DNA of 64,000 nt from Isurus oxyrinchus (lineage: Eukaryota): the NCBI GenBank assembly GCA_026770705.1, contig JANJGN010000021.1, positions 90,458,001 to 90,522,000 of the forward strand, in the 5' to 3' direction. A program made the position numbers and the translations under genes. A model generated the notes under the pieces. That model was not told the DNA's origin, did no database searches, and worked only from the letters and a program-made list of their open reading frames with translations. Each line of letters begins with the position of its first letter. The stretch's first letter is position 1. This document shows positions 1 through 64,000 of the stretch, one piece after another.

Positions 1-254
1 TTTTGCTTTGACGTGCTAATGCTTTCATTTTCAAGATATGGAAATTCGTGTGGTGCCAGCTGTTCTATTATTCACAACTCGGCGATTAGATGTGGAATGA
101 CTGAACGCATTGATGCTATTTGTTGCTGCTGGAGTTGCTCCCTCTACCGCTCTCTCTATCACATACTGCTTCTGCTCTGTGACATGCTGCCTTGTATTGT
201 ACACTCATTAAAGTGGCACTTCCCTTTTCGTTATACAAGATATATTTAAATATA

Positions 255-1170
255 TCATGCACCAGGCATGATGTTCTGCACTGCCATTAGCATGGTTCAT
301 CCTCTGGCTTGGGGACAAAAAGTAGAGTGATGAAATTAAGAAGCCCTGAGGATGCAGATTGTGGTTGAATGCAATTCTGCCTCTGCTGATGGACAACAGC
401 AGCTCATGCATGCACAGATTTGAGCTGCTAGATCTGTTCTGATCCTATTTATTTTCAAGTAGCATAATGTAGCTATTTTCACTGAGTATATGGCCTTTGT
501 CTTCACAAGGGCCCTGCGGTGCTCACTCTTAGGAGTGCTGCTATTCACTGTTGAATTTGCAGCAGGTAGGTTGGAGAACGTGAGCGCAATACGTTTCCTT
601 CGTTGTTGATATTTATTTCCGAACCTGACGCATGCCCAGACTGGCAGACCTGAGTCAGAAGTCCGCCAGCTGGGTCAGTAATGCCGTTCCCGAGCCAATG
701 CTGGTGATTAGCATTGTAGTCCTTTACCGAGAATGCATTATGTGACTTCCCTTCCCTGAGTGTTTCTTCCAAATGGTGTTAAGCAATGAGGATTTTTTAT
801 TCTTCAGCTGTCGTATACGATTCGTTCGAAGGTTCCAAAAGTTCCGTACACTTGTTTTACCTCGTGCTATGGAGTCTATCGTTCATGGGGTCTATCGTCA
901 GAGAACTGGTATCAAGAGGAAAGCCCTCCAAACTGTTTATTTCTGAGGCACCACCAATGACGGGTCTGTGCAGTCAGTGGTGACAACACGAAGAAAAGAC
1001 ACATGTTTCTTGAACATTAGCTATAACGTATAATTCGGTGAGTGTGATAATGTAAAGCTGCTGCTTGGCTTGTCTGTGGAACAGCTTATTTGGCATAAGA
1101 ACACTTGTTCATAATGAGAGCATCGACCTTTCTGCTGCTTCCTTATTGCCGGTTGTTTTTTTTCCAGTTT
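255..1170 (-). mobile_element. Degenerate LINE (CR1/L2 superclade) AP-endonuclease fragment; copy at ~40920-41530
   Basis: ORF 545-772 'EETLRE..HNAFSVKDYNANHQHWLG..ITDPAG' fits the APE motif W-x-GDFN-x-HH-x-x-WLG. Confidence 0.7.
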
Positions 1171-1541
1171 GATTCACTTTCGAATGTTCTGTAACAGTTC
1201 AATTCAACTAATTTCTTTTCACACCTTTACATCGGAAGAAAAGGAATACCTGGCAATTTGTAAAAAAAGAAGAGGCAAAAAGTAACAAGAATAAATGGGT
1301 ATGAGAAAATATTAGCTGAAGGGAAAGGGTACTCTGCCATCTCTTTTTTTCTTCCTTATTCTGTCACCGGTTCACTGTTTATATGCCAATCATAACATAC
1401 AATTTGCGAACACCAAAAATAATTGTTCATTTTTACTTGACATCATGCTCCTAATCTTTTAACTTTCAAAACCAATTTAGCATTTTGGACATTTACTCAA
1501 AATTGATATGAGTTTCGATCTTTTTTTCTCTTCTTCTGCAG

Positions 1542-4500
1542 AAGAAAATATGGAAAAATTTGCAGGTAATGGGAGCTATGAAATAATGGGGATATTATTT
1601 TTCTTCGATCATTTGTTTCCTTATAAAAAAATTAAAAAGTTAAATTTTCGACTTACTAGCCATTCACAAATGGAAACTCCAGTTACATTAATTTTTAGAA
1701 TTCCTTTCTTTTAACTGTTACTAAAAAAAAGCTTTCAATATAATACTGGTATCCCCCCTCGAAATTAAACCAAACAAATTGAGCCAAATATGGCACTGTT
1801 GTTACTTACTCTGTTCTTTTTTACCTCTCAATTAGTTCGGCCATATTCCCAGGCACTCAGCATTCTTTGAAGCCATCAAAATAAAATAGGATGAGTCGTA
1901 GCAATTTCGAACAAGGCAAATTTAAGGATACTGGAAGGAAAGAATGTTTTGACGGAGTCAAGGCATGATTTGTTTTTTTGGTTATATTTGAGAAACAATA
2001 AAATATATGCAATCGTATTTGGTATATTTTACAGACCTCCAAATTATCTGAAGGTGGTAGTGAAGAATTCATGAGAAATGCGAGAGATATAGAGTAGTGC
2101 TTTTTTTCCATTTACTATTTTTCGGGGGAATATAGCAGGAATTTTTTGAAGCTGAATTATTTCGAATATCCAGGCAGACATTGCCATCAAGTATATTAAC
2201 AGCTAAGGGTTCCCAGTTGAACTTTGCACACCCTTAGAGCGTGCAATCACCAGAAAGACACTGGGAACTAGACTGGATAAGGTGGATGGAAACAACACGG
2301 ATTAAGTGTCCTGGGGACCAGACTGGAGGCAAAGGTTGAACATTATATAGATTAAATGTGCTCTTAAACAGATAAGGACAGGACAGGTGGTTCCAGCTTA
2401 GATTAGGAGAGATAGCTCTGCCTGGGTGTAGGGGAATGTAAATAGCTATGTGTTGACAACATAGGAATCTGAACAATGTTCTTGTACAATGTTCTTGTAC
2501 GTCACCAGTAATGTATAAATATGCTGAATACTTCTAATTTAGCAGAGTGTTACCTCAAAATGTTTTAGGTGGTTCTCTCCTTGCAATCGCTCGAATAAAT
2601 CATCATAGCCTGTACCTGATCCTACTGTTGTTCGTTCATCAAAGATATCACAACAATGTTTTCCATTGTACTTCAGTCTAATTTTATTTTTTGGGATTCT
2701 GCCCTAATCCCAATAATATACTATCTTTGCAACGTTTGATGTCATCTATAAATGCATGTTTCTCGTATCCTTCTTAGACACATTCAGACATAGCATGGCG
2801 ACATAGTTCAACCACCTTGATATACGTGTTTTCATTATCAGTTGCAGTGGATGCAATCAAAGAGGGTAAGATGGATGTATGTGGCAATATGAGACTTTAG
2901 TTCTTTTTAGCTTGGTTCCTAATGATCACCAACAATTTGAAACATATATCTTGAAAGTGACTATGTGGTACATAGCTTTTAACATCAACTCTGAGATACT
3001 TCGCCACTATATAGAAAATTTCATTGTTCACCGAAATACAACTGTTGCATTTAATTTAAATTGTTTCCAATGCACGTCAATTTTTTTATATTTCAGAGAA
3101 CATTTTCCTGAGGGAACAGCTTGGTAAATTGATAATTTGAATAAAGTAATTATCCTACATATGTGGCATTGCTACCCATTTTTGTAATTATCGAAGTGTC
3201 TGCCTTCTTTAATCATGTGCTTTGTAATAACAGTGATTAAATTGAAGGATGAAAAAAAATGACTTTTCTGAAATCTGCCGGAATGGCCCTCGAAATCGAA
3301 TGCCTATTAGAAAATGTTGATTGATTTCCAAAAGATATCACAAATTAACATTCACGTTCTTCATGCACTCATGTATCCATCCCAGTTCACCAGCAAGCGA
3401 AAAAGTCTATCTGATCACCAGACCTGGCATGTTTTGAGGTTTTCCAAGTAAGAAGAATGCAGAGCAAATAAGTAAAAGTCTGATAAATCATGCAATTTAT
3501 GTATTTGTTTTGAAGCATCAGTACGTGAGCATGAGTTGGCAATTTTTCACACAACTCAAACATTGGGGAATTTGTTTCCCTATTTATGGTTTAATTATAT
3601 ATGTTTTTGTTGTCGTGGTACATTTATCCAATCGCATAGTGTTAAAGAAAATGCTCCCATATGCCATTCAATCTAAGCAGCTGCAGTCGTCTAAGGCTGC
3701 CTGAAAAGTAGGTGCTTAAAATGACAATTGCTGGAACTTGATAGGTGTCACACCAGATTTTGCTGCTCGCCTGCTGAAAGCCAGCCTGCCAATTTACGGG
3801 TACTGTGAGGTGTTGTCAAGCCGAAGAGCTGTTGGCCCTTTGAATATATAACTGAGTGGCATAACGGCTGTAAAATGCCCCTTTGACAAAATTGACACGT
3901 TATCTTGGACGGTTTCAGACAGACCCTGCTGAATTTTTGTTCAGAAAACTCCCCATACACAGAAAATATAAAATCTATTTTAATTTATTTCAAATTAGAG
4001 CCTCTCGTGGAGGCAGCAGGAACTGAAATGGTCCATGTCGACCACATTTTCGTAAGGATTGCATTGTTGTCCATCCATTCAACTGCAAACTTCAACCACC
4101 TTTTGGTACTTGCATAACGCCTGTGTTGACACCTGTTTCTCTGTGTCTCAAGCTGATTTTGGTAGCAATGTGCACTACTATGTGAAGTTTCTGTTGGTTC
4201 CAGGTCATCTTTGGTGGAGAGTACATCACAGCATATCTTATCTTTTTCAGTATGGTGCGTGTGTGTGTCTATCTGTGTATATGTCTGCTTGTGTGGTGGT
4301 GAGCAGAAAATAAACCCTATTACCATGTGTTCTTATTAAAATAGATTTGAGCGATGAACAGTCGTATGGATACTGGGGCAATTTTGCAAACTGTGTTTAA
4401 TGTAGGCCAGTGTTAACATTTATTTCTCCGCTGTTCAAACTAATCTGTACCACAGGATAAGGAAGGACGTTTGATTTAAATAATAATTACTTTCACAAAT

Positions 4501-7500
4501 TGTTCATTTCCATGTTAATGTGTGTTTTACAAATTGTTCTACTAAATGAGGCCAAACGATACAGTTAAACTTTGCAGAGTTATAGACAGGAGGGTGCAGA
4601 ATAATGTACGCACAGAAGTATTCCATTACCTCATGTGCATCGTAATTATGCCATCATATAACGCAGCCAAATTTGTGATGCAACCTTGCTTTCTGGTTCA
4701 AGTTATGTCAGTCTCAAGCTGATTTTGGTAGCAATGTGGATTACTGTGTGAACTTTCTGTTGGTTCCAGGTCATCTTTGGTGGAGAGTACATCACAGCAT
4801 ATCTTATCTTTTCAGTATGGTGCGTGTGTGCGTCTATCTGTGTATATGTCTGCTTGTGTAGTGGTGAGCAGAAAATAAACCCTATTACCATGTGTTCTTA
4901 TTAAAATAGAGTTGAGTGATGAACAGTCATACGGATACTGGGGCAATTTTACAAACTGTGTTTATTGTAGGTCAGTGTTAACATTTATTTCTCTGCTGTT
5001 CAAACTAATCTGTACCACAGAATAAGGAAGGACGTTTGATTTAAGTAATAATTACTTTCACAAATTGTTCATTTCCATGTTAAAGTGTGTTTTACAAATT
5101 GTTCTACTAAATGAGGCCAAACGATACAGTTACACTTTGCAGAGTTATAGACAGGAGGGTGCAGAATAATGTACGCACAGAAGTATTCCATTACCTCATG
5201 CGCATCGTAACTATGCCATCATATAACGCAGCCAAATTTGTGATGCAACCTTGCTTTCTGGTTCAAGTTATGTCAGTTGTAAAACATGCAACTGTAAATA
5301 AATTAAATTGAAATTATGAAGGATTGAAGCATTATGCCAAATTAAAATAATCATATGTCATCAAACTGATTCATCTGCAAATATAAATAACTGGGTGCTT
5401 AATTTGTGCTTTACTTTGGTATGTTTCATCAGCTGAAAAGATACAGGAAGGCGCAGGTAATCGGCACACAAATGTTTATTTGTCCCCTTTAAGAGGCGAA
5501 AAATGCCCTGCATCTTATCGAAACTCAATGTGTGTTCTATTGCTCCTTTAATATGTATCCATGGTTTGGTATGCTGCAGCACAAACTTTCACCTTGTTCA
5601 AACGAATTACATCCAGTGCCTAATTTAAGATTGCACATTTTCCTGTACCCTGAAACAAACTGTTTCAAGTATTCTATTAAAGAAAGACACATGGCAGATT
5701 ACGAATTGGAGAACGCCAGCTTTCCTTCGGCGTTGTCCCGCCAACACAACTACTCAAACCTGGTAGGGCCATAAACATTGGAAGAGCAAACAATTATTAA
5801 ATCAAACAGTGTTGACTGTTAAAATATTATATTTTCCTTATCATGGTCTTCAAACTGTTAAAAAAAACTCGAAACAACAATGAAACAACTGTTTTCATCA
5901 TGTGAAACCAAAGAATAGTACTTTACACTGAAATGTTATTATGCCCAATATTGTTCAGTTGATGTATGACCATTTATTATGCAAAGAACAGCTCAGCTAA
6001 AATGCCAGTTATCACGACTCATTAAATTGGTCAACGCCTTCTTGTCATTTTTACGTATTTTTTTCATTCAGCGTAACAACAACTCATGAAATGGCCTTTT
6101 AAATTATTAAGAATATGACACTTTAAGAACACTCCTTTGTTCTCGGATTTAGAGGAAATACAACCATCATCGAGTAAGAATGATGTATTTTCAGATTGTA
6201 TCTAATATTGCAACGTAGTGCTGATTATTCAACACACTGATCGTAGCAAATTATGCCAGATACCTATACTCACCATTTGCCTCTCAGCAATCAGAAGAGA
6301 GCAGCCTTGAAAGCTGAGTCTATAGTCCATAGAATTTAAGAAAGCTTATTTCAGTATAAACTCCATGAGCCTCCAGTAAGAAATGCTTAGGTTTATGACT
6401 AAAAAGCACTTGTTATATTTGTTCCTGTTTATATACATCAAGAAGATTCGGGACCAGTTTTCTGCATGTTCTGGGCACACGATCGAATATTTTTCATGTT
6501 ACATCATTAGGAAAAAGATAGTTACAGAAATAGAGTGCATTTTCAGCTCAGATTACAAAAAATGGAGTGCCTACTGAGCAAGAAGGGGACTATATACTGA
6601 AAGCCAGGTAAAACAATAGATAAAGCGATATTCCAGCTAACGTTTTCAGGAGCGTGGAAATTGAACTTTGCTGAGAACCCATAAAGGGAAATAACCTACA
6701 GGCCGCAGTTGTACATCTTGTCTGTCCCCATGCCAGTGGGCGACTGCTTGCTAATAGCGCTGGCTAAGGTATAATTTTATGCTCATTCTGATAAATGGAG
6801 GAGCCGTTTTATGTTGAAAGGGCAATCAATATGTCAAATTGATGTTTGCTCACAGGTCAACTGCTCAAACTGAAATGTAAAATCGTAGAATGGAAAATAT
6901 TCTAATTCTGAAAAGTATGTTATGTGCATCAAGGCGAAAATTTAATTTTAGGTGAAATACGGAATCTTGGAATCTTATTGTTTTTGCGCACTACAACAGG
7001 CCAGTGTGATATATGTTTTAAATTATATGCCGATCGTTTTGCATTCAGAGCATTTTCCCCTACATCTGGACCAACTGGCGGCATTTATTTTGTTTTAAAC
7101 ACATGAAGTTCAATATTATGTAAACGTGAATAGAAATTATATGGAAGGAAGTTGTTCTCATATTCCCTCAATAATGAACACTCTTCCCTGGGTAGGATTT
7201 CCTCAGGCATTCCAAAGGTGAAGCGTAATTTTGACCCCTTTCTATTCCATTCAAGTTGAGGTAAATATCAACATTTTATTAACTGGTAAGGTTTCCTATT
7301 TGCAGCTGTGTAATCATTTATTATCATTCATTACTGGGATTTGAACATCTTTGGCAAGGCAAGCAAACACTGCAAAATGCTTATTGTCCTCCGGAGATGA
7401 TCGGGACTTGCAGTCATGAGTACTGTTGCAATCGACAGAACTGTCTTTAAAGCAACAATAATAGAAATAGTCGCACTTTAAAAAAATACAATTTTTTAAA

Positions 7501-10500
7501 CAATCAATACAAAATCATCTAAATGGCACATGAATTAAATGGCAAGTAAAGGTCAATAATAGCAATAAATTAAACTTAAATATCAGTTGCAACAAAGATA
7601 GATTTTTACGACACACTCTGCAATCCATTCAGCTTGTATTACCCCGATTTCAAATGCAGACACCTTCAGAACTGTAACCCTCCACAGATAGAATTCAAGC
7701 TCCTTATCTACAAGGCTTGGCCAAATGTTTACAGCCGACAGGACCTCACCCTCAAACGTTATTCAACCGGTAATGTCTTAAAGAAATGCTTATTTCCATG
7801 GAACTTCTCACCTCTGAGCAGGACGTCTCTGACAAGGTGGATGCAACTTATATCCGGAGCCTCATTGACAACCCTCACCATTGTCTTACTAGTCTTGTGC
7901 TATCGGTTTCTTTGAAATACTGAAACTGCGACTGTAAGTTCTTTTCTCCCCCTGACATGCACTCCCATGCCTGGCCGTCCTGTTCATTTATTTATGTGAC
8001 TTCACGACTTCTGCCCTTTTTTCACATCGGCTAGGTGTCACGCTATTGAATCCATACTTGAAGAGCAATGTGTTGAAAACATCCCCCTGCACAGGGAACT
8101 TGCCACCACGGGGGGCTCACTAAATATTTCTTGTTTAAAATGCATGCTTTCCATGGCTCAGGCGCAAAACCTGAGGTTCCAGCAGCACACCTCCATGCCC
8201 CCTCGCCCCGACACCTCGCACTACATACATTTCTGTTGCTGGGTCGAATCCCTGGAACTCCTTCACTAACAGAACTGTTGACATATTTAGGCCACATGAG
8301 CTGCAGCGGTTCAAGAAGTCAGCACGCCACCACTTTCTCAAGGGCAGTATGGGACAGGCATTAAAATCTCGCCCAGACAAGCTCCCGAACATCCCATGAA
8401 TGAACAAATAATAAAAAAAGAAATGGTACAAAAAGGTGCACTGTTCTTATAACCTGTTCGTGGAAGGCATTTGGCACACAGCTTAAAAGCTTTTCGACAA
8501 AACTTTTAGGAAGGATGTGAGGAAAAGATTTTTTGATGCAGTGTGTAGTAATGCCATGGAGGCAGAGAACGACCACGGTTGCCCCACTGAGTTCCATATG
8601 AGGGCAATTAATTATCCTATAAGGGAACTTGAGCGCCGAAGGTGGGGGCGGGGAGTGGGTGCTGGGGGATCCAATACACTTGAAAACCCTTGCGTCCTGT
8701 CAAAAGACCAGGCCACTCTGGTATTACTCCTCAGCTGGCGTCAAAACATATTTTCAGACTCCCCGTTCGACTTTTATAATGCATGAAAAGTATTTGTTCC
8801 CACTTAATTACTGTAAAAGCAAAACCTCTACGTTCTGTAGCCATCATTGCCAACGACTCCATTCATCTTCATTGCAACTGTATGAGAGTGAACTATTCGG
8901 AAATTTCATCCTGCATTTGACATCCTGATAAGCTCATGAACAGGGATCTTTGGCATGACTAAAGTGATGTTTTTCCAGCTCTGTTACATCACGTATCTTA
9001 CTTTCTCCTCTGCTTATCTGATGGTGACACATTCATCTCTACTCATATAAACTCTGCAATTAGTTATTCACCACACTCCAACTAGGTTCTAACTTCTCTA
9101 AATTTGAAGGCATCCAAAGCCTTGCTTGCCTTTCTCTTTCACGCATCACCCCCGTGGTCTTTCAGCACAATGGCTCCCGGTTATGCTGGACCTCAATTTA
9201 AAAAATCTAATTAATGTTTTTAAATCCTCTAGTGGCCTCATTGCTCCCTAGTTGTGTACACTGCTCAAGGTCTCAGATTTTTCATCATCTCTGAATTTGG
9301 CATCTTGAACACCGGTAGGTATAACCACTCCAATATTGCCGGCCATGCGTTCAGTACCGAGATCCTAAATTCCCAAGATTTCTCCCTTTGCTCAGCTCTT
9401 TATTGGTCTCCTAAATAGCTCACTTTGTTAAGCAAAGCATTTGAGTCTATCCATTAAGAGATCCTCCTAAGATGCGGTCTTACATCTGCTTTGATAATGT
9501 TCTAATGGAAAATCTTGCGACATTTTACGTACACAAATGCACTGTCCAAAGAAAAATTCCTGTTAATGTCTTTACAATGATATGCTTAGTCCAGTGTATC
9601 TAACTTTATTTTATTGAAAGCGGCCTGATAATTCTTCATTACTGCCATATTGCCTATCACCAGTAAAAGTTTAGATTTACGCTATTTCAGGTTTTAGTTC
9701 CTGATGGAGATGCCTAAAAATAAGAAAGCTTATCTTTTAATAATTTATATTTAATTTGCTTATCTGTATCTCTCCTAATCTTTTTTTTCTTAATTCTTCT
9801 TTATTACTAGTACATCGAATTAATTCCTAATTGTTTACAAAAAAGGATTGGCTTTTCGTTGAATTATTTGTTCTAACTTACACGATTTGGTTCAGAGTAT
9901 GTTTTGCTCAGATAAAATCTTCAATTTAGTTCGCAAATAGATTTAAAACATGTCTCGCACCGATCATTACCATCCCAGACGTCCTGTTAAGTGCCAGGGC
10001 ATTTTGGCATTCCAGTCAACATCATTATAACCGATTATTTGGTCATTTTCACATTGCCCCTTGTGGGAGCTTGCTGTGCTCAAAATTGGTGTCCGTGCAT
10101 TCTTCATTTCAAGAGTAACTACGATTTAGATGGATATATTTCATTGAACAGCGCGTTGACAGCAAAGTGACCGTAAGTCTTTCATTTTGTTAAATAATGC
10201 AGGCATCATTTAGCAATAGCGCAGTGATGACTTCAGTCTTCAACAGATGAACACCATTGCTCATTCGAAAATCTATTAGAAATGCGCACAGTTGGAGCAC
10301 CCAAAGGAAAATGATGTATAATCTTGTATTTCAAAATGCATACACGATTCAAGAAAAACAGCATTGTATTTCGGCATTGTCATTTTAAGTACAGGGCTCT
10401 ACGAAGATTTCATCGAACTACGTTGATTGAAATGCAGTTAAACCATCAAGTAGCCTAACGGCACAGCCAATTTGCTCACAAATACCTTTCCAAATAGCAA

Positions 10501-13500
10501 GTGAGACACTCACCGGGCAAGCATTGCTTCTCCAGTGGGAGTAATGTAGAGGTTAGCCTCCCAAAATCATCTAACCTGATGTTGTGCGAATTGTACCCTG
10601 GAGGCATCCACGTGTCCCAGAGTGGTAAGATGAAATCTGAGTTTACAATTTCAGTGAAATAAAATGACACGTAACATTACCACTACATCATATTACCACT
10701 ACAACATTTTTCCAGCTATGGTCAAAAGCAGGCCATCGCTAGAGACGAGATGTAATTGGGGGCAGTTAAATCTTCCACAGAGTTGCCTTACCATTCAGGA
10801 CGATAGCACTTTGATAACATCAGCTGTGCCAAAGCTAGAGGTGGACAATGCCTCTGGTTCTGTCTGGGCGAATTAAACTGCCTCAAAAGGAATTTCTTTT
10901 GAATGAGCATGGACACCTGCGACATATTCGAAATATTCCAGCCATGGAAGCAGCGTTCTCATTCATGTGTGCGTGCGTGTGTCGGGGCTGTGTGGATGGT
11001 GGGTGGTGGTGAGCGGTCAACCGGTGATAGAGGAGTTTGGCTATCCTGATAACCACTTGGCAGGCCGCCAGATTCTTCTGACGGTCCCTTCAGGCTGTGC
11101 CCAGTCACAAGAAGTAGCTAACATGCCAATGATGCAGGCGTTTTCTATTATTAGGCACAAGATGTAAAACATGAATTTGTCAGCTCAGATCATCTGTTTC
11201 TGTAGATTGAATGGCTCTTCCTGAGACATAAGTGAAGATGCTGCCATCCAATGAACTCTGACGTGGTAATCCTGATATTTATTTTCTAGTTTCATGAAAG
11301 GCATGTGGAAATACTGGCAAGGCCGCATCTATTTCCCAATTGTAATCAACCTTGAGATGGTGGGAATTGCATTCTCGAAAGGTTATAATCCAGCTGGTGC
11401 AGGTGCTACTGCAGGGATTTTTAAACAGGATTTCCAGGAAATTGATCTAGCAACAGAGAGAAAAGGTGATTTGGCTCCAATTCAGGATGTCAAGAAGCTT
11501 GGAAGGGAAGTTGAAAGGGCACAAATCAGGAGTGTGATGGAATATTCCTCACTGCCTTGACAAGTGCCCCTCCAAAAGCATGCAAGAAGGTTGACACTAT
11601 ACAGGAGAAAGCAGCCCACTTTATTAGCACTACACCCACAAACATGCACACCTCCACCATCAAATCACATTAGCGCCAATGTGCATCAACTACAAGATGC
11701 ATTGCAGGAAGTCTCCAAGGCACCTTTTACAGCAGTTTCCAAACTCAAGACGACGACCATTCAGAAGCTCAAGGGCAGCGGATAGATGGGAACACTACCA
11801 CCTAAAATTCCACCCCACGTTAATCACCATCCTGACTTGAAAAGGTATTGCCATTCCTTCACTGTCGCTGGGTCAAAATCCTGTAACTCCTTCCTTAGAG
11901 CACTGTTGGTGTACAAACTCCACAGCGGTTAAAGTAGGCAGTTCACCAGCAACGTCTCAGGGGCAATTAGGGATAGGCAACAAATGATAGCTCAGCTAGC
12001 GCTCCCCACATCCCCTGAACGAATTGTTTTGAAGAAGAATAAAACGTTTATAAATTGAGGTACGCATCTGCCATGTACCAAGTTCTGACAGGAAGTAATG
12101 TAAAAATGTTAGCTATCAGTAATTCTTTTTCATGCTTAACCTTTCCAATTCGTTTGAAATTCTTTGAGACAAGCATTATGGATACAGTTCCTCTCTGTGC
12201 TGTTGTATAACATCTGTTTTTGCTCTCTTTCAGATGATGGAAATTTCCAGGCTAAATTTAGTAAAGTATCACTCTGCTAGCTCTTCCCATCAGTGTTCGA
12301 AACACGATTAACTTTAGTTGTGTAAAGCTCTAATTGGCCACGCTGAAGCAATAATTATATAGTGTCAGTTAACTGCAATGAATCTTTGTGTTGACCATAT
12401 CTTCATAACAGAATAAAGCACAGAGAGATGCCATTCGGCTTACTTCGTCAATGTCAACACTTTGCAAACACTATACAACTTATCTCACTCCTGCCCAGCG
12501 TTTTTTTCAAATATTTCGCTGAAAACCTGCCCTCAAGACAATCAAATATTTTCGAAATCTTTGGTAATCTCATATCATACTTAAGAATTATTGAGTTTAC
12601 TCTCATCACCTTGCCAGTCAGCACAATCAGACCATAATGTAATGTTCATTTGGATTTGTATTAATGTACGTCATCAAGTAGAGTACCTCACTAGTGAAAG
12701 TTTGGAAATTATCAATGTTGGAAAAGAAGTAAATTGAGGATTCTGTGAGTTAACTTAAAATGCAATTGTGTCCACCTGTTCTATCAGAAACCATTAGAAG
12801 AAAATGCGTTCCCCAAAATCGACAACTTATAAGTAGCAGGAACGGAATTTAATTAAGGTGAACAACAATCCAATTGGATGCTGAAGCATGGATATTCATC
12901 CAGAGAGATGTCGAAAAAGTGATTTTTTTTAATTGGCTGCCCACTCTACGCAGCGCCTGTTCTGTAATTTCATTTAATACACATAATACATACATCAGAA
13001 TGTTGATATATTTTGCCAAAGCCAGAGGATAATATTTTCTTATGTTTGTATTACTTCCAGCGTAGCTGAATTTAGCATCCCTGGCATTCATTGATCTTTT
13101 TCAATACCAGGGCATAGGAGTAAATAATTCAGAATGCAATCTCAAACTTTTGTGGGGCACAGAATAAGGTCAAAAACTCTCTGTAGTGACGTCGGTATTT
13201 ATTTTGCATTGATCTCCACACAATTCAAGTTTCATTCGCTTATTGTTCCTAGCTTACAATTAACAATTCAAAATCTAAAAATAATGACTCATAAAACCAA
13301 GAGTCAACGTTAAATTTGTTATTCAAAATTTAAAATTTACATTTGTTATTTACCAGGGTATTTATTTCTTTTACTTTAGTGGAAACCCTTTTGCAATTGA
13401 GAGGTAACTACAATTCAAAACAGCACGATGCATCCGTGGTCTCGAGCTATCAATCAGTTCGAACAATATATTCTGCATATTCCTTTGAACTCCAAAATGG

Positions 13501-16183
13501 AACAGCAAAAATGTAATCTAAATGAACCTAAGTAGTGTTATCTAATTGGCAGCGAACTGATATCACCGACTTTACTCCATAGCGGAAGTTTTAATCATTC
13601 CATGGAATTAAAATCATCGATGGCCCACAGCAAGCATTCTTGCCTTGGATTTGGTAATGCTTTTCAAACAAATATTGATATGCATTTAATTCTGGTCTTG
13701 CTATTTTAAGTCCCTTTATCATCTTAAACTGGAGATTAATACATGAGCTGCTTCAACTTGAACATTCAGAAGAAGCTTCATCAGTTATAAATTGTGCTAT
13801 TAACCATGACCGCTTTCTGAGAGAACAGAGGATAAATCTCTTTATGTAAATGAGGTTTGTACATGAAAGCAATCCATGTGCCTCAAAGGCACAAAATCAG
13901 AATAAAAGTACGGTTAACTTGGCATGCATATGGAAGATTTTCTGACATGCATATACATAATGTAGAATTGCATAGGCATTTAATGCACAAAAACAGACCC
14001 GTGTACCAAATCTCTCAATGCTGGTATCAATGCTTTCAAAAGCCACCTTCCATAGAATTTTATCTTATCATATGAACATTTGATGTTGCTTTCTCCCTTG
14101 CATAAGTTTGGAGCCTCCCTTATATAAATCGACATGATTCTTCTCACTCAATGAGATTTCCACATGCTCATCTCTGATTTAACCAATGGACAGCAGAAGC
14201 ATGATTATAGATCCTTAGGTGCTTCAAGATGAAACTGTGATTATGAAAAATATTACGTTAAGGCAAACATGCTGACCATATATTTCCCAGTATTTTAAAT
14301 TAAATCCCTGATCTTATTTTTTTTTAAACAATCAAAATGAAATGAGATGGGTAACTTCAATATAACAGTCAACACCTTTATTTACAGAACAGCAAAGACG
14401 TAATGAAATATTAGGTAGCAAAACATTTACATTTGCATCATAGAGCACAACTTGAACATTGACGAAAATAGAGATATGTTGCACAATCTCTTCTGATTCA
14501 CTCATCAGGGCAAGTACAAAAAGACAAAATTTTAAACGATCACAGCAATTTTTAATAGTGGGAAAATTATGTTGATGCGCAGGAAAGTCGAAACTGATAA
14601 CCACAACATGGCCATCCTGAAAGAAATAGAAAACTATACGCTCTGCAAGCTCTGGATATTTGAAAAAAACAAGACTTTAAAATATTCAATTTGTCTTGAG
14701 TTTTGCAAGCATGTGCTGGCTGCGTACAAATTCTACTCTGCCTAAAATGAACAACGAAAGTAATATGTCGTTAGATAGGTTCAGACATGCTTCCCAACGA
14801 TTGGCTTATCGAATCAGGCAGCATGTTTCCTCATTTGTTACCAACTGAAAGAGCAGAGAGCTTTGTAACTCCGCCTAAGCTAGCAAAAGTCAAAACAAAA
14901 TCTCAGCTAATAGATGTGATAAGGTAATTGGGCAGCCCGTGCTGAATAATCCCACGTGTGCTAAAAACTAAACATGTTACTGGCAATCTGGGAGGCTTGT
15001 TGAGAAGTCCATGGACGTTATCTTGGGAGCATCTGTCATTTCCCGTGCAGTGTAGTGCATACGACCACAGTTGGCATGGTAATTCACATTTAGCTAATAC
15101 ATTGGGTGCATGAGTCTAAGATAGATTTTGCATCTTGTTTTATATTTTTGTAATTGTATAGTAAAGTAGACCATTGTTCAAACCATTTGGAATAATTGCA
15201 TTGAATATTCAACCTTGATCACTTTAAACAAAATGTTATTGGTCCATAATCAGTTTTTACCAGCAGGTTGAAAGCCTAGCCCACAATGAATGCATAAGCT
15301 GTCCATTTGTACGGCAGTCAGAACGTCTTTTTAGATCGTCAGGAACATCCTGATAGTGGAAAAGACAACTGTGTGCTAATGCATATTAGTAGCTTGAAAT
15401 CGCTAGCTTCATGTGTTACTCAATTTTAACAAATACTTCACCCTTACAGATAATTTGAGATAGACTGTGCACTTTTCAGGGCCGAGGTGGCGGCCTTTTG
15501 TCCGTTTGTCAAGGAGTGCAACTTATAGAGCAGAATTAAATGGTAGCAATGTCTATTACCCTGGAGGATAGCTTTGATGGCCCTATTTCAGTGTCAGTCT
15601 TGCATAATGAGCAAATGGCTCCGGACCCATTTTCGAGATTGCCAATGCAGACAATTGTATAGTCGGTGGTGCTGTAATAATTCTAATGAATATGTTGATC
15701 AGCGAATGTAGGCTTGCGGTAGAGAGAAGTATTGAACCTATCAGGGGATATGTCGATTGCAGAGTCGAGGGAAGGGAACTCATTTGGCTGCTCAATTTCA
15801 AAGACGAGTATCAGTCTTGGTGGAACGCATGACAGTATGCAAGGAAAGGCATACATGCTGCTGCATATTCAAATATAGCAAACGTATAAAAACATGTTTC
15901 CAAGCCTTGCACATTGGCTTTCAATTAGCTGCGTGCTTAGAAAACCTGCAGCTCCCCTTCCTGTATGTTTATCGATTACATTTATCTTGATATAAATGAA
16001 ATACTCTTCTTTATGCCATAGCCATGTTCTCTGCAAAGACACAGATTCGTTTCAGCAGCGCCCTTAAGTAAAATGCTTCTTCCTCCTTTAAACAAATGCA
16101 AATGATATTCATGCTGTTTTTTAGTGTAAGTCGCTAATGATTTTATTCTATATCTCCAGAAAGCAAGCTTGAAGCAAAGAAGG
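1542..16183 (+). CDS. Putative micro-exon chain (unit 1), one acceptor lost
   Basis: Exons 1542-1565, 2788-2865, 3097-3123, 5433-5456, 6147-6173 (acceptor AG>GG), 12234-12260, 13380-13403 and 16160-16183. Phase-1 peptides: xENMEKFA/DIAWRHSSTTLIYVFSLSVAVDAIKE/ENIFLREQL/AEKIQEGA/DLEEIQPSS/xDGNFQAKF/METLLQLR/ESKLEAKK. Confidence 0.45.
1855..2420 (+). mobile_element. Ancient CR1 LINE endonuclease fragment; copies at ~21555-22120 and ~42210-42770
   Basis: The + frame reads 'WLYLRNNKIYAIVFGIFYRPPN', the CR1 APE G-x-x-YRPP motif, interrupted by stops. Confidence 0.75.
4145..5275. repeat. Recent ~566-bp direct tandem duplication (4145-4710 and 4711-5275)
   Basis: Near-identical blocks from 'gtctcaagctgatttt' to 'gttcaagttatgtca'; single copy in units 2 and 3. 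Confidence 0.95.
8230..8420 (+). mobile_element. LINE/SINE 3' tail ending 'catcccatgaatgaa'; copies at ~26545-26735 and ~48405-48590
   Basis: Same tail as the longer LINE ends at ~12020, ~19460, ~28210, ~39830 and ~53510. Confidence 0.8.
8800..9560 (+). mobile_element. Degenerate L2-type LINE 3' region; copy at ~48930-49720
   Basis: 'catcacccccgtg...tggctcccggtt...tttaaatcc..tggcctc' fits the L2 C-terminal HITP-x-L..LHWLPV region. Confidence 0.6.
10030..10190 (+). mobile_element. DeuSINE (SacSINE1-like) 3' fragment; copy at ~50190-50335
   Basis: 'ggtcattttcacattgc...gtgggagcttgctgtgc.caaaattgg' resembles the Deu-domain/tail, recognised from memory. Confidence 0.55.
11290..12030. mobile_element. 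Fused - strand and + strand LINE 3' fragments
   Basis: Junction near 11520. Unit 3 shows the undeleted arrangement (51440-52330 minus, 52560-53520 plus). Confidence 0.7.
14430..15960. mobile_element. Old Penelope-like element (internally deleted copy)
   Basis: The + frame at ~14780 reads 'SQRLAYRIRQHV...RCDKVIGQPVLNNP' (GIY-YIG region); - strand RT/linker remnant at ~15280-15960. Confidence 0.75.
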
Positions 16184-16429
16184 GTGGGGGTATCATGTGT
16201 TTTTTCTATGTTCCATGCCTTTTGAATTACTTGCAAACATTCTATCTTTATAGGAAAACAAAATGACCTGCAGATCAGATACCCTCAAGTTATGCCCCGG
16301 CCAGAGCATAGCGTCCTTATATAATAGTTGAAATGCATGGTTGCACATCAGCAGTCGGCCTCACATTCATTAATTTCTTGTTTACTGAAATTGGTAGAAA
16401 ATGAAAACAATGCTGGTTCCCTTTCAGAA

Positions 16430-16650
16430 CAAAACCAGAAAATTCTGGAAAAATTCAGTAGTTCTGACAGCAGCTGTGTAGAGAAAGGCAGAACTAACGT
16501 TTCCAGTCCGAATGAATCTTCTTCTGACTCTCCTTTCATCCGGACTCGAAAGGTTAACTCTTTCTCTCCACAGATGCTGTCAGATCTCCTGAGTTTTTTC
16601 AGCATTTTCTGGCTTTGTTTGAGATTTCCAACATCCGCAGTACTTTTCTT
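16430..16650. mobile_element. Short palindromic Penelope-derived element; copies at ~34345-34575 and ~61200-61420
   Basis: Inverted arms 'ccagaaaattctggaaaaattcag' and 'ctgagttttttcagcattttctgg', followed by an 'atttcca.catccgcagt' tail like that at 60301. Confidence 0.75.
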
Positions 16651-17389
16651 TTATCCTGCTGTGCACTCCCTTTTGCTGTAAAGATTAAAAACACACCTGC
16701 ATTTCCTGAGGTCTCAATCGATGTGGAAAAAGTGAATGATTTTGAGGTACAGTTAGCGCTGTAATGTCGGCAACACAGCAACCAATTCACTCAGAGCCAG
16801 TTGCCACAAATAGCAATTAAAAATGACCAGATCATCTGTTCTAGTGATGTTGTATGTCAGCATAAATTTTTGGTCAGATCACCGGTAGTGAATTGCCAAG
16901 GAAATATTGGAAAAGGTTCCAGCGGACAGTTATGCCTACCTAGAAAGTCAGATTGTACATCGTGTTAGTGCCTCATGCAAAATATGGTTTTGTCCCTGAT
17001 GTTCCCATCGAAAGTCGTTGGAAGTCTGCAAGTTTCCCTTATGCAGCGTCTTTTGTGAGTTAAGTTAGACATGTTGCAGTATATTAGTGAAGACACATTC
17101 ACCCACAAAAAAAAACAAAAAAATATATAGAAGGGGCAATTTTAATATTCGGCTTTAAAATAGCGAAAAAATGCCAAAAAGTGATTATGGATAGCTATCA
17201 CGTATAAATCCCTGCTCGCCTTTATTTCCATTGATGCTCACTAAAACCAAAGTCTCAACTGAAGTGACCGATTTTTTATCATCCATTCTTTATTTCCCGA
17301 AGATTCAAGATTACCTTACTGTCTGATAGAGCACTTAGCTTTCCGACAGAAATACGAAATTTAGTTACTACCAACTAAGCATGTTTTAA

Positions 17390-18205
17390 ACTCTGTCCAC
17401 CCTGTCCTTGCCTCTCATAATCTTATACACCTCGAACAGTGTTCTCTGCTCCAACAAAAACAACACAATCTATCCAACCTCTCTTCAAAACTTAAATGTT
17501 TCTTGCCAGGCAACATTCTGGTGAGTCTCCTCTGAACACCTTCCAGAGCAATCAGATGCTTACTATAAGGTGGCTACCCGAACTGCACACAGTTCTCCAG
17601 CTGTGGCCTCACTAAGGTTCTATACACCTCCAACATGACGTCCCTACTTTTGTAATCTGTGCCTCGACTGATAAAATCAAGGGTCCCATATGCCTTTTTC
17701 CCCATCCCAGTAACATGCCCTTCAGAGATGTATGGACAAATGCACCAAGGTCCCTTGTTCCTCAGGTCTTGCCAGTGTCATACCGTTCATTGAATACTTC
17801 CTTGTGAAATTATCCCTTCCAAAGTGGCACACCTCACAATTTTCACTGTTAAATTCCATCTGCACTTATCTGCCCATTTGACCACCCCGTCTATATCTTC
17901 ATGCATCCAAGACACTCAACCTCACTCTTAATCACCTGGTCAATCTTTATGTCATCCGCAAACATACTTATCTTACCCCCCACATAGTCATGTACGTCAT
18001 TTATCTAAACGACAAATAATTCAGGACGCAACACAGTTCCCAGTGGTACACTACTGGACACTGGCTTCCATTCGTTAAAGCATTGTTCTGTCATCAAACT
18101 CTGCCTCCTACAACTAATCCAATTTTGAATCAATCTTTCCAAATTATCCTGTATCCCATGTGCAATTGCCTTCTTTATAAGTCTCCCATGTGGGAACTTG
18201 TCAAA
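17390..18205 (-). mobile_element. CR1 LINE RT fragment (5'- and 3'-truncated)
   Basis: ORF 18005-18262 'FDKFPHGRLIKK..AHGIQ.NL..LIQNW...RRQ...VPLGTVLRPELF'. Confidence 0.85.
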
Positions 18206-18449
18206 GGAGTGTCGTGTGAGAGGGTATGGTCTTAAATTGATGGGTGGTCGGGGGACAGTCAATTCAAGTTAGAGAGCTAGTCTAGAAGTCATTGTCAATT
18301 GGGTCGAGTCCAAGATTTGCTGAGCGGTCAGGTGGACGAGTTGGGTCGTGGGTTTCCCTGAGACCCTGAGTGATCGGGTGGGTCTGGTGGTCGGGTGGCA
18401 GTGAGATCGGGTTGGGATTTGTTGAGGAAAATTCTGCGCTCGTTGGAGT

Positions 18450-19465
18450 CATACCTAGCACAAAGGATGATGCCTGTGGTTGTGGGATGTTAATCATCTC
18501 AGTTCCAAAACAACCCCACAGAATCTGTTAAGGGTAGTGTCCTAGGCCAACACATTTTCACCTGCTTCATCAATGACCTTCCTTACATCAGTGAATCAGA
18601 AGGGGTGATGCTCGCTGACGATTGCACAATGTTAAGCAACATTCATGCCACCTGAGATACTGAAGCAGCTCATGCCCACACGCACCAAAATCTGGACAAT
18701 ATGCAGGTTAGAGCTGATATATGGCAAGTAACATTCGTGCTACACAAGTGCCAGGCATTGGCCTTCTCCAACAAAAGAGAATCTAAGCATCGCTCCTTGA
18801 CATTCAGTGGTGTTGCCAACGCTGCATCTGACACTATCAACTTCCATGAGGTTTCAATTGAACTTAAAATGCACTGGCTAACTACATTGGTACTGTGGCT
18901 ACAAGAGCAGGTCAGAGGCTCGGAATTCTGTGGCGTGTAGCTCATCTCCTGACTCCCCAAATACTGGGCACTTTCTGCAAGGCAGAAGTCGGGAGTGTGA
19001 TGGAATACTTTGCACTTGACTGGTGAGTGAAGCTCCAACAACACTCAAGAATCTTGTCACCATCCAGGACAGAGCAACGCATTTGACTGGGGCCCTATCC
19101 ACAAACATTCACTCCTTCCACCACTGACGCACCGTGGCAGCTTTGTGCACTATTTGCACGGTCACTGCAGGATCGCACCAATCGTCCTTGTCTTTCCGTG
19201 AAAGACAAGTGCAGCAGGCGCATGGGTACAGCAGCACCTAGAATTCCCATCCAAGTCACTCACCATCCTGGCGTGGAAATATATCGCCATTCCTTCCCTG
19301 ACTCTGCGTAAAAATTCTCGAATTCACTCCCTCACAGCATTTTGGAAAAGTCAACACCACATGCAGAGAAGGCAGTTCACAAACACTTTCTCAATGGCAA
19401 CAAGGAATGGCCCATAAATCCTGAGCTATCCAGTGAACCCCACATCCAATCAATGAATAAATAAA
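18450..19465 (+). mobile_element. LINE RT C-terminus plus 3' tail; copy at ~38790-39840
   Basis: 'FINDLP...MLADDCT' RT motif; 'WQVTF..KCQA' (ORF 18701); GAATAAA tail. Confidence 0.85.
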
Positions 19466-19599
19466 TGTACGAAGATGGATATAATTAAGTGCAGCTTGCA
19501 CAAATTATTAAGCAGAGAGAAAAGCGATGAAAAGATGCCATTTAAAATATCAAAAGGCAAGTTTCTTGCAACTAAAAACCCTTGCACATAATTTAAATT

Positions 19600-19800
19600 T
19601 AAATAAAAACAGGAGCTTCTGGGAAAGCTCAGCTATTGTGGTATCTTAAGTAGAACGAGAAACAGGTTTAATACGCCGAACCCAACTTGACTCGTCGTCG
19701 AAACACATTGGACTCATATTGGTCTTGAAGCACTAACTCAGTTTCTCTATCCACAGATGCCACCAGCACTCCTGAGTTTTTCCGTCAGTTATTTTTATTA
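19600..19800. mobile_element. Degenerate palindromic Penelope-derived element; copy at ~39990-40190
   Basis: 'taactcagtttctctatccacagatgc...ctgagttttt' arm with a decayed inverted partner. Confidence 0.6.
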
Positions 19801-20309
19801 TTTAGAATTTAAATTAATTGAAACACCGTGCCTTTATTTTACATTCAATTTTAACTGGTGTCACTCATATGAAATTCATGAAATCGCATGGATAGCAGCA
19901 TATGCCTTCCTCATGGTTTGATATACAAGTTATTTCTGACGAAGGATTTTTTCAAAGCATGCTAATGTTTAAAATTGCCCCCAGCATACAGCGGTGGGTG
20001 CATATCAAACTTATTGGGACTTATACTGATTCTATAGAAATGAATTGAAGGGAACAACAAAACAATCCCGATCTATCCATTCTAACCCAACTGATTCTCA
20101 TACACAAGCTACTGCTCAGAAAATCGCTGTTGTGTAAGTGCAGGATCATCTATTCTGATGCAATTTTTATACCCGTATATTTAAGGTACATGCAAAAATT
20201 AATCGTTCAATCAGAAATTCATCGCTCTCCCAACACTCACCTAACAACCATTTAGCTTATTGTAATTATTTTCATTTTTGCCGAGTACCTTGGGTTCATA
20301 CTAATCATT

Positions 20310-20900
20310 GTCTTGGAAAGGTGATATCGTTCCAATTCAGGATGATATATGAACTCAAGGGGAATTTTCAGCTGCTATGTTCTGGATGCCTGCTGCCCTC
20401 ATCCTGCTAGACAGGTGCTGTTCGAACAGGCTTAGTGAGTTACATCAGTGCATCCTCCAGAGTGTAAGTACTGCTGTAAAAGGGCATCGTCAGAGTAGGG
20501 AATAAATGCATAATGAGGTATAAGGAGCACCAGTCACGACGGTTGCATGGCCCCGGATATGTCCAGATTCTTGAGTATTCCTGGGATTTCACTCATACAG
20601 GCAAGTGGACAGAACTCTATGTCATTCCTAACGTGAGACTTGCAGATAGTGAGCAGGATTTGAAGTGCCAGGGGTTGCATTCTTCGGTGCAGAATTCCCA
20701 GCCTCTGACCTGCTCTTGCAGGTTGTTTTTTTTTTTTATTGCATGTTCAGTTAAACTTCAGGTCAATGGCAATACCAGGGATGAAAATGATGAGGGATTA
20801 AATCTTCGTAATGCCGTTGAACATCAAGGATCCATTGTTAGATTCTATTGCTGGAACTGGACATTTCTGGTCACTTGTGCAACCCTGTTATTATCGTCAC
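20310..20900 (-). mobile_element. LINE 3' region, minus strand
   Basis: Reverse-complement similarity to 18700-19300. Confidence 0.65.
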
Positions 20901-23900
20901 TTACCAGCACAAGTATAATATTTATCACACTTTGACATCAGAAGAACAGGAATACCTAGAATTGTAGAAGCAGAAATAAGCAAAGAATAAGAAGAATAAG
21001 TGGGCATGAGAAAATTTTAGCTAAAGGGAAAAGGTACTCAGGCATCTATTGTTTTCTGTCTTATTCTGTCACGTGTTCACTCTTTACATACCACTCATAA
21101 TGTACAATCTGCAAACACCAAAAATTTTGTTTTCATTTTTACTTGACTTCATGGTCCTAAACCAATAACTTTCAAAACCAGTTCGGAATATTGGACATTT
21201 AGTCAAAATTGAAATGAATTTCGATCTTTTCTTCTCTCTTTCTGCAGAAGAAAATATGGAAAAATGTTCAGGTAATGGGAGTTTTGTAATAATGGATTCA
21301 TTATTTTCCTTTTATCCTTCGTTTCCTTGTAAAAAAAATAGAAAGTTAAATTTCGACTTACCAGCTAATCATACATGAAAACTCAATTTTCAGTAATTTC
21401 TAGGTTTCCCTTATTTTAGCTGTTACAAAAAATGTTCTCAGTACAATTCTTGCTCTTCCCACCACTAAATTAAATCAAAACAAATTGAGCCAAGTTTGAC
21501 ATGAGTGTTCTTTATCCTCTGTTTTCCTCTCAATTAGTTCTTTAACATTCCCAGTTGGTTGGCATTCTCCGAAGTCAGCAAAATAAAATAGGATGAGTCA
21601 TAGCAATTTTGAACAAGGTAAATTTTAGGATACTGGAATGAAATAAAGTTTCTGATGGCATAAAAGCATGAGCTGTATTTTTGGTTATTTTTGTGAAACA
21701 ATAAAGTATATACCTCCATATGTATTTTATTTTATAGACCTCCAAATTATCTGAACGTGGCAGTGAGAAATTCATGAGAAATGCAAGAGTAATAGAGTAG
21801 TGCTTTTCTTCCATTCACTTTGGTCGGGGGAATATAGCAGGAATTAATTAAAGCGGAACTACTTAGAATACCCAGGCAGTCATTGCCATGAAGTGCATTA
21901 GCATTTAAGGGTTACCAGGTGAACTTTGTGCACCGTTCGATCATGCAATCACCAGAAAGATCCTGGGAAGTAGAATGGAGATGGAGGATGGGAGCAATAT
22001 AGATTAAGTTTCAGGGGAACCAGACTGGAGACAATGTTTGAAAATAAGATAGATTAATTTTGCTCTCCAACATATAAGGGAAGGCTAGATTTTTCCAGCT
22101 CAGCTTGGGGAAGAATGCTCTCTCTGTGTGTAAGGGAATATATGTACCCATATGTTGACAACATAGGAATCTGAACAATGTTCTTGTACGTGACCAGTAA
22201 CGTATCAATATGCTGAAGTCTTGTAATTTAGCAGAGTGATTCCTCAAGCTGATTTAAGCTGGTTCTGTCTTTGAAATTGGTCGATTGGGTGATCAAAAGA
22301 CTTACCTGAGCCTCCTGTGGTTTCTTTGTCAAATATATCATAACAACTTTTTCCATTGTCCTTCAGAGTGGTTTTATTTTTTCGGGATGCTGCCCTAATC
22401 GCAATTATTTACTATCTTTGAAATGTCTGATGCCATCTATAAATGCACCTATCTCGTATTCTTCTTAGAAGCATGCAGACATAGCATGGAGGCATAGCAC
22501 AACCATCTTGATATGCATGTTTTTATTATGAGTTACAGTGGATGCAATCAAAGAGGGTAAGCTGGATATATGTGGTAAGTTTAGACTTTTGTTTTATTTG
22601 GCTTCAGACCTAATCGTCACCAACAATTTAAGAAATATATATTTTGAAAGTGCCTATGCGGTACATAGTATTTAACATCAATGCTGAGATATATTCCTCA
22701 CCACCATATAGAAACTTTGATTGTCAGCCAAAATGCAACTATTGCATTTATTTTTAATTGAATCCAATACACGTTTGTCCAATTGATTCTTTTTTAATAT
22801 ATTTCAAAGAATATTGTCCTGCGGGACCAGCTTGGTAAAGTGATCATTTGAATAAAGAAATTGCTACTCATTTTTGTAACTGTCGAAGTGCCAACCTTCT
22901 TTAATCATTTGTTTGTAATAACAGTGATGAAATTGAAGGATATAAAAAAATGACTTGTCTGAAATCTGCCAGAATTGCACTCGAAATCGAGTGGCTTATT
23001 TGAAAATGTTGATTAAATTACAAAATATATCACAAATTAACATTCACGATCTTATTGCACTCATCGTGAATCCACCCCAAAGTGCAAGAAAGCGGAAAAG
23101 TCCATCTAATTGCCAGACATGACATATTTTGAGGTTTCCCAGTAAGAAGAACCCAGAGCAAATAAGTAAAATTCTGATAAAACATGCAATGCAATTTATG
23201 CATCAGTACATTAGCGTGAGTTGGTACAATTTAGCACAGCACAAACCATCTGCTTCCAAAGTGATTACTGCCCTTCGAGGAATTTCTCTACACAACTCAA
23301 ACATCTGGGACGTTACTTGCCTATTTACAGGCTAAGTGGATGAGTTTTTGCTTTCGTGGCAATTTTGTTCTGTTGAAGTAATCTATGTAACCAATTGCAT
23401 TGCTCTAAAGAAAATGCTGGGATAAACCATTCAATCTAAGCAGCTGAGGTGACCTAATTCCGCCTGAAAATTTGGTGCAAAAAATGACAACTGGCAGAAC
23501 CTGATATGGGTTGCGCCAGATTTTGCTGCTCGACAGCTTAAGGCCAGCCTGCCAATTTAGGGGTACTATGAGGTGAAATCAAGCGGCATAGCTGTTGACC
23601 CTTTGAATATATAACTGAATGGCTTAACGGCTGTTAAAATGCCCCTATGACAAAATTGACACATTATCTTCGCGGGTTTCAGATGGACCCTGCTGAGTTT
23701 TTGTTCTCAGAACACCCATGTACAGAAAGTGTGAATATATTTTAATTTATTTTAAATTTGAGTTCTCCTGGAGGCAGCAGGAACAGGAATGGTCCATGCC
23801 GACCGCATATTAGTAATGACTGAGTTGTTGTCAGCCATTCCACTGTAAGCTTCAACAGCCTTTTGGTACTTGGCATACCGCCTGTCCTGGCGCCTGTTTT

Positions 23901-26900
23901 TCTGTACATCAAGCTGATTGTGGTAGCGGTGTGGACAACTGTGTGCAATTTCTGTTGATTCCATGTCATTTTTTTTGGAGAGTACACCACAGTGTATCTT
24001 ATCTTTTTCAGTATGGTGCTCACCTGTGTCTATCTGTGTATGTGTCTGTGTGTGTGTGCTGACCGTACTAAATGAGGTGGGGGGGTGGGGGGTGGAGTTT
24101 GTTGGTGAACAGAAAAGGAACGCTAGTTTCCTATCCCCACATGTCCTTATTAAAATAGAGTTAAGTGATTAAAGGACTTATGGATACTGGGGTAATATTG
24201 TAAACTGTGTTTAATGATGGGCCGTGTTAACTTTTGATCCTCAGCTACATTTCCGCTGTTCTAACTATTCTGTATCAAAAAATAAGGATTAATGTTTGAG
24301 TTAATGGATAATTACTTTCACACATTGTTCAATTTCATGTTAAAGTGTGTTCTACAAACTGTTTTAGTCAATGAGGCAAAACGATAGTGTCAGAATTTAC
24401 GTAATGTTATTGACAGGGCGATGCAGAGTAATTTATGCACAGGAGTTTTCCATCATCTCATGTGCATCGTAATTATGCCAATATATAACACAGCAAAAAC
24501 TGTGATGTATCCTTGCTTTCCGGTTCAAGTTATCTCACCTGTAAAACATGCTTCTGCGAATCAATTAAATTAAAATTATGAAGGATTGAAGCATTAAGCT
24601 TACCAAATTAAACTAATCATATGACAACAAACTGATTCATCTGCAAATATAAATAACTGGATGGTTAATTTGTGCTTTGCTTTGGAATGTTTCACCAGTT
24701 GAAAAGATGCAGGAAATCTCAGGTAATCGACAAACAGATGTTTCACTATCCCCATTAAGAGGTGAAAACATCGTGCATATTACATTAATTCAATGTGTGT
24801 ATTCCTGCTCATTAACATGCATCCATGGCTTAGTATGGTGCAAAATAGCTGTTACCCGTGTTCATAAGAAATTACATCCCTTTCCTAATTTAAGGATTGC
24901 ACGTTTTCCTCTGCAACCCTGGATCAAACTTTCTCAAGCATTCTATTAAAGAAAGACACATGAAAAATTTACCTCAGCCTCAAAAATTTTGGCGGATTAC
25001 GAATTGGATTGGAGAACACCAGCTTTCCTTCTGCGTTCTCCTGCAAACACAAATACTCAAACCAGGGAGCAACATGAACATTGGAAGAGCAAACAATTAT
25101 TAAGCAGCTTTGACAGTTTAAATGTTATATTTTCCATATCATGCACTTCAAACTGTTCAAAAAAAGCTCGAAATAATAAGGACGACCCGCTTTTTCATCA
25201 TGTGAAATCAAATAATATTACTTTTTGCTGAAAAGTTACGATGTCCAATATTATTGAGTTGATGTCTGAGCATTTATTGTGCAAAGTACAGCTCAGCTAA
25301 AATTTATGTTATGACTACTGCTTAAATTAGTCAAAACCTTCTCCCCATTTTTACGCTTTTTTTTGATTCAGCAGAACAGCAACTCATGAAATGGCCTTTT
25401 AAATTATTAAGAATATAATAATTTAAGAAACTCATTTGTTCTCAGATTTGGAGGAAATACAAGCGTCATCAATTAAGAATGAGATATATTCAGATTGTAT
25501 CTAATAGCGCAACATAATTTTCATTATTCAAAACATTGATCTTAACAATTTATGCCAGATACCTGTAATCACTCTTACTCATCAATTTGCATCCCAGCAA
25601 TCAGAAGAGAAAAGCCTTGAAAGTTGAGACAATAGTCTGTAGAATTTTGGAAAGCGTAATCTGGCTTACTTTATTGTAAACTACATGAGCCTCCAGAAAC
25701 AGCAGCTTAGATGAATTGCTAAAAAAACACGATTTTTTTTTCCATGCACTAAATGAGGAATACCATATTTGTTCCAGTTTATATATATCAAGAGCATTCA
25801 CAACCCGTTTCCTACATTTCTGGGCTCACGACCGAGTATTGTTCATGTTACATAATCAGAAAATCAATAGTTGCGATAAAGTACAACTTTAATATCAGCT
25901 ACAACAAAGATAGAGCTTAAGGATATACTAGGCAATCCACTCAGCTCATATTACGTCTATTTCAAAAATAGGCTCCTTCAGAACTCTGACCCTTCAAAGA
26001 TAGAATTCAAGCCCCTTTTCGACAGAGACTTGGCCAAACATTTTCGGATCTCAGCCTCAACCGTTGTTCCACCGGTAAGGTCTTAAATAAATGGTGCATT
26101 CCTCTGGAACTTCTTATCTTTGACGTGCTCGGCTCGGAGAAGGTGTATTCAACTTATATCCGAAGCCTCATTGACAATCCTGACAATTGTCTGGCTAGAC
26201 TTGCGTTTTAGAATACTGAAACAGCGACAATAATTTTTTTCTTCCCCTGACAGGCACTCCCATGCCAGGTCTTCCTGTTCAATTTTGTTTATATGACGCC
26301 ACAACTTCTGATCTTTCTTCACATCAGCTAGGTGTCATGCTACGGAACCCATACTTGAAGAGGAAAGTGTCCAAAACATTTCCCTGCACAGGGAACAGCT
26401 GTCTCACTACCGCGGGGTGACTCACAAAATATTTTTTATTTAAAATGCATGCTTGTCCATGGCTCAGGCGCAAATCCTGAGGACCACACAGCACACAGCC
26501 TCCATCACGAGCCCCCTCCCCCGCCACCCCGCAATACCCCAGTATTGCTGTGGCAGGGTCGATGCTTTGGAACTCCTTCGCAAACAGCACTGTGGATGTA
26601 CTTGCACCATATGGACTGCAGCAGTCCAAAAAGTGAGCTCACCACCACTTTTTCAAGGGCAGTAAGGGACGGTGTATAAAAGTGGGCCAACCCAACGTCC
26701 AAAACATCTCATGAATGAACCAAAAATAAAAAAAGAAATGGTACAAAAGTGTATGCTGTTCTGATAACATGTTCATGCAAGACATTTGGCGCATACCTTA
26801 AAAGCTTTTCAAGCACACATTTTGGAAGGATTTGAGGAAACCATTCTTTGACGCAATGTATGGTAATGCCTTGGAAGCAGAGCCATACCACAATTGTCCC

Positions 26901-27289
26901 ACTTGAGGACTCAATAAGGGTAATTAATAGTCCTCCAAGGGAACTTACCCACCAAGCCGGAATGCTGTCCAGGTTTTGTTGCACATAGTCACGGATTGCC
27001 TAAGTATCTAATGAGATGCAAATGGTTTTAACCATTTTCCAATATTCAGCGAATATCCCTATGAATAATTAATTTGCTCGTTTTTATGTTTTTTGACCAT
27101 TCATTAGTTTAATGAAGTGGCAAACAGCAATGAGAATTACACCCGGGCTAGAGCTGAAACTCTATTTCAAATGTCCCCCTAACTAATTTTAAGACAGATA
27201 CCTTTACTTCAGTTTTCCTCTTTAAGTGCAAATATTCACATTGAGCTCTTGGAGCAAAATAATAAGTAGCTGATCAATGCATGCACTGT

Positions 27290-28215
27290 GAGCTCCTTAG
27301 GGCATTGCCCTCAGCCTTTGTTCCATCATAAGGGCAGAAGTGGAGATGTTGGCTGATGATTACAAATATTCAGCATCATTCACGATGCTTCAGATACTGA
27401 AGCAGTTCATGTTCAAATGTACCAAGACCTAAACAATATCCAGTCTTGGCCAGACAAGTGGTAAGTAACATTCGTGTCTCACACACGTGCCAGACAATGA
27501 CCATCTACAGCAGAAGACAATCTAACCATCGCCCCTTGACGTTGAATGATATTACCATTGCTGAATTACCCAATATCAACATATTGGAAGTTACATTTCA
27601 CCAGAACCTGAAATGAATTAAGCAAATAAATACAATGGTTACAAGAGGATGTCAGGGGTGAAGAATCGTACGGCTTGGAACTCGTCTCCTGACTCCCCAA
27701 AGCCTGTCCCCCATCTACAAGGCTCAAATCGGAAGTGTGATGAAATGCTCCTCAATTGCCTTGGTGAGTGCAGCTGCAAAGCAATCACGGAATTTGACAG
27801 TAGGACAAAGCAGCCCAATTGATTACCATCACACCCACACACCACACACCTTCCACCATCGACAAACAGTAGCAGAAGCGTGTATCACCCAAAAGTTGCA
27901 TTGTAAGAAGTATACAGCACTTCACAAACCCAAGACCACGATCATTCAGAATGGCAAAGGCAGCAGATAGATGGGAGCAGCACCACCTTAATTTCCACCC
28001 CAAGGTTAGCACCATCCTGACTTGGAAAGGTATCGCAATTCCTTCACTGCCGTTGGGTCAATATCCTTGAACTCCATCCTAAGAGCACTGTTGGTGTACA
28101 TAACCACAGCGGTTCAAGTAGGCAGCTCATCACTAATATCTCATGGGCAGCTAGGGATAGGCAACAAATACTGGCCTAACTGGCGTAGCCCACGTCCTCT
28201 GAATGAATTATTTTA
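27290..28215 (+). mobile_element. LINE RT C-terminus plus tail; copy at 52560-53520
   Basis: 'MLADD...QDL.NIQ.WPDK' (ORFs 52558 and 52756). Confidence 0.85.
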
Positions 28216-30659
28216 AAGAATAATAAATTTGTTTATAAATCGTGGCATGCATCTACCACATACCATTTTCTGACAGGAAAAAACATAAAGATGTCAGCTA
28301 TCAGTAGTTCTTTTTGACACTTATCCTTTCCTGTTCGTTTGAAATTCGTTGAGATAAGCAAAAAATATAATGGATGCAGGTCCACTTTCTGCTGCTTCAT
28401 AACATTTGTTTTTGCTGTCTTTCAGAAGATGGAAATCTCCAGACCAAATTTAGTACACTATCAATCTGCTAGCTCTTTCTTTCGTTATTCAAAACACGAT
28501 AAACCTTAGTTGTGTAAAACTCTAAATATCCACGCTGAAGCGATTCAATAGGAATTAAACTCATTATATATTGTCAGTTAAAAGCACTTGCTCAATGTTT
28601 TGGTGATATCTTCACAACAAAATACAGCAGAGAGAGATTCTACTCGGTTTACTATGTCTGTGACAAAAATTTGAAAACACTATCCAACTTATCTTACCCC
28701 GCTCCACGTTCTTTCCAAATATTTGCCGAAACCCAGTGCCCCCAGACAATCAAACAGTTTCGGACTGTTTGGTAAAGTCACATACCATACACTTAAGAGT
28801 AATTGAATTTGCTTCCAACACCCAGCCAGTCAGCGCAATCAATTCACAATGTAATGATCAATTGGCTTTCTGTTAATGCATGTCATCAAGTAGAGTAGCT
28901 AAATAGTGAAAGTTTGAAAATAATGAATTTTGGGACAGAAGTAAATTAAGGATTCTGTGAACCAACATATACTACAATTCTGTGCACATATTCTGCCAGC
29001 AATCCTTAGATGAAAATGCGCTCCTCAACATCCACACATTAAAAGTCAGCGGGCATGGAATTCAAATAATTTGCACAGCATTCCAGTTGGACATTCGTCC
29101 ATAGGGATGTCAAAAAAGTGATGAATTTTAATCGGCTGCCCGCTCTACGCAGCACCTTTTCTGTAACTTCATTGAATTCCCAAAATGAATTAATCAGTAA
29201 TTTGTTTTATTTTGCCACTGCCAGGGGATAATATTTTCATTTGTTTGTTTTATTTCCAGCAAAGTTGAATTTAGTCTCCCTGACGTCCCTCGATTTTTCT
29301 CAATACCAGGGCATAGGAGTGATTAATTCAGAATGCTGTCTTAAAGTTTGGTGAGGCACAGAATAATTACAGAACTCTCTGAAGTGCTTTATGTGAAGTC
29401 AGCATTTATTTTGCATTGAATCTCCACAAAAGGCAAGTTACATTCGCTTATTATCTGTAGTTTACAATTAACAAACCAAAATCCAAAAATACTGACTCAT
29501 AAAATCAAGAGTCAAAGTTACTTATTATCACGTTAAATTAGTTCTTCAAAACTCAAAATTGACACTTGTTATTTACCAAGGTGTTTGTTTATTCTACTTA
29601 AGTAGAAACCGTTATGCAATTAAAAGGGAACAATCATTGAAAGCAGCACGATGCATACGTGGTCTCGAGCTACCTATCAGTTTGAATGATATATGCTTCA
29701 TATTCCTTTCAACTCCAAAATTGAACAGCAACAATATCATCAATATCAACATGAGCAGTGTCATATAGCAAACTGACATCGCTGACTTTCCTCCATCGCG
29801 GAAGGTTAAATCATTCCATGGCATTAAAAATCATCGAGGGCCCAGAGCAAATATTCTTGCCTTGGATTTGGCAATGCTTTACAAACAATTATTGATATAC
29901 ATTTAATTATGGTCTTGCTATTTTAGTTCCCTTTACCGTCTTAAACTGAAGATTTATAAATGTGCTGCATCAACATGAACATTCAGGAGAAGCTTCATCA
30001 GTTATACATTGTGCTATTTACCATGATCTATTTTTGAGAAAACAGAGGATAAACCAGTTTATATGAACGAGGTTTGTACATGGAAGCAATCCAAGTACCT
30101 CAGAGGTGCAGAATCTTAAAGAATGTATGGTTAATCCATTGCACGCATGGAGGTTTACGTGAAATGCGTATTCATAATATAGAATTGCATCGAAATTTCA
30201 AGCACAAGAACAGACCTGTATACCAAAGGTGTTAATGGTGGCATCTATGCCACTCAAGAGCCACTTTTCATCGACTTTCATCTAATCTTATGAATATTTG
30301 GTTTCACTTTCTCCCTTGAGTCTGTGTCGAGCCTCCATTATATAAATCGATGTGATTCCTCTCACTCAATGAGATTTCCATATGCTCGATTCTGATTTAT
30401 CCAATGGACAACACAACCATGATTACTGATCCTAAGGGGCATCATGATGAAACTGTGATTAAGAAAAACATTATGTTAAATCAAAAATGCTGACCACGTA
30501 TTTCCCAGTACTTTAAATGAAATTGTTGATCTTTTTGGTTTTTAAACAATCCAAATTAAATGAGATGGGTAACTTCAATATAACAGTCTATACCTTTACT
30601 GACAGAAAAGCAAAGACTTAATGCCAAGTTAGCAAGAATAATTTTACAGTTTCATCGTA

Positions 30660-33600
30660 GAGCACAAGTTGAATATGGAAGAAGGATATTGCTCAATCAC
30701 TTCTCATGCACTCATCAGGACAAGCGCAATAATGCAAAAAATTAAACGATAACAGCAACTTATAATAGTGGGAAAATAATGTTGATTGGTAGGTAAATTG
30801 ACGCTCATAATCCACGACGTTACTTTCCTGAAAACAATTGGAAGGTATAGGATCTGCAAGCACCTGGGTAATTGAAAAAAGTAAGACTTTAAGATAATCA
30901 ATTTGTTTTGAGTGTTGCAAGGGTTGGCTGGCTGGATACACAATCTACTCTGCCTATAACGAACAAGGAAAATATTTTGTCATTTGATAAGTTCAGACAT
31001 GCTCCCCAACGATTAGCTTATCGAATCAAACAACATGTTTCCTCAGTTGTTACTAATAGAATGAGCAGAGAGTTTCGTGACTCCGCCTGCACTTGTAAAA
31101 TGCAAAACAAAATGTCAACTGATACATGTGAGTAGGTAATTGGGCAGCCCGTGCTGAATAATCCTATATGTGATAGTAAATAACCTAACAACCAACTTAA
31201 CGTGACCTGCCATTCTCATAATGTGGCTCATTTACACTCTCTAGAAGTGGCAAGCATTCATATGCAGACACCCATCCTCTGTAAATAGAAGGCATATAAA
31301 CGCCTTGGAAAACAGAACACGAGTATTGCTGAAAATAATTGACTTGCTGTTGAAGCTTTCTATCTTGCATGCATCAGACACATGAATGCTAAACTGAAAA
31401 GGGGGCAGACTTTGATCCAGGTTGAGGGAAAAAAGTGCTGAATGGTTGACAAGTAGACAATGGCAATTCGAGCCGTTGCATGGAAAATGCACCAGGGAAC
31501 TATTGTCCCCCATGTTTTTGTTTAATTCAAATAGTTCAAAAGTATGAGCATTTTCCATTTTCTGCAGAGCGCTGGCCCAACTATGAATAAGTGCAGCTTC
31601 TAGCAAACCTAACTGAGCCACATTGTGAGGTGAACCATCATTGTTAAATTGGTTGTTAGTGTAATTGTTAGCACACTTGCATTTGTACCGCAGGCACTGT
31701 CACATCGCAGAATCACATCCAATGGTAAAAAAATATCATCTGATCCTGGAAATATGGGCCTGTTGTGTATAGTTACTGCTCTACACAAATGTTGCAAATA
31801 TGTGAAGGGGATTACTGTTTGATAGGTTCCGCCAATCATTGGGATGTAAGACAACATACATGGCATCAGACCAGCACTAAAATCCATACATCACGTGATA
31901 TGAAACCCAAGTTTATCTCGCTGGTACGGCGGAGTTCAGGAACTTTAAGCTCAGATGGACTTTGGAGCTTTCCACCGGAAGAGATCAGCACAGACCCGAT
32001 GCATTTTTTACATTTTACAATGCCCAGTAGTCTTATGTATAGCGGTGTACAAAACCCAGGTCAGGTGACCGAGAGCAAGGCGCCAGCGCAAGCAAGTATC
32101 CCAAGCAGGGGACAGTGAGAGTGAAAAGTGAAACGTCCCACAGTAGAGAAGAAAAAGAAAAAGGTCCAAGAGGGGAGAACGGATAGTGAGATGAATAGGA
32201 CCCAGATCAATTGGAAAGAGTACAGCAAAGAAACAGGTCCCAAAAAGGAAAATGGCAGAAGAAAGCAGCTTTTAAGTGAAGAAGACAGGAAGAGGTTACT
32301 GATTCTCTGCTTGAGGCCTTTGGGGCAAAGGTCCCATAATGGAACAATCGTTTTCTGCTCCACGTGGCCGAAGACCTGGAATTTTGCTGCTGATTGGATG
32401 CTCGAGTTCATGGTCTGGACCCCAAGGGAAAAGATCCACTGAACTCCAGATTGAAACACTGGGGCATCGTTGATAGTTGAAAAAAACTCAGGTAAGGGCA
32501 GGAAAATCCAAGAAGTCAGCAGAATGATGGTAAATCCATGCTGCTGACCATTTGGCGAATGGTGCTCCTTTGAAGCAGCAGTTCTGCTTGTGATGGCTGA
32601 AGATCTGAAGTTCGGATAGAGAGTTGGTGCTTGAAAGATTACTTAGTGTTTTAGGGTAAAATAATTTTGGAGGATGATTTTAAAACCCTGCGAGGTGGGC
32701 ATTTCTGGATAGCAGCCAAATTGGAGCCATATTTGGGGAACATTCCAAGGCGATATGTTCGAAGCTGAGTACTGGGCTCCCTCGTGGAAGAGGCAGAGTT
32801 TCAATGGGATTTCTTGACCCACAGAGTTACTGGTAATCTAGGAGGCCTGTTGAGAAATCCATAGACGTTTTCTTGGGAGCATGTCATTTATCGTGCAGAG
32901 TGGTGCATTTGATCACAGTTGGCTTGTTAATTCACATATAGCTCATACTTATCTTGGCTACACGTGTATAAGTTAGATTTTGCATGTTGCTTTTTATTTT
33001 TTACATTGTGAATTAAAGTTGACCATTGTTCAAAGCATGTGAAATAATTTCTTTGAAGCTAGAACGTTGGGTACATTAAATAAAATGTTATTGGTCCATA
33101 AGCGGATCTTACCCGCTGGTTGAGAGCCTGAACTACAGTGAATGCATAAGCTGTCCATTTGTATGGCAGTCAGATCGTCTGTTAAGATTGACAACAAAAT
33201 CCTGATAGTGGAAGATACAACTGCGTGTTATTGCACAATAGCAGCTTGAAATCGCTAGCTTCACGTGTTACTCAATTTTACAAACTACTTCACCCTTACA
33301 GGGTAATTTGAGATAGTCTGTGCACTTTCAGGGCCGAGGTGTCGGCCTTTTGTCCGTTTGTCAAGGAGTGCAACTCATAGAGCAAAATTAAATGATCACA
33401 ATGTCTATTATACTGCAGGATAGGTTTGATGTGCCCGATTTCAATGTCTGCATTGCATAATGAGCAAATGGCTGCCGACCCATTTTCGAGATTGCCAATG
33501 CAGACAATCTTATACTCGGTGGAGCTGTAATAATCCCAATTAACATATTGATGAGTGACTGTAGGCTGGCAGTAAAGAGAAGTGTGGTACATATCTCGGG

Positions 33601-33850
33601 ATATCTCGATAACAGAATCGAGGGATGGGTGATCATTAGGCTGCTCAATTTCAAAGATGACTTTCAGTCTTGGACGGAACACATGAAGGTGTGCAAGAAA
33701 AGGCTTACATGAAACTGCAGATTCACATGTAACAAAAGTTTTAAAATAATGTTTCAAGCCTTGCATATTTGCTTTTAATTAGCAACGAGCTTAGAGAACC
33801 TGCAGTTCCCCTTCCTTACTTCAAGGTCACTCAGAGTCGACTTGCCAAAA
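30660..33850 (-). mobile_element. Old Penelope-like element with inverted segment; copy at ~55880-60680
   Basis: ORF 33296-33766 'YC.PT.T.QYVNWD.YSS..YKI.CIGNL...AICS' (PLE RT C-terminus); ORF 31241-31621 'LEAALI...ALQK' (GIY-YIG end); inverted + strand piece at ~30990-31310. Confidence 0.8.
31895..33130. mobile_element. ~1.2-kb insertion inside the Penelope, possibly a solo LTR; copy at ~57230-58490
   Basis: Interrupts the start of the PLE endonuclease. AATAAA near 33080 and a 'cataaca' end-like motif at ~58450; termini not resolved. Confidence 0.4.
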
Positions 33851-35242
33851 AGACAGCACCACTTTAACCTTTGTGAAGCGAGATAATGATTAATTACCAA
33901 AAATCAATTATGTTTATCTTGATATAAGTGAAATACGGTTCTTTATGCCCTGCCCATGTTCTCTGCAAAGACACAGATTCGTTTCAGCAACGCCCTTAAG
34001 TAAAATATTTCTTCCTCCTTTAAACAAGTGCAAAAAATAGTCATGCTCTTTCTTGTCTAAGTCGCCATTGATTTACTTCTACGTCTCCAGAAATCAAGCT
34101 TGAATCAGAGATAAAGCATCACATGTATTTATCTATGTCCCATGTCTTTTGAATTGTTTGCAAATATTCAATCTCTATAGGACGAAATGACCTGCAGATC
34201 AGATACCCTCGAATTATGCCCCCGCCAGAGCACAGCGTGCTTAGAGAATAGATGAAATGGATGGTTGCAATCAGCAGTCTGCTTCGCATTGATCGATTTC
34301 TAGTTCGCTGACATCAGTAAAATGAAAACAACGTTAGCTCCCTTTGAGAACAAATCCAGGAAATGCTGGAAAAAGCCACAGGTCTAACAGCATCTGCAGA
34401 GAGAAAGACAGAATTAATTTTTCGAGTCCAAATGATTCTTCTTCTGATTCTCTCTTCACATGGACTCGAACCGTTAACTCTGTCTTTTTCTCCACATATT
34501 CTTTCAGACCTGCTGTGTTTTTCCAGCATTTTCTGGCTACGTTCCAGATTTCCTGCACCCGCAACATTTTGCTTTTATCCTGTTGTACTCTCCGTTTACT
34601 GTTAAGATTAAAAACGCACCAGCATTTCTTGAGGTCTAGTTAGATCCACAAAATATCTCAATCGATGTGGAAAAAGTGAATGATATGGAAGTACAGTTAT
34701 CGTTGTAATGTCTGCAACTCTGCAGCCAATTCGCTCAGAGCCAATTGCCACAAATAGCAATTTAAAAATGACCAAATCATCTCTTGTAAATTTCTGACCA
34801 ATCTCACATATTTTGCCTGAATTCCATCTCGTCTATTCTTTATTTTCCAAAGCGTCAAGATTCATTCATAGCCTCATAGAACACTTAGCTGTCTGGCAGA
34901 AATTCGAAATTCAGTTACTACGAACTAAGCATGTTTTATTCTGAGAGAATGCAATCTTCACCCAGAGCCATCTACTCGAACCCACCTGGTCACGCTCTTT
35001 CCATGCATTTTGAAGGTTAATATTTTCTTCGACAACTGCATCATCTCTATCTGAAATCCTGATAGAATCAATGTTAACAGCTACTCAGAAAGCACACCAT
35101 TAAATCATCCTAGGTGCGTTGTAATGCCACATGTGCATGTGGCTTGAATATTTCATATCGACACAAATGACTGTAAAAAAATAAGCGATATTTGTGCTGG
35201 GAGTGACACTCAAAAGGAAGGCTAACTGGCGACTTATCAGCA

Positions 35243-35808
35243 TGAAAGATAAAAACAAAGGACTGCCGATGCTGGAAATCAAGAAAAAACAGAATTACCT
35301 GGAAATACTCAGCAGGTCTGGCAGAATCAGCCGAGAAGGAAAAAGCTGATGTTTCGATTCCTCATGACCCTTCAACAGAACTGAGTAAAATTAGGAGAGG
35401 GGTGAAATATACGTTGGTTTTAGGTGAGTTGGGGGAAGGGGGAGAGAATTTGGGATGGGGGCTGGTTGTAGGAACAAGCAACCAGTGATAGGAGCAATAA
35501 TTAAAAGATGTCACAGACAAAAGAACAAAGGGGTGTTGAAGGTGTTGATAATGGCTAAACGAATGTGCTAATTAAGAATGGATGGCAGGACACACAAGGT
35601 ACAGCTCTAGTGTGGCTGGGGTAGAATAAGGCTAACAGGGCATAAAAGTTATAGCATTTAAAAATAATGGAAATAGTGGAAAAGAAAAATCTATGTAAAG
35701 TATTGGGAAAAAAAGCAAAAGAGGGGGTTGGAAGACACGGAAAGGGGGTGGGGATGGAGGAGAGAGTTCAAGATCTAAAGTTGTTGAATTCAATATTCAG
35801 TCCAGAAT
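35243..35808 (-). mobile_element. Truncated Penelope-like insertion (pLTR-sized), unit 2 only
   Basis: Homologous to 58872-59410; flanking TTATCAGCA duplicated at 35234-35242 and 35809-35817; empty site at ~62460. Confidence 0.85.
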
Positions 35809-36899
35809 TTATCAGCAAGCTCCATCTTTACCCCGCTGAAACTAACGGTAATAACAGCGTGACTCTCAATCGCAAGAGCGCAGAGATTCCGAAGTTGTGT
35901 TTGTAACTCAGAGTTCCAACTCAGGCCACTTCTCCATGCTCTACATCCGGCACAACTGGCGACCGTGGAATTCACCAGAATTTCGTCTTTTCCCACATCA
36001 CTTTTCTAAAGACACTTGTGCAATTAGGTCAGTTGCGTTTTCTGCAGCAACGTGGTTAATGTGTTGGAAAGAGAATAGAATTGACCCAATATCAAGCGTT
36101 AGCTATTCATTGCTCGGTAAGTTTTCAATTATGCCCCAAAAACAATCAGAAAATGTCTGCTTCTATATTCACCCCTTGTGCATGCCCCATTCTTAATCTA
36201 TTCATAAAATGTATAACCTATAAATTATAAAATGTATTCATAAAATTGCGATTTTATTTTGCTTTCATCATTTGCAGTTCGTAGGAGATCTACAATGCAA
36301 TAATTGTTTGGCTGTTTGGCAAGCTTCTGATATTACTACAGACTCATGCTGTGACTGCCGAGCAAAGAAGTCTGCAGTCAGTTGAAGTACGGCTGCCGGA
36401 AGATAGCGGTGGTATTTCCTTTAGAATGATCATTGACTGTCTCAAGTAAGGCTATATTGACGTTAGTGTTGAGGCCCCAAGCTTCTCCAATGACCAAACC
36501 AAAGGATTAAGGTATCTCCATCTGAAGTGCAACATGGGCATTGTGATTCCTTGTCCACTGCATGCTCAGTGAATAAGCGGTAGCAAATGAACTGTTAGAG
36601 CAAAATATTAGGCAGTGTGCTCATCAGCCTGTTTTTGTTCTTTGCTGTTGTGAAACTTCCGAATATGCAGCAATCATACTACACACTGCGCACTACGATT
36701 CTCCCAACCTGACGCTGCATCATATTGTCTTCTTGGATTTCATGCTTTTGGCTGCCAAAGAGATGAACAGCGTGATGACCACCGCGGAAGTGTTTCGTAG
36801 TTGTTTAGAGTGGAGGGAAGAGAGGGCTGTCTGCTTGTCATGCTCGGGTAAGTTTTAAGTTCCAATATTTCATTTAATTTTCGTGAATAAATGTTTGTA

Positions 36900-37420
36900 G
36901 GAGTGAATGGATGAGTGGGTGCATGAGGTATTGTGTAGCGGGGTAATCATTGTAGGTGGTTAGTTTGTGAGGTGGGTAGATGGTAATCATGGTTATTTTG
37001 GATTAGCTGGGTAGATTGACGAGGTGGTTGAATGGTTAGTGAGTAGATGGAGGGAAGAAGGAGAATGGGTTGGACATGTGAGTGAATGGGTTTGGTGGGT
37101 GGCTAAGATGTATGAGTGTCATAGCTTTGTTAATGCGTGATGCTGTAAATGTGTGTTGAAGGTGGCTGGTAAGGGGCATATACTTGATGTGGCCGTTGTG
37201 TAGTTGTTGGATCAGGAATGTAGTTGGGTGCGTGTGTAGGTGGGTGAGAGATCCGCTTGGAAATTAAGTGCAGTGGATAGTTTGGTGAGGTGGATAGGTG
37301 AGTCAGCAGACTGTTCGGTCTTATGCGGTTGGTTTGAATATGGGAGATAGTTGCATGCTGGTTGATATTCGCATTGGATTGAGGCCAGGTTGGCAGGAGG
37401 GTAGACGGGTGATTGGGCGG
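36900..37420. repeat. G/T-rich low-complexity tract; copy at ~63520-64000
   Basis: Degenerate GGGTG/GGTGA runs with strong strand asymmetry. Confidence 0.8.
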
Positions 37421-37429
37421 TTCGTGTCA

Positions 37430-38540
37430 CAGGTTCACACAATCACAGTGCAGAAGAAGCCCTTCGGCCAATCGACACTGCGCCAAAACGTGAGAAAATC
37501 CTGACCAAACTACCATTTCCAATTTAACATCACTTGGCCCATTGCCTTTAATGCTCTGACGCGCCAATTGCTCATCCAGGTACTTTCTAAAGGATGTGAG
37601 GCAACCCGCCTCCACCATGCACTCAGGAAGTGCATTCCAGACCGTCACCACCCTTTGGGTAAGAATTTTTCTCCTCACATCCACGCTAACCCTCCTGCTT
37701 CACACCTTGAGCTAATGCCCCCTTGTGACTGACACTTCAACTAAGGGGGACAGCTGCGCCCCAAGCCCCTCATAATTTTATATACATCGATGAAGTCGCC
37801 ACTCAGTGTTCTCTGCTCCAATGAAAACAACCCAAGTATATCTAACGTCTCTTCATAACTTAAATGTTTAATCCCAGGCAACATCCTGGTGAAGCTCCTC
37901 TGTACCACCTATAGTGCAATGGCATGCTTCCTATAATGTGACGAACTGAATTGTACACAGTTCTCCAGCTGTGGCCTCACTAAAGCTCTTTACAACTCCA
38001 ACATGACCTCAATTCTTTTGTAATCTGTGCCTCGATTGATAAAGGCAAGTGTCCCATATGCCTTTTTCACCACCCCTCTAACATGCCCCTCTGCCTTCAG
38101 AAATGAATGGACACAACGCCAAGATTCCTTTGTTCCTTAAAACTCCCTAGTGTCATGCCATTCATGGAATACTTCCTTGTCAAATTAATCCTTCCAAAGT
38201 GCATCACCTCACATTTTTCAGGGTTAAAATCCATCTGCCTATTATCTGCCTATCTGGCCAATCCTAACTGTATCTTCCTGTAGTGCAAGACTCTCAACCT
38301 CACTGTTAACCGCCCGGCCAATCTTTCTGTAATCCTCAAATTTACTAATCCCGGCCCCCACCTAGTCATCTATATTGTTTATATAAATGGACACCGTCTT
38401 CCATTCGCTCAAGCATCCTTCTGTCATAAATCTCTGCCTCCTACAACTAAGCCAATTTTGAATCCATATTATAAAATGACCCTGTATCACATGTGCACTT
38501 CCCATCTTTATAAGTCTCCCCTGTTGGAGCTTGCCAAATG
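37430..38540 (-). mobile_element. CR1 (HER1-type) LINE 3' end
   Basis: ORF 37427-37684 'DVRRK.LTQRVV.VWNALPE.MVEA..L.SF.K.LD'; 3' UTR 'ggccgaaggg...ctgcactgt'. Confidence 0.88.
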
Positions 38541-41500
38541 TGTGTCGTGTGAGAGGGTGTGGTCTTTTCTTGACGGGTTGTCAGTGGAAAGTCAGCTCAT
38601 GTTAGAGAGGTTGTCTAGAGGTCATGGTCGGTTGGGTCGGGTCCAAGATTTGTTGAACAATCAGGTAGGCGAGTTTGGTCGTGTGCATTCTGGAGACGCT
38701 GATTGATTGTGCTGGACCAGTGCTTGGGTGGCAGTGAGATCGGGTTGGGATTAGTTGAGGAAAATTCTTTGCCGGTTGGCATCATACCTGGCACAAAGGA
38801 ACATGGCTGGAGCTGCTGGAGGTTAATCATCTCAGGTCCAATACATCCCCACAGAAGCTGCTAAGGGAAGTGCCCTCGGACGCACCATTTTCAACTTCTT
38901 CGTCAATGATCTTCCTTAGATCATAGATTTGGAAGGGGCGATGATCGCTGTTGATTGCACAATGTTAAAAAGCATTCGTGCCATCTTAGATACTGAAGCA
39001 GCCCATGTGTACACGCAGTAAAATATTGACCATGTAGAGTTGGTCTGATATATGGCAATTAACATTCGTGCTACATAAGTGTCCGGCATTGGCCATTTCT
39101 AACAAAAGGAAATGGAACCATCGCTCAATGGCATTCAGTGCTGTTACCCTTACTGAACCTTGCACAATCAACATCTTGGAGGTTCTCATTGAACGTAAAC
39201 TTCACTGGACTAGCCATATTCATACTGCGGCTACAAGGGCAGGACTGAGGCTCGCAATGCTGCGATGCTTAACTCATCTCCTGACTCCCGACATACTGTG
39301 CACTCTCTGCAAGTCACAAGTCGGCAGTGTGATGGAATACTGTGCATTTGCATGGTTGAGTGAAGCTCTAGCAATGTGCAAGAAGATTGTCACCATCCAG
39401 GACACAGCAACATGCTTGACTGTGACACTATCCACAAACATTCACTCCTTCCACCGCCGACAAACAGTGGCAGCATTGTGCACCGTCAACACCGTGCACC
39501 ACAGGATCGAACCAAGCATCCTTAGATAATATTTTCCAAACGCAAAATCTCTCACACCGAGAAAGACAAATGCAACAGACGCATGGGAACAGCAACACCT
39601 GGAATTCCCATCCAAGCCACTCACCATCACGGCGTGGAAATATATTACCGTCCCTTCAGTGTTGATAGTTCAAAATCCTGGAACTCACTACCTAATTGCA
39701 TCGTGGCTGATTCTACACCACATTTAATTCATCGGCACAGAAGGCAGCTCACAAACATCTTCTCAAAGGCAACTAGCAATGGCCAGTAAATGTTGACCTA
39801 GCCAGCGAACATCACATCCCATGAATTAATAAATAAATGCATAATTATTAACATATTTAAGTGAAGTTGTGCATGAATTATTAGGTCGGGAGAAAGCAAT
39901 AAAATACACCATTTTAAAAAATCAAAAGGCAATTTTCAATCCATGCAAAAACTCTTGCACGTAATGTGCAGCCGGGACAAATTTAAATAACAGCATCAGC
40001 TTCTTGCGAATGCAAGGCTGTTGTGGCATCTTAACTGGAACGAGAAACAGCGATAACATGCCAAGCCCAATTTGACTCTTTGGCAAAACACTATGGACTG
40101 ATATTGGACTTGAGGCATTAACTCAGTTTCTCTATCCACAGATGCTGCCAATACTGCTGACTTTTTCCATCACTTTTTTATTATTTCGAATCTCCATCAA
40201 TTGAAACACTGTGCTTTTATTTTACGTTCAATGTTAATTGGTGTCGTTCATATGAAATTGATTAAATCGTATGGGTGGAACCTTATGCCTTTCTCAAGGT
40301 TTGATATGCAATTTAATTATAACTAAGGATTTTTTAAAATCATTCCAAAGCTTAAAATTGTCCCCAGCATGCAACAGTGGGTGCACGTCAAACTTATTGG
40401 GACTTATACTGATGCTATAGAAATGAATTCTAAGAAATAAGGAAATAATCCCGACCTATCCATTCTAACCAAACTGATTCTTATGCACATGCTGCTGCTC
40501 GGAAAATCCTAGATGTGTAAGTGCAGGATAATGTATTTTGCCACAATTGATACATCCGTATATTCACGGTGCATGCACAAATAACTCGTTCCATCTGAAA
40601 TGCATATGTCTCCCAACCCTCACCCAACAACCATTCTGCTTATTGTCAGTGCTTTCCTCTTTGCAGAGTAACTCTGGTTCATACTAATCATGCCTTGGCA
40701 AAGTTGATATCGTTCCAATCCAGAATGAAATGTGAACTCAAGGGGAAGTTGTGGCTGTTATGTTCTAATATGTCTGCTGCCATTATCCTTCTAGATAGGT
40801 GCAGTTGCAAGAGGCTTGGCGAGATGTATCTGTGCATCTTCCATTGTGGACGTACTGCTGTCATAGGGCATCGTTGGTGTAGGGAATGAATGCTTTATGG
40901 GGTTGAAGGACCTCCTGCCATGTCTGCTGCATGGTCCCGGAGCATGAGCTCATTCGGTTTCCTTCTTACTTGATATTTAGTTCCGCGCATGACGCTTGCG
41001 CAGAATGGCAGTCCTGTACAGAGCAATGCGACCTGGGTCAGTAAAGCTGTTCCCCAGCTCATTATGGTGATCGGCATTGCAACCCTTTACCCAGATTGCA
41101 TTATGTCACTTTGCTACCCTGAGTGTTTCTTCCAAATGGTGTTAAGCATGGAATATATGTTATTCCTCAGCTGACGGAGGCAATACGTGGTAATTCGAAG
41201 GTTCCCTGCATTTGTTTTACCTCCTGCTTTGGAACTTCATGGGCTCTATAGTAAAAGTTTGTGGAATCCGGAGTAAATCCCTCTGAACTGCATATTTCTA
41301 AGGCACCACCAATGATGACTCGGTGCAGTCATTGGTGACAGCATGTAACCAATTTGCTGAGGCAGGTTTCTTGAACATTAGCTGTAAGTTATAATTCAGT
41401 GAGTTTGATTTTGTAAAGATGTTGCTTGGCTTGTCTGTGAAACAGCACTCACATAATTGGCACAAGCCCCAGTTGTTCATAAGGAAGAATATGCAATTTC

Positions 41501-41905
41501 GGTGGTTGCATTATCGCCTGTTGTTTTTCCAGTATGATTCACTTTCGAAATTTCTGTAACAGTCCTATTCAACACAAGCTTTATCACACCTTTTCGTCAG
41601 AAGAACAGCAATACCTGGCAATTTGGAAACAAAAATAAGCAAAAATAACAAGAATAAGTGGGTATGACAAAATTTTGGCTAAAGGTTAAAGGTACTCTGG
41701 CAGCTCTTATTTTCGTCATTCTGTCACCCGTTCACTGTTTATACACCACTCATATTTTCCAATTTGCTAACACCAAAGATTAATTCTTGATTTTAATTTA
41801 CTTGGTGCTCCAATTCAATAACTTATGAAATGGTTTCCCATTTCGGAATATTGTACATTTACTCAAAATTGACATGAGTTTCGATCTTTTCCTCTCGTTC
41901 TGCAG

Positions 41906-41929
41906 AAGAAAATACGGAAAAAAATGCAG
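41906..41929 (+). CDS. 24-nt micro-exon A
   Basis: ctctcgttctgcag|AAGAAAATACGGAAAAAAATGCAG|gtaatt; intact in all three units (1542, 21248). Confidence 0.6.
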
Positions 41930-44900
41930 GTAATTGGATTTATGAAATAATGGAAACATATTAATTTCCTTTTCTCCTTTGTTTCATTATAAAAAGTTAG
42001 AACGTTAAACTTTCGACTGACCAGATATTCACACATGAAAACTGTATTTACAGTCATTTCTAGATTTCCTTCATTTACACTGTTACGAAAAATGCTTTCG
42101 AAGCAATTATTGATCTTCCCCCACTAAATGAAAGCAAAAATAATTGAGCCAAGTTTGGCATTAGCATTATTTATTCTTCTTTTTTCCTCTCAATTAATTC
42201 ATCAATATTCCCTGTCGCTCGTCATTCTTCGAAGTCAGCGGGATTAAATATGATGAGTCGTAGCAATTTCGAGTAAGCCAAATTTAAGGATACTGGCATG
42301 AAATAAGATGCTGACGGATTGATAGAATGATTTGTTTGGTTGGTTTTATTTGAGGAACAATATTATATATGCCTCCATATTTTTTATATTTTATAGATCT
42401 CCAAATTATCTGAACGTGGTAGTGAGGAATTCATGAGAAACACATAAGTTATAGAGCAGTGCTTGTTCTTTCATTCACTTAGTTCGGGGAAATATAACAT
42501 GAATTAATTGAAGGGGAATTACTTTTAACTCCAGGTAGTCAGTGCCATCAAGCACGTTAACAGTTAAGGGTTAACAGATGAACTTTGCAAACCCTTAGAG
42601 CCTGCAATCACCAGAAAGACGCTGGGAACTAGACTGGAGACAGAGGATGGAAGGAATATAGACTATGTTTCCTGGGAACCAGACTGGAGACAAACATTGA
42701 AAATAATATAAATTAACTGTACACTTCAATAGATAAGGAAAGGCCAGTTTGATTGGGCGAGAAAGATTTATATATGTGTAAGGGAATATATGTTCCTATA
42801 TTTGAACAACATAGGAATCTGAACAATGTTCTTAGACGTGACGGGATTATTTAAATATACCGAATACTTGTAATTTAGCAGATTGTAACGTCAAGCTGCT
42901 TTGAAGTGGTTCTGTCCTTGCAATTACTCGATTAAACGATCATAACCTGTACCTGAGCCTCCTGCGGTTCGTTCATCAAGTATATCCATGACGACTGTTT
43001 CAATTGTCCTTCAGTCTAATTTTGTTTCTCGGAAATCTTCCCTTATCTCAATTACGTACTATCTTGCAAACGTCGGATGTCATCTATAAATGCACCTTTC
43101 TCGCATTCTTCTTAGATGCATGCAGACAAAGCATGGAGGAATAGCGCAACCAGCTTGATACGCATGCCTTTATTATTAGTTGCAGTGTATGCAATCAAAG
43201 AGGGTAAGATGGATATATGTGGTAAGCTGAGATTTTTCTCTTATTTGTCTACGTTCTAACCATCACCAACAATTATGAAAATACATATATGTTGAAAGTG
43301 ACTATGAGGTACATAGTATTTAATGTCAACTCTGAGATACAAGCCTCAACACCATATAGAAACTTTGATTGTTAGTCGAAATGCAGAAATTGCATTTATT
43401 TTAAACTGAATCGAATATACATTTGGTCAATTGTGTTTTTGTTATATTTCAGAGAATATTATCCTGCGGGAACAGCTTGGTAAAGTGATAATTTGAATAA
43501 AGCAATTATGCAACATATGAAGCATTGCTACCCACTTTTGTAATTATTGAAGTCACTGCCTTCTTTAAACATTCGCTTTGTAATAACAGTGATTAAATTG
43601 AAGGATACAAAAAAAAATGACTTTTCTGAAATCTGCCGGAATAGCCCTCGAAATCGACTTGCTTATTAGAAAATGTTGATTAAATTCCACTCGTTTTCAG
43701 AAATTAATATTTACGGTCTTCATACACTGATCATGTATCCATCCTAGTGTGCCAGCAAGCGCAGAAATCCACCTTATTACCAGGCCTTGAATGTTTTGAG
43801 GTTTCCCCAATAAGAAGAATGCAGGGCAAATAAGGAAAATTCTGACGAAACAAGAAATATAATTTATGTTTTTGTTTTGATGCTTCAGTACATTAGCGTG
43901 AGTTGGGAATGTTTAGCATAACAAAAACCATCTGCTTCCATGAAGACGATTACTGCCCTTCGAGGATTTTCCCTAAACAAATGAAACATCTGGGACTTTA
44001 GTTGCCTATTTGCGGTCTAATTATTTATGTTTTTGTTGTCGTGGTAAATGTACACTTTTGCAAAAATCTATGCATCCAATCGCATTGGGTAAAAGAAAAT
44101 GCTGGCATATACCATTCAATCTAAGCACCTGCCATGGTCTAATATCATCGGAAAAGTAGGTGCTAAAAATGACAACTGGTAGAACTTGATATGTGTTGGA
44201 CCAGGTTTTGCTGCTCGACAGCTTAAGGCCAGACTGCCAGTTTAGGGGTAATGTGAGATGCTAGTAAGCTGAATAGCTGTTGGCCCTTTGAATATATGAC
44301 TGAGCAGCGTAACGGCTGTTAAAATTCCCCTTTGGCAAAATTGGCACGTTTTCTTGACAGAACCTGCTGAGATTTTGTTCACAAAACAACCCATACTAAG
44401 AAAACATAAAATCCTATTTTAATTTAGTATAAATTAGAGCCTCTCGAGGAAGCAGTAGGAGTAAAAATGGGCCGTGGCGAAACGGTTTTCGTCGGGATTG
44501 CGATGTTGTCCACCCATTTCACTGCAAACTTCAACCAGCTTTAAGGAATTGGTTTACCACCTGTCTTGGCGCCGGTTTCCCTGTGTCTCAACCTGATTGT
44601 GGTCGAGGTGTGGACCACTGTGTGAACTTTCTGCTAATTCCAGATCATCTTTGTTGGAAGGTGCATCACAATATATCTTATCTTTTCCAGTAAGGCGCGT
44701 GTGTGTGTCTATCTGTGTATGTGTCTGCATGTGGTTCCTGACTGTGCTAAACATGGGGGTAGCGGTGAGCAGAAAATGAACGTTATTTCCCTATTCCCAC
44801 ATGCCCTTATTAAAATAGAGTTGAGAGATGAACGGACTCACGGATACTGGTAGAATTTTGTAAACTGTGTTTAAATATGGCAACGTTAATCTTTATGTTT

Positions 44901-47900
44901 GGTTACATTTCCACTACTGTAACTAACCCGTATCGCAGAAGGAGGAAGGACGTTTGATTTAATTGATAATTACTTTCACAAATTGTTCATTTTCATCCCA
45001 AAGTGTTTCTTACAATCTGTTCCAGTAAGTGAAGCAAAGTGATACAGTTAAAATTTGCACCATGTTATAGACATGAGGATGCAGAGCAGTGTACGCACAG
45101 AAGTATTCCATCAACTCATGAGCATCGCCATTATGCCATTATATAAAGCAGCGAAATTTATAACATAACATTACTTTGTGTTTCAAGTTTTATGTCAGCT
45201 GTAAAGCATGCTTCCGCGAATCAATTAAATGGAAATTATGAAAGTTTGAAGCATTATGTTTGCTAAATTTAACTAATGATATGGCAACAATCTGATTCAC
45301 CTGCAAACATAAATAACTGGATGCTCAATTTGTGCTTTGCTTTGGTATGTTTCACCAGCTGAAAAGACGCAGCAAATCGCAGGTAATCGGCAAAAAGATG
45401 TTTGTGTATCCAAATTAAGAGGCGAAAAACACCCGGCATATTTTCTAAACACCATATATGTTTCCCTGCTCCTTTCTCATGTATCCATGATTTGGTATGC
45501 TGAAGAACAGCAGTTACCCTGTTCATACGAAGTAAGTCGCTTTCCTAGTTTAGGATTGCACGTTTTCCTCTTCAACCCTGAATCAAACTATTTCAAGTAT
45601 TCTATTAAAGGAAGAAACATGGAAAATCTTCCTGAGCCTCATGCATTCTGATGGATTGCGACTTGGAGAAAGCCAGCTTTCCTTCGCCGTTGCCCTGCGA
45701 ACAAAGCTACTTAATCCTGGAAGGGCCATGAACATTGGAAGAGCAAACAATTATTAAACTCAAACAGTACTGACGTTTTAAATATTATATTTGCCTTATC
45801 ATGTTCTTTAAACTGTTATAAAAACTCGAAATAACAAGGACGACGCAGTTTTTCATCATGTGAAACCAAATAATAGTACTTTACGCTGAAAAGTTCTGAT
45901 TTCCAATATTGTTGAGTTGATGTATGATCATTTATTATGCAAAGTACAGCTCAGCTAAAATGCAAGTTATCACTACTCTTTAAATTGGTCAACTCCTTCT
46001 CCTCATTTTTACGTAAATGTTTTTTTTTCATTTAGTGCAACAACAAGTCATGAAATGGCCTTTTAAATTATTAAGAACATAACACTTTAAGAAAACTCCT
46101 TTGTTCTCAGATTTAGAGGAAATACAAGCATCTTCGAGTAAGAATGAGATATTTTCAGATTGTATCTGATATCGCAAGTTACATAGATTATTCAGAACAT
46201 TGATCGTAGCGATTTATGCCAGATACTTACAATTACTCTTCTTTATCTATTTGCGTCACAGCAATCAAAAGAGAACAGCCTTCAAAGTTGAGCCTGTACT
46301 CTGTAGGATTTTAGAAAACGTAATTGTGTCTGGAATTCGCTACCAGAGGAGGTGGTGGAAGCAGGTATGAAAGTGGTGACAAATACACAAATAGGATGGG
46401 AATACAGGGATACGGACCCCGGAATTGCAAAATGTTTTACTTGTCGGGCACTATAATCGGCGCAGGCTTGGAGGGCCGAAGTGCCTGTTCCTGTGCTGTA
46501 CTTTTCTTTGTTCTTTGTTCCTTGTAATCTGGCTTATTTCAGTATAAACTACACAAGCCTCCAGTAACAAAATCTTTGGTTCATAGCTAAAAAAACTTGA
46601 CTTATTCTATGTAATAAATTAAGAATGTCATTTTTTCTCCCGTTTTTATGCATCAAGATGATTCATTACCCGTTTTCTGCATGTTTGGGGCGCACGATCG
46701 AATATTTTTCATGTTACATAATCAGAAAAAAGAAACTTTCAGAAATAGAGTGCAAGAACAGATTGCCTAGTGAGCAAGAAGTAGGCGAAATATAGAAAGC
46801 CTGATAAAACAATATATCAAGCGATACTCCAGTTAACATTTTCAGAAGCGTTGCAATTGAACTTTGCCGAGAACGCGAATAGGGAAATAACCTATAGACC
46901 GCTCGTGAAACGTCTCGTTTATTCCCATGCCAGTGGGCGACTGCTTGCTTAGAGCGCCATCTAAGGCAATGTTTTATTCTCTGCCAGTTAAATGGATTAC
47001 CCGTTTTATGTTGCAAAGGCAATTAATATGTCAAATTGATGTTTCCTGACGGATCAACTGCTGATGCAGAAATGTAAAATTCTAGAATGGAAGACAATCT
47101 AATTCTGAAAAATATTTTTGGCGCATTAAGGTGAAGGGGAAATTCTATGTGAAAAAAAGAATATTGCATTCTTATCAACTTGGCGCATTGCAAAAGTCCA
47201 TTGTGCCAAATGTTTTAAATTATTCCGATCGCTTTGCAGCCAGAACATCTCAAGTAACTGGAGGCATTTTTTTTTGTTTTAAACGCCCATAGTTACGAAG
47301 TATTCAATTTTATATAAACGTGAATAGAAATTACGGAAAAAAGTTGTCCTCATGATACCCAAAAAAATGAACACTCTTCTCTGGATAACGTTTCATAAGG
47401 CTTTCAAAAAGTGAAGCATAATTTTTCTCCCTTTCTATTCCATTCAAGTTGTGGTAAATATCAACATTATATTAACCGATAAGGTTATTGCTTTGCAGCT
47501 GTATAATCATATACTATCATCCATTCCTGGGATTTGAACATCGTTGGCAAGCCCAGCAAATATTGAAAAATGCTTATTCTCTTGCGAAGATTTTGGTGCC
47601 TCACAGTCATGAGTACTGCTGCAATCGAAAGAACCGGATTTAAAGCAACAATAATGGTCATGGTCGCACTTTAAAAATACATTTCGTTTTAACAATGAAA
47701 CCAAAATCATATAAACCTCAGATGAATTAAAAGGGAAATCAAAGTCAAGAGTAGCAATAAATTACAACTTAAATATCAGTTACAACAAAGGTAGATCTTA
47801 AGGACATACTAGGCTGTCCACTCAGCATGTATTACACCGATTTCAACTACAAGTTCCTTCAGAACTCTGACCCTCACTGATAGAACTTAAGGTCCTTTCC

Positions 47901-50900
47901 TACAAATCCTTGGCCATAAATTTTCAGCTGACAGGACCGCACCCTCAAACGTTATTTCACCAGTAAGGTCTTAAAAAAATGATGCATTCCTCTGCAACTT
48001 CTCATCTCTGACCAGGACGTCTCTGAGAAGGTCGTTACCATTTATAGTCGAAGCCTCATTGACAATCCTGACTAATCTTGCGCTATTGGTTCATTTGAAA
48101 TACTGAAATAGTGACAGTAACTTCTTTTCTCTCCTTGACATGCACTCCCATGCCTGGCCTTCCTGTTCATTTTTTGTTATATATATGATGCCACCACCTC
48201 TGCTCTTTCTTCTCGTCAGCTAGGTGTCACGCTATCGAACCCATACTTGAAGAGGAAAGTGTCGAAAATATCCCCCTGCACAGGGAAAACTATCTCGCTA
48301 CCATGGGGTTGCTAACAAAATATTTTTTGATTAAAATGCGCGCCCCTCTATGGCTCAGGTGCAAATCCTGAGGTTCCATCCTCCCGTAACCCTGCACTAC
48401 ATCCGCATTGCTGTCGCTGGGCCGAAGCCCTGGAACTCCTTCGTTAACAGCACTGTGGATGTACCTACACCACATGTACTGCAGCTGTTAAAGAAGTCAG
48501 CTCACCACCACTTTTCAAGGGCAGTAAGGGACAGTCAATAAAAGCTGTCTCAGCCAACATCTCCAACATCCCATGAATGAACGAGAAATAAAATAGCAAT
48601 GGTACAAAAATGTATGCTGTTCTCATTTGGCAAACAGATTAAAAACTTTTCGACCAACACGTTTGGAAGGGTATGAGGAAAGCATTCTTTGATGCAACGT
48701 GTGGTGATGCCTTGGAAGCAGATTCCAACCGCGGTTGCCCCATTTGAGGTCCATACAAGAGCAATTAATGGATGAGGCGGGGAGTGGGCACTGGGGGCTC
48801 GATCAACTTTTGACACCCTTCCGGCCTGCCGAAGAACCGGGCCACTCTGGTATTGCTCCTTGCCTGGCGTCGAACCAAATTTACAGACCACTTCTCTGAC
48901 TTTTATAAAGAATGCAAATTAATTGTTCCCACTTAAAAGCAAAGCCTCTATGTTCTATGGCCATTATTGCCAGCAACACCATAATTCTTCCTGGCGATTG
49001 CATGAGGCTGAACGAGGCTATTCGGAAGTTTAATCTGACATTTGACATCCACTTGAGATTATAAACAGGAATCCTTGGCACTACTAAGGTGATGTTTTTC
49101 CAGCCCTGTTATCTCACGTGTCTTACCTTCTCCTTGGTTTATCTGATAATGAAACACTCATCTCTGCTAATGTCAACTCTTTAATTAGTTAATCCACCGC
49201 ACTTCACCTAGGGTCTATCTTCTCGAAGCTTGAAGGCATCAAAAGCCCGGCTTCCCTTTCTTGGTCACGCATCACCCCTGTGGTCCTTCGGCATATTGGA
49301 TCCCGTTTATACTGGACCACAAGTTAAAAATTCTAATTATTGTTTTCAAATCCCACAGTAGCCTCATTGCTCCCTAGTTGTTTAAACTGCTCAAGGTCTC
49401 ATTTTTTTCATCTTCTTTGATCTTAGCAGAGCTGGCCACTTGAACACCCGTCAGTATTAGCCCTGCCCCATTGCCGGCCTTGTCTTCAGTACCAAGACTT
49501 TGGCTTCTCTTCTTGAATTCTCGAGATTTTTACCTTTTCTCAGCTCTGTATCTGTCTCCTAAATAGCTCACTTTGTTAAATAAAGCTTTTGATTCTATGC
49601 ATTAATAGATCCTCCAATGACCTATTGTCACATCTGCTTTGATAATGTTCCCATGGAGAATCTTGTGACATTTTACTTACTCAAATGCACTGCCCAAACA
49701 AAAACTACTGTTAATATCGTTGCTATGATATGCTTATTCCAGTGTACATTTCTTTATTTTATACCAAGTGGGGTGACAGTTCTTCATTTCTGCCAGATCG
49801 ACTCTCACCACTAAAAGTTCTGGTATACCAATGTAGCTGGTATTTCAGGTTTTAATTCCTAATCAGGATGCATGAAAATAAGAAAGCTAATGTTTTAAAA
49901 ATGTATATTTATTTTGCTTACCTCTATCTCTCTTAATCTCATTTTTCTTAAATTTTCTTTATTACTATTGCATCTAACTAATTCCTAATTGATTAGAAAA
50001 AAGAAAGGTCTTTGTATTGAATTAATTACGGCAACTTGCACGATGTGGTTTATGGTATGTTTTGTTCAGATAGGGATCATCAATTCAGTTGGCAAATAGA
50101 TTAAAAATGACTTTCACGGATAATTAACATCCCAGATATCCTGTTAAGTACCAGGGCGTTTTGGCACTCAAGTCAACATCACAATAACCAATTATTTGTT
50201 CATTTTGACATTGGGCGCTTTCTGTGTTCAAAATTGAAGTCTGTGCTTTCTTCATTTCAAGAGTAGCTATTATTTAGATGCATATGTTTCGCTGGTTAGC
50301 GCTTTGAGAGCCAGGTGACCGTAAGTCGTTCGTTTTGTTCCGTAATGCAGTCAAAATTTTGTCAACAGTGCAGAGTAGTCTTCAGCCTTCAACAGGTGAA
50401 CATTGTTGTTCATTCCACCAACAACTAGAATTGTGCATAGTTGGAACGCCAAAGGAAAATGATGTATAATGTTGCATTTGAAAATTCATACACAATTCAA
50501 GAAAAACAACATTACTTTTGAACATTATCATTTTAAGTATAGGGCTCTACTAAAATTTAATCCAGCTACGTTTATTGAAGTGCGGTTAATAACATCAAGT
50601 AGCATAACGGTGTATCCAATTTGCTCACAAAATCTTTCCTAATATCAAGTGAGAGATACTCACCAGGTAATCATTGCTTCTGCAATGGGAGAGAAGTACC
50701 GCTTAAACTCTGAAAAACATCTAATCTGATCTTGTGCAACTTCTACCATCGAGTAGTCCACGTGCCCCGGAGCAGGAAGATGGAATCATAGTGTACAATT
50801 TCAGCAAAATAAAATGACACATTACATTAGCACTACATCATATTGCCATTACAGCATTTGCTATGGTCAGTCAGCAGGCCATCACTAGAACCGGGATATA

Positions 50901-53900
50901 ATTGTGAGTGGTGATACGTTCGGCAGAGTTACCTTACTAATCAGGACAATAGCAGTTTGATAATATCGGTTGTGCCACAGCTAGAGGTGGAACATGCCTC
51001 TGGTTCAGCTGGGCGAATAAAACTTGCTCAGCATCAAGCCACCGATAAAACGGAAGTTCTTTTGAACGAGCACAGACCCCTGTAACATTTTCCATTTATT
51101 CCAGCCGTGGATGCAGCGTTCTCGTTAATATGTGCGTGTGTGTGTCTGGCTAGTGTGGGTGGTGGGTAGTGGTGGTCCTTCAAATGGCGATAAACGAATT
51201 TGGCTATCCTGAGAACGACTGGACAGGCTGCCAAAGTCTTCTTGACATTCTCCTCAGTCTCTGGAAAAGGCTGACATGCCGGCGGCTGCTGGCGTTTTCT
51301 ATTATTGGCCACAGGACGTAAAGCATTAATTTGTCAGCCAGGATAATCTGTTTATGTAGATTGAATGGCTCTTCCTGAGGCATAAGTGAAGATGCTGCCA
51401 TCCAATTAAATCTGATGCGCTAATCCTGGTGTTTCTTTTCTAGTTTCATGGGATGTGAGAAACACTGGCAATGGAACATTTATTTCACAACCGCAATCAC
51501 TCTTGAGACACTGGTTGGAGCCGCATTCTCAAATGGTTGAAGTCCAGCTGCTGCACATACTACCACAGGGACTTTAGAACAGGATTTCCAGGAAATTGAT
51601 CCAGCATCAGGGAGAAAAGGTGATATGGCTCCAATTCAGGGTATCGAGGAGCTGGAAGAGAACTTGCAAGTGCTGCTCTTCTTAAGGGTCTGCTGCGGTT
51701 GTTGGTAAAGAACCTTGCTTTAGGAGGCCCTGTTGGGAGAGCCCTGGTGAGTTATGGAATTCAAATCGTATTTCACAAGCACTGCTGCCACTGAACGTTT
51801 GTGGTGGGTGGTTGTTTAACTTGATGGGTAGTTTGCCGATCATGCAGATTATTTTCTGTTGTTATTACTGAATACTGCGGAGCTTCATGAGACTTTTTGA
51901 AGCTGCATTCATTCATAAATTCATTCACTCAGGAGAGCATTCCTGCACGCTCCGGATATGTGCCTTGTTGTTGGCAGAAAGACATTTGGAGGGCAGGATG
52001 TGACTTAATCTCCTCAGAAGCTCCAGTCTCTGACCACCTACTATCTCTGCTGAATTTATATGAATGGTATTGTTCGGGTTCTGGCCAATTGCATAACACC
52101 AGTATGTTGGTGGTGAGGGTTAAGTGATAGCGATGCTTTCGGATGTCAAAGGAATGTGTTTACATTTCCTCTTGCAACCGACGTTATTTGACTGTCAATA
52201 CTGTGGCTTATATGTTATTTTCCAGCTTTCAGCCCAAGCTGGAATGCTGTCCAGGTGTTGTTGCACATGGACACGGATTGCCTAAATATCTGATGAGATG
52301 CGAATGGTATTGAACATTTTCCGATATTCGGCGAATATCCCTGAGAATAATTCATCTGCACATTCTCATGTTGTTGAGTAGTTGGTCATTTAACGGACTG
52401 TCAAACGGCAACCTGAATTACACCCGGGCTGCAGCTGAAAATCTGTTTCAAAAGTCTCCCTAACTAATTTTAGTATACAAATCTTTATTTTAGTTTCTCT
52501 ATTTAAGCGTAAATTGTCACATTGTGCGCTTGGAGAAAAATGATAAGTAGCTGATCAATGCATGCACTGTCAGTGCCTCAGGGTACTGTCCTCGGCCTTC
52601 CTTCCATCATAATGCCAGGAGTGGGGATGTTGGCTGATGATTGCACAATATTCAGCACCTTTGGCGACTCTTCAGATACTGAAGCAGTTCATGTCGAAAT
52701 GCAGCAAGACCTACACAATATCCAGCCTTGGCCTGACAAGTAGCAAGTATTATTTGTGTCACACAAGTGTCAGACAATGACCTTCTCTACCAAAATACCA
52801 TCTAACCAAAGCCCCTTGAAGTTCAATGGCATTACTATTACTGTATACACCAATATCAACATCCTGGGAGTAACCGTTGACCAGAAGCTGAACTGCACTA
52901 GCCAAATAAATACAATGGTTACAAGAGCATGTCTGGGGCTAAGATTCCTGCGGCGTGCAACTCGTCTCCTGCCTCGCCAAAACCTGTCTCCCATCTACAA
53001 GGCACTAATCAGGACTGAGATGAAATACTTCTCAGTTGCCTTGATGAGTGCAGCTCCAAAAGCACCCACGAATGTTGACACTATCCAGGGCAAAGCAGCC
53101 CACTAGATTGGTACCACACCAGGAAACATTCACAGCCACCCATACCGGCACACAGTAGCAGCAGCGTTTATCATGCAGAAGATGCATTGCAAGAAGAATC
53201 CAAGGCTCCTTGGATAGCACTTTCAAAATTCATGACCACGACCATCCAGAAGAACAAGGGCAGCATATAGATAGGAACACCCCCACCTAAAATTCTACCC
53301 CCAGTTAATCAACATCCTGACTTGTAAACATATCGCCGGTCCTTCACTGTCGCTGGCTCAATATCCAGGAACTTCTTTCTCACAGTGCTGGTGGTGTACT
53401 TGCACCACAGCGGTTCAAGAAGGCAGCTCATGACCAACTCCTCAGGGAAAACTATGGATTGGCAACAAATGCTGGACGAGCTAGCGTAGCCCACGTCCTG
53501 TGACTGAATTCTTTTAAAGAATACTATATTCGTTTATAAATCCAGGCACTCATCTGCCACGTACCAACTTCTCACAGGAAGTAACCTAAAAATATCAGCT
53601 ATCAGTACTTTGTTTTAAGCTTAACCTTTCCTGTTCGTCCGAAATTCGTTGAGACAAGCAGGAAATATAATGGATGCAGTTCCACTCTCTGCTGTTGTAT
53701 AATATCTGTTTTTGCTCTCTTTCAGACGATGGAAATCTCCAGGCCAAATTTAGTAAAGTATAACTCTGCTAGTTCTTTCTTTCTGCATTCACAACACAAT
53801 TAACTTTAGTTGTGTAAAGCTCTAATTGTCCACCCTGAGACAATACCAATAGAAATGAAACCCATGATAAATTGTCAGTTAAGTGCACTGAGAGATGCTA

Positions 53901-56900
53901 TTCGACTTACTTCGCCGGTGTCAACGCTTTGAAAAAATTACACAACTCATCTCAAACCCGCCCTCCATTCCTTTGAAATATTTCCCCGAAACCCTGTCCC
54001 CAAGACAATCAAATGGTTTCGGAATATTTGGCGAAGTTGCACTGAAGAGTTATTGAATATTCTTCCATCACAAGCGCAATCATATCATTATGTAATGTTC
54101 ATTTGGTTTTGAGTTAATGCACGTTATCGAGTAGAGTGCCTAAATAGTGAAAGGGTGAAAATTAAGAACTTTCGAACAGAAGTAAATTGCGGATTCTGTG
54201 AACTAACTTAAAGTGCAATGGTATCCACCTATTCTGTCAGCAATCATTAGACGAAAATGCTTTCATTAGAGACGTTATAATTCAGGGAACGGAATTCAAT
54301 AAAGGTGCACAACAGTCCAATAGAACACTGAGGCATGGATATTCGTCCATAGGGACATCAAAAAAGTCATGAATTTTCATCGACTGCCTGCTCTACGCAG
54401 CGCCTGATCTGTAACTTCATTGTATTCACGTTATAAATTCATCAGTATTTTGTTTTATTTTTTCACTGTCAGAGGATAATATTTTCATCTGTTTATTTCA
54501 TTTCCAGCGAAATTGAATTTACTCTCCCTGGCGTTCGTTGATTGTTCTCAATGCCTGTGCGTAGGAGTGAATAATTCAGAGGGCAGTCTTAAAATTTGGT
54601 GGGGCACAGAATAATGATATGAACTCTCTGAAGTGCTTTATATGACGTCGGCATTTATTTTGCATTGCATCTCCACACAAGTCAAGTTACATTCGCTTAT
54701 TGTCCCTAGTTTACAATTAGCAACCAAAATCTAATAATAATGGCTCATAAAATCAAGAATCAAATTTACGTATTATCACGTTAAATTAGTTATTCGAAAT
54801 TCAAAGTTGACATTTGTTACTTACCAAGGTTTTTGTTTATTTTACTTCAGTGGAAACCGTTATGGAATTAAAAGGTAACTAGCATTCGAAGCAGCACAAT
54901 ACACCCGTGATCTCGAGCTACTAATCAATTCCGATCATATATTTTTAATATTCCTTTGAACTCCAAAATGAAACAGCAAACTATCAACAAAAGTAAGATA
55001 TGCAGTGCCATGTAACCAGCAGTGAAGTGGTATCACCAACTTTCCTCCATTGGAGAAGTTAAATCATTCCATGGAATTAAAAATCATCGATGGTTCAGGG
55101 CAAACATTCTTGCCCTGGATTTGGCAATGCTTTTCAAATAAATATTGATTCTACATTTAATTATGGTCCTGCTATTTTAGGTCCCGTTTTCGTCTTAAAC
55201 TGGAGATTAATAAATGGGCTACATCAACATGAAAATTTAGAAGAAGCTTCATCAGTTCTACATTGTGCTATTGACCATGAAATATTTCTGAGAGAACAGA
55301 GGATAAATCTCCTAATGCCAACTAGGTTTGTACATGGAAGCAATCCAAGTGCTTCAAAGGTGCAGAATCAGAAAAAAAAGTATGGCTAATCCAGTGCACA
55401 AAAGAAAGTTTAAGTGAACTGTGTATATATGATATAGAATTCCATCGACATTTTAAGCAGACAAACAGACTCATCTGCCAAATGTGTCAATGTTGGTATC
55501 TATGTTTCTCAAGAGCAACCTTCCATCAACTTTAATCTTATCGTATGAACAACTGATTTCACTTTCTCCCTTGACTACGTATAGAGCCTGCCTCATATAA
55601 ATCAATGTGATTCTTCTCTGATTTATCCAACGGACAACACAAGCATGATTATAGATCTTTAGGGACTTCAAGCTGAAACAGTGATTATGAAAAACATTAT
55701 GTTAAAGCAAAAAATACTGACCAAATATTTCCCAGTACTTTAAAGTAATCCTTGATCTGTTGATTTTTTTAAACAATCTAAATTAAATGAGATGGATAAC
55801 TTCAATATGACAGCCTATCCCTCTATTTACAGAACAGCAAAGACGTAATGCAAAATTAGGTAGGAAAACATTTACAGTTTCCTCTAGAGCACATGTTGAA
55901 GATTGACGAAAAGGAGATATGTTGCTCAATCTCGTCACATTCACTCATCAATGCAAGAGCAAAAAAGCAAAATTTTAAACGATCACAGCAATTTATAATC
56001 GTGGGAAAATGATGTTGTTGGGTAGATAAGTCGACGCTGATAATCCACGACATTGCCATCCTGAATATAATAGGAATATATAGGCTCTGCAAGCTCGCTG
56101 GTAATTAAAAAAAAACAATATTGACTAAATTTTTGAGTTTTGCAAGCGTGGGTTGGCTGTGTACAAATTCTAATCTGCCTATAATGTACAACGAAATTAA
56201 CATGTCGTTTGATACGTTCAGACATGCTTTACATCGATTGTCGTATAGAATCAAACAGCATATTTCCTCAGTTGTTCCTGATAGAAAGAACAGAGTGCTT
56301 TGTGACTCAGCATGCGCTTGCAAAAGGCAAAACAAAATGTCAACTGATAGATGTGATAAAGTAATTGTGCAGCCCGTGCTGAATAATTCTAGGTGTGCTA
56401 ATGACTAAACTAACAACCAATTTAATGAAACAAGCCATTCTTATAATGTGGCTCATTTATGCTTGCTAGAAATGGCAAGCATTCATAAGATTGAGCTGCC
56501 CGTACTGAATAATCCTACATGTGCTAGTAACTAAACTGACAACCAATTTAACCTAACATGCTGTTCTGATAATGTGGCTCATTTACATTTGCTAGAAGTG
56601 ACAAGCATTCATATGAAGGCAGCTGACCTCTGTAAACAGCAGACCTATCATTGCCTGGGAACAAAGTAGATGGGTATTGCTGACAAAATGGACATGCTGT
56701 TGAAGCTTTCTATCTTGCACTCATCAGGATGGATGCAAAAATGCCAAACTGAAAAGGGGGCTGCCATTGACCCAGGTTGAGGGAAAAAGTGCTGATAGGT
56801 TGTCAAGTAGAAATTGGCAGGTCGAGCCGTGTACGTGGAAAATGCACCACAGAACTATTGTCCTCCATGTTTTTCTTTAATTCAAAAGAATTGAAATGCA

Positions 56901-59900
56901 TGGACACTTTCCATTTTCTGCAGAGTGCTGGTACCATTATGAATAAATGCAGCTTCTAGCAAGCCTAACTGAGCCACATTGTGAGGTTAACCGTCATTGT
57001 TAAATTGGTTGTTAGTGTAATAGTTAGCAAACTTGCAATTGTTCAGCAGGCTCTTTCCCATCGCAGAATCACATTCAATGTTAAAAATCATAATCTGACC
57101 ATGGCAACTTGCACTGGCTGTGTATACTCAGTGCTCTTACTGTTCCACTCATGTGAGTCTGCGTGCCGCCAATCATTGGGATGTAAGACAAAAATGCATA
57201 GCATCAGACCAGCACGGAAATCCATATGTCATGTGATATGAAACCCAAGCTTGTCTAGCTGGCGAGCATGGAGGACAAGAACTTTAACCTCTGACAGACC
57301 TTGCAACGTTCGATCGTGAGAGACCAGCACATGCACAGAGCCGCATTTTTACATTATACAATGCCCAGTTGGCTTTTGTCTTAGGGTGCAGAAAGTCCAG
57401 GTTAGGTGACCGAGAGTGGAGCACCACCGCAGGCAAGTGTCCCAGGCAGGGGGCAAGGAGAGTGAACAATGAAAGGTCCCAAAGTAGAGGTGAAAATCCA
57501 AAAGTTTCAAAAGGGGCGAGAGGACAGTGATATGAAAATGTCCCAGTTCAGTTAGAAAGAGAACAGCAGAGAAACAGGCTCCAAAAACGAACATGACAAT
57601 GGGGAGCAGTGAAGAAGACAGCCAGAGGTTTCTGACTGTCTGCTACAGGCCGTTGGGCAAAACTACACTGATGGATCAATCTTTTTCTGCTCCATGTGGC
57701 CAAAGACCTGAAATTTTGCTGGTGAGTTGGCTGTTGAGTTCATGGTTGGAACTCCAAGGAAAAAGGATCTCTAAACTCGGGATTGAAATACTGGGCGCCC
57801 GTTGATGCCACCTGAATCTGGTAGTTGAAGAAAACACAGAAAAAAGATCGAAAACCCAAGAAGACTGCTAAAAGATCGTGAATCCGTGCTGGAGACCATT
57901 CGGCCAATAGTGCACCTTTGAAGCAATAGTGCTCTGCTCACGATAGCCGAAGATGTGAAGTTATGCTTGAGAGTTAGTGCTTGAATGAATGCTTGGTAGT
58001 CTAGGGGGAATAAATATCGGAGGATGCGTTTGAAACCTTGTGAGGTGGGCAATTATGGCTACCGTCCGAGCTGAAGCCATATTTAGGGCGGAATCAAAGG
58101 CGTTATGTTTGAATGTGTGTACTGGGCTCCTTCGTGAGAGAGGCAGAGTTTCAACAAGATTTTTTGACTCACAGTATTACTTACAATCTGGGAGGCTTTT
58201 TGAGGAATCCATGGACGTTAACTTCGGGTCATCATCATTTCTTGTGAAATGTGGTGCGGTCGAATACAGTTGGCTTGTTAACTCATATGTAGTTCAGATT
58301 TACTTTGGATGCATGAGCATAGGATAGATTTTGCATCTTGTTTTATGTTTTTGACATTGTACAGTAAAGTTGATAATTGTTCAAAGCATATGGAATAATT
58401 GCCTATAATCTAGAACTTTGGCTACTTTAGAACAAAATGTTATTGGTCCATAACAGGATCTTACCAGCAGGTTAAGAGCCTGATCTACAATCAGTGCATA
58501 AGCTATTCATTTGTATGGCAGTCAGAAAATCTTTTTAAATTGACAGCAACTTCCTGACAGTGAGACTTTCAATTGAGTGCTACTGCACAGTAGCAGCTTG
58601 ACATCGCTAGCTTCACGTGCAACTCACTTTTACAAAATACTTCACTCTTACAGGGTAACTGGAGATAGATTGGGCACTTGTCAGGGTTGAGGTGGCGTCC
58701 TTTTGGACGTTTGTCAAGGAGTGCAACTGATTCAATTCAATGATCGCAATATCTATTGTCCTGTTGGATAGCTTTGATGTGCCCGATTTCAGTGTCTGTC
58801 TTGTATAATGGGCAAATGGCTCCAAACCCATTTTCGAGATTGCCAATGTGGACAAACTTAAAATCGGTGGACAAAAACAGAATTACCTGGAAAAACTCAG
58901 TAGGTCTGGCAGCATCGGCGGAGGAGAAAAGAGTTGACGTTTCGAGTCCTCATGACCCTTCGACAGAACTTGATTTCGAGTCCAGGAAAGAGTTGAAATA
59001 TAAGCTGGTTTAAGGTGTGGGGGGGGGGGGGGGGGGAAGGAGAGAGAGAGAGAGACAGAGGTGCTTGTGTAGACAAACAAGCAGTGATAGAAGCAGATCA
59101 TCAAAAGATGTCAGTAACAATGGTACCAAAGAACACATAGGTGTTAAAGTTAAAGTTGGTGATATTATCTAAACGAATGTGCTAATTAAGAATGGATGGT
59201 AGGGCACTCAAGGTACAGCTCTAGTGGGGGTGGGGGGAGCATAAAGGATTTTAAAATATTTAAAAATAATGGAAATAGGTGGGAAAAGAAAAATCTATAA
59301 AATTTATAGGGAAAAAAAAGGGGGAAAAAAGGGGGAAACAGAAAGGGGGTGGGGATGGGGGAGGGAGCTCACGACCTAAAGTTATTGAATTCAATATTCA
59401 GACCGGAAGGCTGTAAGGTGCCTAGTCGGAAGATGAGGTGTTGTTCCTCCAGTTTGCGTTGGGCTTCACTGGAACAATGCAGTAAGCCAAGGACAGACAT
59501 GTGGGCAAGAGAGCAGGGTGGAGTGTTAAAATGGCAAGCCACAGGGAGGTTTGGGTCATTCTTGCGGACAGACCGCAGGTGTTCTGCAAAGCGGTCGCCC
59601 AGTTTACGTTTGGTCTCTCCAATGTAGAGGAGACCACATTGGGAGCAACGAATGCAGTAGACTAAGTTGGGTGAAATGCAAGTGAAATGCTGCTTCACTT
59701 GAAAGGAATGTTTGGGCCCTTGGACGGTGAGGAGAGAGGAAGTGAAGGGGCAGGTAAAGGTCTGAATATTGAATTCAATAACTTTAGGTCGTGAGCTCCC
59801 TCCCCCATCCCCACCCCCTTTCTGTTTCCCCCTTTTTTCCCCCTTTTTTTTCCCTATAAATTTTATAGATTTTTCTTTTCCCACCTATTTCCATTATTTT

Positions 59901-60955
59901 TAAATATTTTAAAATCCTTTATGCTCCCCCCACCCCCACTAGAGCTGTACCTTGAGTGCCCTACCATCCATTCTTAATTAGCACATTCGTTTAGATAATA
60001 TCACCAACTTTAACTTTAACACCTATGTGTTCTTTGGTACCATTGTTACTGACATCTTTTGATGATCTGCTTCTATCACTGCTTGTTTGTCTACACAAGC
60101 ACCTCTGTCTCTCTCTCTCTCTCCTTCCCCCCCCCCCCCCCCCCCCCACACCTTAAACCAGCTTATATTTCAACTCTTTCCTGGACTCGAAATCAAGTTC
60201 TGTCGAAGGGTCATGAGGACTCGAAACGTCAACTCTTTTCTCCTCCGCCGATGCTGCCAGACCTACTGAGTTTTTCCAGGTAATTCTGTTTTTGTTTTAG
60301 ATTTCCAGCATCCGCAGTTTTCTTTGTTTTTAAAATCGGTGGAGCTGTAATAACCCCAATGAATCTCTTGGTCAGTGAATGTAGGCTTGCATTAGAGAGA
60401 AGTATGGAATCTTTCAGAGGATATATCGATTACAGAGTCGAGGGACAGGAGCTCTTTAGGCTGCTCAATTTTAAAGAAGAGTTTCAGTCTTGGACGGAAC
60501 ACATGAAGATGTGCAAGGAAAGGCTTATATGTAGATGCAGACTGAAACATAGCAAAAGTATAAAAAGAATGTTTTCAAGTTTTGCACATTTGTTTTTTAT
60601 TAGCTGTGAGCTTAGAGAGCCGACAGCTCCACTTCCTTACTTCACAACTTTTCGGTCAATCAGAGTCGACTTGCAAACAAACAGCACCACCTTCACCTCT
60701 ATAAAGATTGATAATTAATTGTTACCAACATGTATGTGTAGTTATTACACTTATCTTGTTAAAAAGTGAAATACGGTTCTTTATGCCCTGCCCATGTTCT
60801 CTGCAAAGACACAGATTCATTTCAGCAACGTCCTTAAGTATAATACATCTTCATCTTTTAAACAAATGCGAACGATATTCATGCTCTTTTTTGTGTAATT
60901 CGGTATTGATTTTATTCTCTATCTCCAGAAAGCAAGCTTGAAGCAAAGATGGACG
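41906..60955 (+). CDS. Putative spliced micro-exon chain (unit 3): hydrophobic segment plus coiled-coil-like peptide, partial gene model
   Basis: Exons 41906-41929, 43126-43203, 43453-43479, 45359-45382, 46111-46137, 53726-53752, 54851-54874 and 60929-60955 are all AG/GT bounded and multiples of 3. Spliced in phase 1: xENTEKNA-DKAWRNSATSLIRMPLLLVAVYAIKE-ENIILREQL-AEKTQQIA-DLEEIQASS-NDGNLQAKF-METVMELK-ESKLEAKMD, with no stops. Confidence 0.55.
43126..43203 (+). CDS. 78-nt hydrophobic exon (88 nt from the upstream AG, start 43116); signal-peptide or TM-like
   Basis: ttcttcttag|ATGCATGCAG|ACAAAGC...AAAGAGG|gtaaga; both AGs and the donor are conserved in all three units. Confidence 0.5.
43453..43479 (+). 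CDS. 27-nt micro-exon B (ENIILREQL)
   Basis: ttatatttcag|AGAATATTATCCTGCGGGAACAGCTTG|gtaaag. Confidence 0.6.
44438..44689 (+). other. 252-nt exon-like, GC-richer block of uncertain frame
   Basis: aattag|AGCC...TTCCA|gtaagg. Only the phase-2 Cys-rich frame is open in unit 3; the copies at 3999-4249 and ~23761-24010 have stops or indels. Confidence 0.3.
45359..45382 (+). CDS. 24-nt micro-exon C (AEKTQQIA)
   Basis: tgtttcaccag|CTGAAAAGACGCAGCAAATCGCAG|gtaatc; intact in all three units. Confidence 0.6.
46111..46137 (+). CDS. 27-nt micro-exon D (DLEEIQASS)
   Basis: ctttgttctcag|ATTTAGAGGAAATACAAGCATCTTCGA|gtaaga. Confidence 0.55.
46325..46523 (+). mobile_element. Short CR1 3'-end insertion, unit 3 only
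   Basis: 'gggccgaagtgcctgttcctgtgctgta' with a (TTCTTTG)n tail; TSD GTAAT at 46320-46324 and 46524-46528; empty site at ~25655. Confidence 0.85.
51440..52330 (-). mobile_element. LINE 3' region, minus strand
   Basis: Reverse complement of the family at 52560-53520. Confidence 0.7.
53726..53752 (+). CDS. 27-nt micro-exon F (xDGNLQAKF)
   Basis: tttgctctctttcag|ACGATGGAAATCTCCAGGCCAAATTTA|gtaaag; AG/GT kept in all three units, donor weak. Confidence 0.5.
54851..54874 (+). CDS. 24-nt micro-exon G (xETVMELK)
   Basis: ttttacttcag|TGGAAACCGTTATGGAATTAAAAG|gtaact. Confidence 0.55.
56373..56613 (+). repeat. ~125-bp diverged tandem duplication inside the old Penelope
   Basis: 'gcccgt.ctgaataat...aatgtggctcattta...caagcattcata' occurs twice; once in unit 2. 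Confidence 0.8.
56703..56730 (-). ncRNA. Decayed hammerhead motif of the old Penelope family
   Basis: Minus strand reads CCTGATGAGTGCAAGATAGAAAGCTT; partial copies at ~14500, ~30715 and ~31370. Confidence 0.45.
58872..60329 (-). mobile_element. Young 5'-truncated Penelope-like element with inverted pLTR arms and GIY-YIG endonuclease fragment
   Basis: ORF 59369-59884 'NLVYCIRCSQCGLLYIGETKRKLGDRFAEH...VACHFN...EQHLI...GLN'; arms at 58871-59404 and 59759-60295; TSD TTAAAATCGGTGGA at 58858-58871 and 60330-60343. Confidence 0.95.
60196..60234 (+). ncRNA. Minimal type-I hammerhead-ribozyme motif with variant core; mirror copy at 58932-58970 (-)
   Basis: Stem I AGTT/AACT; core CTGTCGA; stem II GGGTC-ATGAG-GACTC; GAAA; palindromic ACGT stem III; GTC triplet at 60228-60230. 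Confidence 0.65.
60929..60955 (+). CDS. 27-nt micro-exon H (ESKLEAKMD)
   Basis: ttctctatctccag|AAAGCAAGCTTGAAGCAAAGATGGACG|gtgagg. Confidence 0.55.
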
Positions 60956-63900
60956 GTGAGGGCATCATGTATTTTTATCTATGTTCCATGTTTTTTGAAT
61001 TATTTGCAAACATTTCATTTTTATAGGACAAAAATGAACTGCTGATCGGATACCCTCGAATTATGCCCCCGCCAGAATACAGCGTGCTTATAGAATAGTT
61101 GAAATGCATGGTTGCAGATCAGCAGTTGGCTCCGCATTGATCGGTTTATTGTTTACTGATATTGCTTGAAAATGAAAACAACATTAGCTCCCTTTCAGAA
61201 TAAAACCAGGAAATGCTGGAAAAATTCAGCAGGTTTAACAGCATCTGTGTAGCGCAAGACAGATTTACTGTTTCGAGTACGAATGGCACTTCTTCTGACT
61301 CTCTCTTCATCCGGATTCGAAACATTATCTGTGTGTTTCTCTCCATAGATGCTCTCAGACCTGCTGAGTTTTTCTATTATTTTCTGGCTTTGTTTTAGAT
61401 TTCCAGCATCTGCAGAATATTGATTTCATCCTGCTGCACTCTCCCTTTCGCTGTAAAGGTTGAAACACACCAGCATTTCTTGACTTCTAGTTAGATCCGC
61501 AAAATATCTCAATTGATACGGAAACAGTGAATGATTTTGAAATACAGTTAGCGTTTTAATGTCGGCAGCACAGCAACCAATTTGCTCAGAGCCATTTGCC
61601 AGAAATAGCAATTTAAAAATAACCTGATCATCTGTTGTGGTCAGCATAAATTTTTGGCCAGATCACCAGTAGTGAATTGCCAAATATATATTTGAAAAAA
61701 GTTCCAGCGGAGAGTTATGCCTACCTAGGAAGTGAGATTGCACATCGTGTTAATGCCCCATGCAAAATATGTTTTTATCCCATATGTTCCCATCAAAAGT
61801 CGTTGCAAATCTGTATTTTCCACTTCAGCTGTTTCTTGTGTGAGTTAACTTAGAAATGATGCAGTACACTAAAGAGAAACGTTGACACACAAGGAAAACA
61901 AAAATATATATAGAAGGGGCAATTTTAATTTTGGGCTTTAGTCTGAAATGTGAAAAAGGGATTATGGTTCAGCTGCCGCTTACAAATCTCTGCTCGCCGT
62001 TATTTCCAGTGATGATCACTGAAACTATTGTCTCAACTAAAGGGACTGATTCCTTCTCTTCCATTCTTTATTTACAAGATATTCAAGATCCCCTTATAGT
62101 CTGAAAGAACTCTTAGGTTTCTGGCAGAAATGCGAAATTTAGCTACTACCAACTAAACATATTTTATGCTGTGAGAATGCAATCCTCACATAGAGCCATC
62201 AACTCTAACCTTCCTGGTCGCGCGCTTTCCATGTATTTTGCAGTTTAATATTTTCTACTATGACTATGTCAACCTCTGTACGAAATCCTGATAGAATCAG
62301 TGTTAAGAGCTATTAGGAAAGCACACCACTAAATCATCCTAGGAGCATCGTAATGTAAATGCGCATGCGCCTTGATAATATAATATCGACACAAATGAGT
62401 GTCATAACATGAGTAATATTTGTGCTGGGATTGGGACTAAAAGGGAATGCTAACCGATTATTTCTCAGCAAACTCCGCGATTACTTCTCTCAAACTAACA
62501 GTAATAACAGTATAACTTTCAATCGCATGAGCGCGGGTATCATGAAGTTGCGTTTGTAAGTCAGAGATTCAATTCAGGAAGCACTGAAGTCCAGTTCTCC
62601 GTGCTCCACGTCCGGCACATCTGGTGACCATGGAATTCTCCAGAATTTCGACTTTTCCCAAATCACTTTTGCAAAGACACTTGTGCAATCAGCTAAGTGC
62701 GTTTTCTGCAAAAATGTGGTTATGGTGTTGGAAAGAGATTATAATCGGCCCTATATGAAGAGTGAGCAATTGATTGCTTAGTAAGTTTTCCATTATGTCC
62801 CAAAAACTGGAAGAGTAGGTCCGCTTTTACATTCACCCGTGTGCAAGACCCATTTTCAATCTACTGTAAATATAAAAATGCGATTTTGTTTTGCTTTCTT
62901 CATTGGCATTTCATACGGTAGCTACAGTATGATAATTGTTTGGCTGCTTCGGAAACTTCTGATATCACTACAAATCCATGCTGTGACTGTCCACCAAAAA
63001 GGTTTCAATTGGTTGCAGTATGATTGCAGAAAGATAGGGCTGGTACTTTTCTAGAATGATCATTGGATGTCTCAATTAGGCCTACGTTAATGTTTGCAAG
63101 CTTCTTCAATGACCAAACAAAGGGATTAATTTATGTCCACCTGTACTGCAACACGGGCATTGTGATTCCATGTCCACTGCATGTTTAGTGAATAAGCTGC
63201 AGGAAAATAAGTTGTTAGAGCAACTTATCAGGCACCGTGCAAATCAGTATGTTTCTGTTCTCTGCTGGTCTGATACTTCCGAGTATGCAGCAACTATAGA
63301 CCCCACTGCATGCTACGATTCTCCAAACCAAATGCTGCATCGAATGTCTTCTAAGATTTCGCGCTTTTGGCTGTTAAAGAATTGAACAATGCAGCGACCA
63401 CCGTGGAAGTGTTTCGAAGTGGATAAGAGTTTTGGGTAGTGAGTCCTCTTCACCTGTTGTATTATGGTAAGTTTGAATATCTAACATTTCATTGAATTTT
63501 AGTGAATACATGTCTGTAGGAGTGAGAGTGTGAATGGGTGAATGGTTGACTGGGTGCATGAGGGAGTGGGTAACGTGCTGATCAATGTAGGCAGTTAATT
63601 TGGTGAGGAAGGTAAATGGTAATCATGGTTCTGGTGGATGAGCTGGTTAGATTCATGAGGTGGTTGAGTGGTTAGCGTTAGTGTGTAGATGGTTTGAAGA
63701 AGGGGAATGTTTTGGGCAGGTGGGTGAATGGGTTTGGTGGGTGGCTAAGTCGGATGGGCGTTGTAGTTGTTTTGATGTGTGATGTGGTAGTTGTGTGTGG
63801 TGCGTGGCTGGTGAGGGGAATGTGCTTGAGGTGGCTGGTAGGTAGTTGTTGGATCAGGAGTGTAGTTGAGCACCTGTGTAGATGGGTGAGAGATCAGGTT

Positions 63901-64000
63901 AGTAACTGCGTGCCATGGATAACTTGGTGAAGTGGGTACGTGAGTAAGCGGTCTGGTTGCCCTTTTGTAGTTGGATTGATTAAGGGTGAAAAATGGTATG

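Follow-up and report, generated by a model that had tools for sequence, protein, structure and literature searches.

Schistosome micro-exon genes (MEG) combine a signal peptide with symmetric micro-exons that give short secreted variants, and the guinea-pig enterophilins carry a long leucine-zipper rod and a B30.2 domain without a RING; no enterophilin paper was found in the literature searched. Butyrophilins have an IgV-IgC-TM design with only a few heptads, according to the portion of the source available (PMC4046983). For chicken BG, the available portions of the sources describe an MHC-linked tandem family with IgV and TM, whose long coiled coil is encoded in many tiny exons (13-36 exons of 21, sometimes 24, nt), with exon number differing between paralogs, an alternatively spliced tail and no B30.2 (PMC4046983, PMC5938342, PMC8813856).

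This study analysed a window of 64,000 nt from Isurus oxyrinchus (GCA_026770705.1, contig JANJGN010000021.1, here C21, 90,458,001-90,522,000, + strand). Judged from its sequence, the window is quite probably a mid-gene stretch of gene C in which a nine-exon block is triplicated; gene C would be ~410 kb long and likely encodes a soluble, very long coiled-coil rod from ~80 or more phase-1 exons of 18-36 nt. It would belong to a tandem family in which B30.2 (PRY/SPRY) closes the intact genes, whereas the B30.2 of gene C is broken. The window consists of three tandem ~20-kb units, ~80% identical to one another. These units are an internal triplication of the nine-exon block within one gene, not three genes:

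1..17436, no strand: tandem unit 1, which starts ~3.5 kb 5' of the window
1542..16183, + strand: nine-exon copy of unit 1, both splice sites intact in 8/9
1542, 2848, 3097, 5433, 6147/6153, 12234, 13380, 14388, 16160, + strand: exon starts of unit 1
17437..37803, no strand: tandem unit 2
21248..34112, + strand: nine-exon copy of unit 2, both splice sites intact only in A, B, D and F (4/9)
21248, 22539, 22808, 24699, 25446, 28426, 29603, 30606, 34091, + strand: exon starts of unit 2
37804..64000, no strand: tandem unit 3
41906..41929, + strand: unit 3 micro-exon A, 24 nt, phase 1, AG..GT, strong acceptor
43186..43203, + strand: unit 3 micro-exon B, 18 nt; gene D homolog 18 nt, donor octamer identical
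43453..43479, + strand: unit 3 micro-exon C, 27 nt, AG..GT, catshark match
45359..45382, + strand: unit 3 micro-exon D, 24 nt, AG..GT, catshark match
46111..46137, + strand: unit 3 micro-exon E, 27 nt, AG..GT
53726..53752, + strand: unit 3 micro-exon F, 27 nt, weak donor, catshark match
54851..54874, + strand: unit 3 micro-exon G, 24 nt, AG..GT, catshark match
55833..55859, + strand: unit 3 micro-exon G2, 27 nt, a ninth exon absent from the first-pass annotation
60929..60955, + strand: unit 3 micro-exon H, 27 nt, AG..GT

All the 24/27-nt segments previously proposed in unit 3 were confirmed with AG..GT ends; the list of eight exons had missed G2 and given exon B a wrong length. Exon B had been read as a 78-nt hydrophobic exon, which was rejected, as the 60 nt upstream of 43186 are an intronic pyrimidine tract. 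In gene D the paralogous exon has 18 nt, with the donor octamer and short downstream intron found in the window; therefore, the window exon B is 43186-43203, the hydrophobic stretch is intronic, and no transmembrane segment lies there. A candidate terminal exon at 61028 was not retained, since further micro-exons lie downstream of it. Weak splice sites also occur. The spliced nine-exon chain of unit 3 contains no stop in phase 1, three in phase 0 and three in phase 2, so that phase 1 is the only open one, as had been claimed.

The tiny segments are very likely real exons of a far larger gene. Over 1.7 Mb of C21, 24/27/36-nt AG..GT segments number 166 on the plus strand versus 25 on the minus strand, with a stop in phase 0/1/2 in 106/6/79 of the former and 6/11/5 of the latter. 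An untrained scan of 1.46 Mb gave 66/54/20 segments of 36/27/24 nt on the plus strand versus 9/8/5 on the minus strand, every other length giving 1-14 segments on both strands; the length histogram peaks at 36, 27 and 24, and segments of 21 nt, the usual length of BG tail exons, number 9 on the plus versus 8 on the minus strand. Strict matches occur four times on the plus strand and once on the minus strand, compared with means of 0.06-0.15 and a maximum of 2 in three sets of 150 block shuffles. The chain thus exceeds chance, and the equal density in minus-strand or shuffled sequence that the first-pass annotation had named as a counter-argument is not observed. The trained exon catalogue is inflated by self-training, a minus-strand-trained control at threshold 8 giving 61-75 matches versus 333-335. 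The hydrophobic periodicity peaks at 3.5 residues, and the earlier description of a coiled-coil-like peptide is upheld.

Concerning the extent of the gene, the micro-exon array covers ~C21:89.65-91.35 Mb, and the feature bounds first assigned (41906-60955) do not hold. It contains at least four tandem paralogs, with the window inside gene C:

~C21:90,415,272-90,828,500 (~410 kb), + strand: gene C, containing the whole window (1..64000)
window coordinate -42,728, + strand: 63-nt upstream exon of gene C
window coordinate -41,517 to -41,385 (41.5 kb upstream), + strand: ATG exon of gene C, open, with both splice sites
window +369,979 (~370 kb downstream), + strand: broken B30.2 exon of gene C

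About 80 catalogued micro-exons, open and with AG..GT ends, lie across gene C, and tandem runs of 36-nt exons were found upstream. Paralogous ATG exons (n=3) precede genes C, S and D; all three are acidic and not signal-like, and the start-exon peptide had no ESM Atlas match. Heptad exons followed by a terminal B30.2 exon are present in genes A and D. B30.2 exons are intact, with phase-1 acceptors, at C21:89.722 and 91.348 Mb and broken at window +369,979 and +432,884. The first-pass annotation had found no Ig or B30.2 exon; the flanks likewise gave no Ig, but B30.2 occurs, intact and broken, outside the window. As proposed at first, the locus holds a phase-1 coiled-coil gene with a repeated block in an unannotated tandem family, but the units are not separate genes. 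Further paralogs lie on contig C34. The same contig as the window carries MHC class I from 93.6 Mb and BTN-type IgC from 95.6 Mb, and many SPRY genes flank the locus. No RNA set was listed for 41800-46200. Four assembled contig sets, presumed to be RNA, matched 41700-61600 at repeats alone, and none of the matches listed had a joint at an exon boundary; such contigs cannot resolve 18-27-nt exons.

The comparison with chondrichthyan proteins that had been suggested gave matches. The catshark RefSeq protein XP_038671249.1 (945 aa, coiled coil and B30.2) can be chained collinearly to 65 micro-exons that precede gene D's intact B30.2, with 370/521 residues identical over 63 exons; the model covers only the last 250 kb of that gene. 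On gene C it chains onto 43 exons, scoring 762 versus 163-228 for five shuffles. Window exons B-C-D match it from residue 118 and F-G from residue 173, scores reached by 0/500 shuffles. A ray model scored 619 on gene C versus 703 on gene D, and the chimaera protein P0086 chained weakly (modules B 207 and D 197 versus 88-140 shuffled). The family models (XP_038671249.1 and XP_038672306-10, catshark; XP_069775418-28 and XP_069775384-90, ray; XP_042192744.1, chimaera; XP_078422387.1, basking shark) share orthologous or paralogous coiled-coil and B30.2 sequence with the locus, but are automatic and incomplete and carry assorted wrong labels (A33-like, golgin-like, trichohyalin-like, nuclear-pore anchor-like); none spans the triplicated block as such, and the tyrosine-bearing start exon is in none of them. 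Among relatives in ray, bamboo shark, catshark and chimaera, RefSeq isoforms differ by 6-, 8-, 9-, 11- and 12-residue pieces, two of the differences falling at places homologous to 36-nt exons of the locus. No paper on this family was found in the literature searched, which takes in few subscription journals.

Exon identity among the three units is 84-89% versus a background of 80%, third codon positions show no excess of differences, and dN/dS between units 1 and 3 is ~0.8 on 38 synonymous sites; therefore, the unit comparison does not support recent constraint at the protein level. The same exons in the same order had been reported for all three units, which is correct for unit 3 (9/9), nearly so for unit 1 (8/9; exon E has acceptor GG and an in-frame AG 6 nt downstream) and fails for unit 2, which keeps both splice sites in 4/9 (C acceptor AA, E donor TT, G donor GG, G2 donor lost, H donor deleted). 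Neutral retention would be ~0.55 per exon; the 9/9 is inflated because the exons were first defined in unit 3, and six exons defined from gene D give p ~0.03 for its retention. Gene C and gene D show blastn similarity islands centred on exons, and their 35 exon pairs have dN 0.29 and dS 1.14, pairs chosen by similarity, which biases dN downward; the constraint is not assignable to the C branch.

Gene C may be a headless rod or a decaying gene. That it is now a decaying pseudogene of the same architecture, its exons real relics and the triplication neutral, is a serious though minority reading: its B30.2 exon has many stops, gaps and one insertion, five of nine exons are lost in unit 2, the coding signal among the units is weak, and in the neighbouring gene S the start exon is frameshifted and the B30.2 broken. 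Yet its ATG exon is open with both splice sites, ~80 open AG..GT exons persist over 410 kb, unit 3 retains all nine, and blastn against gene D still detects its micro-exons and not its B30.2 remnant (70% versus 58% identity). Gene C is predicted, at slightly better than an even chance, to be still functional.

An improbable alternative is a single giant transcript that leaves out the dead internal B30.2 exons, takes in modules B, C, S and D and ends with the last B30.2, giving >340 exons and ~3,400 residues. The modules share one strand and are all in phase 1, no intact B30.2 exists between 89.72 and 91.35 Mb, neither a start exon nor a B30.2 remnant was found for module B, and 149+80+4+112 exons are catalogued. 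However, an ATG exon of its own precedes each of C, S and D, C and D share a conserved upstream exon (closed in all three frames in C), and the modules repeat one exon order, as whole-gene duplicates do.

A membrane butyrophilin/BG gene whose Ig and TM exons lie still further upstream, the locus supplying its cytoplasmic tail, is a very improbable reading. The MHC-linked place, the heptad micro-exons followed by B30.2 and the hydrophobic, signal- or anchor-like N-termini of P0086 and P0171 (C34-type branch) fit it, and these N-termini mean that "soluble" may not hold family-wide. Against it, no Ig, RING or B-box was found in 453 Pfam-scanned flank ORFs: 148/169 listed upstream and 150/~213 downstream (first 100 kb each side, nearly all plus-strand ORFs, with nothing relevant for Ig, RING or B30.2), 97/126 at 5' ends and 58/58 around S and D; window ORFs were read by eye. 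An exon-pattern search gave no Ig- or TM-type phase-1 exon, and none that is hydrophobic lies between the start exon and the first micro-exon in genes C or D; hydrophobic stretches in raw frames are not tied to splice sites. The hydrophobic exon once placed ahead of the heptad exons is intronic. A motif scan of plus-strand ORFs over 1.69 Mb found no RING or B-box, and 10/10 family proteins had no match to Ig, RING, B-box or TRIM_CC. In a quick, midpoint-rooted tree (outgroup: single-domain matches chosen from 150), 16 family B30.2 domains split from 23 sampled TRIM/BTN-type domains with SH-aLRT 100; on this sequence tree the family domains, from sharks, rays and chimaera, group as a separate clade. 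A search for longer homologs with a C34 B30.2 query gave none, and a V-set search, in which 150 of 3319 candidates were scored and none was listed on C21, is uninformative here. Finally, eye-picked chance AG..GT segments within a segmental duplication have negligible probability, as the modest conservation among the units and the weak splice sites of some exons are outweighed by the strand, length and phase bias, the catshark chaining and the shuffle controls, which refute it.

Under the preferred reading of a triplicated block within a coiled-coil gene, all exons are multiples of three in phase 1, so any could be duplicated, lost or skipped without a frameshift, and 27+36 nt would give 21 residues, that is, three heptads. 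Rod length is tunable in evolution, as seen in the triplication, the decay of unit 2 and the upstream 36-nt runs, and probably also by splicing, as the relatives' isoforms suggest. Where a paralog is intact, its rod would form dimers and keep the ligand-binding B30.2 head at a distance from an N-terminus that is acidic and bears tyrosine; it would serve as spacer or scaffold, resembling a butyrophilin tail freed from the membrane. The gene C product would lack the head and terminate 18 codons inside the dead B30.2 exon, and this rod might act like the chicken BG tail or partner headed paralogs.

More tentatively, at a little under an even chance, these genes would form an undescribed cartilaginous-fish family that dates back at least to the shark-chimaera split, with a distinct B30.2 head on a length-adjustable rod of up to 100-150 phase-1 micro-exons per gene and no Ig, TM or RING, whose headless tandem copies at an MHC-linked locus are kept in use or spliced through into one >340-exon transcript. 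Such a family would add to butyrophilins and BG a third design, in which B30.2 sits on a micro-exon rod, and its proximity to the MHC in the oldest jawed vertebrates bears on the origin of heptad-exon tails and of "orphan" B30.2 proteins. With ~350 micro-exons in 1.7 Mb, the locus lends itself to studies of how micro-exons are spliced over multi-kb introns, and it exemplifies a gene class that annotation truncates or mislabels.

Compared with known systems, the MEG likeness drawn at first is an analogy only: symmetric micro-exons are common to both, but the shark start exons are acidic rather than signal-like. TRIM-B30.2 proteins share the soluble coiled coil with B30.2, and RefSeq labels relatives of the shark genes "A33-like" or "TRIM39-like", but no RING, B-box or TRIM_CC was found in the ten family proteins or in the flanks, and the shark coil comes from micro-exons. 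The ESM Atlas contains clusters of long coil and SPRY proteins (1277-1802 aa) from other chordates; as P0108, one such protein, groups with TRIM/BTN domains and not with the shark clade, its sequence suggests convergence. The enterophilins resemble the shark family in a long rod and B30.2 without RING. The butyrophilin/BG-type design first proposed holds for the heptad micro-exons and, in intact paralogs, the terminal B30.2, but not for Ig, TM or exon length (27/36/24/18 nt, not 21). Butyrophilins (BTN/BTNL) share the heptad exons, the terminal phase-1 B30.2 exon and the place near the MHC; they differ by the IgV-IgC-TM part, not found here (true BTN-type IgC exons lie elsewhere on the contig), and by the separate branch of the shark B30.2. 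As far as the available portions of the BG sources go, the shark locus differs in exon length (mostly 27 and 36 nt), in having 80-150 exons in each module of 400-600 kb, in the B30.2 of its intact paralogs and in the IgV and TM of BG, which were not found here, and resembles BG in being an MHC-linked tandem family with variable exon number, a long coiled coil from tiny exons and, probably, alternative splicing, gene C, like BG, being without a working B30.2.

Three units of about 20 kb lie in tandem in the window (pairwise identity 80% over 11,807 well-aligned columns), each carrying a copy of a block of nine exons named A, B, C, D, E, F, G, G2 and H. The 24/27-nt segments with AG..GT ends proposed in the first-pass annotation were all found in unit 3, together with a ninth at 55833-55859 beyond its list. 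Phase 1 was the only stop-free phase, as had been claimed, the nine-exon chain of unit 3 (225 nt) having no stops in it and three in each of phases 0 and 2. Strict 24/27-nt matches numbered four on the plus strand and one on the minus strand, with at most two in 450 block shuffles, more than chance would give. Intact splice sites in every unit, also supposed, were not observed: unit 1 retains 8/9 and unit 2 only 4/9. All splice scores come from a vertebrate weight matrix that is approximate. The supposed hydrophobic exon was removed, because the counterpart of exon B in gene D, a tandem paralog, is 18 nt long with an identical donor octamer.

Further structures were observed around these exons. 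An AG-led segment conserved after exon H (61028-61120, with copies at 16255 and 34182) would bring a stop within a few codons and is a possible alternative terminal exon. The intron preceding exon H in unit 3 contains an inverted duplication of 537 bp, 99.4% identical (58871-59404 / 59759-60295), enclosing a fragment which we take to be Penelope/LINE-like. A direct tandem repeat of 127 bp, 83% identical, lies at 56364-56616, with a partial inverted copy near 56937-57048.

The same type of segment continues for hundreds of kilobases in both flanks. In an untrained scan of 1.46 Mb, 36-nt segments numbered 66 on the plus strand and 9 on the minus strand, 27-nt segments 54 and 8, and 24-nt segments 20 and 5, other lengths occurring 1-14 times each on either strand. 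Stops in phases 0, 1 and 2 numbered 106, 6 and 79 among 166 plus-strand segments of 24, 27 or 36 nt in 1.73 Mb, and 6, 11 and 5 among 25 minus-strand segments. The trained catalogue comprised 362 plus-strand and 12 minus-strand exons, and overlooks weak exons such as exon D of unit 3; a control with minus-strand training yielded 61-75 at the threshold where the plus strand yields 333-335, and therefore training inflates the catalogue count but does not make it.

Two intact B30.2 (PRY/SPRY) exons with phase-1 acceptors close the array, that of gene A at 89.722 Mb and that of gene D at 91.348 Mb, with broken ones between them at +369,979 and +432,884 from the window start (global scores 160 and 183; shuffles about 30). 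Three paralogous, acidic ATG exons of about 39 codons lie at -41,502, +399,918 (frameshifted) and +462,233, those of genes C and D bearing a DEYINI-type tyrosine motif. A 63-nt exon common to genes C and D sits directly upstream; it is probably untranslated, because it is closed in all frames in gene C. The B30.2 and ATG exons together therefore give the following order.

Tandem genes and modules on contig C21 (JANJGN010000021.1)
Window, G000:C21:90,458,001-90,522,000, forward strand: 5.0-Gb genome
Gene A, C21:89.65-89.72 Mb: short paralog, 17 catalogued micro-exons, intact B30.2
Module B: 149 catalogued exons, ends not found
Gene C: 80 catalogued exons, contains the window, B30.2 broken
Gene S: small, 4 catalogued exons, broken
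Gene D: 112 catalogued exons, intact B30.2

Within module B, at about 89.88-89.94 Mb (window -577 kb to -518 kb), some 35 near-identical 36-nt exons follow one another at about 1.5-kb spacing, interspersed with occasional 18-nt exons; many in the run carry a cysteine at the same position, and the run is a recent tandem expansion. Elsewhere on the contig, MHC class I is found from 93.6 Mb and BTN-type IgC exons from 95.6 Mb. SPRY genes are numerous, and about a dozen near-identical SPRY exons stand at 5.6-kb spacing at 112.48-112.55 Mb. At 66.133 Mb, 27 Mb off the main cluster, two MHC class I domain matches in a single 845-codon open frame apparently represent a class I-like gene that is intron-poor or retroposed.

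On a second contig, C34, five B30.2 exons belonging to this clade lie at intervals of about 1 Mb (2.71, 3.47, 4.82, 6.40 and 7.50 Mb), each with micro-exons upstream: 7/7 sampled 10-kb upstream stretches gave matches, confined to the sense strand, against 5/17 control stretches with single weak matches. Secretion or anchoring is possible for this branch, since its skate and chimaera relatives have hydrophobic N-termini.

Relatives were found in other species. The catshark protein XP_038671249.1 (945 aa), retrieved with the gene D B30.2, comprises a coiled coil of about 770 residues and a B30.2 domain; it chains in order through 65 micro-exons of gene D and onto 43 of gene C (score 762; five shuffles 163-228). 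Window exons B-C-D and F-G match it from residues 118 and 173 onward, neither score being reached in 500 shuffles. Gene A matches catshark XP_038672308.1 and ray XP_069775385.1. When 1.84 billion representatives were searched with a profile, ray, skate, sharks and chimaera yielded additional family members. Pieces of 6 to 12 residues, and in some cases longer or terminal ones, distinguish RefSeq isoforms in ray, bamboo shark, catshark and chimaera; two of the variable pieces sit at places homologous to 36-nt exons of the array. RefSeq isoforms of this kind generally rest on RNA-seq.

Genes C and D align solely in islands around exons, with dN 0.29 and dS 1.14 over 35 exon pairs chosen by similarity. 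Among the window units the selection signal is weak: exon identity is 84-89% against 80%, third-position excess is absent, and dN/dS between units 1 and 3 is about 0.8 from few sites. Splice-site retention is more telling than identity here. Since neutral AG/GT pair survival per branch is about 0.55, the 9/9 retention of unit 3 has p ~0.004 (p ~0.03 for six exons defined from gene D). Retention in unit 2 is compatible with neutrality. The main rival explanation, decay of gene C as a pseudogene, is possible but less likely than a working gene. A giant read-through transcript across modules is less likely than a pseudogene and improbable.

Exon architecture, phase, order, paralogy and B30.2 ends are established for the locus. 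The product would be a coiled coil, as suggested by the hydrophobic period of 3.5 in XP_038671249.1 and by the pairing of adjacent exons as 27-36 or 36-27 (140/361), 63 nt being three heptads. It is predicted to be cytosolic, with the rod as a spacer or scaffold joining the tyrosine motif to a B30.2 ligand-binding head; YxN is a Grb2-type SH2 site. Rod length may be adjusted via exon duplication and skipping, and loss of any exon costs no frame because all are symmetric. The gene C product would stop 18 codons into the dead B30.2 exon, the acceptor of which is intact, giving a headless rod.

A membrane BTN/BG tail, likewise less probable than a pseudogene, is very unlikely: Ig, TM and RING were not detectable at the locus, and Ig, RING and B-box were absent in 10/10 family proteins scanned. 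Tests of membership placed the family in none of BTN, BG and TRIM, and in a quick tree its 16 B30.2 domains stood apart from 23 sampled TRIM/BTN-type domains (SH-aLRT 100). The available part of PMC12841164 assigns the butyrophilins of several sharks to the MHC chromosome and does not mention this family; our literature search found no paper describing it, supplements aside, which could list such genes. Members are already in databases as mislabelled automatic models, to which the window adds the internal triplication, start exons and a predicted headless paralog. We judge the locus to be a genuine and so far undescribed variant of the heptad-exon/B30.2 design that would resemble a BG or butyrophilin tail in its working (PMC4046983, PMC5938342 and PMC8813856, in the parts available). 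By analogy, the predicted headless rod of gene C may have its counterpart in the chicken BG tail or zipper protein, which, in the available part of PMC4046983, regulates actin-myosin.
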